Source of the DNA: Flavobacteriales bacterium
Lineage (GTDB): Bacteria > Bacteroidota > Bacteroidia > CAIKAF01
DNA: 64,000 bases
Assembly (NCBI GenBank): GCA_026418175.1
Contig: JAOABX010000003.1
Coordinates: 117,084 to 181,083, forward strand
Reading direction: 5' to 3'
Shown: positions 1 through 64,000 of the stretch, in pieces
Position numbering within the stretch: the stretch's first letter is position 1
How the letters are laid out: each line of letters opens with the position of its first letter
The notes under the pieces: generated by a model
Told to the model about the DNA's origin: nothing
The model's input: the letters and a program-made list of their open reading frames with translations, nothing else
Databases searched by the model: none
Position numbers and translations under genes: made by a program

Positions 1-323
1 GAAAATACAATGTAACAGTTCAGCAAATAAAAGATTGGAACAAATTAAATTCAGAGAATTTATTTATTGGCCAAAAACTAAAAATTATTACCGAAGGTAG
101 TTCTGCCTCTGTATCAGAATCTGGGGATAATCGAGGTACAACGGCAAATGCTGCCACAAATTCTTCAGGCGGCATTCAATATTATACTGTAAAGAGTGGT
201 GATACACTTTGGTCTATTTCGCAGAAATACAATACCTCTGTAGAAAATTTAAGAAAATGGAATAATCTTTACGAAGGAAAATCAATTCAGGTTGGGATGA
301 AAATTATTGTAGCGAAAAGTTGA
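1..323 (+). CDS. LysM domain protein, 5'-truncated by the window edge (C-terminal part only)
   Basis: Frame 3 is open from the window start to TGA at 321-323. The translation shows two LysM-like segments (KYNVTVQQIKDWNKLNSENLFIGQKLKI and YYTVKSGDTLWSISQKYNTSVENLRKWNNLYEGKSIQVGMKIIV). It is absent from the ORF track because there is no start codon inside the window. Confidence 0.7.
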   Translation, partial: KYNVTVQQIKDWNKLNSENLFIGQKLKIITEGSSASVSESGDNRGTTANAATNSSGGIQYYTVKSGDTLWSISQKYNTSVENLRKWNNLYEGKSIQVGMKIIVAKS

Positions 324-1339
324 TGAGTTTTCTTCAAAATAGCCGGGTATATTTTATAATAATAATTTCTTTTCTTTTTGGATGTGGAAAAGGAGAGAAA
401 ATACTTCCCCGTTCAACCGGAAAAGAAGGAGAACTTCTGCTGATTGTTGATGAAAAATACTGGAATCATCCGGTAGGAGATACGCTTAAAGCTTTTTTTT
501 CAGAAGAAATGCCGGGTTTACCTCAAGCAGAGCCGATGTTTAAAGTGTATAAGATTTTTCCTAAAGATTTTACGCTTTCATTCAAAACCAATAAAAACAT
601 ATTGATTATAAATATTGACTCCAATCATCCGGTGCAAGATCCAACCCTTGAGATTGGTTATGATAATTGGGCAAAAGATCAGCTGGCAATGAAGTTGAAT
701 TGTAACAACCCGGATGAGTTTTTTGATGCGTTTCGGCAAAAAAGAAAACGGATTTCACAATTATTTGTGGATAAAGACTTGGAGCGTTATCAGCGCAAGT
801 ATGCTATGACATCTTCAAAAGCTATTCAGGATAAACTGGAGGAGAAATTTGGAATAAAAATGTCAATACCAGAGGGTTTTTATATTAACCGAGAAGAACG
901 TGATTTTATTTATTTATCCCATGAAGCGTTTAAAAAAGTGGGGCCTCTACAACATCAAATTACCCGTGGGATTTGGATATACACATTTCCATACACTAAT
1001 CCGCAGACATTTACCAAAAAGTTTGTAACGCATTTACGTGATTCTATTACTCGTTTATACATACCAGGTGCTGTTGATAGTTCGTATATGGCTATAGAAT
1101 ACATGTATCCCCCCGATTCTGCTTCAACCACCATACAAAAAGAATATGCGTTAGAAACACGTGGATTGTGGCATATGGAAAATTATTTTATGGGAGGCCC
1201 ATTTTTGAATTACATTACTTATGATAAGCAAAAAAAGCGAATCATAATGGTGGATGGGTTTGTATTTGCCCCCCGTTTTGATAAGAGGGAATACATGCTC
1301 CAATTGGAAGCCATGTTAAAGTCACTAACGGTGCTTTGA
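323..1339 (+). CDS. Hypothetical lipoprotein: signal peptide with a lipobox-like FGCGKG
   Basis: ORF track 320..1339; the first ATG is at 323. The N-terminus MSFLQNSRVYFIIIISFLFGC is a lipoprotein-type signal. There are no catalytic motifs I can name. It is a conserved-looking ~330-aa Bacteroidota lipoprotein directly downstream of the LysM gene. Confidence 0.5.
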   Translation: MSFLQNSRVYFIIIISFLFGCGKGEKILPRSTGKEGELLLIVDEKYWNHPVGDTLKAFFSEEMPGLPQAEPMFKVYKIFPKDFTLSFKTNKNILIINIDSNHPVQDPTLEIGYDNWAKDQLAMKLNCNNPDEFFDAFRQKRKRISQLFVDKDLERYQRKYAMTSSKAIQDKLEEKFGIKMSIPEGFYINREERDFIYLSHEAFKKVGPLQHQITRGIWIYTFPYTNPQTFTKKFVTHLRDSITRLYIPGAVDSSYMAIEYMYPPDSASTTIQKEYALETRGLWHMENYFMGGPFLNYITYDKQKKRIIMVDGFVFAPRFDKREYMLQLEAMLKSLTVL

Positions 1340-1420
1340 TAGTAAGTTTCTTTTTCTTAATTTCAAGTTTTGTTTAAAAAAGAGATTATTAAACCTTTTA
1401 AATTAATCTAAAACAAGTAT

Positions 1421-3016
1421 ATGAAGCACTATTTTATACTGGTATTTTTTTCTGCAGCATTGCTTTTTTCATTAAAAGCACAAACCCCCACATGGTCTGA
1501 AAACATTGCGTGTATTATGTACACTAACTGTACACGTTGTCATAATCCCGGGGGTGTTGGATTATTTTCACTGGTAGATTATGCCGATGCCTATGCTGCT
1601 CGGTTTATTGTACGAGATGCAGTACTGAATAAAGTAATGCCTCCCTGGCCGCCTGATCCAACATATCAAACCTATGCCCACGAACGATTGCTTACCCAAC
1701 AGGAAATAGATTTAATTGTAAATTGGGTAAATGGTGGTGCGCCCGAAGGCCCTCCCTCTGTTGCGCCAACTCCGCCGGTATATACTTCGGCAAGTGAGCT
1801 AAGTCAAATTGATTGGTCAGGTGTTATTCCAACATACACGAATGGTGCCACTCAGGATGATTATCGCTGTTTTGTAATTCCTACGGGATTATCTACTGAT
1901 AAGTTTGTCAAATCCATTGAAATACTACCAGGAAACAGAAGCATTGTGCATCACGTATTGGTTTTCGCAGATACCTCAAGTCAGGTTTTAACGCTGGATG
2001 CCAATGATCCAGGACCTGGATACACTAGTTTTGGCGGTACAGGTAGTAATACATCTAAACTAATTGCAGCTTGGGTTCCAGGGTCAGAATATATAACTTA
2101 TCCTGCAGGCATGGGGGTAAAATTACGTGCCAATTCATACATTATAATGCAAATTCACTATCCGGCCGGAACTCAGGGCCAGATTGATTCAACCCGTATT
2201 AACATAGAATATGCTCCTGCAAGTGGAAGGGAAGTTTCTTTAGATCCGGTGCTCAATCATATTACCAACATTTCTCCTCCTTTAATTATACCGCCTAATA
2301 CTGTAAAATCTTTTGTGGAAGAATATACTATTCCTAGTGTAACTCCATTCTCTGATTTTTTTACTGTATTATCTGTAGCACCACACATGCATAAGGTTGG
2401 AACTTCTATAAAGTGTTATGCAGTGTTGCCATCAAACGATACCATTCCACTGATACATATTCCTAAATGGGATTTTAAGTGGCAGGGACAATATAATTTC
2501 CGACAGCCCAAAGTATTTCCGGAGGGAACTAAACTGCGTGCAGAGGCAGTGTATGATAACACCAGCAATAATCCCAATGCGCCGAATCCGAATAATTGGG
2601 TCTTTGCCGGTGAAGCAACAAATGAAGAAATGATGATGGTTTATTTTGCTTATCTCTATGCTTTTCCAGGTGATGAAAATATTATTGTTGATACAACTAC
2701 CGTTAAACCTACCTACAACAACTGTAAATTTGTAGGGTTAGAAGATTGGGGAATAAAAGAAGCCAGCATTCAGTTATATCCTAATCCTACGGATGGTTTT
2801 TCCATGCTTCGGTTTGAAGCCGAAAAAAGTAATGATTTGGAAATAAAAATTTGTGATATGCAAGGCAAAGTGGTATATCAATACCATACATTTGTGCACT
2901 CTGGGGTTTTCACGTATCCTGTGGAGGTGAATGCCATCCCGGCAGGGCAGTATTTTGTGGTGTTAGGATGGGGTAAGGAAAAATACACCCGGCCATTGAT
3001 TGTTGTTAAGAATTAA
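1421..3016 (+). CDS. Secreted cytochrome c domain fused to a PHM/DBH-like copper type II monooxygenase domain, with a T9SS C-terminal sorting domain
   Basis: There is a signal peptide and one CXXCH heme motif (CTRCH). The later motifs HHVLVFAD, MQIHYP, APHMHKVG and EEMMMVYF match the CuH (HH...H) and CuM (HxH...M) ligand pattern of peptidylglycine alpha-hydroxylating monooxygenase / dopamine beta-hydroxylase. The C-terminus (LYPNPTDGFSMLRF...YFVVL) is a type A T9SS sorting domain. Confidence 0.6.
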   Translation: MKHYFILVFFSAALLFSLKAQTPTWSENIACIMYTNCTRCHNPGGVGLFSLVDYADAYAARFIVRDAVLNKVMPPWPPDPTYQTYAHERLLTQQEIDLIVNWVNGGAPEGPPSVAPTPPVYTSASELSQIDWSGVIPTYTNGATQDDYRCFVIPTGLSTDKFVKSIEILPGNRSIVHHVLVFADTSSQVLTLDANDPGPGYTSFGGTGSNTSKLIAAWVPGSEYITYPAGMGVKLRANSYIIMQIHYPAGTQGQIDSTRINIEYAPASGREVSLDPVLNHITNISPPLIIPPNTVKSFVEEYTIPSVTPFSDFFTVLSVAPHMHKVGTSIKCYAVLPSNDTIPLIHIPKWDFKWQGQYNFRQPKVFPEGTKLRAEAVYDNTSNNPNAPNPNNWVFAGEATNEEMMMVYFAYLYAFPGDENIIVDTTTVKPTYNNCKFVGLEDWGIKEASIQLYPNPTDGFSMLRFEAEKSNDLEIKICDMQGKVVYQYHTFVHSGVFTYPVEVNAIPAGQYFVVLGWGKEKYTRPLIVVKN

Positions 3017-3044
3017 GCTACATATACCATAGATATTCGAAAAA

Positions 3045-3074
3045 ACAGGCCTTTCAAAAGCCTGTTTTTTTTTA
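3045..3074 (+). terminator. Rho-independent terminator downstream of 1421..3016
   Basis: Hairpin acaggc / gcctgt (6-bp stem, 9-nt loop) followed by nine T (3066-3074), ~30 nt after the stop codon. Confidence 0.6.
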
Positions 3075-3503
3075 TTACTTTTCATTCAATAACTTGATAT
3101 TTTAATCTACTTTAAGAAAAAAGTTATTGGGGTATTTGAAAGTTATAAAAGGGTGTGATGGTAAAAGATGTTACCCTGAATTGGGGTACTTTTTCTAGAG
3201 CAGTGTACAGTTATTTAATCAATTGTTTTTAAATACGAAGCATTGGCTGAAAACAGGAAATTGAAACATCACACGGTAATTATTCAGAGAAATGCTAATT
3301 TATTGTATAAGCCGTGGAATTTTCTAAAGCATGAAGTTATAAATTAAGGGGGTGCTTGTTGATATGAGTAGTCATCTATTAAAAGTATTATCTTACACTG
3401 CCGATATGAATAAAAATATTGCAGAATATTGAATATCCTAATTTTCCAATTATACCCAAATGATAGCAATAATTTTGTTTTTAAAAACACAAAACGATAA
3501 AAC

Positions 3504-4097
3504 ATGAATACACCAGGATTAGAACTTATTCTACAAAATATTTCTAGGTTTATTGAGTTGAACAGTGGTGAAATAGATTTTTTTGTTTCACTGTTAAAAC
3601 CTCATCATCTCCGCCGAAGACAATTTTTATTGCAAGAAGGAATGGTATGTAATTACACTGCTTTTGTGTACAATGGATGCCTGCGTTCGTATTCGGTAGA
3701 TTCGAATGGTTTTGAACATATATTACAGTTTGCTATTGAAGATTGGTGGATTGGTGATATGTACAGCTTAGTAACCCGACAGCCTGGCTTTTTAACCATT
3801 GATGCATTGGAAGAAAGCGATGTATTGTTGTTGCACCGAGATGACCAGTTAAGGTTATTTAATGAAGTTCCGAAATTTGAACGATTTTTCAGAATTTTAT
3901 TAGAGAAGTCTATGGTGATGCATCAATTACGGTTGATGGAAAATATCAGTATGCCAGCAGCTCAGCGATATCAGATTTTTGCTTCACGTTATCCTCAAAT
4001 CATAGCGAGGGTGCCGCAAACACAGATTGCTGCTTACTTAGGCATTACTCCCGAATTTTTAAGTAAAATCAAGAAAGATTTACTTCGTAAAAAATAA
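3504..4097 (+). CDS. Crp/Fnr family transcriptional regulator (cNMP-binding domain plus C-terminal HTH)
   Basis: 197 aa; N-terminal cyclic-nucleotide-binding-like beta roll and a C-terminal HTH (QTQIAAYLGITPEFLSKIKKDL). Typical size for the family. Confidence 0.7.
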   Translation: MNTPGLELILQNISRFIELNSGEIDFFVSLLKPHHLRRRQFLLQEGMVCNYTAFVYNGCLRSYSVDSNGFEHILQFAIEDWWIGDMYSLVTRQPGFLTIDALEESDVLLLHRDDQLRLFNEVPKFERFFRILLEKSMVMHQLRLMENISMPAAQRYQIFASRYPQIIARVPQTQIAAYLGITPEFLSKIKKDLLRKK

Positions 4098-4206
4098 ATT
4101 TGATTCTTCTCACTTAAACTAGATTAAGAGTATTTCTTAAACTTGTTTATTGGCCTTGACGCAGTAGCTGTCATAACTTTGGTTTTGAATTTAAAAACTA
4201 AATGAT

Positions 4207-4734
4207 ATGGCAACTTATGTAATAGACGCAGCACATTCTGAAATACAGTTCAAAGTAAAACATTTGATGATTTCTACTGTAACTGGAAATTTTACCCGGT
4301 TTGATGCAACCATGCAAGCGGAGGACGATGCATTTTTAAATGCATCTATATCTTTTGAAGCAGATGTTAATAGTATTCAAACCGGAAATGAACAACGAGA
4401 TGGACATTTAAAAAGTGCAGATTTTTTCGATGCAGAGAATCATCCTAAAATTTCATTTGCTTCTTCTTCCTTCGTTTCAAAAGGAGATAATCACTATTCC
4501 TTAGAAGGTACTTTAACAATTCGTGGAAATAGTAAGAAGGTGGTATTAGATGTTGAATACCTTGGAAAGATGGTTGACTTTTATGGTAATGAAAAGCATG
4601 GATTTGAGCTGAATGGAAAAATTAATCGGAAAGACTTTGGGTTAGAATGGAGTGCAGTAACCGAAGCCGGTGGTATAGTAGTATCTGATGAGGTACGATT
4701 GCACATGAACGTGCAGATGCAAAAAGTTAATTAA
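4207..4734 (+). CDS. YceI-like family (polyisoprenoid-binding) protein
   Basis: 175 aa; the start YVIDAAHSEIQFKVKHLMISTVTGNFTRFD and later RDGHLKSADFFD are YceI family hallmarks. It pairs with the upstream Crp-family regulator. Confidence 0.75.
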   Translation: MATYVIDAAHSEIQFKVKHLMISTVTGNFTRFDATMQAEDDAFLNASISFEADVNSIQTGNEQRDGHLKSADFFDAENHPKISFASSSFVSKGDNHYSLEGTLTIRGNSKKVVLDVEYLGKMVDFYGNEKHGFELNGKINRKDFGLEWSAVTEAGGIVVSDEVRLHMNVQMQKVN

Positions 4735-6571
4735 ATAACGAAAGCGTTCCTTTCTGCACTTCCCCTGTATCCATTCGTTTCAGTACATAAAAATATACAC
4801 CGGAGGTAGCTTTTTCTCCGGTGTTATTTATTTTACCATTCCATAGTTGGTTGGGATCTTCTGTTTCAAAAACTGCATTTCCCCAGCGGTTATAAATGAT
4901 TAAATGAAATTTTAAAGGCAATCCAGGTATAAAAAGTATATCGTTTATTCCGTCATCATTGGGTGAAAATACATTGGGTACAACAATCGGACAAGATAAC
5001 CCGACAGTGAAGTTTTTAACGATAGTATCACTAGTAAATTCATTCGTAGCAATCAATGTAACCGAATAGGTTCCTGATGCGTTGTAGCATATATTTTGTG
5101 GGTTTTGCTCGTTTGAAGTATCAGGAATAGCTCCGGGGAAAAACCAACGCCAGGAGGTAGGTTCGTATTTAGTTTGATCTTTGAAGCTCAGGCAGCGATT
5201 TGGGCAGTTTTCAATAGATTGTGTAGTGTCAAATTGAGCAACTGGTGTAATATATTCACATTCTGTTTTACGAGATATGTTTGGTACTAAAACTATTGGG
5301 GTGTGTGATGCAACGTTCACTATTGGATCGGAAACTGTAAGGGTGATATTTGCCTCTATCAGTGGCTGCGCTGTAGTAAATAAGTTAATTGATTCTGAAA
5401 AGCATCCTGCATTGCCTTGCAAGTCTGTTTTTACTAAAGCGGCATCTCGTTGTGCAGTAGGGAGTCGAATATCTCCTGTCCAAATGAAACCCTTACCGGG
5501 TAAAAATTGCAATGCATATGGATAATTTGTAAAGTTAGGCGAAATGGGATAATGAGCAATCCATTCTTTGGTTCCATTGGTATTATACAATGCCAGAAAC
5601 ACATCCCGTTCATTCATTCCTCCCAAATCGCCAATGGCGGCAATTCGTCCGTTGGCAATACAGATATCACGGATTATTTCTCCTTGAGAAGTACCGCCAT
5701 CTAAAAAGATTTTGTTTTTTATAATACCATACTCATCACATTTAAGTAAGAATCCATCAAAATTTGAATTTGTAAAAAAACTATATCCTCCCAGCCAAAT
5801 TTCGTCCAAATCATTTATTCGTAACGACGTAGGCATATCGTCATACGTAGTGCTGTACACTTTGCTCCAAATTAAATTCCCGGAGGCATTTAACCTCATC
5901 AAAACTATATCTGTAAAAACATTCATTCGGGAAGCTGCAACGATCAAATCTCCGTTTGAAAGTTCACCACAACGTACTGGTATTAACTCTCCTTGTGCAC
6001 TGATAATTTTATCCCATAATGGGTTCCCGTTTCCATCTGTTTTAATAACTAAAATTTGTTCGGTGTTTATATTGTCGTAGGCTGATACAATTAACAAGTA
6101 ACCACCGGATTTAAGCTCTAAAACATCCACTCCGCGATCGCTAATGCTTATTGTGTAAAATTTACACCATTGGGGAAGTCCAGCTAAATTTAGTTTTAAT
6201 AAAAAAGCTTTTCGTTCACCCCCCATTCCAAAATCACCGGCTACACCGGTGATAATATAGCCGCCATCGGTTGTTTGAATGAGCTTGGATGCCAAACATG
6301 AATTTAAAATTCCATATTCCTGTATCCATTGATATTCGCCAGTTTCATCGGTTTTAATAACACCAATATTTATTTCGTTGTTTTGAGATGGATTGGTTGG
6401 AGTATTTATACACATGGCATACCCTTGATCGGAAGTTTGTAATACATAGGTGCCATAGTCATCTTCATTATTTCCATAGCTTTTTAAAAAAGTTATTTGC
6501 CCTGTAATGTGAACAGTGATGAGTAACAAAAGAAATAATCCTATAAATTTCATATGCAGGGATGAAGCCAT
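4727..6571 (-). CDS. Secreted repeat (beta-propeller-like) protein with a PKD-like domain and a type B T9SS C-terminal domain (gliding-motility-associated CTD)
   Basis: Signal peptide; an alternative ATG at 6553 gives MKFIGLFLLLL. The C-terminus PNVFSPNDDGINDILFIPGLPLKFHLIIYNRWGNAVF...GVYFYVLK is the type B (CHU_C-like) T9SS CTD. It overlaps the convergent YceI gene by 8 nt. Confidence 0.7.
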   Translation of the reverse strand: MASSLHMKFIGLFLLLLITVHITGQITFLKSYGNNEDDYGTYVLQTSDQGYAMCINTPTNPSQNNEINIGVIKTDETGEYQWIQEYGILNSCLASKLIQTTDGGYIITGVAGDFGMGGERKAFLLKLNLAGLPQWCKFYTISISDRGVDVLELKSGGYLLIVSAYDNINTEQILVIKTDGNGNPLWDKIISAQGELIPVRCGELSNGDLIVAASRMNVFTDIVLMRLNASGNLIWSKVYSTTYDDMPTSLRINDLDEIWLGGYSFFTNSNFDGFLLKCDEYGIIKNKIFLDGGTSQGEIIRDICIANGRIAAIGDLGGMNERDVFLALYNTNGTKEWIAHYPISPNFTNYPYALQFLPGKGFIWTGDIRLPTAQRDAALVKTDLQGNAGCFSESINLFTTAQPLIEANITLTVSDPIVNVASHTPIVLVPNISRKTECEYITPVAQFDTTQSIENCPNRCLSFKDQTKYEPTSWRWFFPGAIPDTSNEQNPQNICYNASGTYSVTLIATNEFTSDTIVKNFTVGLSCPIVVPNVFSPNDDGINDILFIPGLPLKFHLIIYNRWGNAVFETEDPNQLWNGKINNTGEKATSGVYFYVLKRMDTGEVQKGTLSLFN

Positions 6572-6602
6572 ATAAAATTAAGGAATAATTACAATATGCA
6601 GA

Positions 6603-7388
6603 TTATTGCAAAATGACTGTAATTTTTTGTGAAGTGCATGCATTAAAATATCCCAACACTCTGTGTCCTTCCAAATTGGTTACTGGATTTGAAGGGGTGG
6701 CGCTTTGAAGTAGCAAATTTCCAGCTGTCTGATTAAGACTAAAATAGTAGTCGTAAATTCTTTTTTCTATGCACTGCATTTCTATTTCAATGGTATCACC
6801 TGTATTTATACTTCCTCCGGCCAAAAATGACCGGGTGTTGGGCAGACCATTTATTCCCACATCGTTAAACACATAGAAGGCATTTCTTTTTTTACCTTTC
6901 TTATAAAGTATAAACCGATAAAAGTTTCCGGGGTCAGGGGGATCAGTAAAATGAGGAGTCATTATATATCGTGTGTTGCCGAACCAATTAATTAAATTAT
7001 AACTTATACTATCAAAAATTACTTTCTGAGGCATATAGCAACTAGCGGTGACAGTATCACTGGGAGTGAAGATGGAAAGATAATACGTGCTATTTTCTAT
7101 GCCTTGAATTATATTGGTTTGATATCTCCCTGAATCCAAATGGGTAAGTGTATCGGTATTACCGAAACTATCAGAGATTATCACTGTAGCATTATCCACG
7201 GTTGGAAAAATATTGTAATCGTCAAAATTTACACTTTGAGTTAATTTTACATGATAGGGTCCAGTTTGGTTAGTAATATTGGCTTCTACTACTAGGTAAG
7301 GGCTGGCTTCATTCAAATCTATTTCTATTACCTGCTGGCAGGAGATGAAATAAATTGAAACTAATGCTACAGGGAATAGATGTTTCAT
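6603..7388 (-). CDS. DUF4249-like lipoprotein (usual partner of CarboxypepD_reg-type TonB-dependent receptors)
   Basis: 261 aa; lipoprotein signal (VALVSIYFISCQQ). It is translationally coupled to the upstream TonB-dependent receptor (ATGA overlap at 7388). The family assignment is from memory of the typical gene pair. Confidence 0.5.
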   Translation of the reverse strand: MKHLFPVALVSIYFISCQQVIEIDLNEASPYLVVEANITNQTGPYHVKLTQSVNFDDYNIFPTVDNATVIISDSFGNTDTLTHLDSGRYQTNIIQGIENSTYYLSIFTPSDTVTASCYMPQKVIFDSISYNLINWFGNTRYIMTPHFTDPPDPGNFYRFILYKKGKKRNAFYVFNDVGINGLPNTRSFLAGGSINTGDTIEIEMQCIEKRIYDYYFSLNQTAGNLLLQSATPSNPVTNLEGHRVLGYFNACTSQKITVILQ

Positions 7389-9742
7389 TAAAATTTAAAA
7401 TTATATCCAACATAAGGTACAATACCAAATAGGGCTGTACTTACAGCTTCGGTTTTGCCCGGTTCGGTTTTGCTTTCTCTGAATGTAATGCGGTATGTGT
7501 TGTGTCTGTTGTACACATTGTAGGCGCCAAAAGTTAATTCAGACACAATCATTTTTCGTTTGGGCAATCCTTTTTTATTTACCCGTTTTTTGTTACTTCT
7601 TAAATCAATGGCTACCCCAAGGTCTAATCGGTGGTAGTCAGGCATGCGGTATCCGTTTCGTTCCGTAAATACATAAACTATTTTTCCATCAATTTCATAT
7701 TTGCCACTGGGAAATGTTACAGCATTTCCTGTATAATAAACAAATACACCTGTAAAAGTGAAACGTTTCCAATTGTAGGCTAATACAATGTTCACGTTGT
7801 GAGTTCTGTCTTGCCGGGCCGGATACCAGTTGAAATCATTAATGCCTTGGAAACGACGTTCAGTTCGTGAAAGCGTGTAAGCTATCCAACCGGTAAATTT
7901 TTCTTTATTTTTTCTAAAACAAAATTCCATTCCGTAAGCCCGGCCATTCCCAGTTAATAAATCGGCTTCATACAATTCATTATTCAGTACATCAGCTCCA
8001 TTTTTATAATCTAACTGGTTTTGCAGATGTTTGTAGTATCCTTCTAGGCTTATTTCAAACATTTGCTGATGTACCTGTTGAAATAAACCTAGCGACACTT
8101 GGTCCGAAATTTCGGGGCGTACCAGATTGCTGCTTGGAACCCACTTATCAGTAGGATTGCTAGCAAATGAATTGGCCAGCAAATGCAAAAATTGTGTATG
8201 ACGGGCATAGCCTATCTTAATTGATGTATATCGAAATGGGTGAAAATTAAAAAATAACCGAGGTTCTATGTTGACATAAGAAGCTGGAAACGAAAAGGAA
8301 TTGTAGTGCAGTGTATCTGAAATTTCTCCCGAGTTGTTTTTTACATAAAAGTCTCCAGGACCTGTGGCGTTAAAATTTACTAAACGCAGGCCGGAGTGTA
8401 TTTTCATCCAGTGAAGTGTAGCCCACTCATGATTAATATATAAAGCATTTTCCCAACTGTATCTTTTTGAAAGGTCTGTCATATTAAATCCGGTAGCCCC
8501 GGTGCCGTCAATTTCTCCAGGTGTAACAATATGAACTGTTGATATGATACCGGCTCGTAAGGTGTGTTTGTAAGAAGGGTAGATTTGAAAATCCTGTTTT
8601 AACTGAAAATCCATGATTTCTGAGCGAAGCTTTATCCCTACACTGTCTGTACTTACGGTTACTGTGCTACTATAATCGCTAAATACAAAGGAAGTATTTG
8701 AGAATACATTGGAACGAATGAGTTGTTGAAATCGAATCGTAGCTAAGGCATTATACCACCAAAGTTGAAAATCTGAAAGCATCAACTCATCTTGGCCGTA
8801 GTATCCGGAAACAAGCAGACGACTTTTCTTACCAAGGTTAAAATTCAATTTTGCATTTATGTCATAAAAGTAGAGGACCGTATTTTTAATTGATGTATTG
8901 CTTGAAATTCGGGTAAAAAGATCAGCATAGGTACGTCTTCCTGAAACCAGATAGGAGCTTTTCCCTTTTTCAATCGGTCCTTCTGCCATGAGCCGAGCAG
9001 CAATAAGGCTTACACCTCCACCCAAGTGAAATTGTTGATTATCGCCTTCGTTCATGCGTACATCAAGCACCGATGAAATTCTTCCCCCGTATTGAGACGG
9101 AGCATTCCCTTTGTATAAAGTAGCCTCTTTGACAGCATCAGAATTGAATGATGAAAAGAATCCTAGCAGATGCGATGGATTGTACACCGTTGCATCATCA
9201 AGAACAATTAGGTTTTGATCTGCCGCTCCTCCTCTTATATGATATCCGCTGCTTCCTTCATTGGCTGCTTGCACTCCGGGTAAGAGTTGCATGGATTTTA
9301 TAAAATCACGCTCTCCAACCAGTACCGGTAATTTATTCATTTGTTGCAAATCAATTTTTTCTACGCCAGACAGTGAAGAAAGAAATGTATAGGCTGATAT
9401 AGAATCGGTAATATGAATTTCAGAAAGGGCTTTGGATGATGGATGAAGCATAACATCCCACTGAAAATTTGTTTGCAGAAAGGTATCCAACTTGTTGGGG
9501 GTATATCCTAAATATTGTACCAGTAATTGAAGTTTGCCAGAAGGAAGAGTAATTGAATAGAATCCAAATTCATTAGTGATTACTCCTGATTGTTGATTGT
9601 TAATCGAAATAATATTTGCCCCAATTAATGGCTCACCAGTTTGAGCATCTTTTATAAATCCGCTAACGGTAACTTTCGATTGCGCATTTATCCCTTCAAT
9701 AATTCCAAGAAAAAAAATCAGGTATTTAAGGTAAAGGTTCAC
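7388..9742 (-). CDS. TonB-dependent outer membrane receptor (N-terminal carboxypeptidase-regulatory-like domain, plug, beta-barrel)
   Basis: 784 aa; signal peptide; CarboxypepD_reg-like start (KVTVSGFIKDAQTGEPLIGANI...FGFYSITLPSGK); plug-like region (LPGVQAANEGSSGYHIRGGAADQNLIVLDDATVYNP); C-terminal aromatic residue (..GYNFKF). Confidence 0.8.
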   Translation of the reverse strand: MNLYLKYLIFFLGIIEGINAQSKVTVSGFIKDAQTGEPLIGANIISINNQQSGVITNEFGFYSITLPSGKLQLLVQYLGYTPNKLDTFLQTNFQWDVMLHPSSKALSEIHITDSISAYTFLSSLSGVEKIDLQQMNKLPVLVGERDFIKSMQLLPGVQAANEGSSGYHIRGGAADQNLIVLDDATVYNPSHLLGFFSSFNSDAVKEATLYKGNAPSQYGGRISSVLDVRMNEGDNQQFHLGGGVSLIAARLMAEGPIEKGKSSYLVSGRRTYADLFTRISSNTSIKNTVLYFYDINAKLNFNLGKKSRLLVSGYYGQDELMLSDFQLWWYNALATIRFQQLIRSNVFSNTSFVFSDYSSTVTVSTDSVGIKLRSEIMDFQLKQDFQIYPSYKHTLRAGIISTVHIVTPGEIDGTGATGFNMTDLSKRYSWENALYINHEWATLHWMKIHSGLRLVNFNATGPGDFYVKNNSGEISDTLHYNSFSFPASYVNIEPRLFFNFHPFRYTSIKIGYARHTQFLHLLANSFASNPTDKWVPSSNLVRPEISDQVSLGLFQQVHQQMFEISLEGYYKHLQNQLDYKNGADVLNNELYEADLLTGNGRAYGMEFCFRKNKEKFTGWIAYTLSRTERRFQGINDFNWYPARQDRTHNVNIVLAYNWKRFTFTGVFVYYTGNAVTFPSGKYEIDGKIVYVFTERNGYRMPDYHRLDLGVAIDLRSNKKRVNKKGLPKRKMIVSELTFGAYNVYNRHNTYRITFRESKTEPGKTEAVSTALFGIVPYVGYNFKF

Positions 9743-9798
9743 TTCGAAGCAAATGATTCCTAAAGTTACATTAAAAATAAAAGGTATAAATGCTTCTT

Positions 9799-10392
9799 TT
9801 AAGTCTTGAATAATTCTGTGGCATTTACTTCAATGGTTTCGATACTTTGAATTTTTTCCGGACTGCATATATGTGATGGGTGAGAAGGCGGGGTGGGTAA
9901 TTTATACAAATACCAAAATCCCTTCCGATCATCAATGGTGGCATAAGTTTGTTGAAGGCGAATACTGTGAAGCGGAATACGCATTCCTCTTCCGTCAGCT
10001 TTCATTACGGCTTCTTTCATGGTCCATGCATCAAAAAATCGTTCTTGCGGATCAGGTGCAGAAAGTATCCATTGCATTTCCTGAGGAGAAAATTGCTTGG
10101 TAAATTTTATAACATCAATGGGTCGAATTTTTTCGCAATCAATACCAATTAATCCATTTCCTTGTAGCACAGCACAAGCAACTACATGGCCCGAGTGTGT
10201 TATGTTAAATGGAAAAAACGAAGGAAGTTGGGGTTTACCCATCGTGTCAGGAATGTATTGTTCAAGGATTTTATGATTGAATTCCAGTTTATGGATTGCT
10301 TTTAAGAGTAATAATTTTCCTGCAAGAAGTCTAATCCGGTCATCGTTTTTTCGGTATTGAAAAATTTCTTCCCGAAGTTTTTCTGGCAACAA
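9799..10392 (-). CDS. 4'-phosphopantetheinyl transferase (Sfp/EntD-type)
   Basis: Motifs GIDCEKIR and WTMKEAVMKADG match the PPTase consensus (G-x-D...W-x-x-KEA-x-x-K). The reading frame is open upstream to 10473 with no ATG (LVLYTWIDNLDIQIEENW...), so the real start is probably a non-ATG codon; the track uses TTG at 10390-10392. Confidence 0.65.
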   Translation of the reverse strand: MLPEKLREEIFQYRKNDDRIRLLAGKLLLLKAIHKLEFNHKILEQYIPDTMGKPQLPSFFPFNITHSGHVVACAVLQGNGLIGIDCEKIRPIDVIKFTKQFSPQEMQWILSAPDPQERFFDAWTMKEAVMKADGRGMRIPLHSIRLQQTYATIDDRKGFWYLYKLPTPPSHPSHICSPEKIQSIETIEVNATELFKT

Positions 10393-10462
10393 TTGTAGCC
10401 AGTTCTCCTCAATCTGGATGTCCAGGTTATCAATCCAAGTATATAAAACCAGTGCTTTCAGG

Positions 10463-11158
10463 TCAGTATTTGCTCAGGGTTTGATTTATCATTCCACAAA
10501 GTTCTGCGATGTGATCAAAAATCCAAAAATGATCACCCTCCCAACGTTCAAATCGAAAATTGCCACTTGTTTCTTTTTTCCAATCTGTTAGCTGGTCATC
10601 CGGTACATTTTCACGGGTTCCGCAAATTACTGTCATATCCACCGGATAGGGTGGTTGTGGGATGTATTTATATGTATCAATGGCATCAAAATCAGACCGA
10701 ATTACCGGTAGAAAAATCTGAAGCAGTTCTTCGTTATTCAGCACAGCTTCTGGCATTCCTTTAAGTTCTTTTAAATGCGCTACAAATTCATCATTCGTCA
10801 TCAAACTGCGTTTCTTGTTGTAATTACGGCTGGGAGCAATTTTGCTGGTAAGAAACAAATGCTTGGGTAACGGAAGTTTGTCTTCCCTAATATGCTGGGT
10901 AATTAAATGAGCCAAATATGCCCCCATTGAATGGCCAAAAATGGCATACGGTTCTTTAATTTGAGGCTTAAATTGCTTGTAGTATTCATCAGCAATTAAG
11001 TATAAATTCTTCAACAAAGGCTCTTTTATTCTTCGGCCTTTGCCCGGAGCTTCTCCATTGATCATTTGAATAGCCGGATCAAGAAAGGGCTCAAATTTGG
11101 CATAGGAAGTTTCATTGCCTCCGCCAAACGGCAGCATAAATAATTGAAATTGCTTCAC
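10463..11158 (-). CDS. Type II thioesterase (alpha/beta hydrolase, GrsT/TEII-like)
   Basis: 231 aa; nucleophile elbow GHSMGAYLA; C-terminal GDHFW; size and layout typical of editing thioesterases of NRPS/PKS/fatty-acyl systems. Confidence 0.65.
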   Translation of the reverse strand: MKQFQLFMLPFGGGNETSYAKFEPFLDPAIQMINGEAPGKGRRIKEPLLKNLYLIADEYYKQFKPQIKEPYAIFGHSMGAYLAHLITQHIREDKLPLPKHLFLTSKIAPSRNYNKKRSLMTNDEFVAHLKELKGMPEAVLNNEELLQIFLPVIRSDFDAIDTYKYIPQPPYPVDMTVICGTRENVPDDQLTDWKKETSGNFRFERWEGDHFWIFDHIAELCGMINQTLSKY

Positions 11159-11217
11159 TGCAAGAGGTATTGTTTCTCTGCAAAAATAACAAACATGAAT
11201 AAGCTGTAATTTCTCCG

Positions 11218-13065
11218 TTAGTGAAGAATTAGTTTTTCTACATGTCGAAATCCATTGGAAGTAAATTCCATTAGATATATTCCTTTACGAATGCCTGAAA
11301 AGTCAAATGACTGTATAATGCTTCCCTTGGGATTAGCAATGAGTTCTTCATACACTTGCTCACCAAGCATATTGAAAACCCGAACTTGTAAATCATTATC
11401 AAGTAATTGGATATGCAAATTTACCAACCCTTGGGATGGATTTGGATATACAACTATCTGATTAGCTTCAAATGGATTTTCCAGGTTGAGATAAAACTGT
11501 ATGCAATTTGATGTGTCATAGCAGCCGGCAGTATTGGTTGCTACAAGGCAATAAGTGCCATTAAATGCTGGAGTATAAGTGGGTTGTATGCCTTCAGGAG
11601 CAGGAATAATACTATAATTGAATCCATTAAAATAAAGCCACTGGTAGGTGTAATTCCCACTCAAAGCGGTGGTGAGGGTTCCATTACCATTTACGCTAAT
11701 ACCCACATTCGAAAATCCGGGAGGCGGCATGGGTAATGCACTGATAGTAATAGGTTGGGTGGTAACGTTACATCCGGATATTGGGTTAATAATTTTTACT
11801 TTGTACGATCCTGGCTGCCCGGTTGTATAGGTATTTGAATTACCGGTTTGAACCGTTAATGTATCATTCAGGAACCATTCATACAGCATGCCCGGATATA
11901 CACTTAAAGTGGTTGTTTCGTAAGCACAAATAGCTTGCAAGGTGGCTTCAATTGTATCATTTACAGGGGTTGGGTAAATGCGAATGGTATCAGTAACTAT
12001 GATTTGATTTGCTTGGACTAATCCAATAGTAAAACTTGCTGTGTACCAATTGGGATGATTGATGTTGTAAGTTCCAGGCCCTGTTACAGTTCCTGCATAG
12101 GGCGCAGCAATATCGTTTTGACTTATGGCGTCTACTTCTGTTACGTTGAGTGAATAGGAAGTACCTGTTAATACAAAATTGATATTGTTCCAAGTTGGTA
12201 AACAGTTGTCAGAAATTTCGGGTCCATTCCAGCTAGAAGATCCGGTAGTGAATGTAGGGCGAAGATCAGCATTACCGTTCGAACAGTTTAATTCTTCAAT
12301 ATCTCCGCACCACCAAGTTTGACCACAGGCATTGATGGTGAGTGAATTTAAACGCATATTGAAAACAGTAGTAGTACATGTAACCGGATAGTTTCCGGGG
12401 GCAGGATAAAACTGCGGTGGAGGGTTTTGGCCGTTATATGTATTACCATTTCCAAAATCCCAACTCCACTGGGTGATTTGTGGTAATGGGAAATTTAATA
12501 AAGGCGAAAAAGTAACCCATGCAGAGTCACAGGCTTGCGATGGATTAAATGAAAAGCCGGCATTGCTACCGCTTCCAAGAGTAATTGATAACGGTAAGTT
12601 AAAAACTTGATTTTGCGACTGGTTTCCAATAGGAGTTGATACGGTTCCTCGAATGGTTATTACAACCGTATAATTTCCTTGTGAAATAGGAGTTCCACAG
12701 AAATTTATGCTGGCCAAAGTACCATTGGGTTGCGGATTATAGGTACAATTTCCCACATTACAATTCCATGAAATACCTGTTGGGAGTCCGGTTACATTTA
12801 AAATTTTCATTTCAATAAAATCCAACGAATCAAATAAGCCGCCTGATTGTACACTGGCATCTACTCTTCTGGGAGCCCAAAAAGATATGGTGTCGCTATA
12901 ATACTGACCAACTACGCCATTGTTTAGCACGCCACATGGCCCCATTGTATTAATACAGGCAGGATTAGGAGAACCATTACATTGACTGTAAGCCGAATAA
13001 ATAATAAATAAACTAAAACTTAAAATTAAAATGGATTTTAAATAAACATGTAAATTTTTTTTCAT
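11218..13065 (-). CDS. Secreted PKD-like repeat protein with a type A T9SS C-terminal sorting domain; paralog of 58521..60386
   Basis: Likely ATG at 13063-13065 (MKKNLHVYLKSILILSFSLFIIYSAYSQ signal peptide; the track start at 13071 is TTG). The C-terminus VVYPNPSQGLVNLHIQ...GIYLMEF is a T9SS CTD. Block-wise similarity to the 58521..60386 product (e.g. NAGFSFNPSQACDS vs NAGFSMAPPLGCEP; WSWDFGNGNTYNGQNPPPQFYPAPGNYPV vs YSWNFGNMTQSNAQNPPPVLYSTAGNYPV). Confidence 0.7.
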   Translation of the reverse strand: MKKNLHVYLKSILILSFSLFIIYSAYSQCNGSPNPACINTMGPCGVLNNGVVGQYYSDTISFWAPRRVDASVQSGGLFDSLDFIEMKILNVTGLPTGISWNCNVGNCTYNPQPNGTLASINFCGTPISQGNYTVVITIRGTVSTPIGNQSQNQVFNLPLSITLGSGSNAGFSFNPSQACDSAWVTFSPLLNFPLPQITQWSWDFGNGNTYNGQNPPPQFYPAPGNYPVTCTTTVFNMRLNSLTINACGQTWWCGDIEELNCSNGNADLRPTFTTGSSSWNGPEISDNCLPTWNNINFVLTGTSYSLNVTEVDAISQNDIAAPYAGTVTGPGTYNINHPNWYTASFTIGLVQANQIIVTDTIRIYPTPVNDTIEATLQAICAYETTTLSVYPGMLYEWFLNDTLTVQTGNSNTYTTGQPGSYKVKIINPISGCNVTTQPITISALPMPPPGFSNVGISVNGNGTLTTALSGNYTYQWLYFNGFNYSIIPAPEGIQPTYTPAFNGTYCLVATNTAGCYDTSNCIQFYLNLENPFEANQIVVYPNPSQGLVNLHIQLLDNDLQVRVFNMLGEQVYEELIANPKGSIIQSFDFSGIRKGIYLMEFTSNGFRHVEKLILH

Positions 13066-13071
13066 GGTCAA

Positions 13072-14190
13072 TTATATTTTAGTTATTAAAAATTTCTTTT
13101 TTGTTAATCTATCAACAATCCAAGCAATTAATAAATAAACAGGAGTAATTATAAAATAAAAGAACATGGACAAGAAAGTATATCCATGATATTTTGAAGC
13201 GTGTATGCCAATTACATAATCTATCAAAGGGAAAAAAGCCATATATGCAATAATTGTTATAAATGGGATGAGAAATGACCCTCCAATCATTACTGTATTA
13301 AATTTTTTATTTAAATATTCTTTTCTGTATTTAATAAAAGCAATATAGTGAATAGAAGAAAAAATTAAACCTAAAATAAGGGATAGGTAAAATGGAGAAA
13401 TTTTTATCAAAATGTTGGCCCAAAAGTTTGGCTTTGGATGTATTTCAATATTAATATAATCTTGCGGAACACCCGAAAAAACCCATTTGGCCTGGTATGG
13501 TAGCGTTCCTTCAGCTGGCTCACCTAAATTAGTTATCACGTGAGTTTTATCATTAGCAATTGTAAGGGTTACACTTATAATTCCGACTTTACTCCAATAC
13601 TTTGCAGGAGAAAGAGAATACTTAAAAATATATTCATTAATCCAATCGTTTCTGTCAATCGAAGCGGAAGTCCAATACGTTACTTCAATCTTGTGCATGC
13701 CACTATCTAAACTTAATTCAAAGTATTTCATGTCATGCAAATTCATTATTTCATAATCTTCATAATCACTCCATTTAACAATAGCTTTGGGTTCTCCGGT
13801 CAATTCTTCGGGTTTATAGAGATAATAAAACCCATAAAAATTGTTTGTATCTGGAATGTAAAAGCTTTCCGGAACATCTAAAAGTTCTATAGGCTTTTCA
13901 TCCACTTTAATAGTAAAATTACTTCTAAAGTTGTATGCTAAAAAAAGCATGGGAACTTGCTTTCCGCTTTTTTTGCAATCAATGAGGTAGTTAATTTTAA
14001 CAAATGCATTTTGTATATCGTTACTTACAGAAATATGGATATCTTCCATAACAATTTCCACATATCTACTTATGAAAGCAGATGTTCCATATTGACCTGT
14101 AATTATAGGATTAGCCATGTTGGCATATAAAAAGCTTTTATTATATAATAAAAGCAACGCCGGTAAAAGAGTTGATTTTATTAAATTCAT
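13072..14190 (-). CDS. Hypothetical membrane protein (signal peptide, ~250-aa exported domain, C-terminal cluster of about four TM helices)
   Basis: 372 aa; no recognisable motifs. Its stop at 13072-13074 abuts the start of the downstream T9SS cargo gene, suggesting coupling. Confidence 0.4.
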   Translation of the reverse strand: MNLIKSTLLPALLLLYNKSFLYANMANPIITGQYGTSAFISRYVEIVMEDIHISVSNDIQNAFVKINYLIDCKKSGKQVPMLFLAYNFRSNFTIKVDEKPIELLDVPESFYIPDTNNFYGFYYLYKPEELTGEPKAIVKWSDYEDYEIMNLHDMKYFELSLDSGMHKIEVTYWTSASIDRNDWINEYIFKYSLSPAKYWSKVGIISVTLTIANDKTHVITNLGEPAEGTLPYQAKWVFSGVPQDYINIEIHPKPNFWANILIKISPFYLSLILGLIFSSIHYIAFIKYRKEYLNKKFNTVMIGGSFLIPFITIIAYMAFFPLIDYVIGIHASKYHGYTFLSMFFYFIITPVYLLIAWIVDRLTKKKFLITKI

Positions 14191-14197
14191 GGATGGT

Positions 14198-15091
14198 TTA
14201 TAGTAATATTTTATTTAATAGAGATTCGTTTTTCCTCCACTCGGGCTTTACCTTTACATTCAAAGATAAATAAACTTTTTGATTCAAAAATTTTTCTAGA
14301 GCCAATCGGGCTTCTGTGCCGGTTTTTTTTAATGCTTTTCCATTTTTACCAATAATGATGGCTTTCTGGCTTTCTTTTTCAACCCAAATTTCTGCATCTA
14401 TTCGTGTGATGTTGACTTCTTCTTTAAATGATAAAATAGCAACATGGGAACTGTATGGAATTTCCTGGCTATAATTTTCCAGTATTTTTTCCCGAATTAT
14501 TTCAGAAGCAAAAAACCGTAAATGCCTATTACTTATGTCTTCTTTATCAAAATAAGGGGGGTGCTCAGGAAGTAATTTTAATATGGTTTGAAAAAGCTCA
14601 TAGGTATTAAATTGATGAAGTGCAGATATTGCCAAAATTTCGGCTTTGGGGAATAAAATCCGAATTTTTTTTCCAAATATTTGAACAGCATCCTGGCTCA
14701 AGTTATCTATTTTATTTATGGCAATTACTACTGGAATATTGGTTTTTTGTAATTGATTGATTACAGAAAGAAAAGTGTCGCCTCCCTGAGTAATTGAATC
14801 TGGGTCGGTGGCGTCTAATACAAGCAAAAACACATCGGCATCAGAAAGAGATTCTTGCACCAGGTCCATCATTTTTTCCTGAAGTTTATATGCGGGTTCA
14901 ATAATACCCGGAGAGTCAGAAAAAATTACCTGATGATTTTCATCGTTATAAATGCCCAATATTCGGTGCCGGGTAGTTTGTGCTTTGGAGGTTACAATAG
15001 AGAGTCTTTCGCCCAACAAGGCGTTCATTAAGGTAGATTTTCCGGCATTGGGCTTGCCTAGGATATTAACATAACCAGCTTTATGACCCAT
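14198..15091 (-). CDS. era: GTPase Era
   Basis: G1 GKPNAGKST, G3 DSPG, G4 NKID; C-terminal KH domain; 297 aa. Confidence 0.9.
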   Translation of the reverse strand: MGHKAGYVNILGKPNAGKSTLMNALLGERLSIVTSKAQTTRHRILGIYNDENHQVIFSDSPGIIEPAYKLQEKMMDLVQESLSDADVFLLVLDATDPDSITQGGDTFLSVINQLQKTNIPVVIAINKIDNLSQDAVQIFGKKIRILFPKAEILAISALHQFNTYELFQTILKLLPEHPPYFDKEDISNRHLRFFASEIIREKILENYSQEIPYSSHVAILSFKEEVNITRIDAEIWVEKESQKAIIIGKNGKALKKTGTEARLALEKFLNQKVYLSLNVKVKPEWRKNESLLNKILL

Positions 15092-15099
15092 TTGAAATT

Positions 15100-15129
15100 T
15101 TGCAATAAAGATAATTTATATTATTTTTG
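15100..15129 (+). promoter_or_regulatory. Candidate Bacteroidota sigma-A promoter for the tRNA (-33 TTG at 15100-15102, -7 TAtttTTG at 15122-15129)
   Basis: Matches the Bacteroidetes -33 TTG / -7 TAnnTTTG consensus with a 19-bp spacer; the predicted transcription start lies a few nt upstream of the mature tRNA 5' end at 15144. Confidence 0.3.
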
Positions 15130-15143
15130 TACCCACATTACAT

Positions 15144-15216
15144 TGCGGGGTGGAGAAGTTGGTATCTCGTCGGGCTCATAACCCGAAGGCCGCTGGTTCG
15201 AGTCCAGCCCCCGCTA
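15144..15216 (+). tRNA. tRNA-Met (anticodon CAT), probably initiator tRNA-fMet
   Basis: Hand-folded cloverleaf: acceptor tgcgggg / ccccgct with an unpaired 1:72 (T.T); D-stem gaga / tctc; anticodon arm tcggg-CTCATAA-cccga with three consecutive G-C pairs next to the loop (an initiator hallmark); 5-nt variable loop; T-arm gctgg-TTCGAGT-ccagc; discriminator A; CCA not encoded. Confidence 0.8.
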
Positions 15217-15226
15217 CTAAATTTAA

Positions 15227-15252
15227 GCCGGTTTTACCGGCTTTTTATTTTT
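15227..15252 (+). terminator. Rho-independent terminator after the tRNA
   Basis: Hairpin gccgg-tttta-ccggc followed by TTTTTATTTTT. Confidence 0.6.
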
Positions 15253-15654
15253 AAACCACATATTTTCAATTTTGAATTGTTTGAATTCAGACAATTAACA
15301 ACATTTCATCTGTTTAATACCGAACATTCGAACTAATAGCACAACAAAAAAATTTTCTTAGCCATTACCATGCAAATATTAGCCAAGGCAGATAGTCTTA
15401 TTGAAGATAATAAATAGTGTATGAGGCTCTGAATGCATGAAGTATTAAAGTGAGGGCCTAGAAAATTTATAAAGCGATAGTAAAAGCAAGTAATAGGGAG
15501 TTAGGCTAATAAAAACGAAATGTTGTCTGTAAAATCCAACAAAACACATTGTTTTCAATATGCCTTTGACATTTTCTTTTAACGTTAATTTACATGAGTA
15601 ACCTACAGAATATCTTAATTTCGCGTAATGGCATTTGAGGTATAGAAACATATC

Positions 15655-17808
15655 ATGTTGAAGCAGATTAAAAAAATTATAAAAGTAACCGGAATTGGTT
15701 TTCTTATTTCAATAGCTCTGCTTTTCATATCCATGATTTTGTTACAGTTTGTTTTTTATCATCAGGTTTCCGGCAGACTAAAACAAATAATCGAGGGGAA
15801 CGAAGATATATCTATCCAAGTGGGTAGCCTGAATTTTAATCTATTTAAAGGGAATATTGCACTTACCCAGGTAATAGTCCATGATACTTCAGGCTTTTTT
15901 TATGTGGCTTGTGATTCAATGCTAATTAAAGGGATTAATCCAATTCCTCTTATTTTTAACAATACGCTTAGCATACATAAACTCCTTTTATCTAATGGTA
16001 GTATTGAAGTTAATACCAATAAAAAGAGTTTCAATATTGAAAAAAGGAAATCTTCCTGGATAGTTCATAAAACATTCATAAAAAATTTTGATGTTAAAAT
16101 TAATCATCCGCAAGTTGCAGTTCGACTCAAACTAGGGGCGTTTCAAACAGAGAAAGTCAATTCACGTAGTACAAAATTTTTACCTTTCAGTGTTGCAGAT
16201 GCTACAATATCCAATATTTTACTGAGTCGGGAAGAAAATTTTTTCTCACTGGATAGTATTCATATTCATTTAAAGGATGACTTATCCTCTATTCAGTTAA
16301 AAAATTTCAATGTTCTTGCGTTATCAAAAGTTTTAAAAAAAAGCTATGATACAGTTGTTTCACCGGTTAATGAATTTATAATTGATAAAATACAGATAGG
16401 CATTCCGGTTTATTATTTTAAATATGCTGATTTAAATAAGATACCAAGCATTGAAATTCCATTTTTGCATGTTAATGGCTTGCTAGTTAATTTGCAAAAA
16501 TATACCGAAGCCTTCAAAACGAAATCATCGGTTGTGTTTAATTCATTCCCGTTTGATTTTAATGTAAAGGAATTGATGATTCATAATGGAAGATTAAAGG
16601 TTTTGCATGATTCAATTATTCAGTTTGATTTTCTATTAAAATATTTAAAAGCAAGAAATTTACGAACAGATGCAACGTATAAAATTTATCCTTTAATAGC
16701 TGATGCAGTTGATGTTTCATTAAATGATATTTATTTTGGATTTAAAGATCAAATGCATCAAATAAATATTCATAAATTAAATTATGCTTCCGGGCAGAAC
16801 AGATTTCAAGCCGATAAAATAAATATTGGATCTTCGTTAGAAACGGAGGAATATTTTAAGCTGAAAAAATTTCAAACAGATATGCCTTCATTTGCATTAG
16901 GCACTATGGTGCTTGATGGATTAAATATATCAGCCCTTTTAAATAATAATCAATTTGTTTTTCGTAAAGTATGGGCTGATACCTTGGAATTAAAAATGAC
17001 AAGGGATAAAAATTATCCCTACGATTTAAAGAATTTTCCCCCAATGATTCAGGATCAAATTCTACAATTACCATTTATATTTTCTGTAGATACTGTATCA
17101 GTACAACATGGAGAAATAACTTATTATGAAATTCCGCAAGGAGCTACTCTTGATGATGCCGGAATGTTTCAGTTTACATCCGCCTCGCTAAATATGTATC
17201 AATGTACCAATGACACAAACAGGTTGCATCATAATGATACCTTGATGATACATTTTCGAGGTAAACTATATGGGCAAGGAGTTCTTAATGTTTTTGTTGA
17301 TATTCCGCTGCTTTCCAAATCATATTGGCATCGGGTGTATGGAACTATCGGAAAGTTTAATGCCCGTGAATTTAATCGTATTACCGTACCTGCAGTAGGT
17401 GTAAAATTAAAAGGTACAGTGAATGGGGGAGAATTTTATTTTGAAGCTAACAATGAATTTTCAACCGGGAATGTGGAATTATTGTTTGAAAAATTAAAAG
17501 TATCGGTACTTACTCAAACCGGTAGTGCAGCTAAATCACAAACAGATATATTAAAATCACTTGTAGCCAATGTGTTTATGGTACACGATAATCCTGAGCC
17601 AGGAAAAGAAGTAATGGTTGGAAAGATATACTATAAACGGAATGTGAATCGCTGGATGATAAATTTTTGGTGGAAGAGTTTACTGCAGGGTGTTCGTTCC
17701 ATTGTATTTGCCAAAGAGGTACAGCTTCGTGAGATGTCAGCATCTTTTAATGAATATAAAAAATTGCGTAAACAACGCGAAGAAATGGACCAATTAATGC
17801 AAGAATAA
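15655..17808 (+). CDS. Membrane-anchored large exported protein, possibly AsmA-like / DUF748-type outer-membrane biogenesis protein
   Basis: 717 aa; a single N-terminal TM anchor (GIGFLISIALLFISMILLQFVFY) then a long low-complexity region predicted as beta-rich. First gene of a tightly spaced three-gene + strand operon. The family assignment is weak. Confidence 0.3.
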   Translation: MLKQIKKIIKVTGIGFLISIALLFISMILLQFVFYHQVSGRLKQIIEGNEDISIQVGSLNFNLFKGNIALTQVIVHDTSGFFYVACDSMLIKGINPIPLIFNNTLSIHKLLLSNGSIEVNTNKKSFNIEKRKSSWIVHKTFIKNFDVKINHPQVAVRLKLGAFQTEKVNSRSTKFLPFSVADATISNILLSREENFFSLDSIHIHLKDDLSSIQLKNFNVLALSKVLKKSYDTVVSPVNEFIIDKIQIGIPVYYFKYADLNKIPSIEIPFLHVNGLLVNLQKYTEAFKTKSSVVFNSFPFDFNVKELMIHNGRLKVLHDSIIQFDFLLKYLKARNLRTDATYKIYPLIADAVDVSLNDIYFGFKDQMHQINIHKLNYASGQNRFQADKINIGSSLETEEYFKLKKFQTDMPSFALGTMVLDGLNISALLNNNQFVFRKVWADTLELKMTRDKNYPYDLKNFPPMIQDQILQLPFIFSVDTVSVQHGEITYYEIPQGATLDDAGMFQFTSASLNMYQCTNDTNRLHHNDTLMIHFRGKLYGQGVLNVFVDIPLLSKSYWHRVYGTIGKFNAREFNRITVPAVGVKLKGTVNGGEFYFEANNEFSTGNVELLFEKLKVSVLTQTGSAAKSQTDILKSLVANVFMVHDNPEPGKEVMVGKIYYKRNVNRWMINFWWKSLLQGVRSIVFAKEVQLREMSASFNEYKKLRKQREEMDQLMQE

Positions 17809-17811
17809 TAC

Positions 17812-18201
17812 ATGAAAAAAAAAGAAGTTTCACCGTATAATCAATCATTAAGTGAATTCAACAACAATCGAGAATTAGTTATAGGCACCATTTTTCAAAT
17901 AAATAAGGATTTTGCTTCATTGGGAGTAAATATTTCGGAATCTCTCCAAGCCAATGTATATCAAGTTATTTTTGATACCTTACGACCTTTGCTGGAAGAA
18001 CTATACGAGAATCAGCTTGAAAAATTTTATGGACTGATGTACACCATTGATGTTGACCATTCAAAAATAGATAAAGCATTTTTAAAACCAACCCTATCAT
18101 TGGCGTACGATGAAATCACTGATTTGGTTATACAACGTGAAATTTTGAAAGTAGCTACCCGAATTTGGTACAAAAATCAAAATCCTGCTCAGGAGATTTG
18201 A
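17812..18201 (+). CDS. Hypothetical small cytoplasmic protein
   Basis: 129 aa; ATG 3 nt after the upstream stop; no motifs recognised. Confidence 0.35.
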   Translation: MKKKEVSPYNQSLSEFNNNRELVIGTIFQINKDFASLGVNISESLQANVYQVIFDTLRPLLEELYENQLEKFYGLMYTIDVDHSKIDKAFLKPTLSLAYDEITDLVIQREILKVATRIWYKNQNPAQEI

Positions 18202-18210
18202 TTACATTTG

Positions 18211-21200
18211 ATGTACGGGCATATTGCTGGTATGAAAAGATTTCTAATTTCATTTATAGTATTTGCTGTATTTACTGTTGCGGCAGTAATACTTTCAGGC
18301 ATAAGCAAAGGCCCTGGTTATTATAACCGAAAAACAAAAAAAATACAGAAAACGCTTTTTGAAAAAGAGGCGTATGCAAGCAGCTTGCTGCAGCAACTTG
18401 GTAAGGATTTTTACACTGACTCTTCGCGAAGCTTATTTTATTCCCGAAATCAAGGGCGTTACCGTACTATTAGCGAAAAAGGAATTAGTTTGTTTGCCTA
18501 TCATAAAGACTCTCTTATTTTTTGGACCACCAGCCATATCCCCGTTCCAGCCTATTCATTTGATGAAGATTTTTTATTTGATGTAGTTAAGCTAAAAAAT
18601 GGATGGTACCGATTGATTAAATATCGAAATCAAGATTTATTGCTTCTAGGCCTAATTCTGATTAAACATGATTATTTTATCAACAATGAGTTTTTAAAAG
18701 ACAAATTTCACCCTGATTTTGAAATTCATGAGGCCTGCGAATTAACTTTTGAAGAGGGAGATTCAAATTATGAAATTAAAGATACCGACGGCTCTTTTCT
18801 TTTTGGATTGTTATTTCGTAAGGAAAAACAAAACATGCTGCGATATCCTGTACTTTCAGGGATATTTTTTTTTATTGCAATTCTTTTGTTTTTTATTGTT
18901 GGATACTTTGCCCAGTTTATTCCATTTTTCTTATCCAGGCCTTGGCTACATTTTCTATTTTTAGTTCTTATTGTTGTATTTGTTAGGTATGTAAATGTAG
19001 TTTACAAATGGCCGAAGGTATTATACCAATTACCGCTATTTGACCCGATTCATTTTGCCAGTTCTTGGTGGCTCCCTTCGTTGGGAGATTTTATTTTACA
19101 TGCGATTGCTGTTAGCGTCCTATTGATTTTATTATTTAAATATCTTAAAAATGTACGATTGAAGCAAACTTCTCCTCATCAGGTTATTGGTTGGGTTTAT
19201 TTATTTTCTTTTATTTTATCTTTTTCCTCCTGGATTGTGTTTGAACTATTCAGAAGTTTGATATTTGACTCTAGTATTTCTTTTGACCTTTCCAATTTAC
19301 TTGTTCTTGATGTATATAGTTTTATAGGATTTGGCGTGATTACGCTCATGCTTTTAAACTATCTACTGGCTGTTTATTTTTTTACTCGTACCCTAGTTTT
19401 ACTTCGTAAATTATCGTTTTGGGAAATTGCACTTCACGCAGGAGTGGCATTTTCGCTGGGAGGGCTTATTCAGTCAGCATTTATGCATTATAACGTATTA
19501 GCTTTGTTTTTTCCATACCTCATTTTTATTTCGGTACTCGCAATTCACTCCAGTAAAAAGCCCGAAATTAGTTTTTATACTTTTTCGCCCACTATCCTGG
19601 TATTTACTGTGTATGCTACGTATTTGCTTTTTATGCTAAATAATGAAAAAGAACATGAGAAGCGGCAGGTTTTGGCCTTTAAAATTTCTGAAGAACAGGA
19701 TCATGTGGCGGAATTTCTTTTTATCGAAGCAGAAGATAAAATGAAGAAAGATGCGGAGTTGAAAAGAATGCTTTTTGAAAATGATGTATATTACCCCAAA
19801 GAATTTTTTGAACGTATTGCTCAAAATTATTTTAGCGGATATTGGTCAAAATATATTCTCCATATTACGCCGTTTAATATGAACGATTATCGGCTCTTGG
19901 CTGATTCACTTCGTGCTGATCCACAATTACGGTATTATGAAAATGCAATTACTTTGTTTGGAAAACCTACGGCTAGTCCATCCCTATATTTTATTGATAA
20001 TAATGTTGGAAAGATTAATTACCTCGCTAAAATTGAATTTGTAAAGCAATTGCCGCTTGGATTTGAGAAAAAAGTAATCTTTATAGAATTTATTTCAAAA
20101 ATTGTTACACAAGTTACCGGTTTCCCGGAACTACTCTTGGATGAATCTATTACAAGGCCCGTTGAAATCGGGTCTTATTCTTATGCCATTTATAAAGCAT
20201 CTGAATTAAACGTATCAGGCGGAGAATTTGCTTATCCACTAAATATGGATGAGTTTAATAAAGTTTCTGATGAAATAGGATATATACGTAGCCGTGGATT
20301 TGAACATCTAGTATATCGCACACCGGGTGGGAAAGTGGTTGTAATCAGTAAACCTCAGTTGCGTTGGCAGGATTTTCTCAGTCCGTTTGCCTATTTATTA
20401 ATTTATTTTTCGTGTATTTTATTACTTTATCTTATTTATAGGTATTACTTCCTAAGTGATAATCGCGTTCTGCAGTTAAATTTTAAAACTCGTATTCAGT
20501 TTTCTATCTTATCAATTCTGCTTATTTCACTGGTTGTTGTGGGGCTTGGTATTAATAACTATGTCATTACACAGTTTAATCGAAAAAATAAACTTGCGAT
20601 TAATGAAAAACTTAATTCAATATTAACTGAGCTTCGAGTTCGTATTGAGGAGCAGGAAGAAGAAGTGCTTGATGAAAATTATATTAACTACTTGCTTCGA
20701 GGTTTTTCAAATGTATTTTTTACAGACATAAATCTTTATAGCCCCAATGGTACCTTGCTCGCCACATCACGTGAATCTGTTTATAACGAAGGATTATTAT
20801 CGCGGCAAATGGATCCGGAAGCTTTTTATGAAATGACCATTCGGAAGCAACCCCGATATATTCATCAGGAAAAAATCGGAGAATTTAGTTATTTAAGTGC
20901 TTACGCTGCTTTTCGTAATGGCAGCAATGAGATTATTGGCTATCTGAATTTGCCGTATTTTCTTCGACAAAAAGAATTGGGTGAAGAATTAGCCTCTTCG
21001 TTGTTGGCACTTATTAATATATACAGTTTATTGATTGCTGTTTCAATGCTAGTTACATTTGTTATTGCCAATCGCCTTACTGAGCCACTTACCATTCTTC
21101 AGGAAAAAATAGGAAAAATAAAATTGGGAAGAAAAAATGAAATGATTGACTATACTGCCAATGATGAGATTGGCAGTTTGGTAAATGAATACAATCGTAT

Positions 21201-21918
21201 GATCAAAGAACTGGAAGCCAGTGCTGAACTTTTGGCTCGTTCAGAACGTGAAACAGCCTGGCGTGAAATGGCTAAACAGGTGGCGCATGAAGTAAAAAAT
21301 CCGCTAACTCCTATGAAGTTGAGCGTGCAATACCTGGTAAAAGCGTGGGATGATAAACGTCCTGATTTTGATGAACGCCTCCGAAAATTTAAAGATGCCA
21401 TGATCGAACAAATAGAAACACTTTCGGCCATAGCAAGTGAATTCTCCTATTTTGCAAAAATGCCTACGGCCATTAAAACAGAAGTAGATTTGGTAGAAAT
21501 GCTTACCAACTGCCTGGAGTTTTTTAGAAACAATGAACACAATGTATCAATACGCTTAGATTTGGGATCTATAAAAAAAGCGTTGATTTTAGCAGACAGG
21601 GATCAGATGCTACGAGTGTTTAATAACCTAATACGAAATGCCATTCAAGCCATACCAGAAGGCCGGCAGGGAGAAATTATCATCCGTTTATTGAAGGAAG
21701 GGGATTATTATATTGCTATAGTAAAAGATAACGGGGTAGGAATACCAGAAGAATTAAGGGATAAAATTTTTGCTCCCAATTTTACCACAAAGAGTTCAGG
21801 CATGGGACTTGGATTGGCTATGACAAGAACCATAATTGAAAACATGGAAGGAGAAATAAGTTTTGAAACCGAACTTGGTAAAGGAACGGAATTTAAGGTA
21901 AAACTTAAAGCAATATAA
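18211..21918 (+). CDS. Giant multi-pass membrane sensor histidine kinase (N-terminal ~7-TM region, second TM-flanked periplasmic sensor domain, HAMP, HisKA, HATPase_c)
   Basis: HisKA H-box HEVKNPLTPM; N-box LIRNAIQA; G-boxes DNGVGIP and GMGLGLAM; a HAMP-like linker after the TM at ~aa 935-955; at least 10 hydrophobic TM segments in the first 760 aa. No response regulator is encoded nearby. Confidence 0.8.
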   Translation: MYGHIAGMKRFLISFIVFAVFTVAAVILSGISKGPGYYNRKTKKIQKTLFEKEAYASSLLQQLGKDFYTDSSRSLFYSRNQGRYRTISEKGISLFAYHKDSLIFWTTSHIPVPAYSFDEDFLFDVVKLKNGWYRLIKYRNQDLLLLGLILIKHDYFINNEFLKDKFHPDFEIHEACELTFEEGDSNYEIKDTDGSFLFGLLFRKEKQNMLRYPVLSGIFFFIAILLFFIVGYFAQFIPFFLSRPWLHFLFLVLIVVFVRYVNVVYKWPKVLYQLPLFDPIHFASSWWLPSLGDFILHAIAVSVLLILLFKYLKNVRLKQTSPHQVIGWVYLFSFILSFSSWIVFELFRSLIFDSSISFDLSNLLVLDVYSFIGFGVITLMLLNYLLAVYFFTRTLVLLRKLSFWEIALHAGVAFSLGGLIQSAFMHYNVLALFFPYLIFISVLAIHSSKKPEISFYTFSPTILVFTVYATYLLFMLNNEKEHEKRQVLAFKISEEQDHVAEFLFIEAEDKMKKDAELKRMLFENDVYYPKEFFERIAQNYFSGYWSKYILHITPFNMNDYRLLADSLRADPQLRYYENAITLFGKPTASPSLYFIDNNVGKINYLAKIEFVKQLPLGFEKKVIFIEFISKIVTQVTGFPELLLDESITRPVEIGSYSYAIYKASELNVSGGEFAYPLNMDEFNKVSDEIGYIRSRGFEHLVYRTPGGKVVVISKPQLRWQDFLSPFAYLLIYFSCILLLYLIYRYYFLSDNRVLQLNFKTRIQFSILSILLISLVVVGLGINNYVITQFNRKNKLAINEKLNSILTELRVRIEEQEEEVLDENYINYLLRGFSNVFFTDINLYSPNGTLLATSRESVYNEGLLSRQMDPEAFYEMTIRKQPRYIHQEKIGEFSYLSAYAAFRNGSNEIIGYLNLPYFLRQKELGEELASSLLALINIYSLLIAVSMLVTFVIANRLTEPLTILQEKIGKIKLGRKNEMIDYTANDEIGSLVNEYNRMIKELEASAELLARSERETAWREMAKQVAHEVKNPLTPMKLSVQYLVKAWDDKRPDFDERLRKFKDAMIEQIETLSAIASEFSYFAKMPTAIKTEVDLVEMLTNCLEFFRNNEHNVSIRLDLGSIKKALILADRDQMLRVFNNLIRNAIQAIPEGRQGEIIIRLLKEGDYYIAIVKDNGVGIPEELRDKIFAPNFTTKSSGMGLGLAMTRTIIENMEGEISFETELGKGTEFKVKLKAI

Positions 21919-21968
21919 CAGCCCATTTTTTTTAAATTATTATCATTGCATCATTAATATTATAGCTT

Positions 21969-22751
21969 ATGTCGTATAAAAATATTATCTCAGTAAAACA
22001 AGATGGTGTTTGTTTGCTTACAATCAATCGGCCTGATAAACTTAACGCCCTCAATAAAGAAACTATTGCAGAAATTAGCCATTGTGTAAGCACGTGTGGC
22101 ACGAATGATGAAGTGAAGGTGATAATTATTACTGGCTCTGGCGAAAAGGCATTTGTGGCTGGAGCTGATATTTCAGAGTTTGCTCATTTTGATAAGGAAA
22201 ACGGGAAAAAATTGAGTGCAGAAGGCCATGAAAAACTTTTTGATTTGGTTGAAAATACATCCAAGCCGGTAATTGCTGCTATCAATGGCTTTGCTTTAGG
22301 AGGTGGGTTAGAGTTGGCCATGTCATGTCATATACGCTATGCTTCAGAAAATGCAAAGTTGGGGTTGCCAGAAGTTTCGCTGGGAGTAATTCCGGGGTAT
22401 GGAGGAACGCAACGTTTACCACGCTTGGTAGGTAAAGGCAGAGCCATGGAAATGATTTTTACAGGTGGAATGATTACAGCAGCAGAAGCAGCACAATATG
22501 GTTTGGTGAATAAAGTCGTTCCTCAGACAGAGTTGATATCAGCTTGTATGGAATTAGCACAAAAAATAATGAGAAACTCACCTTCTGCTATCGCACAGGC
22601 AATACGTGCAGTAAATGCTGGGTACAGGCATGATATAAATGGTTTTGAAGTAGAAATAGAGTCCTTTGGAAATTGTTTTGATTCTGCTGATTTTAAAGAA
22701 GGCACTACTGCCTTCCTTGAAAAAAGGAAGCCCCAGTTTACCGGTAAATAA
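21969..22751 (+). CDS. Enoyl-CoA hydratase/isomerase (crotonase family)
   Basis: 260 aa; motifs ITGSGEKAFVAGADISEF and AAINGFALGGGLELAMSCH (oxyanion hole). Confidence 0.8.
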   Translation: MSYKNIISVKQDGVCLLTINRPDKLNALNKETIAEISHCVSTCGTNDEVKVIIITGSGEKAFVAGADISEFAHFDKENGKKLSAEGHEKLFDLVENTSKPVIAAINGFALGGGLELAMSCHIRYASENAKLGLPEVSLGVIPGYGGTQRLPRLVGKGRAMEMIFTGGMITAAEAAQYGLVNKVVPQTELISACMELAQKIMRNSPSAIAQAIRAVNAGYRHDINGFEVEIESFGNCFDSADFKEGTTAFLEKRKPQFTGK

Positions 22752-22755
22752 AGAT

Positions 22756-24045
22756 TTACCGAGTTACTGTAATCAAGTGATATTCTTTTTTACCTTTTTG
22801 TATTAACAGAAATTTGTTTTTAAGTAATTGTGTTTCGTTTAAAACAAAAGATTCATTGATTTTTTGTTTGTTTATGCTTACTCCATTGGCTTGAATCATT
22901 CGACGGGCTTCTCCTTTGGATGGAAAAACCTGTGTATGCTGAGAAAGAAAATCAATAATAGAAGAAGATAAAAGCAAATCCAGAGAAATTTGATGTTGAG
23001 GAACTCCTTTGAAAATATCCAGAATTTCAGATTCTTCTAATTGCTGTAATTGCTCTGTTGTTCCTTTACCAAATAGAATTTCACTAGCAGTAACGGCTTT
23101 GTTATATGCTTCACGATGATGAACCATTACAGTAACTTCTTCGGCCAATTTTTTCTGTAAAATCCTCAAGTGAGGTGCATTACGGTGTGCTTCAATTAAC
23201 GCTTCAATTTCTTCTCTATTTAAAAATGTGTAAATTTTGATGTAACGTTCCGCATCTTCATCGGCTACATTTAACCAAAACTGATAAAATTCATAGGGTG
23301 AGGTCAACTTGGCATCGAGCCAAATATTGCCTTTTTCGGTTTTACCAAACTTGCTTCCATCTGATTTAGTAATGAGTGGAGTGGTAAATGCAAATGCTTC
23401 GTGGCCACCTAATCTACGAATGAGTTCAGTACCGGTGGTCATGTTTCCCCACTGATCAGCTCCTCCCATTTGCAGCTTACAGCCCTTGTGTTTATTAAGC
23501 CAATAAAAATCATACCCTTGCAACAACTGATAACTGAATTCAGTAAATGAGATTCCGGTTTCAAGACGTTTTTTTACTGAATCTTTTGACATCATATAAT
23601 TTACTGTGATGTGTTTTCCTACATCCCGAATAAAATTCAAAAAACTCATGTCTTTAAACCAGTCATAATTATTTGCCAACTCTGCCGGGTTTTCTTTGCA
23701 AGTGAAATCCAAAAATTTTTCTAATTGTTTTTTTACTCCTGCTACATTTTTTTGTAGCGTTTCGGCATCCAGAAGGTTTCTCTCTTCACTTTTTCCTGAT
23801 GGGTCTCCTACCATTCCGGTTGCTCCACCTACCAGCGCAATGGGTTTATGGCCTGCCCGCTGTAAATGAACCAATAATAATATAGGAACCAAGCTTCCAA
23901 TATGTAACGACTCAGCTGTAGGATCAAATCCGATGTACCCAATAGTTACTTCTTTATTGAGTTGTTCTTGCGTGCCAGGCATAATATCCTGAATCATTCC
24001 ACGCCAGGTTAGTTCTTCAATCAAATCGTATTTAGGTGTCCCCAT
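22756..24045 (-). CDS. tyrS: Tyrosine--tRNA ligase
   Basis: HIGH motif (SLHIGSLVP), KMSKS-like KFGKT, C-terminal S4 domain; 429 aa. Confidence 0.9.
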
Positions 24046-24123
24046 AAGTACATTTTGCGCAAAAGTAACGAAACAAATTCACTGCTATTGATATTGTATT
24101 AGTTTTGTAAAAAACTCTTTGTA

Positions 24124-25149
24124 TTGATACTGGTTACCGGAGGCACAGGATTTTTAGGGGCACATCTTTTGGTGCAGCTTACAAATGAGGGCTTGCCAGT
24201 GCGTGCTATCAAACGTTCGGAATCGTCTTTAGCTTTTGTAAAACAGATTTTTCAATTATATGCCACCGATTATATAAAACAATGGGAATTAATTAAGTGG
24301 GAAGAAGCTGATTTGCTTGATATTTTTCAATTAGAAGATGCGTTAGAAGGGGTCAATCAGGTGTATCATTGTGCAGGAAAAGTTTCGTTTGTACCTTCTG
24401 CACGAAGTGAGCTAATGGCCGTTAATGCACGTGGTACAGCCAACTTGGTTAATGTTTGTTTAAACATTCCTAACATCCGCCTGTGTCATGTAAGCAGCAT
24501 TGCTGCTATTGGAAGGAGCCGATTGGATGAAGTAATTGCTGAAGATCGTTTTTGGAAAAACGACCCCAATAATTCCTGGTATGCCATGAGTAAATATCAG
24601 GCAGAAAGGGAAGTATGGAGAGGAATAGAAGAAGGATTAAATGCTGTTATTGTAAATCCTGCCGTGATTTTGGGCGTTTGTAACTGGCAGGAAGGAACCG
24701 GCCGTATGTTTTCTCAGGTATGGAATGGATTGAGATTTTATACCCAAGGTGTTACAGGGTGGGTTGATGTAAATGATGTAGCAAGGGCCATGATTTTGCT
24801 GATGAAAAGTAACATTGTAGCAGAAAGATATATTTTGAGCGAAGGAAATCATTCATATCACGAAATTTTTAACTTAATTGCTGATTATTTAGGTAAAAAA
24901 CGTCCCAATATCAAAGCGCCTTCATTTCTTACAAATCTTGCTTGGAGAATAGAATCATTACGTTCAATTTTTGCCGATAAAGAGCCTTTAATTACAAAAG
25001 AGTCTGCACGAACAGCTACTCTTTCTTGCTTTTACGATAATAGCAAGCTAATTAGAGAATTTGGTTTTTCTTATACTCCCATTGAAACTACAATTCAAAA
25101 TACTGCAAGGGTTTATCTTAAAAAGTTCCAATCAGAAATTTATTATTAA
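24124..25149 (+). CDS. NAD-dependent epimerase/dehydratase family (SDR) protein
   Basis: TTG start; N-terminal Rossmann ILVTGGTGFLGAHL; catalytic YxxxK (YAMSKYQAE). Confidence 0.7.
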   Translation: MILVTGGTGFLGAHLLVQLTNEGLPVRAIKRSESSLAFVKQIFQLYATDYIKQWELIKWEEADLLDIFQLEDALEGVNQVYHCAGKVSFVPSARSELMAVNARGTANLVNVCLNIPNIRLCHVSSIAAIGRSRLDEVIAEDRFWKNDPNNSWYAMSKYQAEREVWRGIEEGLNAVIVNPAVILGVCNWQEGTGRMFSQVWNGLRFYTQGVTGWVDVNDVARAMILLMKSNIVAERYILSEGNHSYHEIFNLIADYLGKKRPNIKAPSFLTNLAWRIESLRSIFADKEPLITKESARTATLSCFYDNSKLIREFGFSYTPIETTIQNTARVYLKKFQSEIYY

Positions 25150-25279
25150 ACAATTTTTACTGATTAGATAATTCACCTATTATAAAACTTAGTTTTTACC
25201 AGCTGTTTCTTAATTTTTATATGCTAAACACTTGCATTTTTCTATGTTTTTATTAAACTTAGTATTTTGATTAGCCCAT

Positions 25280-27265
25280 ATGAAAGATTTTAAAAAAATA
25301 TTTTCTGTTTCATTCATTGCAGTTTTGTTTGCTTCGTATGTCTTAATAAATTCAATGAATGAATTAGGATTTTACCGTTCCGACTCCTTGCAAAACTTTG
25401 TTGAAGAGCCTGTTGATAATTCATTTCATACAAATAAAGAAAAGCAAGTATTAAAGAAATTATTAAGTAACCGTTCAGTATTGGAACCCGGTCAATATTT
25501 TCATAATTCGCAGTTATGTGGTACTTGCCACGGGTATGATCCTACCGGAAATTCCAGCCATGATTCACAAGGAAATGATGTGAATTTGCACGATGATTGG
25601 ATGTCAAGTATGATGGCACTATCGGCCAAAGATCCTTTCTGGAGAGCTAAGGTAAGTCACGAAATATTAGTAAATCCTGGAATTTCATTAGAAATTCAAA
25701 ATAAATGTACTTCTTGCCATGCACCCCAGGGTCATTATACCGCTTTATTTAATGGACAGACGCATTATACCTTGGCTGATTTGTATAATGATACGTTAGG
25801 ACTTGATGGGGTTTCTTGTGTTGCATGTCATTCAATTGGTCCCAATGGATTGGGCAATATGTTTACCGGTCATATCCCCTATGATACGTTGTTTCAACTT
25901 TATGGGCCATTCATAGACCCATTAACCGGCCCCATGCAACTATACACAGGCTTTACTCCTACATATAGCCCACATGTAAGCGAGGGAAGATTTTGTTCTC
26001 CTTGTCATACACTAATAACTCAATCAGTTGATTTAAACGGAATTCCTACAGGCAGATCTTTCGTAGAGCAAGCAACCTATCATGAATGGGTTAATTCTAA
26101 TTTTTCATTGGATTATATAAGTTGCCAGCAATGCCACATGCCACGCTTACAAGATAGTATTATTATTGCTAAAGACATGTCAACCAAACGATTCCCCTTC
26201 AATCAGCATATTTTTATGGGTAGTAACGAATTTATGCTGAAACTAATTAAAAATAATAAAGCTGATTTGGGCGTGGAGGTACCTGATTCAAATTTTGATT
26301 CAACCATCGAGGCCACATTGGTTAATTTACAGCAAAAAACATTAACCATGGACTTGATTGTTGATAGTGTTACGTTTGACACAGCATATTTTTCTGTGAA
26401 ATTGGTAAATCTGGCTGGGCATAAATTTCCATCCGGTTATCCTAGCCGTAGAGCAATTTTACAATTTGCGGTAGTAACATTGACCGGCGATACATTATTT
26501 AAATCCGGTTTTTTTGATGGTAACTATGAAGTACAAGGGATAAATTCAACGTTTGAACCGCATTATGATATTATTTCTCAACCTGATCAGGTTCAAATTT
26601 ATGAAATGGTGATGGGGGATGTTAATGGAAATAAAACTACAGTATTATTACGAGCAGATACCATGCTGAAAGATAACCGATTAGTGCCGGAGGGCTTTTC
26701 AACTTCACATCCTGTGTATGATACAACCCGAATTATATTGGGTATTGCAGATGACGATTTTAATAAGTTTAATAATGGTAATGAAGGGAGTGGTTGGGAT
26801 ATTATTCAGTACAGGGTGCCAATCAACGGATATAGTCAGCCATTCAATGTAGTGTCACGGATTTATTATCAGGCTGTACCTCCTGGTTATCTTGCTGAAA
26901 TGTTTAGCCATACGAGCAATGAAATTGATCTTTTTAAAGATTTGTATACAGCGGCTGATAAAGAGCCGGTGCTGATGGCAGAAAGAACCATTCAAGGAAT
27001 TGCCCTTAGTGTTCAAAATCAACCGCAAATAGCTCCTACCATTTGGCCTGATCCTACTTCCGATGGTTGGATTAATATTCGTTGGAAAGATATTCAAGCC
27101 GATGAAGTGGTGGTTATGAATGCAAATGGGCAGATCGTTACAATTTATCACATTCAGCCAGGAATTCAAACAGTTAGAATCCAACTTCCGGAATCATCTG
27201 GCATATATTTGGTTGATGTGCGTGCTTCTGGAAGGCGGTCTGTACAAAAGGTTATCCGAAAATAA
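25280..27265 (+). CDS. Secreted pentaheme c-type cytochrome with a type A T9SS C-terminal sorting domain
   Basis: N-terminal hydrophobic signal/anchor; five CXXCH motifs in the first ~300 aa (CGTCH, CTSCH, CVACH, CSPCH, CQQCH); a ~280-aa middle region with no cysteine motifs; C-terminus IWPDPTSDGWINIRW...GIYLVDVRASG is a T9SS CTD. Confidence 0.65.
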   Translation: MKDFKKIFSVSFIAVLFASYVLINSMNELGFYRSDSLQNFVEEPVDNSFHTNKEKQVLKKLLSNRSVLEPGQYFHNSQLCGTCHGYDPTGNSSHDSQGNDVNLHDDWMSSMMALSAKDPFWRAKVSHEILVNPGISLEIQNKCTSCHAPQGHYTALFNGQTHYTLADLYNDTLGLDGVSCVACHSIGPNGLGNMFTGHIPYDTLFQLYGPFIDPLTGPMQLYTGFTPTYSPHVSEGRFCSPCHTLITQSVDLNGIPTGRSFVEQATYHEWVNSNFSLDYISCQQCHMPRLQDSIIIAKDMSTKRFPFNQHIFMGSNEFMLKLIKNNKADLGVEVPDSNFDSTIEATLVNLQQKTLTMDLIVDSVTFDTAYFSVKLVNLAGHKFPSGYPSRRAILQFAVVTLTGDTLFKSGFFDGNYEVQGINSTFEPHYDIISQPDQVQIYEMVMGDVNGNKTTVLLRADTMLKDNRLVPEGFSTSHPVYDTTRIILGIADDDFNKFNNGNEGSGWDIIQYRVPINGYSQPFNVVSRIYYQAVPPGYLAEMFSHTSNEIDLFKDLYTAADKEPVLMAERTIQGIALSVQNQPQIAPTIWPDPTSDGWINIRWKDIQADEVVVMNANGQIVTIYHIQPGIQTVRIQLPESSGIYLVDVRASGRRSVQKVIRK

Positions 27266-27339
27266 TCTATCAAATATTTGGTTTTTAGTAATTTATTTAT
27301 AAACTTAGTATTCTAGTCTAATCTAATACCTCTTCGCTT

Positions 27340-30312
27340 ATGAAAACATTTACAAAAAAGTTATCAGTTTTATCCATCGGATTGATAGCTGGAGCAGCTA
27401 CAGCCCAAATAAGTTTTACAGATGGAAATAGTTTATTACATTCTGAAACTGGCGTACTAGGTAGTAATGCAAATATTTTCAGCGGTAATGCAGTATGCGT
27501 AGTAGACGTTAATTTTGATGGGTATGATGATATTGTCAAGTTAGATAATGGGCGATATGTACGAATTGAATATCAACAATCAGGAGGAACATTCACCCAC
27601 CAATATATTGGCGATTTTGGAACTATGACCAGCTGTTGGGGAATGAGTGCCGCCGATGTTGATAAAAATGGTTATGCTGATATACTTTTTAATGGTGGTT
27701 CTCAGGCTCGTTTAATGAAACTCAACAATACGGGTACAGGGATATTGGGTTCTATTATTAATCTGCCTAATGGTAATATTTTTAGTCAAAATGGAAATTT
27801 TTGCGATGCAAACAATGATGGTTGGTTAGATATTTTTATGTGTAATGACGTAGATGAAAGTAGATTGTGGTTAAATGATGGAACTGGTAATTTCCCGACA
27901 GAAAATAATAATACATATATAAATTTTGATTTAACTCCAGGTACGGGTCCTGGCCCTGCTCTTTCCGGGGGGCCACCAAATCATCAATATGATGAATCAG
28001 GAAATTATAGTAGTATATGGACTGATATAGATGATGATGGAGATGTAGATTTGTACATAGTTCATTGTAGGCAAGGAGCTAACCCAGGAGATTTACGTCG
28101 TACCAATGTATTGTTTAGAAACAATGGCAATGGTACATATACTGGAATTAACCAATCCGCACAAATAGGAATTTTAGCCAGCAATGATCAGGATTGGACA
28201 GCCAGCTTTGGTGATATTGATAATGATGGAGATTTTGATGTATTTATGACAAAACATGATAAGGCTCAAGAGTGGTACACTAATAATGGTAATGGTACTT
28301 TTAGTGCCACTGCTTCTGGGTCTTTTACTTATCCTAATAATACGGCTATTCAATCATTGTACGAAGATTTTGATAATGATGGATTTGTGGATTTATTATT
28401 TACCGGAATGGGTGTTCAACAAAGGCTTTATCGTAATAACGGGAATGGTACCTTTACACAAGTTCCTAATGCTACCCTTGGTTTTGGAAGTAATAATTTT
28501 GCATCATTTGCTACAGGTGACTTAAATCATGATGGAAAAATAGATATTTATGCTAGCTATCATACCAGCTATAATACACCTAGTTCAAGCATTGTAGACC
28601 GGCTTTGGTTAAATTCAACATCTAATAGTAATAACTTTTTAACATTAAATTTAAAAGGAACTACCAGTAACAAAGAAGGAATAGGTGCACGTGCATATAT
28701 TTATGGAGCCTGGGGAGTACAGACCCGTGAAGTTCGATCCAGTGAAAGTTATGGTACGCTTAATAGTTACAGCTTGCATTTTGGTTTAGGTACTGCTACT
28801 CAAGTTGATTCAATTGTTGTTCGCTGGCCCTCTGGCCAAAAATCGAAAATTGTTTGTCCTGTTTCAGCCAATCAATTTGTAAACATTGTAGAAGGTACGC
28901 CTACTTGCTTTTTAGCATGTTCTTCAATTAATATTACCCCCAGTGGTTCAACAACTATTTGTCCGGGAGATGTTCTTACGTTGAGCGCTCCGACAGGTGC
29001 TTATACATATCTTTGGTCTAATGGTGCTACCACACAATCGATCGATGTAAATACTGCAGGTACTTACAATGTAATTGTATCATCAGGTGCAGGATGCTCT
29101 GCTACAGCACCAAGCATTGTTGTTACGATGAATCCCCCAGAAAACCCGGTTATTACTGCGCAGGGTGATTTGGAGTTCTGCCCGGGTGGAAGTGTAGTGC
29201 TTGAAGCTGCTGGAGGTTCTCCGGTTTGGAATACGGGTGAAACTACATCTACAATTACAGCAACACAAGATGGAGAATACTATTTCTATATTCAAGGCCT
29301 TTGCCAGCCATGGTACTCAGATACGCTCGTTGTAACATTGTTTGATAATACCCCCCCGTCTGCTTCTGGAACTACTATAACCTCTCCGCAGTCTGTTACA
29401 TTAAATGCTACAGGTACCAATGTGAGCTGGTGGGATGCACCTTCAGGGGGTAATCTCTTGGGAACTGGAAACACGTTTGTTACTCCTGTATTGAGCAGTA
29501 CAACAACTTATTATGTTCAAGATGATCATCAATACAATGGGTCAATAGGTAACGTAGGCTCAACAGATATTGCATCGGCCGGGTATTCAACAGGAACAAT
29601 TAACGGATATTTAATTTTTGATGTCCTAACCAATTGCCGGTTGAACTCTGTTGAGGTATCTACCGATTCTGTTGGTACCAGAGTAATTGAATTACGCGAT
29701 GCCTCAGGAGCTGTTTTACAAGCTCTTTCTGTAAATATTCCTGCTGGAACATCTACCGTTGATTTGGGCTTTGATTTAACCCCCGGTACTTATCAGCTAG
29801 GTACCAATACCGCACAAAACAATTCTGAATTTGGTGCAAATTCTCCATTTTTGAAGAGAAACCAAAGTGGAGCTTCTTATCCGTACGTACTTACTGATGT
29901 GCTTTCTATAACAGGTGGACATACAGGTACTGCCCCAACTTCTGCTGCGTACTATTATTTCTATAATTGGGAAGTGGAAGTATTACCCATTGTTTGTCCT
30001 AGTGATCGCACTCCAGTTACTGTAACATATGTTAATACTTCAGGAATAGATAATGAAGAAGCCTCTCAATTCTTAATATATCCTAACCCTGCTACTAACT
30101 GGGTGAATGTTGAGTTTAATGTTTCGGAAACCGCACCTGCTCAACTTGAAGTAACTGATATGACCGGTCGTAAAGTGGTGTTAATAGATTTAGGAACAGT
30201 ACATGGTAAAGTAACTCGTATATTGCAAACGGATGGATTTGCTCAAGGTGTTTACAATGTAACACTTACCGTAGGTGAAAAAACGTATCATACGCTGGTT
30301 GTAATTAAATAA
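27340..30312 (+). CDS. FG-GAP/VCBS seven-bladed propeller plus ASPIC/UnbV domain protein (CRTAC1-like) with Ig-like repeats and a T9SS C-terminal sorting domain
   Basis: Seven D-x-D/N-x-D-G-x-x-D Ca-binding blade motifs (DVNFDGYDDIV, DVDKNGYADIL, DANNDGWLDIF, DIDDDGDVDLY, DIDNDGDFDVF, DFDNDGFVDLL, DLNHDGKIDIY). UnbV_ASPIC signature KEGIGARAYIYG...LHFGLGTATQVDSIVVRWPSGQ. CTD IYPNPATNWVNVEF...GVYNVTL. Confidence 0.75.
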   Translation: MKTFTKKLSVLSIGLIAGAATAQISFTDGNSLLHSETGVLGSNANIFSGNAVCVVDVNFDGYDDIVKLDNGRYVRIEYQQSGGTFTHQYIGDFGTMTSCWGMSAADVDKNGYADILFNGGSQARLMKLNNTGTGILGSIINLPNGNIFSQNGNFCDANNDGWLDIFMCNDVDESRLWLNDGTGNFPTENNNTYINFDLTPGTGPGPALSGGPPNHQYDESGNYSSIWTDIDDDGDVDLYIVHCRQGANPGDLRRTNVLFRNNGNGTYTGINQSAQIGILASNDQDWTASFGDIDNDGDFDVFMTKHDKAQEWYTNNGNGTFSATASGSFTYPNNTAIQSLYEDFDNDGFVDLLFTGMGVQQRLYRNNGNGTFTQVPNATLGFGSNNFASFATGDLNHDGKIDIYASYHTSYNTPSSSIVDRLWLNSTSNSNNFLTLNLKGTTSNKEGIGARAYIYGAWGVQTREVRSSESYGTLNSYSLHFGLGTATQVDSIVVRWPSGQKSKIVCPVSANQFVNIVEGTPTCFLACSSINITPSGSTTICPGDVLTLSAPTGAYTYLWSNGATTQSIDVNTAGTYNVIVSSGAGCSATAPSIVVTMNPPENPVITAQGDLEFCPGGSVVLEAAGGSPVWNTGETTSTITATQDGEYYFYIQGLCQPWYSDTLVVTLFDNTPPSASGTTITSPQSVTLNATGTNVSWWDAPSGGNLLGTGNTFVTPVLSSTTTYYVQDDHQYNGSIGNVGSTDIASAGYSTGTINGYLIFDVLTNCRLNSVEVSTDSVGTRVIELRDASGAVLQALSVNIPAGTSTVDLGFDLTPGTYQLGTNTAQNNSEFGANSPFLKRNQSGASYPYVLTDVLSITGGHTGTAPTSAAYYYFYNWEVEVLPIVCPSDRTPVTVTYVNTSGIDNEEASQFLIYPNPATNWVNVEFNVSETAPAQLEVTDMTGRKVVLIDLGTVHGKVTRILQTDGFAQGVYNVTLTVGEKTYHTLVVIK

Positions 30313-30334
30313 ATTGTAATGACGGTATTTAAAA

Positions 30335-30359
30335 GGGCAGGATTTCCTGCCCTTTTTTA
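30335..30359 (+). terminator. Rho-independent terminator after 27340..30312
   Basis: Hairpin gggcagg-attt-cctgccc followed by TTTTTTATTTT. Confidence 0.65.
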
Positions 30360-30459
30360 TTTTAAAATGCCGCGATTACAGCTAATCCAAGATATTAGAG
30401 TTGTGTAGTAGTAAGATGGATTTAAAGTTTAAAATAATACACCAACGAAGGTATGAATA

Positions 30460-31521
30460 TTAAAAATTCTGGTTTTCTGCTAATGTAAGGCGTATCGCCT
30501 CAGTTAGCTTTGGCCGTACACGGCCCTTGTGATATATGTTTTGACCGAGATTGGTACCTTTACGAAGTTTTGCTTGCTTTTCTTTGGGCAAATGCATAAA
30601 ATCTTTACATTCTACCGAACAACATCCTTCATAAGTTTTTGCACATTCTTTACATTGAATAAAAAGTAAATGACAGGCATCATTTTTACAATTGGTGTGT
30701 GTATCACAAGGATTCCCACATTGGTGGCATTTGCTAATAATCTCATCACTAATTCTTTCTCCAAGCCGCTCATCGAAAACAAAATTTTTTCCATGAAATT
30801 TATTTTCCAACCCTTCATTTTTTACTTGCCGGGCATATTCAATAATACCTCCATAAAGTTGGTTTACATCTTTAAATCCTAAATGTTTCAAATACGCACT
30901 GGCTTTTTCACAACGAATGCCCCCCGTACAATACAAGAGTATTTTTTTATTTTCTTTTCCACGAAGCATTTCTGCTACCATGGGTAATTCTTGTTTAAAT
31001 GTATCGGCATCCGGACAAATGGCTTTTTCAAAGTGGCCAATCTCGCTTTCGTAGTGGTTTCGCATATCCACTACAATGGTATCTGGATGTTCTAATGCTT
31101 CATTAAACTCTCTTGCGGTTAAGTGTTTTCCAACATTGGTAACATCGTAAGTGCCCGGAGCCAAGCCATCAGCTACAATATTTTTACGAACTTTAATTAC
31201 CAATTTCAAAAATGATTTTCCATCATCTTCTATAGCTATTTTAAAGGGGATGTCTTTAAACCGAACATCCGAATAAAGGTGATTTTTAAACTCTTCAAAA
31301 TGATGTTCCGGTACATTCATTTGTGCATTAATGCCTTCATGGGCTACGTAAATTCTACCTAAACAGTTCAGCGAGCTCCATTTTAGATATAATTCATCTC
31401 GTAGTTTTTGAGGGTCATCAATGTTTACATAACGATAGAAAGATAAGGTAATCCTTTTAAAGGTTTCGCTCTCCAGTTTTTTTCGGAGGGTTTCTTTGTC
31501 ATATTTGTTATACAGTTGCAT
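30460..31521 (-). CDS. trhO: Rhodanese-domain protein TrhO / UPF0176 (tRNA uridine(34) hydroxylase family)
   Basis: 353 aa; rhodanese active-site loop [13 protein letters not shown]; C-terminal Cys-rich tail ([20 protein letters not shown]...[16 protein letters not shown]). Confidence 0.7.
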
Positions 31522-31613
31522 GCTGTATAGATTTTAATGTGGTGCAAATTTATTAAATGCAGTATTGCTAATCAATGAGAAATAGTACAACAGCACGATT
31601 GTTTTTAGTATAA

Positions 31614-32612
31614 ATGTTCTGCAATTGCCTAAAAAACGGTAAGTTCGTTGAGAAATTGATGTATATGAAAAAAGATATAATTCTTGTACTTGGCAGTGGC
31701 GGGCAAATTGGAACAGAATTAATCACCGCGTTACGAAATACATACGGAGCTTCTCAGGTAATTGCTTCTGATATCAAGCCCAATACTAATAATGATGCTG
31801 GTCCTTATGAAATTATTAATGTGCTTGATAAAACACGTATAGCTGAGGTCATTGAAAAATATAATGTAACTCAGGTTTATTTACTGGCGGCTATGTTATC
31901 GGCTACTGGCGAAAAATTTCCCGAAAAGGCTTGGGAATTAAATATGAATAGTTTGTTTTACCTGTTGGATATGGCTCGCGAAAAGCGTTTTTTTAAGTTG
32001 TATTGGCCAAGCAGTATTGCAGCATTTGGCCCTACAACCCCCAGAATAGATACTCCTCAGCATACCATTACTGAGCCTACTACTATTTATGGAATAAGCA
32101 AGTTAGCCGGGGAACGATTGTGTGAATGGTATTTTTTAAAGCATGGAGTTGATGTTCGTAGCATTCGTTATCCTGGCCTTATTAGCTATACAGCCCCTCC
32201 TGGTGGTGGAACTACCGATTATGCAGTGGATATTTTTCACCAAGCCATTCAAAAAGGCTCATACACCAGTTTTTTAAGTGCAGGTACTCGCTTGCCAATG
32301 ATGTATATGCCTGATGCTATTCGGGCCACCATGGAAATAATGGAAGCGCCGGCAGAAAAAATAAAAATACGTTCCAGTTATAATTTATCTGCATTTAGTT
32401 TTACACCTGCCGAATTAGCTCATGAAATACGCCAATACATACCCGATTTTCAGGTGTTTTATGAGCCCGATTTTCGCCAACAAATTGCTGATTCATGGCC
32501 ACAAAGTATTGATGATTCGGAAGCAAGAAAAGATTGGGGGTGGAAGCCTCGCTACACATTGCCTGCCATGGTTAAAGACATGTTAGATAATTTAAAAAAT
32601 CAATTAAAATAA
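31614..32612 (+). CDS. NAD-dependent L-threonine 3-dehydrogenase-like extended SDR (epimerase/dehydratase fold)
   Basis: Likely real start is ATG at 31658 or 31664 (MYMKKDIILVLGSGGQIGTEL, Rossmann motif); YxxxK as YGISKLAGE; ~318-aa mature size matches SDR-type Tdh. Confidence 0.55.
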   Translation: MFCNCLKNGKFVEKLMYMKKDIILVLGSGGQIGTELITALRNTYGASQVIASDIKPNTNNDAGPYEIINVLDKTRIAEVIEKYNVTQVYLLAAMLSATGEKFPEKAWELNMNSLFYLLDMAREKRFFKLYWPSSIAAFGPTTPRIDTPQHTITEPTTIYGISKLAGERLCEWYFLKHGVDVRSIRYPGLISYTAPPGGGTTDYAVDIFHQAIQKGSYTSFLSAGTRLPMMYMPDAIRATMEIMEAPAEKIKIRSSYNLSAFSFTPAELAHEIRQYIPDFQVFYEPDFRQQIADSWPQSIDDSEARKDWGWKPRYTLPAMVKDMLDNLKNQLK

Positions 32613-32631
32613 GCTTATTTAAAAAAAAATA

Positions 32632-32668
32632 GAAAACCCGACGAAGTTTATTAACCCGCCGGGTTTTC
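32632..32668. terminator. Candidate bidirectional terminator between convergent genes
   Basis: gaaaacccg...cgggttttc 9-bp stem with a large loop; A-run upstream (terminates the - strand gene) and a T-rich run downstream. Confidence 0.35.
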
Positions 32669-32697
32669 TATTTGATTAATTTGCTGTTAAATTAATG

Positions 32698-34197
32698 CTA
32701 TCTTTTAATCAATGATTGTTGATGTATTTTTTCGCTACTGATTAGTTGCATGAGATAAATGCCCGGAGCAAGGTCATCAATCATGATAATTGAATTTGTA
32801 TTATTACTACTTAAGTTGGTTGATTTAATCAATTTTCCATCCATTGAATAAAAGTTTAATTTTTCAAATGAATGATTTGATATGGATGGTACAATCACAT
32901 AATTATCAGCCGGATTTGGATAAATCATCAAAGTAGTTTCTAACTCATCATTTATACCTACAAATGGATTTATTATTACCGTACGACAAGTACTTGCTTC
33001 ACACCCTCCGATACCTGTTACAGTTAAACAAACCGTAAATGTATCAACCGAAGTATAGACATGAGTAGGATTTTGAAGCGTTGAAGTATTTCCATCTCCG
33101 AAATCCCATGACCAGGAAGTGCCACCTGTTGAGTTATCTATGAATTGTACATTAAAGCCAGAAACGTTGCTATTAAAGTTAGCACTTGGATATGCTCCAA
33201 TGATCAAATTGCTTCCATTATCAGTTCCATTCATCGAAGGATTGGAGGAAACTACCCGGATGCGATACCCTGTTCCGGCAGCAGTGCTTCCAGGTATTGT
33301 TGCATTTATTGATCCTGATGTGGTGGATGTGATACTGCCGATTGGAGTTGGAGAAGCAAAAGATCCCAAGGCATCAGAAAGTTGAGCTGTAAAAACATTA
33401 CCTGAATTAAATGTTCCTGATGCTGAATAATTAACTACAACTGCATCATTGGGACATAGTGTATCTTCAGAAACAGAGGTAGTTGTAATAGTATTTGTTA
33501 CAGCAGCAGTTCCTGAAATTACAATTTCATCTACTGAAAGGGGGGGGTCTGATGCGCTGAACGAAGAATTATTTACAAAACGAAATCCAAAGCGCAAGGT
33601 AGCTTGATTGTTCCAAATAGCATTCGTTTGAGTTAAAGTTTGCCAAGAGGAAACATTGTAAATATTTCCTAATTGTAATTGCCAGGTAGCTCCCCCATTG
33701 GTACTATAATATAATTCACCATAGGTGGCAGAAGAGCCTGCGCATAAATAATAACAGGAAAAAGTAACGTTGGTATATCCAAGCGTTGAAATATCGTTGC
33801 TCATCTTAGCAAAATAATTTTGATTACCATTACATAAAAACCCACCATCCGACGCTAAAAAGTTAGCATTACTGATACCCGCAGCTTGTGCTGCTTGATT
33901 TACGATATGTAAATAATTACTATTCGGTGAGCCAGTTATTGCTCCCGGTTGACTGGGAGTATTTCCAACGGAAGTAGAAAAACCAAAGCAAGGTTCATTA
34001 AATGATCCACCGTTATAGCTGTTATTAACTACCCAAAGATTATACCCGTTAGTAACTGAACTTACATCTGATGAATTAAGGGTAAATGTGTGAGTAGCAC
34101 CATTAAAATTTTCAGAATACAAGGTAGTTTGCGAATATATTTTTATTAATGGAAATCCTAAAGCAAATAATAATAGTAGAAGTTTTCTCATAATCAT
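32698..34197 (-). CDS. Secreted T9SS cargo protein: N-terminal ~240-aa domain, one copy of the GNVFTAQLSD module, a PKD-like domain (WSWDFGDGNTS) and a T9SS CTD
   Basis: Signal peptide; aa 266-333 GNVFTAQLSDALGSFASPTPIGSITSTTSGSINATIPGSTAAGTGYRIRVVSSNPSMNGTDNGSNL; PKD signature WSWDFGDGNT; CTD IYPNPADNYVIVPS...GIYLMQL. Confidence 0.7.
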   Translation of the reverse strand: MIMRKLLLLLFALGFPLIKIYSQTTLYSENFNGATHTFTLNSSDVSSVTNGYNLWVVNNSYNGGSFNEPCFGFSTSVGNTPSQPGAITGSPNSNYLHIVNQAAQAAGISNANFLASDGGFLCNGNQNYFAKMSNDISTLGYTNVTFSCYYLCAGSSATYGELYYSTNGGATWQLQLGNIYNVSSWQTLTQTNAIWNNQATLRFGFRFVNNSSFSASDPPLSVDEIVISGTAAVTNTITTTSVSEDTLCPNDAVVVNYSASGTFNSGNVFTAQLSDALGSFASPTPIGSITSTTSGSINATIPGSTAAGTGYRIRVVSSNPSMNGTDNGSNLIIGAYPSANFNSNVSGFNVQFIDNSTGGTSWSWDFGDGNTSTLQNPTHVYTSVDTFTVCLTVTGIGGCEASTCRTVIINPFVGINDELETTLMIYPNPADNYVIVPSISNHSFEKLNFYSMDGKLIKSTNLSSNNTNSIIMIDDLAPGIYLMQLISSEKIHQQSLIKR

Positions 34198-34259
34198 GTA
34201 TGTTTAATTGTTTTTACTAAAATATAAAATTTTGTAAAAACATACATGATATTTTTTGC

Positions 34260-34559
34260 TTAATTCATCGAAGGCTGTGGAATAGAGAAAGACGGGCTTT
34301 CGTGAAATGCCAATTCATGAATCAATAATTCCATGTATTGATAAAGGGGCATTTTTTGAAGTATTTCATTTACCATGCGGTTGCTTTCTGTTTGTATCAC
34401 AATCCATAACCGAGTACGGTCAGCAGAAAGTGCGTAGGTGGTAATGATCCCTTTTTCCATTAGTTTGTTTACAATCATTCGCTGTTGTGGAATACGATTG
34501 ATGAAATCATCATCAGGTGTTTCGGGAAAATGAATGTCAACCAAATAATTTCTTTTCAT
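34260..34559 (-). CDS. Small protein with muconolactone-isomerase-like fold (weak)
   Basis: 99 aa; LQKMPLYQYMELLIHEL resembles the C-terminal conserved block of muconolactone delta-isomerase (PF02426-like). Assigned from memory only. Confidence 0.3.
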   Translation of the reverse strand: MKRNYLVDIHFPETPDDDFINRIPQQRMIVNKLMEKGIITTYALSADRTRLWIVIQTESNRMVNEILQKMPLYQYMELLIHELAFHESPSFSIPQPSMN

Positions 34560-34734
34560 ACATTTAGTTTTTATGGTTGCCCTTTCTGCACAAACCTATT
34601 ACCAATTTGATAATTATTATATAGAGATTCATCAAATATTGGAATAGTTTATTAGCAAGTTTTGAACAAAATATTGCATTTATCGTCTTGGTAAAATCAT
34701 TCTTTATAATCTTGCAGATGCTAATAATGAACAC

Positions 34735-36657
34735 TTGGTTGCAAAGTTGAATGAAGAAATACGCAGCTATTTAGAGCATTTGCGTGAATTACTGGCTATT
34801 GAAAAACAAGAAGAATATCGCCAGATTGGAGAATATTTAAAAAATACACCGCTTCACCTTCGTGTCAAAACTGGCTTTAGTTGGTTCCCTTTAATAATAA
34901 AAGAAACCGGATATGGATTAGGAGATTATCCATTTGTGGTTGTTGAAAGAACACAACCATTGGAGGTAGAACATACCTTTCAAGGAGGAAAACTGGTACG
35001 TTTATTTTCAGGGCACAATGATTCAGAATGGTTTATAAATGGTACAGTGCATTATGTTGATAATCATCAAATGAAAATCTATTTTTTTACCGATGATTTT
35101 CCAGATTGGGTAAATGATGGTAAAATTGGTGTGGATTTATTGTTTGATGATCGTTCCTATCGTGAAATGGATGCAGCCCTCCAAGAAGCAATCAGGGCTA
35201 AGAATAACAGGTTAGCATATTTACTGAACGTTTGTTTTGGCAAACAAACACCTGTTCAGCAGAATGCAAATAAAATTTCGCATCCCTATCTAAATGCATC
35301 GCAATTGCAAGCAGTACAACAGGTGTTGAATGCAGAAGACGTTGCAATTATTCATGGCCCTCCCGGAACCGGTAAGACAACTACGCTGGTGGCTGCTATT
35401 ACTGAACTATGTAAATTAGAAAAATCAATATTGGTTACAGCACCCAGTAATGCGGCAACCGATCATATTACCCGCGAACTGGGTAAAGAAGGTCTTAAGG
35501 TTGTACGAGTGGGTAATATATCAAGAATAGATGACCAAATTCTACCATTTACTCTCGAATATTTACTGGCCTCCCATTCGCGTAGTGGAGAATTAAATAT
35601 GTATAAGAAACGTGCTGAGGAAATGCGTCGAATGGCTGGAAAATACAAACGAAGTTTTGGTAAAGAAGAACGCTTACAGCGCGAATTACTTTACAAAGAG
35701 GCAAGGGCACTAAGCGCAGAGGCCCGTTTGTTAGAAGAATATATGATTGAAGATATTTTGCAAATGGCGGATGTTATTACAGCTACTCCGGTAAGCTTGC
35801 AAACCAAATATCTTGAAAACCGACGCTTTTCAACTGTTGTAATGGATGAAGCTGCTCAGTCGTTATTGCCAGCTACATTAATTCCTTTGATGAAAGCAGA
35901 TAAATTGATTATGGCCGGAGACCCCTTTCAACTCCCCCCAACCGTAAAATCAATGGATGCACAAAAAGGAGGGCTTCAGACTACTCTGATGGATATATGC
36001 TTAAAAACAATCCCTGAATCATTTTGCTTGCTAAATGTACAGTACCGGATGCACCAAGATATCATGGAATTTTCTAACCGGTGGTTTTATAAGCATAAAT
36101 TGATGCCTCATCCTACGGTAGCGGAGCGATCACTAGGTTTTGCAGATGAAAAGTTTCCACCATTTTTATTCGTAGATACGGCAGGTACTGGCTTTGAAGA
36201 GCAGATGAACCTCGAAACACGGAGTTTGTATAATGAAGGAGAGATCGGACTAGTTAAACAAATTTTAAATGAATTGTTAGATGTTTCGCAAGAGGGGAAT
36301 ATTCCCACAGTTGCTGTGATTACCCCTTATCGTGAGCAAGTAATGAAGTTGCATCAGGCACTTTACACTAATCCGGTTCATAAACAATTGTTTTCTATTG
36401 ATACCATTGATTCATTTCAGGGGCAAGAACGAGATGTGGTTATAATTAGTCTGGTAAGAAGTAATGAGCGCGGAGAGATAGGATTTTTACAAGATTACCG
36501 GAGGATGAATGTAGCTATGACACGAGCCAAAAAATGCTTGATTATGATTGGTGATAGTGCCACGCTTGCTAATGATCGTTTTTACCAATTTTTACTAAAT
36601 TATGTGGAAGAAAAGTCGGCTTACCGTTCAGCCTGGGCATACATACATAATGAGTGA
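34735..36657 (+). CDS. Superfamily 1 DNA/RNA helicase, Upf1/IGHMBP2/DNA2-like (AAA_11 + AAA_12)
   Basis: Walker A GPPGTGKTT; motif Ia VTAPSNAA; Walker B/DEAD-like VVMDEAAQS; QYRMH (motif IV); FQGQERDVVIIS (motif V); MTRAKK (motif VI). The frame is open from 34666 with no in-frame ATG before the track's TTG at 34735, so it probably uses a non-ATG start. Confidence 0.8.
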   Translation: MVAKLNEEIRSYLEHLRELLAIEKQEEYRQIGEYLKNTPLHLRVKTGFSWFPLIIKETGYGLGDYPFVVVERTQPLEVEHTFQGGKLVRLFSGHNDSEWFINGTVHYVDNHQMKIYFFTDDFPDWVNDGKIGVDLLFDDRSYREMDAALQEAIRAKNNRLAYLLNVCFGKQTPVQQNANKISHPYLNASQLQAVQQVLNAEDVAIIHGPPGTGKTTTLVAAITELCKLEKSILVTAPSNAATDHITRELGKEGLKVVRVGNISRIDDQILPFTLEYLLASHSRSGELNMYKKRAEEMRRMAGKYKRSFGKEERLQRELLYKEARALSAEARLLEEYMIEDILQMADVITATPVSLQTKYLENRRFSTVVMDEAAQSLLPATLIPLMKADKLIMAGDPFQLPPTVKSMDAQKGGLQTTLMDICLKTIPESFCLLNVQYRMHQDIMEFSNRWFYKHKLMPHPTVAERSLGFADEKFPPFLFVDTAGTGFEEQMNLETRSLYNEGEIGLVKQILNELLDVSQEGNIPTVAVITPYREQVMKLHQALYTNPVHKQLFSIDTIDSFQGQERDVVIISLVRSNERGEIGFLQDYRRMNVAMTRAKKCLIMIGDSATLANDRFYQFLLNYVEEKSAYRSAWAYIHNE

Positions 36658-36723
36658 TTTTTTATATAGCAAGAAATTGACGTAATTTTAATAATTTTAA
36701 CGTTTTAATTAAATTCATTACTT

Positions 36724-39700
36724 ATGAAGAAACTTTACTTGTGCTTAATTACATGTATGCCCATGATTATATATGGGCAAAACCAACAAATCAATAACAG
36801 CAATTTTGAGCTTTGGCAAAATTTAGGACAAAATACTGAAAAGCCCAATGACTGGAATTCGTTTATGAATGCTTCAGGGTCTTTTGCTGGTTTTGCTGCA
36901 CAGCAAATTAGACGATCAACTGTAACTAGACCAGGTTCAACTGGTCAATATAGCGCTGTTATTTGGTCAAGAAATGCTTTAGGAACGAATGCCAATGGGA
37001 ACATGACTACAGGAAGGATAAATATGGGAAGCACTACTCCCTCTAGTTCAAGCAACTATAATTATACGCAGCGCTCAAATTCAACATTTTATGAAACGAT
37101 GACGGATTTGCCTGATTCTATTATTTGCTGGGTGAAATTTAAACCAGTAAATGTATCAGGTACAGATTCAGCTCGCATGCGGGCTGTTGTGCACGGTGAT
37201 TATGATTTTCGTGATCCCAGCGATGCTGGCTCTCAGGCTCAGATTGTACGTCATGCTACGCGAAATTTTCGTGGCCCCCACAATCAATGGCAGCGCTTGA
37301 GTGTTCCATTTATTGCATCAGGACCTGCTACAACTCCTTATTACATCCTGGTAACGTTTACTACCAATAAAACACCCGGTGGAGGAAGTTACAATGACTC
37401 TTTATGGATTGATGATGTATCGCTGGTATATAATCCAACCTTGGCAACCGGTGTAATAAATCCTACTACTTATTATGTAACTCCTACTGCAGGAACTGCC
37501 ATCTCTGTTCCATTTACAGCAACCGGAACATATAATCCGGGAAATGTATTTACTGCTCAACTTTCTGATGCTTCTGGTTCATTTGCCAATCCCATTGTAC
37601 TTGGAACTTTAACCGGTACTACTTCTGGTACAATCAATGGAATAATACCTGCTGGCACACCTACTGGCACAGGATACAGGGTAAGGGTGGTTTCTTCTAA
37701 CTATCCAGTAACAGGTTCAAACAATGGAACAAACTTAACGATCAATTTAGTAACAACTTCAATAGCTCCTGCTAGTGCTCAAACTATTGAAGCGGGAGTA
37801 AACGGGACAGCTTTAACTGTTGCTGAGTCTGTTATACCTTCTTCTCGTGAATGGAAATACAGTACGATCAGCGGTGGGCCTTATACATCATTTGTTCCGG
37901 CTCAAACAGGCTCGTCCTATGTACCAAATTTTTCGACAGCAGGAGCCTATTATGTGGTTTGTGAATCTTCATACCCTGGTCTTACTGCTATTTCTAATGA
38001 AGTACTCATCAATGTGGTTGATAATACCATAACTCCGGCTTCCCCTCAAAGCATATTGATTGGTGTTAACGGAACTACGCTAACTGTATCTGAAACACCC
38101 GCTGGAACAAGTCGTGAATGGAAGTATTCTACTACTTCCGGAGGGCCTTATAATTCCTTTGTTCCTGCACAAACTGGAACTACTTATACTCCGAATTTTT
38201 CTTCTGCGGGTACCTACTATGTTGTTTGTCAAAGTGTAATTAATGGAATTACAGTTACTAGTAATGAGGTAGTTATCTCAGTAAATAATTTAACCCTTTC
38301 AACGGGCACAATCTCAGGTTCGCCGTTTGAGTTTAGTGCTTCGGCTCCTAATGCATCTGTATCTGTTCCTTATACTGTAGGCGGTACAGGAAGTTTTAAT
38401 GTAGGCAATGTGTTTACAGCTCAACTTTCAGATGCATTCGGATCATTTGCTTCTCCAGTGAATATAGGTAGCATAACTTCAACAAACAGCGGAGTAATTT
38501 CTGCAACAATTCCGTCTTCCACACCTGCAGGCACTGGATATAGAATTAGGGTAGTAGCTAGTTCGCCTGCTATTTTGGGTTCAGATAACGGATCTAATCT
38601 TGTAGTTGACCAGTTTAATAATTCCATAACACCACCTGGACCTCAAACTTTTGTGTTTTCCGGTTCGGGAACAACTCTTACAGTCAATGAATCACAAAAC
38701 ACTATTGCCAGAGAATGGAGATATGCCTCAACTCCTGGTGGTCCTTATTCATCCTTTGTTCCTGCACAAACAGGAGTACAATACACTCCTTCGTTTCCCT
38801 CTGTTGGAACATATTATGTGGTTTGTGCATCTACCAACCAATACAATGATGAAGTAATTAGCAATGAAGTGATTTGTAATGTTACTAATAGCATTACACT
38901 TACAACTACCACTGTAACAGGTGCCCCTTTTTATGTTTCACCCAGTGCGAATGTTACCGGTACGGTTTCATTTACTACTGATGTGATATATGGAACAGGG
39001 AATGTGTTTACAGCAGAATTATCTGACCTAAATGGTAGTTTTGCAACACCTGTATCAATAGGGTCATTATCCGGAACAGCATCAGGCACAATCAATATTA
39101 CAATACCTAATAACACCCCATCAGGGAATGCATATCGGATTCGGGTTGTGTCATCCAATCCACCACTTACCGGTACTCCCAATACTTCCAATTTATCTGT
39201 TGTTAATTTTGAAGTAAATGCATCACCAACCGATACTCAAAATATTGTGGTGAATACTCCCGGTACTATGATTACTGCTACTTCTTCTCATCCTGGAGTG
39301 TCATATGAGTGGAAATATAAGACCTTCCCCACAAATCCATGGAGTTCATTTTCTCCATCAGAAACCTCTAGTTCTTATACTCCCTTATTTACTAATACCG
39401 GAGGTTTTTATGTTGCTTGTATGGTAGTAAATACATGGAATGATACCTTATATACAGATCAAACAGTAATTCTTGTTTCCAACAGTCCCGGATCAGTTGA
39501 AGAACATGGGCTAAGTCAGGTATTTGGATATTTTCAGCAAGATCAGCTTGTAATAAATCTTTCTTCCTTGGCATTACAGCCTCTACAGATTACATTGTTC
39601 AATATGGCAGGTCAACAACTGGCCATGCATCAAACTTTGGGTGGTACAATTTTTAATTTTCCTGTTATGTTGCCAGCCGGTATTTATCACCTGCGCATAG

Positions 39701-39744
39701 ATGCAACCGAAGGTATCAGAAATCTCAAGATAATTAAACAATAA
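36724..39744 (+). CDS. Large secreted modular repeat protein (T9SS cargo): N-terminal domain, then alternating A (GNVFTAQLSD, ~68 aa) and B (REWKYST, ~85 aa) modules, then a T9SS CTD
   Basis: Signal peptide; three A modules (aa ~273, 560, 760) and four B modules (aa ~347, 436, 635, 833); CTD LFNMAGQQLAMHQ...GIYHLRIDA. 1006 aa. Confidence 0.75.
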   Translation: MKKLYLCLITCMPMIIYGQNQQINNSNFELWQNLGQNTEKPNDWNSFMNASGSFAGFAAQQIRRSTVTRPGSTGQYSAVIWSRNALGTNANGNMTTGRINMGSTTPSSSSNYNYTQRSNSTFYETMTDLPDSIICWVKFKPVNVSGTDSARMRAVVHGDYDFRDPSDAGSQAQIVRHATRNFRGPHNQWQRLSVPFIASGPATTPYYILVTFTTNKTPGGGSYNDSLWIDDVSLVYNPTLATGVINPTTYYVTPTAGTAISVPFTATGTYNPGNVFTAQLSDASGSFANPIVLGTLTGTTSGTINGIIPAGTPTGTGYRVRVVSSNYPVTGSNNGTNLTINLVTTSIAPASAQTIEAGVNGTALTVAESVIPSSREWKYSTISGGPYTSFVPAQTGSSYVPNFSTAGAYYVVCESSYPGLTAISNEVLINVVDNTITPASPQSILIGVNGTTLTVSETPAGTSREWKYSTTSGGPYNSFVPAQTGTTYTPNFSSAGTYYVVCQSVINGITVTSNEVVISVNNLTLSTGTISGSPFEFSASAPNASVSVPYTVGGTGSFNVGNVFTAQLSDAFGSFASPVNIGSITSTNSGVISATIPSSTPAGTGYRIRVVASSPAILGSDNGSNLVVDQFNNSITPPGPQTFVFSGSGTTLTVNESQNTIAREWRYASTPGGPYSSFVPAQTGVQYTPSFPSVGTYYVVCASTNQYNDEVISNEVICNVTNSITLTTTTVTGAPFYVSPSANVTGTVSFTTDVIYGTGNVFTAELSDLNGSFATPVSIGSLSGTASGTINITIPNNTPSGNAYRIRVVSSNPPLTGTPNTSNLSVVNFEVNASPTDTQNIVVNTPGTMITATSSHPGVSYEWKYKTFPTNPWSSFSPSETSSSYTPLFTNTGGFYVACMVVNTWNDTLYTDQTVILVSNSPGSVEEHGLSQVFGYFQQDQLVINLSSLALQPLQITLFNMAGQQLAMHQTLGGTIFNFPVMLPAGIYHLRIDATEGIRNLKIIKQ
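37540..39480 (+). repeat. Intragenic tandem modular repeats (order A-B-B ... A-B ... A-B) inside 36724..39744
   Basis: Approximate repeat-unit DNA spans: A 37540-37745, B 37762-38028, B 38029-38290, A 38404-38610, B 38627-38880, A 38995-39200, B 39220-39480. The amino-acid copies are ~50-75% identical. Confidence 0.6.
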
Positions 39745-39768
39745 TTTATTTCGGTTAAATAAAAAAAA

Positions 39769-39794
39769 GCCCCGATTAATCGGGGCTTTTTTTT
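39769..39794. terminator. Bidirectional rho-independent terminator between 36724..39744 (+) and pgk (-)
   Basis: gccccg-attaat-cggggc hairpin flanked by AAAAAAAA upstream and TTTTTTTT downstream. Confidence 0.7.
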
Positions 39795-39811
39795 AAGCAA
39801 AATATTATCAA

Positions 39812-41005
39812 TTAACTTTCAATAGCAGCTATTCCGGGCAATTTAATGCCTTCCATAAATTCTAGCATGGCTCCTCCGCCCGTAGAAACATAACTGATAG
39901 ATGTTGCTAAATTAAATTTATTAACTGCTGCTACAGAATCACCTCCACCCACCAGCGAAAATGCTCCTTTTTCAGTAGCATCTGCTATAGCTATACCAAT
40001 CATTTGAGTACCCTTTTGAAATGTTTCCATTTCAAAAACTCCCATAGGGCCATTCCATAAAATGGTTTTTGCCGATAGAATTACCTGCCGGAATTGTTCA
40101 ATAGCTTTCGGTCCTATATCTAATCCCATAAAACCAGATTCAATCTGGTGGGTATCCATCACTTTAATGATTCCATCTTCTCCAAATTTATCAGAGCAAA
40201 CAGAGTCAACCGGGAGGTGAAATTTAACTCCATGTTTTACACACAATTCCAAAATATTTTGGGCATCTTCCAGCATTTCATTTTCTACTAGCGAATTGCC
40301 AACCTGGCCTCCTTGAGCTTTGATAAACGTAAATACCATGCCCCCTCCAATGATGAAGTGATCAACTTTATCTACCAGGTTTTTCAAAATATTAATTTTT
40401 GATGAAACTTTTGCTCCTCCAATAATGGCTACATATGGACGTTCTATATTTTCAAGAACCCTACCGATGTTTTTAACTTCTTCGGCCATCAAAAATCCTA
40501 ATGCTTTGCGGTCTTTGAAAAACTCTGCAATAACAGCGGTAGATGCATGCCTGCGATGTGCAGTTCCAAAGGCATCATTGATATAAAAATTGCCTAATGA
40601 TGCCAACTGTTGAGAAAACAAGGTGTCTCCTTTTTCTTCTTCTACATGAAATCGTAAATTTTCAAGCAATAATACTTCGCCGGGTTTAAGTGCAGCAGCC
40701 GCCTCTTCGGCTTGTGGCCCAATGCAGTCGGCTGCAAAATGAATTACTGTATTAGGGAGTGAAGCTTGCAATGCAGGCAATACATGTTTTAGGGAATATT
40801 TTTGATCAAAACCACCTTTTGGACGACCTAAATGCGACATCAAAATTGCGCTTCCGCCATCATTCAGTACTTTGCGAATGGTGGGAATTGCAGCACGGAT
40901 CCGCGTATCGTCAGTTACTTCAAATTTTTCATTTAGCGGAACATTAAAATCTACCCGAATGAGGGCTTTTACATTTTTAAAGTTGATATCCCTGATTGTC
41001 TTCAT
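39812..41005 (-). CDS. pgk: Phosphoglycerate kinase
   Basis: 397 aa; N-terminal RVDFNVP; conserved GGGA...GGGDS glycine-rich C-domain motifs. Confidence 0.95.
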   Translation of the reverse strand: MKTIRDINFKNVKALIRVDFNVPLNEKFEVTDDTRIRAAIPTIRKVLNDGGSAILMSHLGRPKGGFDQKYSLKHVLPALQASLPNTVIHFAADCIGPQAEEAAAALKPGEVLLLENLRFHVEEEKGDTLFSQQLASLGNFYINDAFGTAHRRHASTAVIAEFFKDRKALGFLMAEEVKNIGRVLENIERPYVAIIGGAKVSSKINILKNLVDKVDHFIIGGGMVFTFIKAQGGQVGNSLVENEMLEDAQNILELCVKHGVKFHLPVDSVCSDKFGEDGIIKVMDTHQIESGFMGLDIGPKAIEQFRQVILSAKTILWNGPMGVFEMETFQKGTQMIGIAIADATEKGAFSLVGGGDSVAAVNKFNLATSISYVSTGGGAMLEFMEGIKLPGIAAIES

Positions 41006-41121
41006 AGGCTTTTATGACAGGTGCAAAAGTAACCAAATTGATATATCTGTACTAATAATTTCAATTTCAGTAGTTAAATACAGTTTTAAGAACTTGCTGT
41101 TTTTTGTTACGTTTGTACATC

Positions 41122-42264
41122 ATGAAATTTTCTGATGTAGTTGGTCATACCGAAATTAAAGATAAACTCCGCAAATCAGTGGCTGAAGGAAGAATTTCTC
41201 ATGCCCAATTATTTTTGGGGTATGAGGGAAGTGGTAATTTGCCTTTGGCCAGAGCATATGCGCAGTATGTACTTTGTTCAAATCGTTTAGAAATTGATTC
41301 ATGTGGGGTTTGTTCTTCTTGCCAAATGGTTACTAAAATGGCACATCCAGATGTGCATTATGCTTTTCCGGTTGTTACGCCTTCCAGTAAAAAAGAGCCA
41401 TCGCTTAGCGATGATTTTATAGAGCAGTTTCGTAATATCATGTTGGCAGAACCCTACAGCAATTATTCCGATTGGGTTGAATACGCTTTTAAAGAAGGTA
41501 AAAATGCTATCATCAATGTTCGTCAGGCAGAAGAAATAGCTAAAAAACTAAGGCTTAAAGCATATGAAGGGTCATATAAATTCATGATTATTTGGCTACC
41601 GGAACAAATGAATATCCAAGCAGGCAATAAATTGCTAAAACTCATCGAAGAACCCCCTCCTCAAACTGTCCTGTTACTGGTTTCAGATAATGATGATCAA
41701 ATTCTTTCTACCATCCTTTCACGAACACAATTAATAAAGTTGAAAAAAATTTCTGATTTTGACATGATGGAAGGCCTATTGGCTCGCTATCGGCTTTCCA
41801 TGGATCGAGCTCGTGAAATTGTAAATATATCTGACGGAAATTTTTCTCAAGCTCTTACGTTAGCTGAATATGATGAAGATCATGAAAAACATTTTGAAAT
41901 GTTTGTTCAATGGATGCGGGCTTGCTTTACTTTGGATATAGCTACCTTAATGGCTTTAGGCGACGAGCTGCATAATGCATCAAAAGACCAGCAAAAATCA
42001 TTTTTGCTATATTGCATGCACATGATGCGTGAAGCTTTGATGAATAATTTTGATACGATGTTAATGCGGGTAACTGAAAATGAACGTAACTTTTTAATAA
42101 AATTTTCAGCTTTTGTGCATGAGGGAAACATCGAACAAATAGCTTCTCTCTTAGAAAAGGCGGTTTATTATATTGACCGAAATGCTAGTGTGAAAATTAT
42201 GTTTATGGACATTTCACTACAATTTCAGGATTTGCTGAAAGATAGATCCGCTTTTGCTATTTAA
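41122..42264 (+). CDS. holB: DNA polymerase III subunit delta' (clamp-loader AAA+ protein)
   Basis: ATG at 41122 (MKFSDVVGHTEIKDKL...); the track's upstream TTG at 41104 is less likely. RISHAQLFLGYEGSG..LPLA (degenerate Walker A typical of delta'); a CxxC zinc module (CGVCSSCQ). Confidence 0.7.
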   Translation: MKFSDVVGHTEIKDKLRKSVAEGRISHAQLFLGYEGSGNLPLARAYAQYVLCSNRLEIDSCGVCSSCQMVTKMAHPDVHYAFPVVTPSSKKEPSLSDDFIEQFRNIMLAEPYSNYSDWVEYAFKEGKNAIINVRQAEEIAKKLRLKAYEGSYKFMIIWLPEQMNIQAGNKLLKLIEEPPPQTVLLLVSDNDDQILSTILSRTQLIKLKKISDFDMMEGLLARYRLSMDRAREIVNISDGNFSQALTLAEYDEDHEKHFEMFVQWMRACFTLDIATLMALGDELHNASKDQQKSFLLYCMHMMREALMNNFDTMLMRVTENERNFLIKFSAFVHEGNIEQIASLLEKAVYYIDRNASVKIMFMDISLQFQDLLKDRSAFAI

Positions 42265-42367
42265 ATCGCTTTTTTTCAATTATTAATGATTGATAATCTG
42301 CGTATTATTCGTCTTTAATAGGCATAGTCCACAATTATTCGTATGTTTGGAAGTTAAAATTAACAAT

Positions 42368-43507
42368 ATGGGATGTGGTAGTTGTTCAACAAGAGGCGGA
42401 GGGCTTCCCAAAGGATGTAACAATAATGGTTCCTGCAGCACGGGAGGGTGTAATAAGTTGGAAGTATTTGACTGGTTGGCAAACATGCGCTCTCCTAGTT
42501 CTGAGAATGAAACAGAATGGGTGGAAGTACGATTTAAAAATACCCGTAAGGAGTTTTTTGTCAACGAACATAGGCTTCCTTTGCAGATTGGGGATACGGT
42601 GGCTGTAGAGGGTTCGCCCGGACATGATATCGGTATTGTAAGCCTAACGGGTGAATTAGTCAAATTACAGATGAAAAAACTGCGGGTTAATGAAAAAAAT
42701 CAGGAAAAAAAAGTCATCTATCGTAAAGCACGGGAAAACGACATTAAGCGCTGGCAGGAAGCTATAGCGAAAGAAGACGAATTTATGCGTTATTGTCGTA
42801 AGGTTGCCAGAGAATTAGGATTAGAAATGAAGGTAAGCGATGTGGAATGTCAGGGCGACGGCACCAAAGCCACATTTTTCTATACGGCCGAAGGTAGGGT
42901 TGATTTTAGGGAGCTGATAAAAATATTGGCCCGCGATTTAAAGGTGCGGATTGAAATGCGCCAAATAGGTTATCGCCAGGAAGCCGGACGCTTGGGAGGT
43001 ATTGGAGTATGTGGCCGAGAATTATGTTGTTCTACTTGGCTTCGCGATTTTCGTTCTGTTACAACCACGGCTGCCCGTTATCAGCAATTGTCTATAAATC
43101 CGCAAAAACTTGCCGGACAATGTGGAAAGCTGAAATGCTGTTTAAACTATGAACTGGACAGTTATCTGGATGCTTTAAAAGATTTTCCCAAAGGGAATAT
43201 TAAATTAATTACCAAAGCAGGCGAAGCCTCGCTTCAGAAAACAGATATATTTAAACGAATATTGCATTATTCGTATGATGCTAATCCAGGAGTTCTTATT
43301 CCGTTAGAATTAGAAATTGTAAATGAAATTATCCGAATGAATCAAAAAGGAATAATTCCTGAAGATTTAGCCGGTTTTCTGAATGAAGAACCTAAAAAAG
43401 AAATAGAGGCCGATTTTTCAAATGTAATTGAAGAAGGAAGCCTTACAAGATTTGATAATAAAAATAAACGCAGAAACAAGAAAAAGAAGAAAAGGCAGGA
43501 TGCATAA
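42368..43507 (+). CDS. PSP1 C-terminal domain protein (RicT/YaaT-like)
   Basis: ATG at 42368 (MGCGSCSTRGGG..., Cys-rich N-terminus); the 78 nt of track ORF upstream is probably not translated. PSP1 core DIGIVSLTGELV...KATFFYTAEGRVDFRELIKILA. The stop overlaps the gldH start (ATGCATAA). Confidence 0.65.
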   Translation: MGCGSCSTRGGGLPKGCNNNGSCSTGGCNKLEVFDWLANMRSPSSENETEWVEVRFKNTRKEFFVNEHRLPLQIGDTVAVEGSPGHDIGIVSLTGELVKLQMKKLRVNEKNQEKKVIYRKARENDIKRWQEAIAKEDEFMRYCRKVARELGLEMKVSDVECQGDGTKATFFYTAEGRVDFRELIKILARDLKVRIEMRQIGYRQEAGRLGGIGVCGRELCCSTWLRDFRSVTTTAARYQQLSINPQKLAGQCGKLKCCLNYELDSYLDALKDFPKGNIKLITKAGEASLQKTDIFKRILHYSYDANPGVLIPLELEIVNEIIRMNQKGIIPEDLAGFLNEEPKKEIEADFSNVIEEGSLTRFDNKNKRRNKKKKKRQDA

Positions 43508-43979
43508 GTTTTTCTATATGCTTTTACTGGCACTGATGCTGGTTTCTTGTGATAAAAACAAGATTTATGAGCATTATGTTGATATTCCCGGAGGGAAATG
43601 GGATGCTGAATCGCCGGCTACATTTGAAGTGGAGATTCCAGATACAACACAGCCTTTGAATGTGTTAATGAACTTTCGAACTACAAAGGATTATCCATAT
43701 CAGAATCTTTATATTTTTCTTACAACAGTATTTCCCGATGGAAATATTGCACAGGATACCATGGAGTTTTATTTCATGGATAATAAAGGTAAGCCGCTGG
43801 GTGACTGCACTGCACAAGCGTGTAATTATAAATTTATGGTAATGCAAGGTATTCGATTCCCCTTTACTGGTTCATATACGTTCAGGATTCATCAGGCAAT
43901 GAGAACATCGAATAATCAATTAACCGATGTATTGAATGTAGGGATGAGAATTGAGAAATCAACAATGCAGCGAAAATAA
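43500..43979 (+). CDS. gldH: Gliding motility lipoprotein GldH
   Basis: ATG at 43500 (MHKFFYMLLLALMLVSCDK lipoprotein signal); ~159 aa; conserved position between holB/PSP1 and a class A PBP as in Flavobacterium. Confidence 0.65.
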   Translation: MHKFFYMLLLALMLVSCDKNKIYEHYVDIPGGKWDAESPATFEVEIPDTTQPLNVLMNFRTTKDYPYQNLYIFLTTVFPDGNIAQDTMEFYFMDNKGKPLGDCTAQACNYKFMVMQGIRFPFTGSYTFRIHQAMRTSNNQLTDVLNVGMRIEKSTMQRK

Positions 43980-43984
43980 GCAAT

Positions 43985-46297
43985 ATGGCAAAAAGTAATA
44001 AAAACACCTCAACGAATCGCTGGAAATTATGGCTCTGGCTCATCGTGTTTTCTCCGCTCATTATGCTATTGCTTGTATTTGGTTTAGCGGCACTGGGAGT
44101 TTTTGGCCCGCTACCTACATTTGAAGAACTTGAAAATCCGAAAAGCAATCAGGCTACTGTGGTCTATTCCATTGAGGGCAAAGAGCTTGGAAAATATTAC
44201 ATAGAAAACAGAACTAATGTATCTTACGAAGAAATATCACCCAATGTATTTAATGCATTAATTGCTACAGAAGATGAACGATTTTATAAACATTCTGGCA
44301 TTGATGCAGAAGCATTGGCTCGTGTTGCAAAGGGCATTATTACACGTGACAGTAAAGGAGGAGGAAGCACCATAACCCAACAGCTGGCAAAGCTTTTGTT
44401 TCATAATAAACCCAAAAGTAAACTAGAGCGCGTATTCCAAAAATTTAAAGAATGGGTAATTGCCCTTCGGCTTGAAAGAAGTTATACCAAAAAGGAAATT
44501 ATTACCATGTACCTTAATGTGGCCGATTTTGGTCATAATATCTTTGGTATAAGTTCGGCTTCAAAAATTTATTTTGATAAAAAACCTATTGACCTTTCTA
44601 TCAATGAAGCATCCATGCTTATAGGCCTTTTAAAGGCTCCCACCCGTTATAGTCCGATAAAAAATCCGGAGCGGTGTAAAACTCGACGAAATACTGTATT
44701 AATGCAGCAGGTTAAAAATAAATTTATAACCCGCGAACAATATGAAGCATTAAAAAACGAACCGGTCATTTTAGATTATCAATCCCTGGATAAACGAATT
44801 GAAAAAAACACTTATGGCCATGGAGATTTGGCTCCATATTTTATGGAAGAATTAAAAAAAGACTTACAGGTTTGGTGTGAACAGCATGTAAACCCGCAAA
44901 CCGGAAAACCCTACAATATTTATAAAGATGGTTTAAGGGTTTATACTACCATTGATTACAAAATGCAAACGTATGCTGAGCAGGCAGTAAAAGAATATAT
45001 GCCTGAATTGCAGGATAAATTTTTCCGTTCAAAAAAAGGAAAAAAGAATGCACCGTTTAGTTATGAATTAAAACAAGAAGAAATAGAAAAAATTATACAG
45101 CAAGCCATTCGACGTTCGGACGGGTATAAAAAAATGAAAGAAGATGGAATGAGTGATGAAGAAATTCAACGTGTATTTAATACCCCTGTTCCGATGAAAG
45201 TTTTTTCATGGAAAGGAGAGCGTGATACAGTGATGTCTCCCAGAGATTCAATTATTTATCATAAATATTTTTTACACAATGGGGTGTTAGCCATGAATCC
45301 ACATACCGGCCATGTGAAAGCCTGGGTGGGAGGAATAGATTTTAGGTATTTTAAGTATGACCATGTACGTGCCGGACGCTATGATAAAAAATCAAAAATG
45401 GTTTTACCGGCGGGGGGGCGTCAGGTAGGTTCAACCTTTAAACCTTTTGTTTATGCTATGGCCATGATGGAAGGTCGATCACCCTGTGAGCAGTTGCCTA
45501 ATGTACGAGTATGTATAGAAAAGGGCGTAGATAAACCTTGGTGTCCTGATAATTCAGGTGATTACAAAGAGGGAAGTATGGTTACCATGCGTGAAGCATT
45601 GGCCAATTCTATTAACTATATTTCTGCCCTTTTAATGAAACAATATGGTCCGCATGCAGTAGTGAATCTTGTAAAAAAAATGGGAATAACCAGCCCAATT
45701 GATCCTGTTCCTTCTATTTGTTTGGGAACTCCCGATGTTTCTGTGATTGAAATGGTAGGAGCATTTTCCACTTTTTTTAATAAAGGTATTTATACTCGTC
45801 CAATATTTCTGCTTCGCATTGAAGATAAAAATGGCAGTGTGTTGCAAGAATTTGTTACCGAACGTCGTGAAGTTATGAACGAACAATCGGCATTTTTGAT
45901 GGTAGAATTAATGAAAGGAGTAGTATTACAAGGAACTGCAGGAAGATTAAGATCTCGTTATAAATTCACAGCTCCGGTGGCTGGCAAAACAGGAACTACC
46001 CAAAACAACTCCGATGGATGGTTTATAGGTGGAACTCCGGATTTGGTTTGTGGAGTATGGACAGGTGCTGAAGACCGTTCTGTTCATTTTTACAGTACAG
46101 CAGAAGGCCAGGGAGCAAATATGGCACTCCCCATATGGGCTATTTTTATGAAGAAGGTATATGATGATACTGAAATAGAGTTGAACAGAGGCGATTTTGA
46201 TAAACCGGCTACTCCGGTTACTATTGAGCTGGATTGTAAAGAATACAATGCGGGCCAATGGGAAGAACAACAGGAAAAAGATGTTGATTTTGATTAA
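43985..46297 (+). CDS. mrcA: Class A penicillin-binding protein 1A (transglycosylase/transpeptidase)
   Basis: N-terminal TM anchor; GT51 motifs EDERFYKHSGID and GGSTITQQLAK; transpeptidase SxxK (STFK), SxN and KTG(T) (KTGTT). 770 aa. Confidence 0.85.
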   Translation: MAKSNKNTSTNRWKLWLWLIVFSPLIMLLLVFGLAALGVFGPLPTFEELENPKSNQATVVYSIEGKELGKYYIENRTNVSYEEISPNVFNALIATEDERFYKHSGIDAEALARVAKGIITRDSKGGGSTITQQLAKLLFHNKPKSKLERVFQKFKEWVIALRLERSYTKKEIITMYLNVADFGHNIFGISSASKIYFDKKPIDLSINEASMLIGLLKAPTRYSPIKNPERCKTRRNTVLMQQVKNKFITREQYEALKNEPVILDYQSLDKRIEKNTYGHGDLAPYFMEELKKDLQVWCEQHVNPQTGKPYNIYKDGLRVYTTIDYKMQTYAEQAVKEYMPELQDKFFRSKKGKKNAPFSYELKQEEIEKIIQQAIRRSDGYKKMKEDGMSDEEIQRVFNTPVPMKVFSWKGERDTVMSPRDSIIYHKYFLHNGVLAMNPHTGHVKAWVGGIDFRYFKYDHVRAGRYDKKSKMVLPAGGRQVGSTFKPFVYAMAMMEGRSPCEQLPNVRVCIEKGVDKPWCPDNSGDYKEGSMVTMREALANSINYISALLMKQYGPHAVVNLVKKMGITSPIDPVPSICLGTPDVSVIEMVGAFSTFFNKGIYTRPIFLLRIEDKNGSVLQEFVTERREVMNEQSAFLMVELMKGVVLQGTAGRLRSRYKFTAPVAGKTGTTQNNSDGWFIGGTPDLVCGVWTGAEDRSVHFYSTAEGQGANMALPIWAIFMKKVYDDTEIELNRGDFDKPATPVTIELDCKEYNAGQWEEQQEKDVDFD

Positions 46298-46315
46298 TTA
46301 TCATAAAATATAACT

Positions 46316-47014
46316 ATGAATAAAGTATTTAAAAATGCTGAAGAGGCCATTCACGATATTAAAGACGGAATGGTACTTATGCTTGGCGGTTTCGGATTAT
46401 GTGGTATCCCTGAAAATTGCATTGCTGCGCTTGTTAAAAAAGGAGTAAAAAATTTAACCTGTATTTCCAACAATGCCGGAGTAGATGATTTTGGCATTGG
46501 TTTAATGCTAAAACAACGGCAAGTTAAAAAGATGATTTCTTCATATGTAGGAGAAAATGCTGAATTTGAAAGGCAATTATTAAGTGGGGAGTTAGAAGTA
46601 GAATTAATTCCCCAGGGAACATTAGCTACCCGCTGTATGATGGCAGGCTATGGAATACCGGCATTCTATACTCCTGCTGGTGTAGGAACCGAAGTAGCAG
46701 AGGGAAAAGAAGTAAGAAATTTTAACGGAAAAGATTATTTAATGGAGTATGCCTTTGATGCCGATTTTGCCTTAGTAAAGGCTTGGAAGGGGGATACTAT
46801 GGGAAATCTTATTTTTAAAGATACAGCCCGAAATTTTAATCCGTTAATGGCCATGGCCGGTAAAATTACTGTTGCAGAAGTAGAAGAGTTGGTTCCTGCA
46901 GGTGAACTTGATCCCAATCAAATTCATACTCCGGGAATTTATGTACATCGAATTTTTCAAGGAATAAATTATGAAAAACGGATTGAGCAACGAACAGTAA
47001 GAAAAAGAGATTAA
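46316..47014 (+). CDS. scoA: 3-oxoacid CoA-transferase subunit A
   Basis: 232 aa; [10 protein letters not shown] motif; family I CoA-transferase alpha subunit. Confidence 0.8.
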
Positions 47015-47034
47015 CTCATAGAATAAAGATTTGT

Positions 47035-47688
47035 ATGTTAACCAAAGAGCAAATTGCACAACGAATAGCAAGAGAACTGAGAGATGGCATGTATGTAAAT
47101 CTTGGAATTGGTATTCCTACATTGGTAGCCAATTATGTTCCTAAAGGAATGACCATCATATTGCAAAGTGAAAATGGAATGCTGGGAATGGGGCCATTTC
47201 CGTATGAAGGAGAAGAAGATCCAGATTTAATCAATGCCGGCAAACAAACTGTTACTATTTTACCGGGAGGTAGTTTTTTTGACTCAGCCATGAGTTTTGG
47301 AATGATTCGGGCTGGAAAAGTGGATCTAACGGTTTTAGGAGCTATGGAGGTGGCTGATAACGGCGATATTGCCAATTGGAAAATTCCGGGCAAAATGGTG
47401 AAGGGAATGGGAGGAGCCATGGACCTGGTGGCTTCTGCAAAAAATATTATTGTTGCCATGCAGCATACGGATAAAGCCGGGAACTCCAAGCTGCTTCCAA
47501 AATGTACTTTACCTATTACCGGGTTGCGTTGTGTAAAAAAAATTGTAACCGATTTGGGGGTATTTGATGTAACACCTCATGGATTTAAATTATTGGAACG
47601 GGCTCCGGGTGTTACGGTGGAAGAAATTCGTGCAAAGACTGCCGGACGCTTAGTAGTTGAAGGGGATGTAGTGGAAATGAGTTTTTAG
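47035..47688 (+). CDS. scoB: 3-oxoacid CoA-transferase subunit B
   Basis: 217 aa; catalytic glutamate motif QSENG; directly downstream of scoA. Confidence 0.8.
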   Translation: MLTKEQIAQRIARELRDGMYVNLGIGIPTLVANYVPKGMTIILQSENGMLGMGPFPYEGEEDPDLINAGKQTVTILPGGSFFDSAMSFGMIRAGKVDLTVLGAMEVADNGDIANWKIPGKMVKGMGGAMDLVASAKNIIVAMQHTDKAGNSKLLPKCTLPITGLRCVKKIVTDLGVFDVTPHGFKLLERAPGVTVEEIRAKTAGRLVVEGDVVEMSF

Positions 47689-47727
47689 ATTTTATTCAAA
47701 AAATAATTTAATTTCAACATATTATCT

Positions 47728-48453
47728 GTGAAATTATCAATAGTTATACCCGCCTATAATGAAGAGCGAACCATTCATTTGATACTAGATAAAGTATTAG
47801 CTGTAAAGCTGGATGGAGAGCTTGAAAAAGAAATTATTTTAGTAAATGACTGTTCTAAAGACAATACTCGTGCTGTAATTGAACGATATATACAACAGCA
47901 TCCCGAAGCTGGCATAGTATTATATAATCATGATGTAAATCAGGGGAAGGGAGCTGCCTTGCATACGGGTATTTCAAAAGCTACTGGTGATTATATAATT
48001 ATTCAGGATGCTGACCTGGAATACGATCCAGAAGAATATAACCTATTATTAAAACCCATTTTAAATGGAATGGCTGATGTTGTATATGGTTCTCGGTTTA
48101 TGGGAGGTAATCCGCATCGAATATTGTTTTTCTGGCACTCCATTGGAAATAAGTTTTTGACGTTTCTGTCAAACATGTTTACCAATCTTAACCTAACGGA
48201 TATGGAAACTTGTTACAAACTATTTCGTCGGGAGATAATTCAAAAAATTTACTTACAGGAAAAAAAGTTTGGTTTTGAACCGGAAGTAACGGCTAAGATA
48301 GCCCGTGTACCTGATGTTAGAATATATGAAGTAGGTATATCTTATTACGGAAGAACTTATGCCGAAGGAAAGAAAATAGGTTGGAAAGACGGGTTTAGGG
48401 CTATTTATTGTATTTTAAAGTATAATATTTGGGATCGAAAAACATTTAAATGA
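47728..48453 (+). CDS. GT2 family glycosyltransferase (polyprenyl-phosphate sugar synthase, DPM1-like)
   Basis: GTG start; [11 protein letters not shown]; DXD as [12 protein letters not shown]; ~240 aa soluble GT-A domain. Confidence 0.7.
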
Positions 48454-49952
48454 AGTTTTTTCAGCGAAATCATACCCTGTATTTATGCATTCTTACTACC
48501 ATAGTTTATGCCGTTATTTATAGTTCCATTTCCCTGTGGAATCACTACGTATTTAGAACATTTGCATATGATTTAGGCATAAAAAATCAGGCTTTGTGGG
48601 ATTATGCCCACTTTCGTATGAATTATAATACTGTTTTACATGAACTAAATGGTGAAATAAATATACTGGCTAATCATTTTGAACCGGTGATTATGCTTTT
48701 TTCACCATTGTATTATCTATTTGGTTCATACACATTACTGGTGGTTCAAATCTTTTTTATACTGTTGGGCGGATGGGGAATACGTCGGCTAGTTATCCAT
48801 CAAAGCGGAAATGAATGGTTGGCACTAACTGGGATGCTCGTTTTTTATTCGATGTGGGGAGTATTTGCAGCTCTATCATTTGACTTTCATACCAATGTTG
48901 TTGCAGCTTCGGTTGTTTCTTGGTTTTTGGCTTTTTCTTTTGAAAGGCGATGGGTACATTCATTGTTGATTTTATTATTTATAATACTTTGTAAAGAAAA
49001 TATGGCTTTGTGGGCTGTATTTTTAGCAGCAGGGATGGCCATTTATTATTGGAACGAGAAAAAATATCGTTGGATATATACTGGATTAAGTCTTGCTTCT
49101 TTGGGTGTATTTGTACTAATCATGAAAGTAATTATTCCTTATTATGCAGAAGGGAAACTCTTGTATATTCATTTTAAATACGCTGCCTTGGGTGCCACCA
49201 TGGAAGAATCAATTATTACTTTGTTAACCTCTCCGGGTAAGTGGATTCCACTGATTTGGAAAAGCCCCATAGAAAGTAGCGATCCTTTTATACGTGACTC
49301 AAAAATTTGGCTTCATACGGCGGTTGCATTAAGTGGTGGTGTGTTTATGCTGATAAGGCCATATTTTTTAGTTATGTTAATTCCAATATATGCTCAAAAA
49401 TTATTTTCTGATGACCCCATTCGATGGGGAATTTTCAGCCATTATAGCATCGAATTTGTTCCAATCATTACTGCTGCAGCATTTACTTTAATTTCTTCTT
49501 TTAAAAGCTGGAAGGTTCAATTATTGTCTGCCGGGTTATTACTGATATCAGTAGCTGATGTTACGAAAGACCTCATGGATCGTTGGAACCCCAATCCATA
49601 TAAAAACCTGAATGTTCAGTTTTATACACAAGCTCATTATACACGTGAAATTAATTACAGGGCATATCATAAAATTTTAGCATATTATATTCCTAAACAT
49701 GCTGCTGTTTCTGCTAATTCTTTTTTAGTTCCACACTTGGCTTTTCGTAAAAAAATTTATCAATTCCCGGTAATTAAAGATGCAGAATATGTTGTTGTTT
49801 GCGATGATTTTAGAAATTATTATCCTTTTGGGTTAGATCAACGCGTATTTTTTTTATCAACCAGGGATAGCTTAGAATCATCCCCTCAGTTTAATACTAT
49901 TTTTAAAGATCAACGAATGGTAATTCTTAAGCGGAAAGAAAATGAACCGTAA
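48450..49952 (+). CDS. Polytopic membrane protein, DUF2079-like (putative GT-C glycosyltransferase)
   Basis: 500 aa; 10 or more TM helices; start overlaps the GT2 stop (ATGA). Family name assigned from memory. Confidence 0.4.
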
Positions 49953-51789
49953 CATTTCTTTATCGAAACTGGTTCTCGGTATATCATGCCTTGCCATAAT
50001 TTTTCTTTCTTTTCGCAATCCACCTCCTAAGCCTATTTCATGGGATGTTTTAGGGTATTATCTTTATTTACCACTTTTAAATTCCTATGGTGAATTTAAT
50101 GATAGTGTATATAATTCACTAAAAACCAAAATAACGAATGAATATAACCTTAGTTCTACTTTATATCAAGCTCATAAGTCTCCTTCCGGTAAATATGTTA
50201 TTCAGTATTCACTGGGATTAAGTTATTTTTTTGCGCCATTTTATCTTATAGCGAATACCATAGCCTCTTATATTAATTATCCAACTGATGGTTTCTCTGA
50301 ACCGTATCAATGGGCTATACATTTAGGCGGAATATTATTTACGATTCTTGCATTGATTGTACTCCGCAAATTTTTACTCATTCATTTTAGTGATTGTATT
50401 GTTGCTATTGTGTTATTTATTGTTGTTTTTGCAACCAATGCATTGGTAATATTCACTTCAAATATTGGCATGCCTCATCATATTTTATTCGGGTTATATA
50501 TTCTTTTAATTTGGATTACCCATCAATGGCATTTGCAGCCAAATGTTAAAAAATCAATGGTATTAGGGTTATTATGTGGCTGGATAATCATTAGTCGGCC
50601 TACGGATATCGTTTGTTTGTTTATTCCATTGCTTTGGGGTGTGGCTGATAAAGCAACACTTAAAGCTAAGTTGAAATTGATTCAGTCAAAGTGGAATTAT
50701 GTTGTATTGGCAATAATTTTTTCTGTTTTACCTATTATACCTCAATTAATTTATTGGAAACATAATACCGGTAATTGGTTATATTACAGTTACGTTAATC
50801 CTGCAGAAGGTTTGGATCTGTTTGCGCCCTATACATGGAAATTTCTTTTTTCTTTTCGCAAAGGTTGGTTGATTTATACCCCGATAATGCTTTTTGCTAT
50901 TGCAGGAATTATCTGGTCTTTTAAAAAACAACGAACTTGGTTCTGGATGCTTGCTTCTTTTTTTGTAATTAATCTTTGGGTGGTTTCCAGTTGGACCTGT
51001 TGGTGGTATGCCAATAGCTTTGGTAGCAGGGCCATGGTTCAAAGTTATGCTGTTATGGCACTTCCTCTGGGTGTTTTTATTCGTGAAATTAAAAAGCATA
51101 GGCCTGTAGTTATATTTAGTACTTTCATTGTAATGATATTTTTCTTATTACTAAATATTTTTCAAACCTGGCAATTTTTTAAAGGTATCTTACCCAGTGA
51201 TAGAATTACAATGGCATATTATTTAAAAGTTTTTGGCAAAACCATTTATCATGGAGAGTATGATAATCTATTATTAATAAATAGAGACCAATTGAATGAA
51301 GTAATTCCAAGCCACGTTAAATATGAAGAAACAACATTATTATATGAAAATTTTGATTCCTATACAAACAATATATTAAACAAAAATCTTGATTCTTCTT
51401 CTCAATCACTATTAATTTATTCAGGTTATGCTTTTCACAATATTATTCAATTAACTTATGATGAATTAACACAGCAAAAGGAATATGCATGGATACGAAC
51501 TACTGGAAAATTCTATTCAAAAAATATGCATTTTCTTAAACCCGGCGAAATTTACCTTGTAAATGAATTCTATTTTAAAAACAAGCGATATAAGTATCGA
51601 GCTGCTGATTTGACACAATATGTAGTTGACACATTAGGCCATTGGTTTCAATTTCAAGTAGATTATTTAACACCTGAACCGAGAAGAACATCAGATATTT
51701 ACAAGTCATATTTTTGGTACAGAGGAAATGATACAATATTTGTTGATGATATTGTGGTAAAAAAATATATACCTTCTTCAGCGGATTAG
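49942..51789 (+). CDS. Polytopic membrane protein with a C-terminal soluble domain (putative GT-C / PMT-ArnT-like glycosyltransferase)
   Basis: 615 aa; ~11 TM helices in the N-terminal 400 aa then a ~200-aa hydrophilic domain; overlaps the upstream gene by 11 nt. Confidence 0.3.
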   Translation: MNRNISLSKLVLGISCLAIIFLSFRNPPPKPISWDVLGYYLYLPLLNSYGEFNDSVYNSLKTKITNEYNLSSTLYQAHKSPSGKYVIQYSLGLSYFFAPFYLIANTIASYINYPTDGFSEPYQWAIHLGGILFTILALIVLRKFLLIHFSDCIVAIVLFIVVFATNALVIFTSNIGMPHHILFGLYILLIWITHQWHLQPNVKKSMVLGLLCGWIIISRPTDIVCLFIPLLWGVADKATLKAKLKLIQSKWNYVVLAIIFSVLPIIPQLIYWKHNTGNWLYYSYVNPAEGLDLFAPYTWKFLFSFRKGWLIYTPIMLFAIAGIIWSFKKQRTWFWMLASFFVINLWVVSSWTCWWYANSFGSRAMVQSYAVMALPLGVFIREIKKHRPVVIFSTFIVMIFFLLLNIFQTWQFFKGILPSDRITMAYYLKVFGKTIYHGEYDNLLLINRDQLNEVIPSHVKYEETTLLYENFDSYTNNILNKNLDSSSQSLLIYSGYAFHNIIQLTYDELTQQKEYAWIRTTGKFYSKNMHFLKPGEIYLVNEFYFKNKRYKYRAADLTQYVVDTLGHWFQFQVDYLTPEPRRTSDIYKSYFWYRGNDTIFVDDIVVKKYIPSSAD

Positions 51790-52430
51790 TCTAATGGTAG
51801 CGCTTGTGTAATTAATTTTACTTCTGCTATTCCACTTATTAAATACATTCGTTTGCTTACAAGATGCATACATAAATAGCGTGTTCTGCGTTTGGTGCCT
51901 TTTTTAAAAATTCCGTTTTTGCCCAATTGAAAAATAGAATTGATTGGAATTTCTTCCAGGTGTGTAACAGGCTTTGCATCATATTTTTTAAGTACGCGGT
52001 ATAAGTGATGGTCGCTACAGGACGAGGCTTTGGGATTCAGAACATATTGCTTCAAAGCGTCTTCAATATCTTTTGGAAAAACTTGGCGATCTATAAATCC
52101 TTTTAAAAGCATTGAAAATGCTTCTTTCCATTCTTTTCCATGTGGTGCCACTTGGTCTTTGTATTTTTCAAAAGTAATTAAGTGAGCAACTTCATGAGTA
52201 AATGTGATAAGGAAAGCATAAGGATTCAAGTCATGGTTTACAGAGATGCGATGAAGTTCGCCAGGATTTCGAGGAGCTTGATAATCGCCAAATCGGGTAT
52301 GTCGGCTACGGCTGATACGAAATCTAAAACGGTATTCTTGTATCCAGTTATAAGCCTGCTCGGCTGTACCTTCGGGCAAAAATTGCTGTAAGATTTGAAT
52401 ATTTCGGTATTTTTTTTCTTCCGTATCCAT
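51786..52430 (-). CDS. SprT-like zinc metallopeptidase-fold protein (HExxH)
   Basis: 214 aa; FTHEVAHLITFEKY metal-binding motif; basic N-terminal region. Confidence 0.45.
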   Translation of the reverse strand: MDTEEKKYRNIQILQQFLPEGTAEQAYNWIQEYRFRFRISRSRHTRFGDYQAPRNPGELHRISVNHDLNPYAFLITFTHEVAHLITFEKYKDQVAPHGKEWKEAFSMLLKGFIDRQVFPKDIEDALKQYVLNPKASSCSDHHLYRVLKKYDAKPVTHLEEIPINSIFQLGKNGIFKKGTKRRTRYLCMHLVSKRMYLISGIAEVKLITQALPLD

Positions 52431-52639
52431 ACCAACTCATAAAAATCTGTATTATTCCAATTAAAAAATCACATTAGAATTAAAAGTTTTTCAATAAATA
52501 TTTTTAATAAGTAAAAATATGTGTATTTGACGCTGCTCTTTTGATTGTTTATAACTGATGGTAAAACTTTCTCGAAATTTAATATTAAAAACATTATTTA
52601 TTTTTTTATTTCAACCTACCGTAATAAAACAATTATTAT

Positions 52640-53977
52640 ATGACACCCAGAAAAAAAAGCCAACCAAAGATATTTGTACTTGATACTTCGGTTATCTTAT
52701 ATAATCATCATGCTCTTGAAAGTTTTGAAGAAAATGATGTAGCCATTCCTATTAGTGTATTAGAAGAGTTGGATAATTTTAAAAAGGGAAATGATACCAA
52801 AAACTTCGAAGCCAGAGAATTTATACGGGTTATTGATAGTTATTCTGAAGGGAGGTCGCTTACTGATTGGATTCAGTTAAATGGCAAAGGGCTTGGAAAA
52901 TTTAAAGTTGTTATGGAAGAAAATAGCGAGCCTGATGCTCGAAAAATATTTGGAGATAATAAGAATGACCATAAAATACTGAATGCAGCTATTCGTCTTC
53001 GGGCAGAATATCCTAACCGCAAAGTTATTTTGGTAACCAAAGATGTAAACCTTCGGCTTAAGGCTAAATCATTAGATGTAATGGCTGAAGATTTTGAAAC
53101 AGGAAAAGTAAAAAATGTTGATGATTTGTATAAAGGAAAAAGTGTAATTGAGGGCATTGAACATGGTATTATAGAAAAAATCTATCAGGAAGGATTTTGC
53201 GAGGTTAAAGAGATATTTAAAGAAACACCGATTCCTAATCATTATTTCATATTAAAAAATACCAGGACATCAGTCCTTGCAACGTATAATCCCTTTATTC
53301 ACAGGATAGAACGTGTAGAAAAACGAAGTGCTTACAACATCAAACCCCGAAATGCTGAGCAGGTATTTGCGTTTCATGCCATTATGAACCCGAATGTAAA
53401 ACTGGTAACAATTCAGGGGGTGGCAGGTACTGGGAAAACATTGATAGCATTGGCTGGAGCTTTGGAACAACGACGGGATTTCAGACAAATCTATTTAGCT
53501 CGTCCAATTGTTCCTTTAAGCAACAAAGATATTGGCTATTTGCCCGGTGATATCAAGTCAAAGCTGAATCCATACATGGAACCATTGTTTGATAATTTGA
53601 AATACATACAAAGTACTTTTGACGAACGTGATAAAGAAGGAAAAAAAATACAGGAAATGCTTGAAACCGAAAAGCTTGTTATTTCTCCCTTGGCATATAT
53701 TCGTGGAAGAAGCCTCTCTAATATTTATTATATCATTGATGAAGCACAAAATCTTACCCCGCATGAAGTAAAAACCATCATTACCCGTGCCGGCGAAAAC
53801 ACGAAAATTATATTTACCGGAGATATATATCAAATAGATACGCCCTATCTAGATACCCAAAGTAATGGGTTAAGTTATTTGATTGACCGCATGCATCATC
53901 ATCCCATTCATGCACACATTACGCTTGAAAAAGGCGAACGTAGCGAGCTGGCTAATGTGGCTAATGAGCTACTATAA
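52640..53977 (+). CDS. PhoH2-type ATPase with an N-terminal PIN domain (YlaK-like)
   Basis: PIN-like N-terminus (IFVLDTSVIL...ISVLEELD); PhoH Walker A GVAGTGKT; Walker B IIDEAQN; 445 aa. Confidence 0.8.
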   Translation: MTPRKKSQPKIFVLDTSVILYNHHALESFEENDVAIPISVLEELDNFKKGNDTKNFEAREFIRVIDSYSEGRSLTDWIQLNGKGLGKFKVVMEENSEPDARKIFGDNKNDHKILNAAIRLRAEYPNRKVILVTKDVNLRLKAKSLDVMAEDFETGKVKNVDDLYKGKSVIEGIEHGIIEKIYQEGFCEVKEIFKETPIPNHYFILKNTRTSVLATYNPFIHRIERVEKRSAYNIKPRNAEQVFAFHAIMNPNVKLVTIQGVAGTGKTLIALAGALEQRRDFRQIYLARPIVPLSNKDIGYLPGDIKSKLNPYMEPLFDNLKYIQSTFDERDKEGKKIQEMLETEKLVISPLAYIRGRSLSNIYYIIDEAQNLTPHEVKTIITRAGENTKIIFTGDIYQIDTPYLDTQSNGLSYLIDRMHHHPIHAHITLEKGERSELANVANELL

Positions 53978-53986
53978 TTAAAAAAA

Positions 53987-54946
53987 ATGTTTTTTAAGTG
54001 CACATCCTTTTTTGTACGTTTGATTTTACAAACTATATGCATGCACATTTATAATTTATTTTTTTGTTTTTTTATTGGTGTAGGATTTGTTTTTGCGCAG
54101 CATGATGGCCCATTCACCCCTCGTTCTGGAGGAGGTCTGTTGAGTGGCCATTTTCATTATCAATCGTATAGTAATATACAACAACAAGATACTTCCCGGC
54201 CTCAAAATTTACTTCGACCAGTTACTTACCAATCGATTCGTTTTTTGGCAGAATATGGTGCGCTTGATAAGCTTACTTTATTTGTAATGTTACCTGTAAA
54301 TATTGTTTCGACAGGCAAGGAGTTAAATACCGGCGCTGATTTTACAGATACCTTAAAATCAGGTACTGTAACAGGACTTGGGAATGTAGAGGCCGGAGTA
54401 AAATATAAGTTTTATCATAAAAAGTGGCTGTTAGCCGCTTCTTTGAGGACTGAATTGAAAACAGGTACTTATGATAACGGAACCGGCCTGAGAACAGGTA
54501 ATGATGCTTGGGGAATTATACCGATGTTTCATGTGGGGCGTGCTTGGAAAGAAAAATACTATGTATTTGCTGATGTTGGTGGATGCTACAGAACGGATAA
54601 TTATAGTGGAGATTGGAGAATACAAGTGGAGGGTGGTGTTCGTTTTTTTAACGCTTTATGGATAAGAGGGGCCATACATTCACGCCGTTCGTTTTATAAC
54701 GGAATATTTGAAAAGAAAAATAATCTTCAAACGGCTCTTTATGTAAATAATCAGGAATGGTTATTACTAAATGCAAGAATTGATTACCAACATCCAATAG
54801 GATTTGGTATTCAGGCAGGTATTACGGGATATTTATTTGGAAATAATATTGCTGCAACACCCATGTTCTATGGCGGTGTTTATTATAAATGGAATTACGA
54901 TTACGGACAATCAGAGGATTATTATATTGAGCGAAAACACAACTAG
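53987..54946 (+). CDS. Hypothetical exported protein, possibly an outer-membrane beta-barrel
   Basis: An internal ATG at ~54041 gives the signal-like MHIYNLFFCFFIGVGFVFAQ; alternating hydrophobic pattern; C-terminal aromatic-rich segment. Confidence 0.3.
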   Translation: MFFKCTSFFVRLILQTICMHIYNLFFCFFIGVGFVFAQHDGPFTPRSGGGLLSGHFHYQSYSNIQQQDTSRPQNLLRPVTYQSIRFLAEYGALDKLTLFVMLPVNIVSTGKELNTGADFTDTLKSGTVTGLGNVEAGVKYKFYHKKWLLAASLRTELKTGTYDNGTGLRTGNDAWGIIPMFHVGRAWKEKYYVFADVGGCYRTDNYSGDWRIQVEGGVRFFNALWIRGAIHSRRSFYNGIFEKKNNLQTALYVNNQEWLLLNARIDYQHPIGFGIQAGITGYLFGNNIAATPMFYGGVYYKWNYDYGQSEDYYIERKHN

Positions 54947-55103
54947 CTAACTGTTTTCAAACGACAACAAATGGAAATGCCCGAATACAATCGGTAAAAA
55001 ACCGACTATGTGTTACATCCCATTTCAACTTTGCGGTGCAATTCGATGACAACTCGGTTGCGATGTCGTAAAATTCATGTTTAACTTTTAAATCGTAACA
55101 CGT

Positions 55104-55442
55104 ATGTACAATTTGAAAAACAGTGTAAGGCTAATCGGACATGTGGGATTAAATCCTGAAGTGAAAGTGCTAAGCGGGAATCGCAAGCTGGCAAAGTTTT
55201 CTTTAGCAACTTCTGACAATTACAAAAACAGTAAGGGGGAATGGGAAACACAAACTCAATGGCATAACATTGTAGCCTGGGGAAAAGTTGCTAGCAAGGC
55301 TGAAAAGCAGATTAGTAAAGGGGCTGAAGTAATTATCGAAGGCAAATTAATGCATCGTCAGTACGAAGATTCACAAGGTGTTAAGCGCTATATTACAGAA
55401 ATTCAGGTATCAGATTTGTTGGTTGTAAAAGCCAGGAATTAA
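55104..55442 (+). CDS. ssb: Single-stranded DNA-binding protein, short paralog lacking the acidic C-terminal tail
   Basis: Clear OB-fold similarity to E. coli SSB (NSVRLIGHVGLNPEV / LATSD / TQWHNIVAWGKVA / IIEGKLMHRQYEDSQGVKRYITEI). It ends ...LLVVKARN at 112 aa with no Gly/Pro-rich linker and no DDDIPF-type tip. Confidence 0.75.
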   Translation: MYNLKNSVRLIGHVGLNPEVKVLSGNRKLAKFSLATSDNYKNSKGEWETQTQWHNIVAWGKVASKAEKQISKGAEVIIEGKLMHRQYEDSQGVKRYITEIQVSDLLVVKARN

Positions 55443-55466
55443 ATTAGCTTAATACACAAGTAAAGG

Positions 55467-55500
55467 GAGAACAACTTAATGTGTTCTCTCTTTTTATTTT
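55467..55500 (+). terminator. Rho-independent terminator after ssb
   Basis: gagaaca / tgttctc stem followed by TCTTTTTATTTTT; it abuts the 3' end of convergent menF. Confidence 0.6.
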
Positions 55501-56594
55501 TAAAAATACTTAGCTATTGAAGCTGCTTTATGGCCGGTTTCTTCCCATTCTGATTCAGGGTCTGACCCTGCTGTAATACCAGCTCCCGAATAAAATGCAA
55601 CTTGATTTCTATGCAGTGAAGCACATCGAAGATTTACAAACAAAGAAGACGAATTCAAAGTTATTGGACCTAAAAATCCTGCATAATAACTTCGTTCGTG
55701 TTTTTCGAGTTGTTGTATGAGTTTTAAGCTTGCTGTTTTGGGATATCCACCCACTGCTGGAGTGGGGTGCATTTCGCGTGCAAGCTTTTCCATCATCGGT
55801 TTTTGAGGGATATCTTGAAGGTTTATTCGAAACAAAGTTCGTAAATGAATCAATGGTCCTATGGAATAGTATTCTGGCCCTTGTATCTCAATTTCTTCTA
55901 TCGGGTACTTATGAAAAATTTCATGAATATATTGAGTAACCAGATCTTGTTCGTGTCTTTCTTTTTCACTCCATTCATGCTGTTGTTCTAATGTTTTAGT
56001 CCCGGCTAACGAAACAGTTTCTATTCTTTTATCATGCTGAAATAACAAAATTTCTGGAGTAGCCCCTATCCAGGTTCCATGAATGGGCGTAGAAGTGTAT
56101 GAAATAAAAGCATTTGGGTAATTCTTTCGAAGATCAAGCAAAATATCCGCTATTTTTTTTTCAGATCTTGGCAGAACACGAATTGCTGAAAGCATTGCTT
56201 TTTCAATATTACCTAGCGAAATTTGATGCTTGATTTCATCTACCTGTAATAAAAAATCTTTTATGTTGGTGGCTTCAAATACATTATCAATTAAGCTGTG
56301 CCAATATTCAGTAGACTTTGTAGAAGAATTTATAAGTTTTTTCTGAATTGGTTCAGGCAACACTTCGTTATCATAAATACTCCATTGAGGTTTGATTCTT
56401 ATTATAGGGAAATTACCTCCAACAAAGAATGGATATATGATAAACTCAGAATCATTTAATGGGGGATAGTCTAAATCTGTAGACTGAATCCAAAATGTAA
56501 ATTTACTTTCACCAGGTAAAGAAAAACCTGCAACGCTAACATTGCAGGTTTTAGTAGCTTCTAACAACTGTTGTAGTAATTGATTCTCCTTCAA
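55500..56594 (-). CDS. menF: Isochorismate synthase (menaquinone pathway; chorismate-binding enzyme)
   Basis: 364 aa; C-terminal chorismate-binding motifs (SYYAGFLGP, FYSGAGITAGSDPESEWEET). Confidence 0.65.
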   Translation of the reverse strand: MKENQLLQQLLEATKTCNVSVAGFSLPGESKFTFWIQSTDLDYPPLNDSEFIIYPFFVGGNFPIIRIKPQWSIYDNEVLPEPIQKKLINSSTKSTEYWHSLIDNVFEATNIKDFLLQVDEIKHQISLGNIEKAMLSAIRVLPRSEKKIADILLDLRKNYPNAFISYTSTPIHGTWIGATPEILLFQHDKRIETVSLAGTKTLEQQHEWSEKERHEQDLVTQYIHEIFHKYPIEEIEIQGPEYYSIGPLIHLRTLFRINLQDIPQKPMMEKLAREMHPTPAVGGYPKTASLKLIQQLEKHERSYYAGFLGPITLNSSSLFVNLRCASLHRNQVAFYSGAGITAGSDPESEWEETGHKAASIAKYF

Positions 56595-56596
56595 AA

Positions 56597-58429
56597 TTAC
56601 CGGTTAAGAATTACTTTTTTTGTGGTGCTTATATTGCCTTGCCGTATTTCAACAAAATAGAGTCCGTTTTTATGTTCTGATAAATCTAGCAAATGAGCAA
56701 ATTCTCCTTCGTTGACAATGCTTTTAGAAAAAACTAATCGACCCATCATATCATAAATCAATATTTCGTATGTATTGGTTTGAGGTAAAACTAAATTTAA
56801 TTGACCATCGGTTGGGTTTGGATATAATTTTGCCTCATTTATACCAACAATACTTTCAGTGCCCAAGGTAGCATCACATACTACAGGAAATACAGCAAGA
56901 GATACATCCAATTGCCACGACTGGCTGTCGTCAAAACGTTTCCATGTATTGTCAGAAAATTGTTCCCAAGCAGTTGAAGGCACTTGATTGCCATCGGTAG
57001 AGGTATATAATGCAACTTTTAAACTACCAGAATACGTTAATTTTATACCTGCATAAAAGTTGTTACCAACACTAACTGGACTGGTTAAATTAAGTAATGA
57101 AAATTGCCCATTCGACACATGATTAGCTATGGCTGATACAGGCATGTTTATACTTACTAATTCACTTCCCGGTGCTCCAGCGGTTTCATTCCAAAGTGCA
57201 GCTGCTACTGTTGAAGAACTGTTATATCCGGAAGCATGGCCAAACTTGAAGAAGATTTTTGTAACCTGTTTGTTGGTTCCAATATTCGAAAATCTCTCAG
57301 CTTTGGCTTTATCGTTGAATTCATTATGTCCTCCTACAAATCCTCCTCCATTAGTTGTATAAAGTACTTCTGTATCTCCTGCTGTCCAGTTGCTCAACGT
57401 GTCGCAGGTGCCAGAGCCACCACCGCCACCACCACCGCCACCACTTCCAGAACAGCCATTTGAGTTAAAAAGGCTGGAACGTGGTCCATTGATTGCTGCA
57501 TGCATCCTGGCTTTTTGTCCTGCTGTAAATAAATTCATACATGCATCATCCACATAGTCCATATAGTTCATAAACATTACACCGGGCGCTGAAGGACTAC
57601 AGGCATCAGTTAGTGGATAACTAGGGCACCCGTAATTTTCACCTCCTTGATTAGGAGTGTCGCTTACATTGTCTGTACCGCTACACGAAGTTCCATCATC
57701 TCCCCAAATGTGTTTTAGATTCAGCCAGTGGCCTACTTCATGCGTAGCAGTTCTTCCTTTATTGTATGGAGCTTGTGCACCATAAGCAGAGGTGCCAAAA
57801 TATTTATAGTTTATTACTACTCCATCTTGATTGGCAGGGAATGTTCCAGGTGGAGTTGCATACCCTAATATTCCTCCGCTAATATCACCAACCCAGATAT
57901 TAAGGTATTTATTCGATGGCCAGGCATCTTTTCCACCTTGGCTTGTAAATTTGATATTATCTGTGTTCATGTCAAAACTAGTGACAGAAGTAGAAGTACG
58001 TGTAATACCTGTAGTGGGCTGGCCATTAGGGTCAATATTTGCTAAACAAAATTCAATTTCAACATCAGCTGCTACCGATTGAAAGGCTGATGGCGTATTG
58101 GAAGCATCTGCATTTAAACGGCGAAAATCTTGATTTAATACATCAATTTGCGATTGAATTCGGGCATCTGATAGGTTTTCAGAAGCGTTGTTATACACAA
58201 TATGCACCACTACTGGTATAGTTATCAATAAAGCTTTTTCACTTTTGTCATGTGCATGTTCAGCAATCCATTGCTGGGTAAAAGCTTCCAACTCTTCCAT
58301 GTTTTTTCTAACATCGGGGTTGCTTTGCAATGCTTTTTGTACCAAATAATCAGTACCACAACGATGGACATTTTGTGCATAGAGATTCAGCAAGGGGTAG
58401 AACAAAATAACTAGTAGTAATTTCTTCAT
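56597..58429 (-). CDS. Secreted zinc metalloprotease, M43 (cytophagalysin/pappalysin-like), with a poly-Gly linker, beta-rich domain and T9SS CTD
   Basis: Signal peptide; THEVGHWLNLKH (HExxHxxxxxH zinc site typical of M43B); GSGGGGGGGGGSGT linker; CTD LYPNPTDGQLNLVL...GLYFVEI. Confidence 0.65.
   Translation of the reverse strand: MKKLLLVILFYPLLNLYAQNVHRCGTDYLVQKALQSNPDVRKNMEELEAFTQQWIAEHAHDKSEKALLITIPVVVHIVYNNASENLSDARIQSQIDVLNQDFRRLNADASNTPSAFQSVAADVEIEFCLANIDPNGQPTTGITRTSTSVTSFDMNTDNIKFTSQGGKDAWPSNKYLNIWVGDISGGILGYATPPGTFPANQDGVVINYKYFGTSAYGAQAPYNKGRTATHEVGHWLNLKHIWGDDGTSCSGTDNVSDTPNQGGENYGCPSYPLTDACSPSAPGVMFMNYMDYVDDACMNLFTAGQKARMHAAINGPRSSLFNSNGCSGSGGGGGGGGGSGTCDTLSNWTAGDTEVLYTTNGGGFVGGHNEFNDKAKAERFSNIGTNKQVTKIFFKFGHASGYNSSSTVAAALWNETAGAPGSELVSINMPVSAIANHVSNGQFSLLNLTSPVSVGNNFYAGIKLTYSGSLKVALYTSTDGNQVPSTAWEQFSDNTWKRFDDSQSWQLDVSLAVFPVVCDATLGTESIVGINEAKLYPNPTDGQLNLVLPQTNTYEILIYDMMGRLVFSKSIVNEGEFAHLLDLSEHKNGLYFVEIRQGNISTTKKVILNR
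57414..57446 (-). repeat. (GGN)n simple-sequence repeat encoding the poly-glycine linker of the M43 protease
   Basis: + strand gccaccaccgccaccaccaccgccaccact is the reverse complement of GGT/GGC repeats; possible slippage-prone tract. Confidence 0.5.
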
Positions 58430-58464
58430 TGTAATTATACTTTATTCAAAAGTAAGAATAAATA

Positions 58465-58497
58465 AAAAGCCTTTCAAAATTTTTTTGAAAGGCTTTT
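58465..58497 (-). terminator. Rho-independent terminator after 58521..60386
   Basis: Near-perfect palindrome aaaagcctttcaaaa / ttttgaaaggctttt with T-runs on both sides. Confidence 0.65.
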
Positions 58498-58520
58498 TAT
58501 TGGTTTGATTTACAAGAAAA

Positions 58521-60386
58521 TTAATTTTTTATGAGCTTTTTACGAATAGTTCCGTTAGATAATTCAACATCGAGCATATAAGTGCCTGTGGGCAAAGCTT
58601 GTAAATTGATTTGCTTGGTTATATTGCCTAATTGAATCCCCCAATCTTCACGGATAATTTCTTTACCGATTATATCCCGTATGATGATAATTAATTGATT
58701 TGATTCTTCCAAATTTACCGAAACATTTAGCAGGTCTTGAGTTGGATTGGGGAAATAATTAAATGCAATGGATGATTCTAAGTCGTTAATTCCAAAAGTA
58801 TTAAACACAAAAGCATTGGTGGTGTCCGTACATCCGTTTGCATTGGTTGCAATAAGTCGGAAAGTGCCATTGCTTGTTGGGGTATAATAACTTTGTACAC
58901 CGGCAGGCGCAGGAATATTAACCCAGGTAGAGCCACTTAAAATCTGCCATTGATAACTATATGAGCCGGATATGTTGGATTGTAAATTGCCTGTAGTTGG
59001 ATTTAGTGTAATGGCAAAATTACTTGGGATAGAAGTGTAAAATGTTAATACTGTATCTTCTATCATTCTAGAACATCCTGTTGTTGGATTGAAAACTTTT
59101 ACTTTATATCTACCTGTTTGTTTTACCCAACATTCATTGGTAGAACAAGGCAATCCAATAGTATCGTTATATAACCATTCATAGGCAAAGCCAGGATAAA
59201 TCGTTAATAAGATTGAATCTCCTGAACAAACCGCACTTGCACTAGCTTGCAAAACATCTACCGGTGGCAATGCAAATACTTTTACTGTGTCTGATGCAGT
59301 TACAGTTATAACAGTTTTCTCTATTGTGTATTGTACTATAAGTGAGCCGGAAGTAACAGTTTGAGTGGTTGTACCATAGCTATTCACAGGTGGTAGGCTA
59401 AATGTTACAGTTCCGCAGTCATCGTTTCCCCCTTCTAGACCAGAATCAAGGTCTGTAAATGTGGCAGTAAATGGCCAATTAGAAGGATTTATTCCCAAAT
59501 TAATATTGTTCCAAGTAATTGGGGGGTTAGTATTTTGAATTTCAGGACCTGTGTAAATTACTTGATTGGATGAATTACGGATTTTCATTTCATAATCAGG
59601 AGCTGAAAAGATATCAGTACATGGCCCAGCTAAAACAGTTACTGATTTTAAAACAAATCCAAATGTATCAACGGTCATACTATAGTTAACCGGATAATTT
59701 CCTGCGGTGGAGTATAATACCGGAGGAGGGTTTTGCGCATTAGATTGTGTCATATTTCCAAAATTCCATGAATAAATAACTCCCCCATAATGAGCTGGAT
59801 CTGGAGATACATAATTGCTTGGATTATTATTTGTAAAGCTAACAACAAGAGGTTCACATCCCAAAGGAGGAGCCATAGAAAATCCGGCATTGGATGATGA
59901 ACCAGGGAGTAGCATCATTTGAAGATTAAACGTTTGTTGGCCGGTTTGATTTCCGAGAATACCACCAACTGCAACCAATGCGGTTACAGTAATTGTAATA
60001 TTATATACTCCTGGATTTCCGATGGGCGTGCCACAAAGTTTTACACATCCGTGCCCACCTTGACCATTTAATACATATGTGTTATTGGGGCTGTTTGATT
60101 GCCAGTTAATTCCAAAAGGTAATCCGGTTATAGCATCAATTTTAACTTGCAACAATGGCCGCATGCCAAAAGGAGTATTTACCTCCGGTGGTAAATAAAA
60201 TGTAACATCTTCATTGTAAGCAATTCCTACAGTAGCTGCAGGTACCGAATCAGGACAAATTCCACCTCCGGGTGGATTGCAAGTAGCCGAGTTTACTATA
60301 CATCCCGGACATTGTGCAGATGCTTTTATACCAATGCCCATTAAAAACAAAACAAAAGGGAAAAAAATGGGTAAATACTTTTTCAT
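58521..60386 (-). CDS. Secreted PKD-like repeat protein with T9SS CTD; paralog of 11218..13065
   Basis: Signal peptide MKKYLPIFFPFVLFLMGIGIKASAQ; CTD FNYFPNPTQDLLNVSV...GTYMLDV; block similarity to 11218..13065 throughout. Confidence 0.7.
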   Translation of the reverse strand: MKKYLPIFFPFVLFLMGIGIKASAQCPGCIVNSATCNPPGGGICPDSVPAATVGIAYNEDVTFYLPPEVNTPFGMRPLLQVKIDAITGLPFGINWQSNSPNNTYVLNGQGGHGCVKLCGTPIGNPGVYNITITVTALVAVGGILGNQTGQQTFNLQMMLLPGSSSNAGFSMAPPLGCEPLVVSFTNNNPSNYVSPDPAHYGGVIYSWNFGNMTQSNAQNPPPVLYSTAGNYPVNYSMTVDTFGFVLKSVTVLAGPCTDIFSAPDYEMKIRNSSNQVIYTGPEIQNTNPPITWNNINLGINPSNWPFTATFTDLDSGLEGGNDDCGTVTFSLPPVNSYGTTTQTVTSGSLIVQYTIEKTVITVTASDTVKVFALPPVDVLQASASAVCSGDSILLTIYPGFAYEWLYNDTIGLPCSTNECWVKQTGRYKVKVFNPTTGCSRMIEDTVLTFYTSIPSNFAITLNPTTGNLQSNISGSYSYQWQILSGSTWVNIPAPAGVQSYYTPTSNGTFRLIATNANGCTDTTNAFVFNTFGINDLESSIAFNYFPNPTQDLLNVSVNLEESNQLIIIIRDIIGKEIIREDWGIQLGNITKQINLQALPTGTYMLDVELSNGTIRKKLIKN

Positions 60387-60444
60387 ATATTTTTAAAATT
60401 TATCGGCAAATTAAGAAATTTTAGCAAAAAATTGCTTTCTAAGG

Positions 60445-61863
60445 TTAAATTAATTCTTCTGCTTTTTTAATCAACCATGAAATGCTTGCAATCTGTTGAT
60501 TTGCTTTTATTTCTTGTAGCAACTTTTCGGCGGCTTCTTTGTCGCCAAGTTTAATACGCATCAGTTTTTTGGCAAATTTTACAAAGTTCAGGCAGATAGT
60601 TTTTTGATATTCAGATATCAATTCATTCCTTCGTAAGTAAACATAAAACGAATCAATGAGTGAATAAAAAGCATCCACATCATCGAGTTCATAATAGGTT
60701 TTTAGTAAAAGAATCTTTGAATCCAAAATATAGTATACATCCATGTATTCAACATTATTCAACAAGCGCAATGTTTTTTTATATTCCTTTTTAAAGAAAT
60801 GCAACCAGGCCAAATTGTAAATAAACGCATTCTCACGGTATTTGGGAGCTAGTTTTTCTTTGTAGCTATATAAAAAGTTTTCTACCCATTCAAATTCCTC
60901 TAAACGTAAACCAACAGTAACAATGTTCTTAAATGTAGAAGGGATGATATATCCGTTTTCATAAATCAGTTCTTTCTCAAGTAGTTTTTCAGAAAGCATA
61001 AAATATTCACGGAGATAGCGCGTATCGCCTTTATTAATTCGTTTAGTACAATAATTCTGTGCCAAGAAATATAAATCCCTAAATTCATCCTTCTTAAAGC
61101 AAACTTCGTGCTTTTCTAGCATTTCAAGCAACTTATAATAATTTTCTTCTTTATCTTCTTCGATTAATGTGAGTAGAACGGTGTAATAAACACTAATGGC
61201 CGGATAGTTATCAATATTTTGTTTTTTTACAAATCCAATTACTTCTTCTAAAAGCTGTGTGTTGTATGATGAATTCAAAAAGTTTTGCCGTGTGAACATT
61301 TCGCAGAGGTATTTTAGTTTTTTTGAGATGTAATAATAATCTAAGTTATCGGCCACATCCTGCAGGGTTTGATCTAAACTTTTATCACGCTTTACTGACG
61401 CATAATTATAAAGTGATTCTTCAATCAAATATCGGTTAAAATAATATTCAGAATCTTTGATTTTTTGCGTGTTTAAATACTTTTCTGTTTCATCAAAAAC
61501 CTGACTGAAATATTTTTCAATATCATGATTTCTGTAAAATTCAAGAAGCAAGTGATTTTGCTGAACCCTGTTTTTTTCAAGCTCCTTCCACATGATGTAT
61601 TTTTCAAGTAACTTACTAAGGTCTGAAAATGCATATCGAAGTTTGCTTTCATCAAAATCGCGGTTTTGATACAATTTAAAATACAACCGTTCTCGTTCTA
61701 CTCCTGGACCGGAAAAATCAGGATATTCTTTTTTAAGTAATAGAAAAAGCTGGGTAAGGGTTTCATTTTTATTAAAGAATGGTGACTGGATGAACTTTTC
61801 AAACTCTTTTAGCTCATGCGGTTCAAATGCCCGTAGTATTACTATCGGTTTGCTTTTATACAT
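60445..61863 (-). CDS. Hypothetical cytoplasmic all-alpha (TPR-like?) protein
   Basis: 472 aa; no signal peptide or TM; very K/E/Y/L-rich with predicted helical repeats; 58 nt upstream of the T9SS paralog gene on the same strand. Confidence 0.35.
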   Translation of the reverse strand: MYKSKPIVILRAFEPHELKEFEKFIQSPFFNKNETLTQLFLLLKKEYPDFSGPGVERERLYFKLYQNRDFDESKLRYAFSDLSKLLEKYIMWKELEKNRVQQNHLLLEFYRNHDIEKYFSQVFDETEKYLNTQKIKDSEYYFNRYLIEESLYNYASVKRDKSLDQTLQDVADNLDYYYISKKLKYLCEMFTRQNFLNSSYNTQLLEEVIGFVKKQNIDNYPAISVYYTVLLTLIEEDKEENYYKLLEMLEKHEVCFKKDEFRDLYFLAQNYCTKRINKGDTRYLREYFMLSEKLLEKELIYENGYIIPSTFKNIVTVGLRLEEFEWVENFLYSYKEKLAPKYRENAFIYNLAWLHFFKKEYKKTLRLLNNVEYMDVYYILDSKILLLKTYYELDDVDAFYSLIDSFYVYLRRNELISEYQKTICLNFVKFAKKLMRIKLGDKEAAEKLLQEIKANQQIASISWLIKKAEELI

Positions 61864-62105
61864 AGTTTGCCGCTCTTTGGTTTGATATGCCTAAATTTAA
61901 AAGTTTATTTGGGTAAATTCCTAATTGATATTTTCGGGTAACTGATGAGAAATTATGAAAATTTATGTATCACATTATCAGTAATATACTGTATTTTTTT
62001 ATACTCTAATACAACTCTTAATGTATCTTTTTTCCCGATAAATTCGTTATAATGTTATCAGTTTGTTAAGGTATTATTTATAACTTAAACAAAAATTTAA
62101 AGGTT

Positions 62106-62894
62106 ATGGAAAAAAAGTTTTACCAAGGTTTAATAGCAATAGCATTGCTTCCATTTTTTTATCAGCTAAACTTTGCCTTTGGTGGTGATGGTTCCTCTAC
62201 AATTACTATAAAAAAACAAGATCAAAAAGAAATTCATACCATAGCCGTTCAAGTAGCATCGATTGCTGATGTGGATATAAATAATCTACAGATATTATCG
62301 GCCACTCACACTCTTGTAAATGTTAAAGATGTTACTATTACAGGCAACATCATTCATGTTACTATTGATATTGTTCCAACGGCCAAAGGAGACAAAGAGG
62401 ATGAAGATATTATTGATGTTATCGAAATTGTTGGAATAGATAATATTACAGGAGTATTTATTAATCCCGGGGGGCAGCAAAATACAGCTACCGCATATGT
62501 AAATAATGGAACTGATGATGACGCTAACGAACACCATACCGATCATTTAAATACATTGCCCACAGTGTCTGAAATGGTTATATTAAATCATCATCAAACT
62601 GAACAGGTCCCCATTGCTTCACCAAATTCTGGTACAACGTCGTTTGTAAGAGATATGTTAGTATATCCTAATCCTGCAAAAGATGAACTTGGTGTTGTAA
62701 CAGTTGGAGAAATTTTGGGCAAATCAATTGTTATTGTGGATATGAGTGGTAAAGTACATAAAGAAATAATTGTGGCAGAAAATACTCATAAAACAACCAT
62801 TGATATTTCTGATTTGCCGGCTGGAATTTATTTAGTAAATCTCTCGGCCACTAATGGCAAAACGTACATCCAAAAATTTTATAAAGTAGATTAA
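62106..62894 (+). CDS. Small secreted protein with T9SS C-terminal sorting domain
   Basis: 262 aa; signal peptide; acidic His-rich middle region (DDDANEHHTDH); CTD MLVYPNPAKDELGVVTV...GIYLVNL. Confidence 0.55.
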   Translation: MEKKFYQGLIAIALLPFFYQLNFAFGGDGSSTITIKKQDQKEIHTIAVQVASIADVDINNLQILSATHTLVNVKDVTITGNIIHVTIDIVPTAKGDKEDEDIIDVIEIVGIDNITGVFINPGGQQNTATAYVNNGTDDDANEHHTDHLNTLPTVSEMVILNHHQTEQVPIASPNSGTTSFVRDMLVYPNPAKDELGVVTVGEILGKSIVIVDMSGKVHKEIIVAENTHKTTIDISDLPAGIYLVNLSATNGKTYIQKFYKVD

Positions 62895-62982
62895 TTTATC
62901 CATATATTTTTTGGTTACACAAGGAGGAGCTTATTAGGCTCCTTTTTGTATTTTTGAGCAGTTGTAATTTTAATAAAGTAAT

Positions 62983-64000
62983 ATGAATCAATCTGGTAAT
63001 GAATTTAAACCTACTACGTTTTTTGAATATATTTTAACCTATCATCGTGGGACTTTTGCAACTATTTTTTTAATACCACTTAGTGTTACGTACGGTTTTT
63101 TTGAAAAGATATCCAATAGAATAAAATTTTTATTTTACAGTGCTCCTCAAGCACACAAAAAGAAAGTACAAAAAATTCAAGAACAAATTAAATTATGGGC
63201 ACAAAGTGGCTCGAATCAAAAATTATGTACGGCCCGTAGTGGATGGAAAACCATGAGCGAACTTGTACCTGCATATAAAAAAACCTCGCATTTAATTGAA
63301 TTGAATTTAGTTGATATTTTGAGTATTGATGAGGAAAAACAGACTGTAAAGGTAGAGCCGCTAGTAAATATGGGGCAAATAAGCCGGTATTTATTGAAAC
63401 GCGGTTGGACCTTGCCGGTGATACCGGAATTGGATGATTTAACGGTAGGTGGTTTAATAATGGGTTTTGGAGTTGAAGGCAGTAGCCATAAGTATGGCTT
63501 ATTTCAATACATTGTAGACTCTATGGATATAGCTACGGCTGATGGTAACATTATTCATTGTTCTGCAAACGAAAATGCTGAATTGTTTTATTCCATTCCT
63601 TGGTCACATGGAACATTGGGTTTTTTGGTGATGGCTGAATTAAAAATTATCCCGGCGACCCGTTATGTAAAATTAAAATACCAACCGTTAATTGGCAAGG
63701 ATAAAATTTTCGAAGAGTTTGAAAAAGCCAGCAGAAATACTACAGAAAATGATTTTGTAGAAATGTTAATGTATTCCAGGGAAAAAGCAGTATTGATGAC
63801 TGGTAAAAGAGTGAATGAGATACAACAAGATGGTTTCGTTAATCGTATTGGCCACTATTATAAACCTTGGTTTTACAAGCATGTAGAAACATATTTACAA
63901 AAAAATAAAAATGGAGTTGAATACATTCCATTAATTCATTATTACCACCGGCATACACGAAGTTTATTTTGGGAAATGAGTGAAATTATTCCTTTTGGTA
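62983..64000 (+). CDS. Delta(24)-sterol reductase (DHCR24/DIMINUTO/DWF1)-like FAD-dependent oxidoreductase, 3'-truncated by the window end
   Basis: ATG at 62983; open through the window end (339 codons, no stop). Long near-identical blocks to animal DHCR24 as I recall it: LPVIPELDDLTVGGLIMGFGVEGSSHKYGLFQ, FYSIPWSHGTLGFLV, IIPATRYVKLKYQP, GHYYKPWFYKHVETYL, EYIPLIHYYHRHTRSLFWEMSEIIPFG. Not in the ORF track because no stop is reached. Confidence 0.75.
   Translation, partial: MNQSGNEFKPTTFFEYILTYHRGTFATIFLIPLSVTYGFFEKISNRIKFLFYSAPQAHKKKVQKIQEQIKLWAQSGSNQKLCTARSGWKTMSELVPAYKKTSHLIELNLVDILSIDEEKQTVKVEPLVNMGQISRYLLKRGWTLPVIPELDDLTVGGLIMGFGVEGSSHKYGLFQYIVDSMDIATADGNIIHCSANENAELFYSIPWSHGTLGFLVMAELKIIPATRYVKLKYQPLIGKDKIFEEFEKASRNTTENDFVEMLMYSREKAVLMTGKRVNEIQQDGFVNRIGHYYKPWFYKHVETYLQKNKNGVEYIPLIHYYHRHTRSLFWEMSEIIPFG

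Follow-up and report, generated by a model that had tools for sequence, protein, structure and literature searches.

The product of the gene at 1421..3016 is likely to be an exported, ascorbate-independent monooxygenase of the PHM/DBH superfamily that carries a built-in c-type cytochrome and hydroxylates a substrate other than peptidyl-glycine. Its four-part architecture, in which a signal peptide is followed by a putative cytochrome c domain, a PHM/DBH-type dicopper core, and a T9SS type A C-terminal domain, has been established computationally, and the predicted ligand sets for a single His/Met heme c, a His3 CuH site, and a His2Met CuM site proved complete and conserved in the sequences compared. 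The features are given below in coordinates of the window, meaning the whole 64-kb stretch of DNA that was analysed.

1421..3016, + strand: complete gene with an ATG start, encoding 531 aa plus a stop codon (ORF list).
1421..1480, + strand: Sec signal peptide, residues 1-20, MKHYFILVFFSAALLFSLKA, with inferred cleavage before Q21 (read from the sequence).
1481..1735, + strand: putative mono-heme class I-like cytochrome c domain, residues 21-105 (CXXCH and MPP invariance, homology to relatives).
nt 1529-1543, + strand: CXXCH motif, C37, C40, and H41 (motif scan).
nt 1637-1645, + strand: axial Met motif, M73-P74-P75 (motif scan).
1736..1810, + strand: proline-rich linker from the heme domain to the copper core, residues 106-130, GAPEGPPSVAPTPPVY... 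(sequence; G110, P116, and P119 invariant in 64 homologues).
1847..2164, + strand: CuH (electron-transfer copper) domain, Cu2_monooxygen (PF01082), residues 143-248, with ligands H177, H178, and H246.
2252..2656, + strand: CuM (oxygen-activating copper) domain, Cu2_monoox_C (PF03712), residues 278-412, with ligands H322, H324, and M404.
2774..3004, + strand: type A T9SS C-terminal sorting domain, residues 452-528 (Por_Secre_tail, PF18962; TIGR04183).

The product is 100% identical to MCX7743341.1 from a Flavobacteriales bacterium MAG (P0001 in our protein set), which is annotated solely as a “T9SS type A sorting domain-containing protein”; an NCBIfam scan likewise returned nothing beyond the TIGR04183 tail, with no family model covering the remainder. 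The ORF and motifs quoted in a first-pass annotation, made from the sequence alone, were all recovered at their places in the ORF list and by a motif scan of the whole 531-aa protein. Only one C..CH (CTRCH, residues 37-41), one HH (177-178), one H.H (HMH, 322-324), and one MPP (73-75) occur, together with IHY at 245-247 and EEMMM at 402-406. As each unique motif sits on a predicted ligand position, a chance gathering of histidines is excluded.

The dicopper assignment proposed in the first-pass annotation is borne out by Pfam, both Cu2 monooxygenase domains scoring above their curated cut-offs (PF01082, 35.4 bits against 30; PF03712, 28.7 bits against 23), and the two models also match 61 and 62 of 64 homologues, respectively. 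A single-sequence search of PDB sequences with the query gave no match, and a family profile was required to reach DBH (E=4.2e-07) and PHM (E about 9e-06). The ligands were mapped by reading these profile alignments residue by residue. The family motif vHHvLvy corresponds to VHHMLLF in rat PHM (H107/H108) and VHHMEVF in DBH, assigning H177 and H178; lqiHY corresponds to LQVHY (H172) and LEVHY, assigning H246; and pHmHlvgk corresponds to VHTHHLGK (H242/H244) and LHTHLTGR, assigning H322 and H324. The sixth ligand was obtained from the match of tdEMmlvyf to SDEMCNLYI in rat PHM (M314), the DBH alignment stopping earlier. All six copper ligands named previously thus stand, with the refinement that, of the three Met residues in EEMMM, it is the first, M404, that serves as the CuM ligand. 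In addition, Y148 and Q244 are equivalent to PHM Y79 and Q170.

Conservation was followed in a close set of 64 homologues, with identity down to 46%, and in a wide set of 149 cluster representatives, mutually <=50% identical and reaching about 36% identity to the query. H177, H178, Q244, H246, H322, H324, E403, and M404 are unchanged in 64/64 homologues. Among the representatives, the CuH ligands are held in 144-147/149 and the CuM ligands H322, H324, and M404 in 142/146, 145/146, and 134/139, respectively, so that the six copper ligands, like the heme ligands described below, are conserved in both sets. The full ten-residue heme and copper set is found in 123 of 130 full-length representatives (mutually <=50% identical).

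Structure prediction places the core in the same group independently of the motifs. An AF2 model of the full-length protein, built on the 64-sequence alignment, reached a mean pLDDT of 89.3 and a pTM of 0.75, and the top 30 matches in a Foldseek search against the PDB were PHM and DBH entries (1phm at E=3.7e-13, target TM 0.66, 15-18% identity). The predicted core demonstrably has the two-domain fold of PHM and DBH. Neither sequence searching nor Foldseek against the PDB found a solved structure of a bacterial relative.

For the N-terminal domain, the CXXCH motif noted previously is single and invariant, whereas the curated Pfam model is not reached, Cytochrome_CBB3 scoring 17.5 bits on residues 33-79 against a cut-off of 27. 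Because its own match is sub-threshold, this domain is assigned from its invariant motifs and from its homology to relatives in which the threshold is passed. C37, C40, H41, M73, P74, and P75 are unchanged in 64/64 homologues (down to 46% identity), and in the diverse representatives the CXXCH residues are held in 139-140/140 and M73-P74-P75 in 147/147. The equivalent domain does exceed this Pfam cut-off of 27 in the distant relatives P0196 (34.1 bits) and P0204 (37.1 bits), and the query heme domain shares 38% identity with the segment from P0204 (pairwise E=1e-27). Weak Pfam matches across the 64 homologues all fall in heme c families (Cytochrome_CBB3 in 15/64, Haem_bd in 3, Cytochrom_C in 2), and a heme-domain profile searched against the PDB gave marginal matches to CcoP (E=0.047) and to the heme-domain tail of hydrazine synthase alpha. 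When modelled alone, the domain was predicted poorly (pLDDT 66.7) and Foldseek gave no match with E<5; a three-helix arrangement appears in both the full-length and the domain-only models. The sole alternative distal ligand, H87, varies among the representatives and M73 is universal, from which M73 is taken to be the axial ligand and the heme to be His/Met coordinated. On these homologies, the identification of the N-terminal domain as a putative cytochrome c is regarded as secure enough, its direct support being weaker than that for the copper core.

The two modules appear to be physically coupled. The linker between them has a pLDDT of about 90-95 in the AF2 model, suggesting that it is packed rather than floppy. 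C31 and C435 co-vary in the 64 homologues, both being present in 58 and neither in 6; this suggests a disulfide that would staple the heme domain to the core, probably linking helix 1 of the heme domain with the stretch that follows the CuM domain, and such a staple would suit a fixed electron-transfer geometry.

The size of the family was assessed by an exhaustive HMMER search of cluster representatives (50% identity) with residues 1-445 of the query, which yielded 12,723 matches at E<=1e-3, of which 7,001 pass E<=1e-10 and 2,399 pass E<=1e-30. Among the best 150 of about 12,700, almost every alignment begins near query residue 5-25 and runs to around residue 430, covering heme domain and core together; most of the few with a later start are fragments truncated at the N-terminus. 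This alignment of heme domain plus core spans phyla among the same best 150 of about 12,700, with or without a T9SS tail. Judged from these alignments, the predicted cytochrome and the copper core can be shown to form one conserved evolutionary unit, an obligate fusion. At least 590 loci occur among GTDB bacterial species representatives. The close relatives belong to the Bacteroidota (Flavobacteriales, Chitinophagales, and Saprospiraceae), and the family is frequent among the freshwater, sludge, and soil Bacteroidota that break down particulate organic matter, its members being annotated merely as “T9SS sorting domain protein” or “hypothetical”.

With regard to export, Q21, the residue following the inferred signal peptide, is conserved in >=90% of the 64 homologues. 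The T9SS C-terminal domain recognised in the first-pass annotation passes both curated cut-offs (Por_Secre_tail, 37.6 bits against 27; TIGR04183, 37.7 bits against 23), and in the Foldseek search the tail of the model matched solved T9SS C-terminal domains. At least 8 T9SS-tailed ORFs lie within the 64-kb window, which indicates that this uncultured organism has a T9SS. One of these ORFs, at 25280..27265, encodes a protein with five CXXCH motifs and a tail that passes the TIGR04183 cut-off. A full-text literature search, whose coverage misses most subscription-journal papers, returned no report of T9SS-exported cytochromes c.

A T9SS-like tail is present in 120/149 representatives, and longer relatives place Ig, PKD, or InlB-repeat stalks ahead of it. 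High-GC relatives of 30-40% identity retain all the ligand motifs without the tail and carry instead TIG, EF-hand/dockerin-like, or membrane-anchor modules, or an N-terminal AhpC/TSA redoxin. The joining of heme domain and copper core is thus ancient and widely distributed, and the T9SS tail is the Bacteroidota solution to its export. Accessory modules in 20 long relatives were confined to Ig, PKD, TIG, InlB-repeat, EF-hand, and redoxin domains, and no carbohydrate-binding or other substrate-targeting module was found in them; a polysaccharide substrate is accordingly unsupported. Tandem arrays of 2-4 paralogues occur at 6/81 loci, two of which (L001 and L002) are apparently the same contig region, and such arrays would fit substrate diversification.

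The genomic surroundings were similarly surveyed. The gene, with gaps of 81 nt upstream and 487 nt downstream, looks monocistronic; it is flanked by a DUF4837 lipoprotein-like gene and a Crp-like regulator, the latter being followed by YceI. Promoter and terminator scans gave matches no commoner than in shuffled sequence, and neither Rfam nor tRNA scans gave a match in the vicinity of the gene. Neighbour clustering over 80 loci found no conserved partner gene, the commonest family appearing in 9/80 and the recurring ones being housekeeping, and no reductase or substrate gene was a conserved neighbour at these loci. With only housekeeping genes recurring at the 80 loci, the attempt to deduce a partner reductase, a peptide precursor, or a polysaccharide-utilisation locus from operon structure was rejected.

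In the mechanism envisaged, Sec would take the protein to the periplasm, where it would acquire its covalent heme and two coppers and fold, and the T9SS would then carry it to the cell surface or the medium. The heme (H41/M73) would accept single electrons from an external reductant and hand them to CuH (H177/H178/H246), which would pass them over the interdomain cleft to CuM (H322/H324/M404); the reduced CuM would then bind O2 and hydroxylate a C-H bond of the bound substrate in the manner of PHM and DBH. That the heme would take the place of ascorbate as electron source, as proposed in the first-pass annotation, is a reasonable inference. Counting against such a relay, a single heme delivers one electron per step and two are consumed per turnover. 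The small or hydrophobic residues at the positions of the PHM carboxylate anchors suggest a neutral or hydrophobic extracellular substrate, such a lining near CuM arguing against one that bears a carboxylate. The nearest functional precedent is CjX183, a c-type cytochrome domain that reduces secreted bacterial LPMOs with H2O2 leakage below that seen with ascorbate (PMC8981238).

A broader proposal is that the Bacteroidota surface bears very abundant, unrecognised extracellular heme-copper monooxygenases, independent of ascorbate, that oxygenate recalcitrant environmental organic matter and receive electrons wired outward from the cell via T9SS-exported cytochromes (e.g., 25280..27265); in function they would resemble the LPMO/cytochrome systems known from fungi and Cellvibrio. 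This must be considered speculative and, on balance, doubtful. If true, it would amount to an outward electron-transfer chain driving extracellular oxygenation instead of respiration.

The most serious rival to a substrate-hydroxylating monooxygenase is a cytochrome c-dependent oxidase or peroxide handler, whose copper pair would reduce O2, H2O2, or superoxide and so make or detoxify extracellular reactive oxygen with no organic substrate being oxygenated. Uncoupled PHM and DBH do yield H2O2, and the absence of recognisable substrate anchors in the 64 homologues and the wider representatives would suit such a role, as would the lack of a substrate-targeting module in the 20 long relatives and of a conserved partner gene. 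Furthermore, in distant relatives this core comes fused to a redoxin (AhpC/TSA) or peroxiredoxin domain, which may hint that thiol or peroxide chemistry was part of the ancestral function. The strict retention of a hydroxylase-type site and cleft, as well as the paralogue expansions, speak against this explanation, and it is judged unlikely.

A true PHM orthologue, performing extracellular peptidyl-glycine alpha-hydroxylation as the first step of peptide C-terminal amidation, could be argued from PHM being the best structural match and from Y408, which aligns with PHM Y318 and is retained in 60/64 close homologues. The latter residue nevertheless falls to 60/138 in the wider family, and identity to PHM is just 15-18%. 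More tellingly, the position of R240, which forms the salt bridge to the glycine carboxylate in PHM, is occupied by A/G/Q/L/F/M in the 64 homologues and never by R, and that of N316 by L/I/Q/V/M/A and never by N; the five residues most often seen among the 149 representatives are A/F/S/L/T at the R240 position and L/V/I/F/M at the N316 position. A PAL/NHL lyase domain is absent both from the protein and from the 14 commonest neighbour families at 80 loci. PHM orthology was rejected on the missing R240 and N316 anchors and is held to be very improbable, and with these anchors absent classical peptide amidation chemistry is unlikely. The peptides or aromatics that had been suggested as substrates in the first-pass annotation found no supporting evidence.

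The two minor rivals are reverse electron flow and a non-catalytic role. In the first, the copper site would oxidise the substrate and the heme would receive the electrons for an external acceptor, making the protein a dehydrogenase/oxidase module. The direction of electron transfer is not fixed by sequence, and a T9SS-tailed multi-heme cytochrome elsewhere in the window could equally be an acceptor; however, no PHM/DBH superfamily member is known to work in reverse, CuM with its Met ligand is a site adapted to activating O2, and a His/Met heme c is typically of high potential, which suits a donor relay beside CuH, so that little credence is given to this direction. A non-catalytic surface protein, such as a heme/copper scavenger or an adhesin keeping the old fold, is extremely improbable: 4/130 full-length representatives have lost most copper ligands while retaining the heme motif, indicating that such derivatives exist in the family, but the window protein and 95% of the representatives have all ten ligands, and ligand invariance over thousands of lineages points to selection on the redox sites.

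The preferred reading, a cytochrome-fed monooxygenase, bears on two matters of copper enzymology. PHM and DBH are textbook animal enzymes that require ascorbate, a compound not generally made by bacteria, and the manner in which electrons cross the solvent gap of roughly 11 Å between their coppers is still debated. If the heme is the donor, the ascorbate dependence of the superfamily would be expected not to hold here, and the family would reveal how bacteria run PHM/DBH-type chemistry without it. A covalently fused, spectroscopically visible heme donor would also permit triggered single-electron injection to probe copper-copper transfer. Should extracellular substrates be oxygenated, the family would supply a missing piece of Bacteroidota oxidative carbon turnover and possibly a new class of biocatalyst. 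The full-text literature searched, coverage of which misses most subscription-journal papers, contained no characterised bacterial member, only the eukaryotic PHM, DBH, and TBH and the LPMO-cytochrome analogue. The copper chemistry is of a known kind; the apparent novelty lies in the constant pairing of the core with a cytochrome c, in the predicted T9SS export, and in the sheer size of the family, although prior mention is possible.

In comparison with known systems, the protein shares its CuH and CuM ligand sets with PHM (the PAM catalytic core, EC 1.14.17.3; PDB 1phm and 1sdw) at an identity of only 15-18%. It differs in the N-terminal putative cytochrome c domain with its predicted covalent heme, which PHM lacks, in the unconserved R240 and N316 anchors and missing PAL lyase partner, in being bacterial and, as predicted, T9SS-exported where PHM resides in secretory granules, and in its electron source, presumably the heme where PHM uses ascorbate. 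In DBH, tyramine beta-hydroxylase, and MOXD1 (PDB 4zel), the contrast lies at the N-terminus, the DBH domain being a DOMON beta-sandwich and not a c-type cytochrome; the product of 1421..3016 has no Pfam match to DOMON, and its N-terminal domain is helical with a CXXCH. DBH additionally has a C-terminal dimerisation domain and needs its ascorbate regenerated through cytochrome b561. As the PHM anchors are absent and neither a PAL nor a DOMON domain is present, the family, as classified from its sequences, forms a bacterial clade of its own within the copper type II ascorbate-dependent monooxygenase superfamily and is not an orthologue of PHM or DBH.

Closer in sequence are the redoxin(AhpC/TSA)-cytochrome c-PHM-like proteins of planctomycete-type genomes (P0204, locus L082), whose homologous core is 30-32% identical and has all the ligand motifs; they differ in an extra N-terminal thiol-redoxin domain, duplicated units, membrane anchors, and the want of a T9SS tail, and are presumably periplasmic. 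The LPMO systems, namely those served by the cytochrome domain of fungal cellobiose dehydrogenase and by CjX183 of Cellvibrio japonicus Cbp2D (PMC8981238), are unrelated in fold, and their copper is a mononuclear histidine brace as opposed to the two separated coppers predicted here. LPMOs draw their electrons from a second protein, but the present heme and copper sites lie on a single polypeptide, and neither a carbohydrate-binding module (in 20 long relatives) nor a polysaccharide-utilisation context (at 80 loci) was found. The logic would nonetheless be common to both, in that a cytochrome domain reduces a secreted copper oxygenase: the LPMO donors are small His/Met c-type (or b-type) cytochromes in place of a small-molecule reductant, and disulfides steady the extracellular heme domain, as the probable C31-C435 bond would here.

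At least eight ORFs within the 64 kb window carry T9SS sorting domains, seven of type A and one of type B/CHU_C:

1421..3016 (+), the heme-copper enzyme
4727..6571, T9SS-tailed ORF
11218..13071, T9SS PKD protein
25280..27265 (+), multi-heme cytochrome candidate, 661 aa, five CXXCH motifs and a T9SS type A tail
27340..30312, T9SS-tailed ORF
32698..34197, T9SS-tailed ORF
56597..58429, T9SS-tailed ORF
58521..60386, T9SS-tailed ORF

The set includes an M43 peptidase as well as an FG-GAP/ASPIC protein, and the source organism therefore has a large T9SS secretome. The type A tail of the five-heme protein was matched by TIGR04183 (33.9 bits against a cut-off of 23), together with weak Cytochrome_C7 and MtrC/MtrF-like matches, making its product, as judged from sequence, a candidate T9SS-exported multi-heme cytochrome, possibly an extracellular electron conduit or a partner of the heme-copper enzyme. 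No T9SS-exported cytochromes c were reported in the literature searched.

Adjoining the PKD protein gene is a 4'-phosphopantetheinyl transferase/thioesterase pair, with no synthase gene visible nearby, and five sizeable ORFs in the window had no Pfam match at E≤1e-5:

9799..11158 (-), 4'-phosphopantetheinyl transferase and stand-alone thioesterase, side by side
13072..14190 (-), ORF without Pfam match, 372 aa
15655..17808 (+), ORF without Pfam match, 717 aa
36724..39744 (+), ORF without Pfam match, 1006 aa
49942..51789 (+), ORF without Pfam match, 615 aa
60445..61863 (-), ORF without Pfam match, 472 aa

The intergenic region 3' of the heme-copper enzyme gene (3017..3503, +) is unusually long at 487 nt and gave no Rfam match; it holds one terminator-like hairpin at 3172..3188, the site count in the scan being no higher than in shuffled sequence.

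Paralogues of the heme-copper enzyme occur in tandem, in 2-4 copies, in some Flavobacteriales MAGs (L001 10001..16605, with L002 being the same array; further arrays at loci L003, L004, L005, and L019). These share 56-63% identity with the query and retain the ligands in every copy, suggesting that substrate specificity has diversified. Four family representatives (P0229, P0234, P0251, and P0265) have lost 4-6 of the six copper ligands, with CXXCH and the axial Met still present, and may be heme-only derivatives, either pseudo-enzymes or electron carriers. At the planctomycete-type locus L082, P0204 (4171..7926) has membrane segments and carries the unit [AhpC/TSA redoxin - cytochrome c - PHM-like] in duplicate. 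Among its neighbours at 11284..15188, two more AhpC/TSA-redoxin-domain genes adjoin a PSCyt1/PSCyt2/PSD1 protein; the locus hints at a link of the wider family to thiol or peroxide. The Bacteroidota-type T9SS gene was also found on contigs bearing titles such as 'Candidatus Competibacteraceae' and 'Synechococcus sp.' (L005, L006, L008, and L068), which probably represent mislabelled or contaminated bins.

Among 64 homologues of the heme-copper enzyme, C31 (nt 1511-1513) and C435 (nt 2723-2725) are both present in 58 and both missing from the other 6, and this perfect co-variation predicts an interdomain disulfide between them. C150, which is without a conserved partner, is kept in 57 of the 64 and occupies the position of C81 in PHM.

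Follow-up and report, generated by a model that had tools for sequence, protein, structure and literature searches.

A candidate composite periplasmic sensor in a large, uncharacterized family of Bacteroidota histidine kinases

The last gene of a three-gene run in a Flavobacteriales genome probably encodes a sensor kinase of a large, uncharacterized Bacteroidota family, with 12 transmembrane (TM) helices, a composite periplasmic sensor and an unlinked response regulator, a reading in which we place moderate, better than even confidence. The family pairs one fixed, unusually elaborate architecture and a near-invariant phosphotransfer helix with an annotation that says nothing beyond "histidine kinase". 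The window, by which we mean the whole 64-kb stretch of DNA analyzed, is otherwise ordinary in this respect: a coupling of the kinase to an AsmA-like protein and a regulatory leader, both proposed in the original prediction, did not hold up.

Results

Organization of the locus

The features of the locus are collected in Table 1. Three co-directional ORFs, g1, g2 and the kinase gene, lie on the + strand with gaps of 3 nt (g1 to g2) and 6 nt (g2 to the kinase ORF), in agreement with the tight three-gene arrangement first described. Conserved homologs exist for all three alike, so they are real genes and chance ORFs are excluded. Because homologs of the kinase are 1228 aa long and begin with MKRF, its true start is likely the ATG at 18232, which would give a protein of 1228 aa and widen the gap behind g2 to 30 nt. 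The 3-nt gap suggests that g1 and g2 are co-transcribed.

An ORF-free leader of ~400 bp upstream of g1 had been read as a sign of complex regulation. About 400 bp are indeed untranslated; the full era-g1 gap measures 563 bp and also holds a tRNA-Met, which is a gene of its own outside the operon, and a terminator-like hairpin that evidently closes the tRNA transcription unit. Apart from the tRNA, an Rfam scan of the leader gave nothing near any family's gathering score, RNA folding against shuffled sequences gave z = 0.08 (no structure signal), a repeat search returned only weak repeats, none notable, and in a promoter motif scan neither a sigma-54 nor a Bacteroidota -7 motif stood out. A riboswitch or small RNA in the leader was rejected on the Rfam, folding and motif results, and the proposal of complex regulation found no support. 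At the other end of the operon, a search of the kinase-hydratase junction for a terminator-like site found none, and an enoyl-CoA hydratase gene lies 3' of the kinase in all clade relatives looked at; the two genes may be co-transcribed. A defence-system reading was discarded after PADLOC gave 0 hits.

Table 1. Features of the locus, with positions in the window; TM segments and extracytoplasmic domains are as predicted
Feature	Coordinates	Strand	Description
tRNA-Met (anticodon CAT)	15144..15217	+	ARAGORN; Rfam tRNA 64.9 bits; inside the era-g1 gap
Terminator-like hairpin	15225..15243	+	8-bp stem, 5 GC pairs, T-run tail TTTATTTTTA
Untranslated AT-rich stretch upstream of g1	15250..15654	+	~400 bp
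g1	15655..17808	+	717 aa, single N-terminal TM anchor; putative distant relative of DUF748 (AsmA-like clan)
g2	17812..18201	+	129 aa, soluble, all-helical; without known family or fold
Sensor histidine kinase ORF	18208..21918	+	1236 aa counted from TTG 18208
TM1	18235..18300	+	residues ~10-31, in to out
Extracytoplasmic domain 1	18313..18837	+	residues ~36-210 (~170 aa); long stalk helix and alpha/beta domain
8-helix TM block	18847..19641	+	residues ~214-478; without Pfam or PDB relative
Extracytoplasmic domain 2	19642..20367	+	residues ~479-720 (~244 aa); two consecutive alpha/beta modules
TM10-TM11 hairpin	20368..20556	+	residues ~721-783; short positively charged cytoplasmic loop
Extracytoplasmic domain 3	20557..20997	+	residues ~784-930; single Cache/PDC, likened to WalK sensor domain
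TM12 and HAMP	20998..21216	+	TM12, residues ~931-953; HAMP, residues 952-1003, behind TM12
HisKA/DHp and HATPase_c	21259..21909	+	residues 1018-1085 and 1130-1234; phospho-acceptor His1027 in AHEVKNPLTP
Enoyl-CoA hydratase/isomerase gene	21969..22751	+	50 nt downstream of the kinase

Catalytic core of the kinase

Pfam placed HAMP, HisKA and HATPase_c in the order originally assigned, with the catalytic motifs intact. HisKA scored 32.3 bits (cutoff 26.9) and HATPase_c 84.2 bits; HAMP scored 24.1 bits in the window protein, slightly below its cutoff of 25, and is matched by 23 of 28 diverse family members (best 3e-9). It directly follows the last TM helix, where the AlphaFold model has two helices after TM12. 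Invariant in all 28 members are H1027, N1140/N1144, D1174-G-x-G1178, F1188 and G1198-x-G-x-G1202, and the N, G1, F and G2 boxes of HATPase_c are retained throughout. Both sequence hallmarks of the HisKA class, a His-bearing H-box in the DHp and a GHKL ATPase that carries the N, G1, F and G2 boxes, are present, and we infer that this HisKA-type sensor histidine kinase is catalytically competent. Together with the 12 TM helices described below, these domains uphold its description as a true sensor kinase with many TM helices. Within the family, conservation is highest in the DHp, where 33 of 82 columns are conserved at 90% or more.

By sequence, the nearest kinase cores are those of AtoS and ZraS, whose partners are sigma-54 regulators of the NtrC family. 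The best NCBIfam matches were LIC_11548, AtoS (1.1e-45) and ZraS (1.6e-33), each far under its equivalog cutoff; the likeness to AtoS and ZraS is confined to the C-terminal ~230-300 residues and does not extend to the sensor regions, which are unrelated. The nearest solved structure to the core is likewise ZraS (PDB 9jfj, 7e-24). Family members carry the IMG KO label NtrY (K13598). In NtrY, a 4-TM N-terminal region is followed by HAMP, PAS and then the kinase core, and ntrX is adjacent. The two proteins share the H-box/DHp type (AHEIKNPLTP) and a multi-TM N-terminus followed by HAMP, whereas the window kinase has 12 TM helices against the 4 of NtrY, three extracytoplasmic domains, no Pfam PAS between HAMP and DHp, and no ntrX-like gene beside it, and it reaches no NCBIfam equivalog cutoff. 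With the H-box type alone in common, we did not adopt the NtrY label.

Membrane topology and sensor domains

The kinase is predicted to have 12 TM helices in a 1 + 8 + 2 + 1 arrangement, with both termini cytoplasmic and three domains facing outward. An AlphaFold model of residues 9-1005 (pLDDT 84.7, pTM 0.77) shows helices in this grouping and three alpha/beta domains. Loop charges across 28 sequences follow the positive-inside pattern, the predicted inside loops each carrying a net +1.6 to +2.3 and the outside loops each -0.3 to -1.5, with the caveat that the first 15 residues past TM9 are fairly basic (K+R 4.2). By the same model and charges, two features of the original prediction had to be revised: the count of ~10 TM helices becomes 12, and the supposed ~240-aa cytoplasmic insert (residues 479-720) is placed outside the cytoplasm as domain 2. 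The TM-flanked extracytoplasmic domain that had been proposed ahead of HAMP is present and is Cache-like.

Domain 1 (residues 36-210), between TM1 and the 8-TM block, had been overlooked; W106 and N160 are invariant in it. Conservation in the 8-helix block peaks in outward loops 3-4 (P269, F278, S291-L-G-D294) and 5-6 (S355, I357). In domain 2, conservation reaches 90% or more at 14 positions, among them D498, E502, Y541/545/549, GFPELLLD and H700. Domain 3 has a PDC fold with TM helices on either side; against sCache_3_3 the window protein scored 16.7 bits (cutoff 28.8), and 17 of the 28 members matched at E <= 0.05 (best 4.5e-6). Over the 28 members, Pfam found no family ahead of residue ~780 and hence none for domains 1 and 2, and a PDB sequence-profile search with the sensor module gave 0 hits at E <= 1. 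Domains 1 and 2 are predicted to be alpha/beta folds, an assignment of class drawn from predicted secondary structure, the outputs of the fold searches carrying no indication of the aligned region. When they were compared with Cache domains, hhalign probabilities stayed below 4%, and an internal duplication among domains 1, 2 and 3 was rejected, as hhalign shows no relationship.

The general design recurs in multi-TM sensor modules such as 7TMR-DISM and MASE1, which likewise have an N-terminal extracellular domain, a 7-8-helix membrane block and a signalling output. In the window kinase, by contrast, the block precedes two further extracytoplasmic domains, and its module occurs essentially with one output; the HMMER check proposed for 7TMR-DISM came back negative, with 7TMR-DISM and MASE-type Pfam models absent from all 28 members at E <= 0.05. 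WalK (YycG) of Firmicutes crosses the membrane with 2 TM helices and carries a PAS domain in the cytoplasm, and its gene lies beside those of WalR and the accessory yycHI. Domain 3 resembles the WalK sensor domain, whereas the kinase described here has 12 TM helices, two additional extracytoplasmic domains, no PAS and no adjoining regulator.

Breadth of the family and absence of a nearby regulator

A set of 131 kinase homologs spans lengths of ~1205-1255 aa. A profile of the sensor module retrieved ~3,700 clusters at 50% identity, 2,068 of those at E <= 1e-30; the best 150 of the 3,700 are nearly all ~1,200-1,260 aa, and the profile search found the module joined essentially to one output type. 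Every named source and locus title belongs to Bacteroidota, the restriction to this phylum being judged from members with a named source. Cultured carriers among them are Mucilaginibacter lappiensis ATCC BAA-1855, Pedobacter nutrimenti, Solitalea koreensis, Carboxylicivirga linearis and Pontibacter anaerobius. Cluster names say no more than "sensor histidine kinase", and a literature search for a characterized member found none. From its sequence, the kinase evidently belongs to a big, architecture-invariant, functionally uncharacterized Bacteroidota family. Domain 1, the 8-helix block with its conserved outward loops and domain 2 together form a module that is joined, nearly without exception, to one kinase core and is kept across Bacteroidota.

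No receiver domain was found in the 64-kb window, either by phmmer with CheY, PhoB, NtrC and Spo0F queries against all six-frame pieces or by a Pfam scan of most ORFs of at least 100 aa. Among 83 family loci, a receiver lies within 10 kb of the kinase in only 4 and adjacent to it in 0, and gene tables of five loci (L001-L003, L085, L086) are likewise without an adjoining regulator. The reported lack of a response regulator in the window was therefore borne out, as was the absence of an adjacent cognate regulator in relatives. The term orphan fits in the sense that the kinase is unpaired with a regulator, and not in the sense of a rare or unique protein, given the ~3,700 known clusters. Its partner is most likely a regulator encoded elsewhere, conserved and unlinked.

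Genome neighborhoods of g1, g2 and the kinase

Neighbors in the 83 loci vary by lineage and are mostly housekeeping genes (rlmH, nadC, yihY, a methyltransferase, FabD), with rlmH preceding the kinase in other lineages. Synteny was set aside as a clue to function, since these loci give no regulator and chiefly housekeeping neighbors. Within the window's clade, g2 immediately precedes the kinase even in relatives whose kinase identity is as low as 48%, and synteny reaches unrelated genes (tyrS, an epimerase). The synteny check proposed for relatives recovered g2-kinase-hydratase as the wider conserved unit in the clade, with g1 in close relatives only. Outside the clade, neither g1 nor g2 was found in the family loci, a g2 HMM included. 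The homolog depth of g2 is shallow and a fold match is absent. A role for g2 as Hpt or receiver domain was rejected: a conserved His is lacking, the protein is all-helical, and its PDB fold matches all have E > 1. It may be a cytoplasmic accessory factor of the kinase.

The description of g1 as an AsmA-like anchored protein stood for the single N-terminal TM anchor and weakened for the identity. Like proteins of the DUF748/AsmA-like clan, g1 is anchored in the membrane at its N-terminus, with a long soluble part behind the anchor; unlike them, it lacks a DUF748 match, its sole Pfam match at E <= 0.1 being the unrelated DUF5751 (15.6 bits). DUF748 matches occur in 8 of 16 g1 homologs, cover no more than ~170 positions at the start of the 1037-position profile, and pass the cutoff of 50 in one alone (P0136, 65.8 bits; the others 25-33 bits). 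The AsmA-like label is thus a weak one. The g1-g2-kinase arrangement is retained in close relatives, g1 is missing beside kinases of 57% and 48% identity that retain g2 and the downstream hydratase, none of the 83 loci has a g1 homolog, and distant g1 homologs have no kinase in their neighborhood. We take g1, on this distribution, to be a recent neighbor within a narrow clade, outside the conserved context of the family; with its linkage so confined, g1 cannot define what the family senses, and the proposed coupling of the kinase to an AsmA-like protein is limited to that clade.

Discussion

The kinase is most likely an extracytoplasmic or membrane-interface sensor. A composite sensor would detect a signal either within the periplasm or on the outer face of the inner membrane. 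It would comprise domain 1 behind TM1, domain 2 behind the 8-helix block, the WalK-like single Cache domain and the two conserved outward loops. The signal would travel via TM12 and HAMP to the DHp, which would then control autophosphorylation of His1027 and phosphotransfer to, or dephosphorylation of, a distant regulator. Given that conservation in the family peaks in the DHp, a single conserved partner is expected. Because the H-box is NtrY/AtoS/ZraS-like, our best guess at its class is an NtrC-type (sigma-54) regulator, a guess drawn from the likeness of the H-box and the kinase core, where none of the NCBIfam equivalogs reaches its cutoff.

Other readings of the locus were weighed against this one. 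Adjacency of g1, g2, the kinase and the hydratase could reflect shared descent in one Flavobacteriales lineage and be functionally meaningless, the kinase acting alone as a conventional sensor; the widely varying, mostly housekeeping neighborhoods of the family and the inclusion of tyrS and an epimerase in the clade synteny fit this, whereas g2 keeps its strand and its place just upstream of the kinase even where kinase identity is down to 48% and the genes farther upstream differ, and the intergenic gaps are very short. We consider this unlikely, though with a real chance of being right. Clearly less probable is that g1, g2 and the kinase form one unit sensing envelope or lipid state with an AsmA-like g1, a cytoplasmic insert adding an intracellular input. 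The gaps of 3 nt and 6-30 nt, the order kept in close relatives, the DUF748 similarity among g1 homologs and some loosely recurring envelope or lipid neighbors (FabD, a Wzx-like flippase, T9SS cargo with PorP/SprF, the hydratase) speak for it; yet g1 occurs in 0 of 83 loci and is missing from clade relatives with g2-kinase-hydratase, its distant homologs lack a nearby kinase, the window g1 has no Pfam DUF748 match and 1 of 16 homologs exceeds the DUF748 cutoff, and the insert is extracytoplasmic by model and charge pattern.

The 8-helix block might instead be a transporter-like or co-sensing permease module, so that the kinase would report substrate flux and not a periplasmic ligand. Eight contiguous TM helices and conserved boundary polar residues (S291-L-G-D294, S355) do exceed the needs of anchoring, but Pfam transporter families match 0 of 28 members, and conservation sits in outward loops, not on helix faces as a translocation path would need; we regard this as the least probable of the readings considered.

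We tentatively propose, at somewhat less than even confidence, that the N-terminal ~780 residues are an undescribed membrane-integrated sensor module, that the protein serves the whole phylum as a core sensor of the envelope or periplasm, signalling to a single conserved unlinked regulator, and that the kinase has in g2 a new cytoplasmic accessory protein specific to the lineage. What is known of two-component signalling in Bacteroidota comes chiefly from glycan-sensing hybrid systems and PorX/PorY. If the proposal is true, the module would be a new entry for catalogs of sensor domains, and a core envelope or periplasmic sensor of this kind would offer an entry point to a conserved circuit of the phylum, with one kinase, one partner and one signal.

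Gene organization of the locus

Three plus-strand open reading frames lie where the original prediction placed them, with 3 nt separating g1 from g2 and 6 nt separating g2 from the TTG of the kinase gene. Conserved homologs were found for all three, which are therefore genuine genes. Because the kinase homologs are 1228 aa long with the N-terminus MKRF, and the gene call for a close relative also starts at MKRF, the true start is probably the ATG at 18232, 30 nt past g2.

Features of the kinase locus (nucleotide positions in the window; residue numbers in the kinase)
Feature	Position	Strand	Description
tRNA-Met(CAT)	15144-15217	+	between era and g1; Rfam match
Terminator-like hairpin	15225-15243	+	directly after tRNA-Met, serving the tRNA's own end
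g1	15655-17808	+	ORF, 717 aa
g2	17812-18201	+	ORF, 129 aa
Kinase	18208-21918	+	ORF, 1236 aa counted from TTG
HAMP	residues 952-1003		kinase, Pfam
HisKA	residues 1018-1085		kinase, Pfam
HATPase_c	residues 1130-1234		kinase, Pfam

The region preceding g1 had been regarded as an ORF-free leader suggesting complex regulation. The 563 bp between era, the gene upstream, and g1 are not empty, and contain the tRNA-Met gene and its hairpin. The remaining ~400 bp gave no Rfam match close to any family's gathering score, folded no differently from shuffled sequence (z = 0.08) and contained only weak repeats, leaving nothing in favor of complex regulation.

Predicted topology and sensor domains

Hydropathy analysis of the kinase revealed 11 strong segments and one weaker segment. 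Residues 9–1005 were modeled confidently with AlphaFold using an alignment depth of 114 sequences (pLDDT 84.7, pTM 0.77). In the model, one transmembrane (TM) helix is followed by an alpha/beta domain (domain 1, residues ~36–210), eight TM helices, a ~240-aa region of two alpha/beta modules (domain 2, ~479–720), a TM hairpin, a third alpha/beta domain (domain 3, ~784–930), and a last TM helix running into HAMP. Applying the positive-inside rule to this topology over 28 diverse family members, we found that the six short segments predicted to be cytoplasmic (the N-terminus and five loops) all carry a net charge of +1.6 to +2.3, and the three predicted outside loops all carry −0.3 to −1.5. The model and the charge pattern together support a kinase with 12 TM helices, both termini inside, and three large domains predicted to be all extracytoplasmic. 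The multi-TM character originally proposed is thus retained, with 12 helices by hydropathy, model and charge pattern instead of ~10; residues 479–720, previously read as a cytoplasmic insert, fall outside the cytoplasm by both model and positive-inside pattern, and domain 1, also extracytoplasmic in the predicted topology, had been overlooked.

Domain 3 is a predicted single Cache/PDC domain: sCache_3_3 (Pfam) matched it in 17 of the 28 members, and its best structural matches were the Cache domains of WalK, KinD, DctB, CitA and chemoreceptors. Domains 1 and 2 and the eight-helix block matched no Pfam family in any of the 28 members, had no PDB relative by sequence-profile search, and were not detectably related to domain 3 by profile comparison. 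In the membrane block, conservation is highest in two outward loops, one between helices 3 and 4 (P269, F278, S291-L-G-D294) and the other between helices 5 and 6 (S355, I357). These conserved loops, together with the three outside domains, point to a signal perceived either extracytoplasmically or on the outer surface of the inner membrane.

Catalytic core

Neither His1027 nor any of the N, G1, F and G2 motifs varies in the 28-member alignment, so the enzyme should be active. The nearest kinase types to the core are LIC_11548-type, AtoS and ZraS, all far under equivalog cutoffs, and ZraS is also the nearest solved structure. Family members are labeled NtrY in IMG; the H-box AHEIKNPLTP suits the NtrY type, but the kinase lacks a PAS domain and an NtrY-like N-terminus.

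Family breadth and genome neighborhoods

A search with the sensor region only retrieved 131 homologs, nearly all of 1205–1255 aa, from sources including Solitalea, Mucilaginibacter, Pontibacter, Hymenobacter, Prolixibacteraceae and Cryomorphaceae. When the sensor module (residues 9–724) was searched as a profile, it matched 3,700 clusters at 50% identity (2,068 with E ≤ 1e-30), of which the best 150 are nearly all ~1,200–1,260 aa; shorter matches of 649–986 aa look like fragments. This near-uniform length suggests that the sensor module is essentially bound to one architecture. No characterized family member was found in the literature, of which coverage was partial, so that a published study is possible.

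Genome neighborhoods were surveyed at 83 loci, 80 from species genomes (all titled Bacteroidota) and three looked up directly. At 32 loci (L003–L081) the kinase is directly preceded, about 0–190 nt away and in the same orientation, by the 23S rRNA methyltransferase gene rlmH, and the linkage is retained down to 28% kinase identity. This association with a ribosome-modification gene is an old one, seen in many Bacteroidia. Other recurrent neighbors are a ~1,200-aa CHU_C (T9SS type-B) secreted cargo protein ~50–200 nt after the kinase (17 loci, e.g. L038:13768-17451) and PorP/SprF, also after it (13 loci, e.g. L047:18158-19111), the kinases concerned being 32–78% identical, as well as SAM methyltransferase (12 loci), Wzx-like flippase (11) and FabD (7). 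Taken together, the recurrent neighbors loosely combine housekeeping with envelope functions, and no regulator is among them.

Homologs of g1 and g2 were absent from all 83 loci. The predicted g2 structure is soluble and all-helical (pLDDT 82.5), with no family match or fold relative. Homologs sharing 25–26% identity with g2, and 19 positions that do not vary, immediately precede kinases of 57% and 48% identity, and likewise at the locus of the most distant g2 homolog found; at each of these loci an enoyl-CoA hydratase gene (21969–22751 in the window) follows the kinase and g1 is missing. The conserved unit of this clade is therefore g2-kinase-hydratase. A possible role for g2 is that of a cytoplasmic accessory protein specific to the clade. 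By contrast with the proposed AsmA coupling, g1 accompanies the kinase in close relatives only, and no kinase lies near a distant g1 homolog; g1 is probably co-transcribed with g2 and the kinase here, and is no part of what defines the kinase system. The AsmA-like label is itself weak: g1 has no DUF748 match, and among 16 homologs eight touch DUF748, with one passing the cutoff and with matches confined to the initial ~170 of the profile's 1037 positions.

Other genes in the window

T9SS cargo genes are abundant in the window, where at least nine proteins bear a Por_Secre_tail or CHU_C tail (e.g. 4727–6571, 11218–13071, 32698–34197 and 56597–60386). The protein encoded at 1421–3016 (+) joins a T9SS C-terminal sorting domain to the two domains of a PHM/DBH-like copper type II ascorbate-dependent monooxygenase; it would be a secreted copper monooxygenase, unusual for a bacterium. 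A multihaem-cytochrome-like protein with Cytochrome_C7 and MtrC/MtrF-like matches and a T9SS sorting tail (25280–27265, +) precedes a 990-aa FG-GAP/ASPIC T9SS cargo protein, a pair kept in a relative's locus (L087). gldH (43428–43979) adjoins a PBP1a gene. Adjoining 4'-phosphopantetheinyl transferase and type II thioesterase genes (9799–11158, −) lie beside a T9SS PKD-domain protein, with no synthase visible nearby. Four ORFs (36724–39744, 49942–51789, 60445–61863 and 13072–14190; 1006, 615, 472 and 372 aa) had no Pfam match at the thresholds used.

Putative partner regulator and proposed signaling model

The absence of a response regulator from the 64-kb window was borne out: four receiver queries run with phmmer over every six-frame piece found no receiver domain, and neither did Pfam scans of most ORFs of at least 100 aa. 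A receiver lies within 10 kb of the kinase at only 4 of the 83 family loci, and is adjacent to it at none. Conservation within the kinase peaks in the DHp (33 of 82 columns at ≥90% conservation), which, with the kinase unlinked everywhere, favors a single conserved regulator as partner, encoded at another site. From the affinities of the core, our best guess, and only a guess, is a partner of NtrC type.

The original observation is confirmed, and its interpretation supported, in part; the locus had stood out for its AsmA coupling, cytoplasmic insert and leader, none of which survives. The best-supported reading is a composite sensor kinase that would take its signal extracytoplasmically or at the membrane interface, pass it via TM12 and HAMP into an intact HisKA/HATPase core, and signal to a conserved but unlinked response regulator. 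Although this kind of protein is well known, the architecture of the kinase is new. The family is large, and its 12-helix, three-domain architecture, fixed phylum-wide, and its consistent orphan status merit specialist attention.

Follow-up and report, generated by a model that had tools for sequence, protein, structure and literature searches.

A T9SS-tagged pentaheme cytochrome and a CRTAC1-like propeller protein are encoded by a conserved gene pair in Bacteroidota

Introduction

What might a cytochrome with five heme motifs do at the surface of a Bacteroidota cell, and why would its gene be followed by one for a calcium-binding propeller protein? These questions are raised by two adjacent genes in a 64-kb window of DNA, i.e., the whole stretch that was analyzed. 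The first, ORF1, encodes a predicted multiheme cytochrome, and the second, ORF2, a protein of the CRTAC1/ASPIC family; both carry a C-terminal domain (CTD) of the type IX secretion system (T9SS). Described T9SS cargo consists mainly of hydrolases, adhesins, and motility proteins. Human CRTAC1 is a cartilage protein studied as an osteoarthritis marker, and to our knowledge no biochemical function, redox cofactor, or enzymatic activity has been assigned to the CRTAC1/ASPIC (FG-GAP/ASPIC) family. An earlier note on this DNA had stated that surface multiheme cytochromes are poorly described in Bacteroidota. This agrees with our full-text literature search for T9SS or type IX secretion together with multiheme or extracellular electron transfer, which returned nothing relevant, and no published description of the gene pair was found in the literature search either. 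A MAG protein with 100% identity to ORF1 is present at NCBI under the bare name [quoted passage not shown], by which annotation would fail to recognize a cytochrome.

Results

Organization of the Gene Pair

Both open reading frames were found where the earlier note had placed them (Table 1). The close adjacency that it described stands, although the spacer measures 74 nt and not 75 bp. The hairpin after ORF2, located at 30331–30356 and drawn to 30366 in Table 1, is the sole convincing terminator-like site at the pair, and the spacer contains nothing comparable to it. Exact copies of the 13-mer TAAACTTAGTATT occur only twice in the window, one preceding each gene, and its core TAAACTTAGTA is kept in two relatives (L087 and L088, 84–87% protein identity). 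A common 11–13-mer upstream of both genes suggests co-regulation; a conserved element before each gene also makes a separate promoter for each possible. Of the co-transcription proposed in the earlier note, the position of the terminator was corroborated, whereas a common transcript is plausible at most in view of the conserved element before each gene. A sigma-70 promoter scan, which is ill-suited to Bacteroidota promoters, gave no more hits than were obtained in shuffles. The pair is flanked by housekeeping genes, namely those for a histidine kinase, enoyl-CoA hydratase, TyrRS, epimerases, and a rhodanese-domain UPF0176 protein. A CTD was found in nine ORFs of the window, which indicates that the organism relies heavily on T9SS-type export tags.

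Table 1. Features of the gene pair and its flanks. Positions are those of the window; MccSep is the polysulfide reductase described in the text.
Feature	Position	Strand	Remarks
13-mer TAAACTTAGTATT, possible shared promoter/operator element	25254-25266	+	14 nt upstream of ORF1 ATG
ORF1, pentaheme c-type cytochrome with T9SS CTD	25280-27265	+	661 aa
Presumed Sec signal peptide of ORF1, residues 1-29, basic and hydrophobic	25280-25366	+	sequence MKDFKKIFSVSFIAVLFASYVLINSMNEL
Heme motif 1, CGTCH, residues 80-84	25517-25531	+	invariant in 120 sequences; aligns with MccSep heme 1
Met111-Met112	25610-25615	+	invariant in 120 sequences; nearly invariant in wide family
Heme motif 2, CTSCH, residues 143-147	25706-25720	+	invariant in 120; equivalent of MccSep catalytic heme 2
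Heme motif 3, CVACH, residues 180-184	25817-25831	+	invariant in 120; in register with MccSep
Heme motif 4, CSPCH, residues 239-243	25994-26008	+	invariant in 120; in register with MccSep
Heme motif 5, CQQCH, residues 282-286	26123-26137	+	invariant in 120; in register with MccSep
Ig-like beta-sandwich with insertions, ~residues 351-587	26330-27040	+	
Invariant loop GHKFPSGYPSRR, residues 380-391, start of Ig-like domain	26417-26452	+	Tyr387 at MccSep Sec325 position
T9SS type-A CTD of ORF1, residues 588-661	27041-27262	+	TIGR04183 33.9 bits, cut-off 23
Intergenic spacer without terminator	27266-27339	+	74 nt
Second copy of 13-mer	27300-27312	+	inside spacer, before ORF2
ORF2, CRTAC1-like FG-GAP/ASPIC protein with Ig-like repeats and T9SS CTD	27340-30312	+	990 aa
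Presumed signal peptide of ORF2, residues 1-22	27340-27405	+	AGAATA/QISF, typical A-x-A site; read from sequence
Seven-bladed FG-GAP beta-propeller	27457-28659	+	seven DxDxDG-type Ca loops
UnbV/ASPIC domain, residues 447-513	28678-28878	+	PF07593, 63.2 bits, cut-off 23.4
Three Ig-like (CHU_C-associated, Ig_7) repeats	28897-29529	+	PF19081, E = 3e-15, three stretches
Conserved domain of ~175 aa, residues 731-905	29530-30054	+	many invariant positions
T9SS type-A CTD of ORF2, residues 913-990	30076-30309	+	TIGR04183 43.9 bits (cut-off 23); PF18962 42.7 bits
Intrinsic-terminator-like hairpin with T-run	30331-30366	+	11-bp stem, 6 GC pairs; 19 nt past ORF2 stop

ORF1 Carries Five Invariant Heme Motifs and a Predicted Export Domain

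ORF1 contains exactly five CXXCH motifs (C80, C143, C180, C239, and C282). The same number was counted in 120 of the 120 closest homologues, which is far beyond chance; all five motifs are invariant, while the earlier note would have abandoned its proposal at fewer than three conserved in orthologues. The hemes are predicted from these motifs, and the AF2 model described below contains none.

The N-termini of ORF1 and ORF2 read as basic and hydrophobic, with an A-x-A site in ORF2, and in the AF2 model from 24 aligned sequences one helix spans residues 2–29 of ORF1. Both C-termini exceed the TIGR04183 cut-off, confirming the T9SS domains claimed for the two proteins and, together with the heme motifs, the description of ORF1 as a five-heme c-type cytochrome with a T9SS CTD. 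Against Pfam PF18962, the CTD of ORF1 scored 25.4 bits, just below the cut-off of 27. A T9SS CTD match was obtained for 24 of 24 aligned ORF1 homologues, and the family profile matches the CTD of the T9SS substrate complex 8glk_D (E = 4e-4). The predicted location of ORF1 is the cell surface.

The most conserved element of the family is the loop GHKFPSGYPSRR. Its GHKFP[ST]GYP residues are invariant in 120/120 homologues, and G, H, K, P, P, and R stay invariant even at ~32% mean identity; in the T9SS subfamily, no variation was seen at Tyr387, R390, or R391. The invariant His and Met residues include M112, H232, H310, H381, and H428. Judging by this pattern, the invariant His and Met residues would be enough to ligate all five hemes. 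Met112 is a candidate distal ligand, in which case one heme of ORF1 may be His/Met-ligated. An open catalytic heme site is still conceivable.

ORF1 Shares a Cap-and-Stem Fold with Known Pentaheme Cytochromes

The fold was assigned with an AF2 model built from a 120-sequence alignment (pLDDT 89.5). A first model from 24 sequences had been dropped, with a pLDDT of 59 overall and below 50 in the heme domain, and Foldseek matches that were mostly generic Ig/FN3 tandems. ORF1 has the pentaheme-plus-Ig-like fold of Thermochromatium tepidum c552, MccSep/ExtKL, and PtdA, in which a helical cap with five hemes sits on a stem of the Ig-like type. The helical five-heme domain of c552 (PDB 5ze8) and the Ig-like beta-sandwich that follows it are superimposable on ORF1 as a whole. 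The fold search thus spoke against the NrfB/c554-like heme packing considered in the earlier note, and NrfA (c552) surfaced merely as weak local motif matches (E 0.3–0.6).

T. tepidum c552 is a periplasmic cytochrome. It is soluble, of low potential, and 385 residues long, and has neither a T9SS domain nor a known CRTAC1-like partner, whereas ORF1 has ~150 extra residues inserted in the module, the CTD, and ORF2 as its neighbor. At the sequence level, the similarity between the two is barely detectable (profile E = 0.29).

Homology was found to MccSep/ExtKL of Geobacter sulfurreducens (GSU2937-2936; PDB 9wt8; NCBIfam NF040886), a pentaheme selenoprotein polysulfide reductase with the same cap-and-stem architecture. 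In the alignment, which spans ~360 columns, the five CXXCH motifs and the AGHxxPxGxP loop all fall into register. Comparison by hhalign with a MccSep profile that is shallow and imperfect, being stitched by hand from three sequences (L084–L086), yielded probabilities of 97.7–99% and E-values of 1e-12 to 3e-17. The real alignment scored 101, compared with 13–21 for shuffled and reversed controls. In the assemblies, the Sec codon interrupts the ExtKL genes, which are also frameshifted, and a 99-aa MccSep fragment retrieved only 10 short fragments from an index of 5.8 billion proteins. Against NF040886, ORF1 reached 20.6 bits (E = 1.4e-4), below the equivalog cut-off of 250, and sub-threshold matches were seen in 21 of 24 family members (best E = 5e-10). 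The 9wt8 structure was not among the matches of either fold-library search and possibly lies outside those libraries.

Tyr/His/Arg pockets are a feature of NrfA-type enzymes, and Tyr387, R390, and R391 of ORF1 are reminiscent of them. ORF1 could be an enzyme in its own right, namely a surface or secreted multiheme oxidoreductase for a small inorganic or organic substrate (e.g., an oxyanion of sulfur or nitrogen, peroxide, or a metal ion), while ORF2 merely docks ORF1 or presents the substrate. The GHKFPSGYPSRR loop would form the pocket at heme 2 in which catalysis takes place, in analogy to MccSep, whose heme 2 is catalytic (bioRxiv 10.1101/2025.11.18.688581). We judge this to be unlikely. 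Homology to a proven enzyme with the active-site loop in register, the outstanding conservation of that loop with its invariant Tyr and Arg residues, and a number of invariant His residues in excess of what ligation needs all argue for it. However, the Sec325 and Cys239 residues essential in MccSep are both absent: Sec325 of the D-G-U-P loop, a position that is conserved as Sec or Cys in the MccSep/ExtKL family, is replaced by Tyr387, and Cys239, the distal ligand of heme 2, aligns with R259, a variable position beside a 4-residue insertion. Tyr387 was considered as a catalytic stand-in for Sec, but this idea was weakened by the wider family, in which the position is occupied by Y, F, I, or H and never by C (150 representatives inspected). 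Such variation argues against a catalytic and for an electron-transfer role. In addition, the conserved His and Met residues suffice for five six-coordinate hemes, no catalytic function is known for c552, which is the nearest solved structure, and a surface enzyme would still require an electron partner. At one further position, a conserved His of MccSep (in SLHARS) is matched by the invariant Met112. ORF1 extends the newly characterized MccSep/ExtKL family to a Sec-free and Cys-free branch. It is itself T9SS-tagged and comes from Bacteroidota; for MccSep, which is found mostly in Desulfobacterota and Nitrospirota, a periplasmic location has been described.

Relatives and Neighbors Bearing on Extracellular Respiration

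ExtKL belongs to the Geobacter extHIJKL cluster, in which ExtI is a porin. PtdA, encoded in the ptdABCDEFG cluster of marine Alphaproteobacteria and others, shares the fold superfamily of ORF1. Downstream of its gene are those for the porin PtdB, tetra- and decaheme proteins, and an FAD oxidoreductase; ORF1 has no such genes nearby. The Shewanella decaheme cytochromes MtrC/OmcA combine a predicted cell-surface location with multiple bis-ligated c-type hemes, as ORF1 does by prediction. In functional analogy to MtrC/OmcA or ExtKL, ORF1 could be the terminal outer-surface cytochrome of respiratory extracellular electron transfer, passing electrons to or from insoluble Fe(III), Mn(IV), humics, or electrodes, with ORF2 as a mineral- or surface-binding adhesin. 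Extracellular electron transfer had been raised by the earlier note; this possibility appears quite unlikely to us. Members of the fold superfamily do repeatedly adjoin outer-membrane porins, and in 13 distant loci the pentaheme gene is directly preceded by a gene for a monoheme cytochrome c whose C-terminal part resembles a beta-barrel; moreover, ORF1 is predicted at the cell surface and has weak Pfam matches to PF22113 and to MtrC/MtrF domains II/IV. On the other hand, no porin, periplasmic (multiheme) cytochrome, or quinol dehydrogenase is conserved beside the pair in 84 Bacteroidota loci, and the neighbors in the window are housekeeping genes. The score of ORF1 against the OmcA/MtrC decaheme family TIGR03507 (16.1 bits) lies far below the cut-off of 209, and a periplasmic location, as described for MccSep/ExtKL, does not fit this role. 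It also counts against this role that the hosts (Flavobacteriales, Chitinophagales, and Saprospiraceae living in lakes, sludge, and soil) are as a rule aerobic heterotrophs.

The wider pentaheme family comprises 914 sequence clusters. In two relatives (P0328 and P0316), a PQQ-type GSDH beta-propeller dehydrogenase is fused in front of the pentaheme module, and another (P0380) bears DUF642 and a dockerin. One pentaheme relative from an organism with 70% GC adjoins an FG-GAP/ASPIC lipoprotein. Pairing with FG-GAP/ASPIC proteins is not universal to the cytochrome family, as it was found in only 4–5 of 80 distant metagenome loci, most of them Bacteroidota-like. The sensitivity of the HMMs was adequate for this count, since they did find the distant partner in L089. 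The genes for unknown proteins (794 aa and 744 aa) that lie downstream of two distant relatives, L089 and L091, were considered as a third shared component and rejected, having no mutual similarity.

The Pair Is Conserved across Bacteroidota

Homologues of ORF1 were detected in at least 591 species genomes, and the best 80 carrier genomes are all MAGs, nearly all labelled Bacteroidota. Among the 59 loci with at least 3 kb of downstream flank, 54 contain the partner propeller gene, which in 52 lies directly downstream on the same strand (median spacer ~65 nt). The pair is thus syntenic in other Bacteroidota; a lack of synteny elsewhere would have refuted the proposal of the earlier note. Across 84 loci, the cytochrome and the FG-GAP gene are the only recurring gene families. 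The identities of both proteins to the window pair co-vary (Pearson's r = 0.75, Spearman 0.50, p = 1e-5), for which shared phylogeny alone would suffice.

ORF1 and ORF2 could also be mere neighbors among T9SS cargo genes, with independent functions (e.g., an adhesin and a heme- or iron-related protein) and an adjacency that was inherited without coupling. Cargo genes are dense in the window, with the nine CTD-bearing ORFs in 64 kb, the genes do not overlap across their spacer of ~65–74 nt, each has its own conserved upstream element, the partner is missing in 5 of the 59 loci, and an ORF2 paralogue stands without a cytochrome. We nevertheless hold this to be very unlikely: adjacency and orientation are retained at cytochrome identities as low as ~47%, with a turnover of all other neighbors, a distant lineage without T9SS tags likewise pairs both families in a different orientation, and the same 11–13-mer precedes both genes.

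ORF2 Combines a Calcium-Binding Propeller with the UnbV/ASPIC Domain

ORF2 matches FG-GAP_3 (PF13517) with 119 bits in 5 stretches and has seven D-x-[DN]-x-[DN]-G calcium loops (residues 56, 106, 156, 229, 292, 343, and 394), consistent with seven blades. The Asp and Gly residues of the loops are invariant among homologues, as are Q23 and F26, next to the predicted signal peptide, in 21 homologues. Together with the profile matches in Table 1, this bears out the domain order proposed before, i.e., a seven-bladed propeller, UnbV/ASPIC, Ig-like repeats, and a T9SS CTD. A propeller followed by UnbV/ASPIC is likewise the arrangement of the CRTAC1/ASPIC family, including human CRTAC1 (PDB 9etn; E = 8.8e-7, with the alignment covering the UnbV/ASPIC domain) and bacterial "CRTAC1 family proteins". 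Beyond this family, ORF2 has the three Ig_7 repeats, the conserved 731–905 region, and the CTD; an EGF-like domain was not detected by Pfam. Residues 731–905 matched no Pfam family (best E = 0.079) and include the invariant residues F760, R781, Y818, N827, R840, Y872, Y873, W877, and C886. One ORF2 paralogue occurs without a cytochrome.

Discussion

Our preferred, still tentative reading is that ORF1 and ORF2 act together as a conserved two-gene module in extracellular redox chemistry. Both proteins would be made with Sec signals, ORF1 would gain five covalently bound hemes in the periplasm, and the CTDs would route both through the T9SS to the cell surface or to release from it. ORF1 would act mainly as an electron-transfer wire or store and probably has one high-potential His/Met heme; the wire or store role is suggested by the loss of the Sec/Cys catalytic pair of MccSep together with enough invariant His and Met residues for five hemes. 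ORF2, with its propeller, Ig-like, and 731–905 domains, would be the partner that binds or acts on an extracellular substrate, so that ORF1 might carry electrons between ORF2 or the substrate and an external donor or acceptor. Two T9SS cargo genes may be adjacent without their products forming a complex, and association of the two proteins is a prediction of this reading. The propeller fusions of relatives and the monoheme cytochrome genes in 13 distant loci speak for it. Weighing against it, no porin, periplasmic cytochrome, or quinol dehydrogenase is conserved alongside the pair, no redox cofactor or enzymatic activity is known for the FG-GAP/ASPIC family, pairing is rare in distant loci, the cytochrome gene stands alone in 5 of the 59 loci, and an ORF2 paralogue lacks a cytochrome. 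A more specific version regards the pair as a self-contained oxidoreductase system that works outside the cell and is widespread among environmental, aerobic Bacteroidota; its T9SS-exported holo-pentaheme cytochrome would exchange electrons with a redox-active or substrate-holding CRTAC1-like propeller. This version is speculative and in our view rather unlikely.

If a large conserved family of T9SS-tagged pentaheme cytochromes is real, the export range of the T9SS would include proteins to which five hemes are covalently bound, and common Bacteroidota of freshwater, soil, and sludge may run redox chemistry at or beyond the cell surface. The pairing with a CRTAC1-like propeller and the dehydrogenase-propeller fusions in relatives give a first lead, open to testing, on the function of the ASPIC/CRTAC1 family. 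Should the self-contained oxidoreductase system exist, it would provide the first biochemical function for this family, and could serve the surface redox chemistry of polymers, metals, or humics, or supply electrons to secreted copper oxygenases.

The subunits of hydrazine synthase are c-type heme proteins. FG-GAP genes of the CRTAC1 family are located, in Planctomycetota, between the genes for homologues of hydrazine synthase alpha and beta-gamma (PMC12758564). This arrangement would be an independent link between the CRTAC1-type propeller family and c-type heme proteins.

The Cytochrome and Propeller Genes Form a Conserved Pair

The predicted T9SS-tagged pentaheme cytochrome (ORF1) and the CRTAC1-like propeller protein (ORF2) lie where the earlier note had placed them, and their anatomy of five CXXCH motifs, propeller, ASPIC domain, Ig-like repeats, and two T9SS type-A C-terminal sorting domains (CTDs) was confirmed. 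ORF1 contains exactly five CXXCH motifs (first cysteines C80, C143, C180, C239, and C282), and its CTD, the C-terminal 74 residues, reaches 33.9 bits with TIGR04183 (NCBIfam cut-off 23) and falls slightly under the cut-off of the Pfam model (25.4 vs. 27). It is 100% identical to a Flavobacteriales MAG protein whose NCBI name reflects the sorting domain alone. ORF2 comprises FG-GAP repeats (PF13517, 119 bits) with seven evenly spaced DxDxDG-type calcium loops, which fits seven blades, as well as the UnbV/ASPIC domain, three Ig_7 repeats, a conserved region of ~175 residues without family match, and the CTD. Its match to the solved human CRTAC1 (9etn; E = 8.8e-7) makes the label "CRTAC1-like" a fair one.

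Coordinates of features in the window and in loci of relatives (L-numbers)
Feature	Position	Strand	Length	Remark
CTD ORF	1421-3016 (1412-3013 as CTD ORF)	+	531 aa	monooxygenase-like
CTD ORF	11221-13071			
ORF without Pfam match at E ≤ 1e-5	15655-17808	+	717 aa	
Exact 13-mer, first copy	25254-25266			14 nt before ORF1 start codon
ORF1 (CTD ORF)	25280-27265	+	661 aa	
Exact 13-mer, second copy	27300-27312			27 nt before ORF2 start codon
ORF2 (CTD ORF)	27340-30312	+	990 aa	UnbV/ASPIC, residues 447-513; CTD, residues 913-990
Terminator-like hairpin	30331-30356			3' of ORF2
CTD ORF	32698-34197			
CTD ORF without Pfam match at E ≤ 1e-5	36724-39744	+	1006 aa	CTD-like C-terminus, weak match
CTD ORF	56597-58429			
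CTD ORF	58521-60386			
CTD ORF	62106-62894			
Pentaheme and FG-GAP/ASPIC genes	L089, 6215-9761			also in L090
GSDH-pentaheme fusion P0328	L091, 4722-8150			
Monoheme cytochrome c gene	L150, 4706-5857			also in L124, L129, L137, L151, L154, L155, and six further loci
ORF2 paralogue	L172, locus 3810-8162		1053 aa	
Lysyl-oxidase-domain gene	L173, 8048-10423	-		

Every one of the 120 closest clusters (48–87% identity) shows the loop GHKFP[ST]GYP and five CXXCH motifs, no more and no fewer. Among genomes scanned, one for each species, at least 591 encode an ORF1 homologue; the best 80 of these are MAGs throughout, nearly all labelled Bacteroidota (Flavobacteriales, Chitinophagales, Saprospiraceae, and Bacteroidia). 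Three of the 80 are labelled implausibly. Some carrier MAGs (L015, L016, and L020) have the record titles "uncultured Bifidobacteriaceae", "uncultured Bifidobacterium", and "uncultured bacterium"; neither bifidobacterial label is plausible for a protein with a T9SS tag, and both are probably mistakes in the recorded taxonomy. Among the 59 loci in which 3 kb or more follow the cytochrome gene, the ORF2 family was present in 54, directly downstream and on the same strand in 52 (median gap 65 nt) and convergent in two Saprospiraceae loci; the remaining five carry the cytochrome without it. Clustering all ORFs of 84 loci revealed no third recurrent gene family, nothing else occurring in more than seven loci, and a Chitinophagaceae genome keeps the pair intact amid flanking genes all unlike those of the window. 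In the reverse check, the cytochrome gene lies 17 nt ahead of one ORF2 homologue (42% identity), and a longer paralogue (40% identity) has no cytochrome neighbour. We consider mere adjacency of the two genes very improbable. The motif conservation and synteny therefore exclude both outcomes that the earlier note had named as decisive against its proposal, i.e., fewer than three CXXCH conserved in orthologues or a pair not syntenic elsewhere. Regarding other neighbours, the paralogue is divergent from genes for PorP/SprF and OmpA/TPR proteins, and a T9SS-tagged lysyl-oxidase-domain protein is encoded convergently, immediately downstream of the pair of one relative.

As predicted earlier, a terminator-like hairpin follows the second gene only, the one behind ORF2 being the sole strong one at the pair. 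Because the 74-nt spacer lacks a terminator, the proposed co-transcription is plausible. An 11–13-nt element, TAAACTTAGTA(TT), was found upstream of both genes; its 13-mer form TAAACTTAGTATT has only two exact copies in the 64-kb window, one per gene of the pair, and may serve the two genes as a common promoter or operator. The 13-mer core is kept before both genes in relatives of 84–87% identity (L087 and L088) and is not conserved in a relative of 62% identity. With a conserved element before each gene, separate, co-regulated promoters are equally possible.

ORF1 Belongs to a Known Pentaheme Fold Superfamily

Sequence searches with ORF1 gave weak local matches to Cytochrome_C7 and MtrC/MtrF domains II/IV, and a weak match to NCBIfam NF040886 "ExtKL" (E = 1.4e-4), a model matched by 21 of 24 ORF1 family members (best E = 5e-10). 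Among PDB sequences, MccSep (ExtKL; 9wt8), a Geobacter sulfurreducens pentaheme selenoprotein, was retrieved, with NHAGHSIPDG-U-P aligned to NLAGHKFPSG-Y-P of ORF1. In public assemblies (L084–L086), frameshifts and the in-frame TGA coding for Sec break up ExtKL/MccSep-like genes, so that protein databases contain fragments only; a word-indexed search for ExtKL homologues returned just 10 short pieces. The MccSep profile was therefore built from three homologues stitched from contigs, and compared with the ORF1 family by hhalign. The profiles aligned over ~360 columns (97.7–99% probability, E = 1e-12 to 3e-17), and the five heme motifs all lined up; the score was 101 against 13–21 for column-shuffled and reversed controls, and the CXXCH-free C-terminal part alone gave E = 4.7e-6. 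Instead of the NrfB/c554-like packing considered earlier, ORF1 is thus assigned to the c552/MccSep/PtdA superfamily of pentaheme plus Ig-like folds. One ExtKL-like gene (L085) is preceded by a rhodanese gene and followed by multiheme genes. Thermochromatium tepidum c552 (5ze8) holds five hemes, has no known function, and is a named relative of PtdA, a pentaheme-plus-beta-sandwich protein of marine bacteria whose gene adjoins a porin gene. Chen et al. reportedly described an Ig-like domain in c552 in 2019.

MccSep is a homotetrameric polysulfide reductase that combines a helical cap holding five hemes with an Ig-like stem. His122 and Cys239 ligate its heme 2, Sec325 extends from the stem into the distal pocket, and neither Cys239 nor Sec325 is dispensable (bioRxiv 10.1101/2025.11.18.688581). 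The same study defines the family, mainly from Desulfobacterota and Nitrospirota, by its Sec/Cys site, and does not mention Bacteroidota or Tyr forms. In ORF1, by contrast, Sec325 is replaced by Tyr387, Cys239 by R259 (a variable position adjoining a 4-residue insertion), and a conserved His (SLHARS), a candidate distal heme ligand, by the invariant Met112; moreover, ORF1 reaches 20.6 bits with NF040886, whose cut-off is 250. Given these differences, we rejected ORF1 as a MccSep.

The Wider Family Suggests a Possible Role in Electron Transfer

When 1.84 billion representatives were searched exhaustively with the profile, 914 clusters were obtained at E ≤ 1e-30, in many of which the match is confined to the heme and Ig-like part of CTD-less proteins of 540–620 aa. 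In CTD-less members, Y, F, I, or H stands at the position of Sec, which argues against a catalytic tyrosine. Across 47 diverse members (32% mean identity), the five CXXCH motifs, G-H-K-x-P-x-G-x-P-x-R, H310, H428, EQ..EW, and KDNR..P are invariant and a Met-Met pair nearly so. Together with H232, this would give each of the five hemes a candidate distal ligand, a pattern compatible with a pure electron-transfer protein with one His/Met heme. That ORF1 is a stand-alone enzyme, with the conserved loop pocket as its site, appears unlikely to us.

Several family members are fusions. In P0328 and P0316, a GSDH beta-propeller, which we take to be of the PQQ-dependent sugar dehydrogenase type, precedes the pentaheme module (with a discoidin domain in P0328), and in P0380 the module is joined to DUF642, TSP3, and dockerin. 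The fusion partner in P0354 is a TauE membrane domain, and the fusion protein P0336, 1919 aa long, contains an additional cytochrome c domain. Of 79 distant loci, 13 (~54–69% GC) have a gene for a ~380-aa monoheme cytochrome c protein (PF13442) directly in front of the pentaheme gene. The C-terminal ~250 aa of this protein have no family match and resemble a beta-barrel of the outer membrane in their alternating pattern and FQFWK end. In a 70% GC lineage, the pentaheme gene (product 32% identical to ORF1 in L089) and a 547-aa FG-GAP/ASPIC gene are divergent neighbours, and both L089 proteins appear, by eye, to carry lipoprotein signal sequences. Genes for a Rieske protein and a MopE-like copper-binding protein lie close by. 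FG-GAP pairing is otherwise essentially limited to Bacteroidota-type loci. In Planctomycetota, CRTAC1-family genes lie between homologues of hydrazine synthase subunits (PMC12758564).

Tentatively, and with somewhat less than even confidence, we read ORF1 and ORF2 as an exported electron-transfer module. Sec would export both proteins, ORF1 would be loaded with heme in the periplasm, and the T9SS would bring both to the surface, where ORF1, as a five-heme wire or store, would exchange electrons with or for its CRTAC1-like partner, which would bind or act on an external substrate. The earlier note had also raised extracellular electron transfer; ORF1 as terminal cytochrome of such a respiration is one rival reading, but a porin or periplasmic partner is conserved nowhere near the pair, and we regard it as quite unlikely. 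Full-text literature searches gave no paper describing a T9SS-exported multiheme or c-type cytochrome or extracellular electron transfer cargo, in line with the view that surface multihemes in Bacteroidota are poorly described. The fold family is already known from c552, MccSep, and PtdA; new are its T9SS-tagged form, the active-site region without Sec and Cys, the association with a CRTAC1-like propeller, which is nearly obligate in Bacteroidota, and the size of the family.

Further Predicted T9SS Cargo in the Window

CTDs end nine ORFs within the 64 kb, a very high cargo density that includes PKD-domain proteins and an M43 peptidase. In the 531-aa ORF, a single N-terminal CTRCH motif followed by MPPW accompanies the two halves of a PHM/DBH-like copper type II monooxygenase; its product is a candidate for another exported redox protein with heme c and copper, one that would depend on an external electron donor.

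What the first reader, a model, noticed from the sequence alone, without database searches (positions are those of the whole stretch)
36724..39744. Mosaic surface protein built of alternating ~68-aa and ~85-aa modules, with intragenic DNA repeats
The 1006-aa T9SS cargo contains three copies of module A (GNVFTAQLSD...GYRIRVVSS...NGSNL) and four copies of module B (P.S.Q.I..GVNGT.LTV.E....REWKYST.SGGPY.SFVPAQTG..Y.PNFS..G.YYVVC). Amino-acid identity of 50-75% between copies means extended nucleotide-level repeats. Such architecture is typical of adhesins subject to recombinational expansion or contraction (length and antigenic variation). Neither module has a characterised function that I can name.
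Basis: seen in the sequence. Interest (0 to 1): 0.5.

Follow-up and report, generated by a model that had tools for sequence, protein, structure and literature searches.

The report
Fixed seven-module secreted surface protein
This gene encodes an ordinary secreted Bacteroidota surface protein whose seven internal repeat domains are ancient, strongly conserved and fixed in number, so it is not a recombining, length-variable adhesin.

Summary
The 1006-aa ORF (36724-39744, +) is real. It holds three copies of module A and four of module B (pairwise BLASTP E 1e-11 to 1e-40). The details need correcting. A is a ~107-aa Ig-like domain, not 68 aa. B is a ~90-aa Fn3/Ig_7-like domain. The order is A-B-B-A-B-A-B, after a PCMD-like N-terminal domain and before a type A T9SS sorting domain.

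The inferred "extended nucleotide repeats" are not there. Copies share 46-61% nucleotide identity, the longest exact match is 20 nt, and Tandem Repeats Finder finds no array.

The same module order occurs in 107 of the 120 best homologues (46-81% identity; Flavobacteriales, Chitinophagales, Saprospiraceae, Sphingobacteriales MAGs). Every A and 426/428 B modules are closest to the same-position module of another protein. The closest relative (81%) is collinear, with dN/dS about 0.03-0.12. The duplications are therefore old and under purifying selection.

A relative (P0002) does carry a 270-nt tandem array at 90% identity, so the tools would have detected one here.

Best reading: a fixed-length stalk of seven β-sandwich domains carrying a putative glycan-binding head. 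This function is inferred, not shown. Low interest; new member of a known kind.

The parts
36724..36777 (+). Sec signal peptide (aa 1-18, MKKLYLCLITCMPMIIYG|Q). Cleavage would expose Gln19.
   Evidence: Read directly from the sequence. The AF2 model has a helix at 2-14, then low confidence at 12-18. Q19 is invariant or nearly invariant in the homologue alignments. This fits the Bacteroidetes Q-rule for signal peptidase I substrates (PMC5837995). No signal-peptide predictor was available.
36778..37431 (+). N-terminal beta-sandwich 'head' domain (aa 19-236), PCMD-like (Pfam PF13201, putative carbohydrate metabolism domain).
   Evidence: The window copy has no Pfam hit even at E<=10. However, 17 of 47 full-length homologues match PF13201, best E 5.7e-15; P0075 matches at residues 38-226 with 42.7 bits against a cut-off of 28. 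A profile of this domain hits the Bacteroides structures 3hbz, 4het and 4jrl ('putative glycoside hydrolase') at E 2.5e-4 to 0.012. AF2 pLDDT is about 85-95 and all-beta.
37432..37752 (+). Module A1 (aa 237-343), Ig-like beta-sandwich.
   Evidence: Family HMM E 5e-45. 51-55% identical to A2 and A3, BLASTP E 3e-33 and 5e-31.
37753..38019 (+). Module B1 (aa 344-432), Fn3/Ig_7-like beta-sandwich.
   Evidence: Family HMM E 1e-36. 64% identical to B2.
38020..38289 (+). Module B2 (aa 433-522), Fn3/Ig_7-like.
   Evidence: Family HMM E 7e-41. Matches PDB 3mpc 'Fn3-like protein' at E 1e-4. Pfam Ig_7 PF19081 scores 20.4 bits, below the 27.3 cut-off.
38290..38616 (+). Module A2 (aa 523-631), Ig-like beta-sandwich; the best-conserved module in the family.
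38617..38883 (+). Module B3 (aa 632-720), Fn3/Ig_7-like.
   Evidence: Family HMM E 2e-36.
38884..39210 (+). Module A3 (aa 721-829), Ig-like beta-sandwich.
   Evidence: Family HMM E 2e-43. Sub-threshold Pfam matches: GEVED 19.2 bits and Kre9_KNH 16.5 bits. The same-position module of homologue P0095 matches Kre9_KNH at 38.4 bits, above the 24.6 cut-off.
39211..39489 (+). Module B4 (aa 830-922), the most diverged B copy.
   Evidence: Family HMM E 1e-31. 33-36% identical to the other B copies. Mean identity among homologues is 0.38.
39490..39744 (+). Short low-confidence linker (aa 922-930), T9SS type A C-terminal sorting domain, and the stop codon.
   Evidence: TIGR04183 E 9.7e-6, 25.5 bits against a cut-off of 23, at residues 943-1006. 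Pfam Por_Secre_tail is sub-threshold in the window copy, but 31 of 47 homologues match it. AF2 shows seven strands at 934-1005, preceded by a segment with pLDDT <50 at 922-930.
39761..39794 (.). Likely bidirectional intrinsic terminator (A8-GCCCCGA-TTAA-TCGGGGC-T8) between this gene and the convergent pgk gene.
   Evidence: Read directly from the sequence (72 output). pgk was identified by Pfam PGK at E 5e-151.

Best explanation
The gene encodes a secreted multi-domain protein of fixed architecture.

Shown:
- The domain order is signal peptide, PCMD-like beta-sandwich head, seven beta-sandwich modules in the order A-B-B-A-B-A-B, a short flexible linker, then a type A T9SS C-terminal sorting domain.
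- A is an Ig-like domain distantly related to Pfam Kre9_KNH. B is Fn3-like and distantly related to Pfam Ig_7.
- The seven modules arose by duplications that predate the divergence of the whole family.
- Since then they have been kept at fixed number, order and length under purifying selection.
- The DNA copies are too diverged to act as recombination substrates.

Inferred from what is known of T9SS cargo:
- The protein is exported by Sec and its signal peptide is cut before Gln19.
- It then crosses the outer membrane through the T9SS, and PorU removes the C-terminal domain.
- It is either released or linked to anionic LPS on the cell surface.
- If anchored, the seven modules would form a stalk. 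At a typical Ig-domain length of ~3.5-4 nm each, that is roughly 25-30 nm (my own estimate; nothing was measured here). The stalk would hold the N-terminal head away from the cell.

Inferred only from the PCMD family's name and its context in Bacteroides:
- The head binds a carbohydrate.
For: Architecture:
- define the modules.
- The AF2 full-length model has mean pLDDT 90.3, is all-beta, and falls below pLDDT 50 only in the signal peptide and at 922-930.

Secretion:
- TIGR04183 scores above its cut-off.
- Q19 is conserved, with the Q-rule described in PMC5837995.
- PorU cleavage and attachment to anionic LPS are described in PMC11285876.

Head domain:
- PF13201 matches 17/47 homologues.
- A profile of the domain hits 3hbz, 4het and 4jrl.

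Module B is Fn3/Ig_7-like:
- 3mpc at E 6e-5 and the 5g56 Fn3 domain at E 0.01.
- B modules of relatives P0119 and P0028 pass the Ig_7 cut-off.

Module A is Ig-like:
- AF2 pLDDT 96.
- A3 of P0095 passes the Kre9_KNH cut-off.

Ancient and stable arrangement:
- nt identity is 46-61%, and only 36-56% of identical-residue columns use the same codon.
- TRF finds no array.
- 107/120 homologues have the same module order.
- Modules are positionally orthologous: 321/321 A and 426/428 B.
- Within-protein identity between positions is only 1-2 points above between-protein identity.
- Module lengths are constant within about 4 aa.
- The closest relative is collinear, with dN/dS 0.03-0.12.
- There are no homopolymer tracts of A/T >= 7 or G/C >= 6 from 36501 to the end of the gene.
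- No convincing invertible-promoter repeats flank the start.

Positive control:
- The same tools find a 270-nt array of 8.4 copies at 90% identity in relative P0002 on L085.
Against: - Function is not demonstrated for any domain. The window's own N-terminal domain and its A and B modules all fall below the curated Pfam cut-offs, so family assignment rests on transitive homology.
- The stalk-as-spacer idea fits poorly with one result. Modules A1-A3 and B1-B3 are more conserved (0.55-0.66) than the head (0.45). In addition, the Ser, Tyr and second Arg of the LSD...YRIRV motif are invariant in all 321 A copies. Both suggest the modules do more than provide length.
- Whether the protein stays anchored or is released cannot be told from sequence.
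- pTM 0.48 means the relative orientation of the domains is not predicted.
- No T9SS machinery gene was looked for in the window.
- No close strains (>95% identity) were available, so very recent copy-number polymorphism within a population was not tested directly.
Confidence: 0.7

Rival explanations
1. One reading: a variable adhesin whose intragenic DNA repeats recombine. This would expand or contract the number of modules and give length and antigenic variation.
For: - The protein is repetitive and secreted.
- Four weak but significant self-diagonals exist in the DNA.
- Some relatives show recent intragenic amplification. P0002 has B copies 97-99% identical and a 270-nt tandem array. P0119 has A copies 85-88% identical.
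- A few relatives have other module counts, such as N-A-B-A-B-A-B and N-A-B-B-B-B-A-B-A-B-A-B.
Against: - In this gene the copies share 46-61% nt identity and the longest exact match is 20 nt. To my knowledge that is below the roughly 25-30 nt of perfect identity that efficient RecA-dependent recombination needs.
- TRF finds no array.
- The module order is identical in 107/120 homologues, and positional orthology is strict.
- The closest relative is collinear, with dN/dS 0.03-0.12.
- The repeat modules are the most conserved part of the protein, not the most variable.
Confidence: 0.03
2. The A and/or B modules are themselves the working parts. Seven CBM-like beta-sandwiches would bind a polymer (polysaccharide or another cell's surface) multivalently along the rod. 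The PCMD head would be one more binding unit rather than the sole functional tip.
For: - The modules are more conserved than the head (0.55-0.66 vs 0.45).
- Ser, Tyr and Arg are invariant in all 321 A copies.
- B resembles the Fn3 modules of clostridial glycoside hydrolases (3mpc, 5g56).
- Module A is reused in about 7400 representative proteins, up to 12 copies each, behind many different heads.
Against: - The conserved residues could be purely structural.
- Reuse behind many different heads fits a generic scaffold equally well.
Confidence: 0.2
3. A released extracellular enzyme. The PCMD-like domain would be a glycoside hydrolase, as the PDB depositors' names suggest. The modules would tether it to substrate, and the CTD would serve only for export.
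For: - The PDB relatives 3hbz, 4het and 4jrl are named 'putative glycoside hydrolase'.
- Fn3-like modules are common in secreted glycoside hydrolases.
Against: - Those names are structural-genomics guesses with no activity shown.
- No match was found to any glycoside hydrolase family in Pfam or NCBIfam.
- The genomic neighbours are housekeeping genes (helicase, pgk, holB-like, PSP1) rather than a polysaccharide utilisation locus, and the context is not conserved in relatives.
Confidence: 0.07

Closest known systems
T9SS type A CTD cargo proteins of Bacteroidota with Ig-like repeat stalks (for example the large repetitive gliding adhesins SprB and RemA of Flavobacterium johnsoniae; recalled from my own knowledge, not tested here)
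   Same: It has an N-terminal Sec signal, a string of beta-sandwich repeats, and a C-terminal T9SS sorting domain.
   Different: No SprB-repeat match was found at E<=1 for the whole protein or E<=10 for single modules. It is much shorter than those adhesins as I recall them. The CTD matches type A (TIGR04183) above its cut-off, while the only other T9SS C-terminal model that appeared (NF033708, T9SS_Cterm_ChiA, type C) scored 13.3 against a cut-off of 40. The head is PCMD-like. No link to motility is known.
PCMD domain proteins of Bacteroides (Pfam PF13201; PDB 3hbz, 4het, 4jrl)
   Same: The N-terminal domain is homologous at profile level, and 17/47 full-length homologues pass as PF13201.
   Different: In the solved Bacteroides chains (342-360 aa) the match covers the C-terminal part of the chain. 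Here the domain is at the N-terminus of a T9SS cargo protein, followed by seven modules. The window copy itself is below Pfam detection. The function of PCMD is unknown in both settings.
Pfam Ig_7 (PF19081, Ig-like domain CHU_C associated) and bacterial Fn3-like modules of clostridial glycoside hydrolases (PDB 3mpc, 5g56)
   Same: Module B aligns with 3mpc across the Fn3 motifs (W in strand B, GGPY, YT, YYVV). B modules of relatives P0119 and P0028 pass the Ig_7 cut-off.
   Different: The window's own B modules are below the cut-off (best 20.4 vs 27.3 bits). They match no Pfam fn3 model.
Pfam Kre9_KNH (PF10342, Kre9/KNH-like N-terminal Ig-like domain)
   Same: Module A3 of homologue P0095 matches at 38.4 bits, above the 24.6 cut-off, and 9/47 homologues match at E<=0.01.
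Variable-number tandem-repeat surface adhesins
   Same: It is a repetitive secreted or surface protein built of beta-sandwich modules.
   Different: That class is defined by near-identical DNA repeats and by copy-number differences between strains. Neither is present here.

Membership tests
T9SS type A cargo | C-terminal ~70-85-aa sorting domain matching TIGR04183 or PF18962 | tested here: met
   TIGR04183 scores 25.5 bits against a cut-off of 23, E 9.7e-6, at residues 943-1006. Pfam PF18962 is sub-threshold in the window copy (16.9 bits), but 31/47 homologues match it.
T9SS type A cargo | N-terminal Sec signal peptide | tested here: met
   Sequence reading shows a charged N-terminus (MKK), a hydrophobic core and G|Q19. 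Q19 is conserved. No dedicated predictor was available.
T9SS type A cargo | Seven-stranded beta-sandwich fold of the CTD, preceded by a flexible linker | tested here: met
   AF2 predicts strands at 934-1005 with pLDDT 82-92 and a linker at 922-930 with pLDDT <50.
T9SS type A cargo | T9SS machinery encoded in the same genome, and actual secretion | not tested
   Only a 64-kb window was available and its genes were not screened for T9SS components. Two further CTD-bearing genes lie within 12 kb, which fits an organism that has a T9SS.
PCMD domain (PF13201) | Match to the Pfam model above its gathering score | tested here: inconclusive
   The window copy has no hit even at E<=10. Seventeen of 47 full-length homologues match, best E 5.7e-15. 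A profile of the domain hits 3hbz, 4het and 4jrl at E 2.5e-4 to 0.012. Membership holds only by transitive homology.
Ig_7 (PF19081) / bacterial Fn3-like | Match of module B above the gathering score, or significant similarity to a solved Fn3-like domain | tested here: inconclusive
   B2 scores 20.4 bits against a cut-off of 27.3. B modules of P0119 (47.5 bits) and P0028 (50.4 bits) pass. PDB 3mpc matches at E 6.4e-5 with the B profile.
Kre9_KNH (PF10342) | Match of module A above the gathering score | tested here: inconclusive
   A3 scores 16.5 bits against a cut-off of 24.6. The same-position module of P0095 scores 38.4 bits.
GEVED domain (PF20009) | Match above the gathering score | tested here: not met
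   A3 scores 19.2 bits against a cut-off of 24.4, and A1 and A2 have no hit. In L069 and L064 a true GEVED domain (residues 287-367 and 300-380) lies upstream of, and separate from, module A (532-634 and 385-487).
SprB repeat / PKD | Any match of the modules to these Pfam models | tested here: not met
   No hit at E<=1 for the whole protein or E<=10 for single modules. A PKD domain is present only in the neighbouring gene 32698-34197.
Recombination-prone variable-number repeat adhesin | Near-identical tandem DNA repeats long enough for homologous recombination | tested here: not met
   nt identity is 46-61% and the longest exact match is 20 nt. There is no TRF array. The positive control L085 gives 8.4 copies at 90% identity.
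Recombination-prone variable-number repeat adhesin | Copy number differs between close relatives | tested here: not met
   The 81%-identical relative has 1005 aa with one 1-aa gap. 107/120 homologues have the same module order. One homologue, P0010, is identical in sequence on 13 contigs, of which the three places shown come from three different sequencing runs. No strain-level (>95% identity) relatives were available.
Recombination-prone variable-number repeat adhesin | Concerted evolution: copies within a protein are more alike than same-position copies in different proteins | tested here: not met
   The nearest neighbour is the same position in another protein for 321/321 A and 426/428 B modules.

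The most novel reading that the evidence does not exclude
The A-B-B-A-B-A-B rod may not be a passive spacer. It could be a conserved functional device. One form would be a multivalent binding surface, using the invariant Ser/Tyr/Arg positions of module A. Another would be a fixed-length 'ruler' that packs laterally into a surface layer. Either would define an uncharacterised, widespread family of Bacteroidota surface proteins. It would also make module A (about 7400 representative proteins, no adequate Pfam model) a new functional domain family.
Probability: 0.2. Interest if true: 0.4.

Novelty: new member of a known kind. Interest (0 to 1): 0.2.

Why it matters
As it stands, the result mainly corrects an over-interpretation. 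Repeated protein modules do not imply recombining DNA repeats, and this gene is a stable, conserved T9SS cargo protein rather than a variable adhesin.

There is modest wider value:
- The family is common in environmental Bacteroidota: more than 100 full-length homologues, sometimes as three tandem paralogues.
- Nobody has characterised it in the literature that could be searched.
- Its two building blocks are poorly covered by domain databases, although module A occurs in thousands of proteins.
- The rod being more conserved than the head is an unexplained detail that a structural or glycan-binding study could resolve.

Tried and rejected
- Self-BLASTP of the whole protein returned only the identity hit. 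It was replaced by motif anchoring and module-by-module BLASTP.
- Foldseek of the full-length model against the PDB returned only generic multi-Ig chains such as complement, Robo and mastigoneme, with TM <= 0.2. This was uninformative.
- The afdb50 fold library was not available.
- A profile search with module A in the 5.8-billion-protein set returned almost only short fragments and gave little domain context. It was replaced by ORFs from genome loci plus Pfam and by the representative-library search.
- A profile of module A against PDB sequences found nothing credible (best E 0.07, a PDZ domain).
- Literature searches for PCMD, PF13201, PF19081, PF10342 and Kre9_KNH found no study of this family.
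- Phase variation by simple-sequence repeats or an invertible promoter was considered and rejected. There are no homopolymer tracts and only short imperfect inverted repeats around the start.
- Disulfide-linked modules were considered and rejected. The single Cys of each B module is replaced by Ala in 9-40 of the 107 homologues, so it is most likely a buried core residue.
- The Pfam Novirhabdo_Nv and TNF matches in homologues were treated as spurious short or low-complexity hits.
Full report
**Observation**

The ORF at 36724-39744 (+) is present and encodes 1006 aa.

Alignment, and later the structure model, place the true module boundaries as follows:

| Module | Residues |
|---|---|
| A1 | 237-343 |
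| B1 | 344-432 |
| B2 | 433-522 |
| A2 | 523-631 |
| B3 | 632-720 |
| A3 | 721-829 |
| B4 | 830-922 |

- A is therefore a ~107-aa domain. B is ~90 aa, and the order is A-B-B-A-B-A-B.
- The similarity is far above chance: A-A BLASTP E 2e-27 to 3e-33 and B-B E 6e-11 to 5e-40.
- A and B are unrelated to each other (hhalign probability 0.3%).
- Identities are 50-53% over whole A (60-62% in the core) and 33-64% for B.

**DNA level**

The DNA does not show them.
- Codon-aligned nucleotide identity between copies is 46-61%.
- Only 36-56% of columns with the same amino acid use the same codon.
- The longest exact match between any two copies is 20 nt.
- Self-blastn, the equivalent of the proposed dot-plot, gives four weak diagonals of 65-121 nt at 72-77% identity.
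- Tandem Repeats Finder sees no array in the gene.
- There are no homopolymer tracts and no convincing invertible-promoter repeats.

**Comparison with relatives**

The identical protein is in NCBI as "T9SS type A sorting domain-containing protein", from a Flavobacteriales MAG (P0001).
- Of the 120 best homologues, 107 have the same core order A-B-B-A-B-A-B and are about 1000 aa long. They share only 46-81% identity with the window protein.
- They come from Flavobacteriales, Chitinophagales, Saprospiraceae and Sphingobacteriales MAGs.
- In these 107 proteins, every A module (321/321) and nearly every B module (426/428) has its nearest neighbour at the same position in a different protein. Within-protein identity between positions is only 1-2 points above between-protein identity.
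- The duplications therefore predate the family, and there has been no concerted evolution.
- Module lengths vary by no more than about 4 residues.
- The closest relative (P0003, 81% aa, same helicase gene upstream) is collinear with one 1-aa gap. Its dN/dS is 0.03-0.12 in every module, although dS is near saturation.
- Some genomes hold three tandem paralogues of the same architecture, 52-59% identical to each other. Diversification is therefore by whole-gene duplication, not by change in module number.

**Positive control**

- P0002 (1595 aa) has B copies 97-99% identical.
- On L085 it has a 270-nt tandem array of 8.4 copies at 90% identity and a second array of 3.8 copies at 83%.
- The tools would therefore have detected such an array in the window gene.

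**What the parts are**

AF2 with the 107-sequence alignment gives mean pLDDT 90.3. The model is all-beta, and confidence is low only in the signal peptide and at residues 922-930.
- **C-terminus.** It matches TIGR04183 above its cut-off.
- **N-terminal domain.** The window copy is undetectable by Pfam. However, 17/47 homologues match PCMD (PF13201), best E 5.7e-15. A profile of the domain also hits the Bacteroides structures 3hbz, 4het and 4jrl.
- **Module B.** It aligns with the Fn3-like protein 3mpc (E 6e-5) and with the Fn3 module of 5g56. B modules of relatives pass the Pfam Ig_7 cut-off, while the window's own B2 reaches only 20.4 of 27.3 bits.
GEVED is sub-threshold, and in other proteins it is a separate neighbouring domain. 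SprB and PKD do not match.
- **Spread of module A.** Its profile matches 7404 representative proteins at E <= 1e-3, with up to 12 copies per protein. It sits in proteins with heads such as PA14, GEVED, Gly_rich_2, F5/8 type C and RCC1 propellers, all with T9SS tails.

**Mechanism**

Shown: the architecture, its age and its stability.

Inferred from established T9SS biology (PMC11285876; Q-rule, PMC5837995):
- Sec export with cleavage before the conserved Gln19.
- T9SS transit.
- Removal of the CTD by PorU.
- Either release or attachment to anionic LPS.

Under this model the seven beta-sandwiches form an elongated stalk with the PCMD-like head at the distal end. A carbohydrate ligand is only suggested by the family's name and by the glycoside-hydrolase-associated relatives of B.

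One observation does not fit a pure spacer. The modules are more conserved (0.55-0.66) than the head (0.45), B4 (0.38) and the CTD (0.31). Ser, Tyr and the second Arg of LSD...YRIRV are invariant in all 321 A copies. The modules may therefore bind something themselves or pack in a defined way. This is the main rival and the basis of the "novel case".

**Context**

- The neighbours are housekeeping genes: an SF1 helicase, pgk (convergent, sharing a likely bidirectional terminator at 39761-39794), a DNA polymerase III delta'-like gene, and a PSP1 gene.
- Context is not conserved beyond the closest relative.
- Two more T9SS cargo genes lie within 12 kb. One of them (32698-34197, -) carries a fourth A module, closest to A2 at 60%.

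**Verdict**

The descriptive part is right. The recombination and variation part is refuted for this gene. This is a new member of a known kind, a T9SS cargo protein with Ig-like repeats, from an uncharacterised but widespread family. Interest is low.

Noticed in passing
window 32698-34197 (-); A module at 33196-33456: The neighbouring 499-aa gene is another T9SS cargo. It has an unassigned N-terminal domain, one copy of module A (60% identical to A2), a PKD domain and a Por_Secre_tail.
   Followed up: partly
window 27340-30312 (+): A third T9SS cargo gene lies within 12 kb. It is 990 aa, with FG-GAP/ASPIC-UnbV repeats, a bona fide Ig_7 domain (45 bits) and a Por_Secre_tail. The module B HMM gives only faint hits there.
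   Followed up: partly
L085 2319-4594 and 5236-6260 (relative P0002, GCA_016722375.1): This relative has a true tandem DNA array of module B (period 270 nt; 8.4 copies at 90% and 3.8 copies at 83%). One repeat spacing is 269 nt, at about the point where the locus is split into two called genes (1238-3028 and 3001-7788). That suggests a frameshift or an assembly error inside the array.
   Followed up: partly
L086 5217-8234, 8366-11356, 11540-14587: A bioreactor metagenome contig carries three tandem paralogues of the same ~1000-aa architecture, 53-58% identical to each other.
   Followed up: partly
window 37432-39210 (modules A1-A3, B1-B3) versus 36778-37431 (head): The internal repeat modules are more conserved across homologues than the N-terminal head or the CTD. 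Three residues of module A are invariant in all 321 copies examined. This is unexpected for a spacer and remains unexplained.
   Followed up: partly
window 39761-39794: A GC-rich hairpin flanked by A8 and T8 lies between the gene and the convergent pgk gene. It looks like a bidirectional intrinsic terminator.
   Followed up: no
window 18208-21918 (+): A 1236-aa histidine kinase has HAMP/HisKA/HATPase domains only in the last ~290 residues. Its first ~950 residues have no Pfam match at E<=1e-4.
   Followed up: no
L005, L053, L065 and protein P0165: Homologues or module A fragments sit in records labelled Competibacteraceae, Woesearchaeota, Chromatiales and Salmonella enterica (the last on a 241-nt contig). 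These are probably mis-binned or contaminant Bacteroidota DNA rather than real occurrences outside the phylum.
   Followed up: no
L051 (Chryseolinea lacunae), L056 (Hymenobacter citatus): Cultured Bacteroidota carry giant T9SS proteins with other arrangements of module A. Chryseolinea has nine consecutive A copies. In Hymenobacter, A copies are separated by 75-100-residue gaps, two of which match Pfam Ig_2 or Ig_3.
   Followed up: partly
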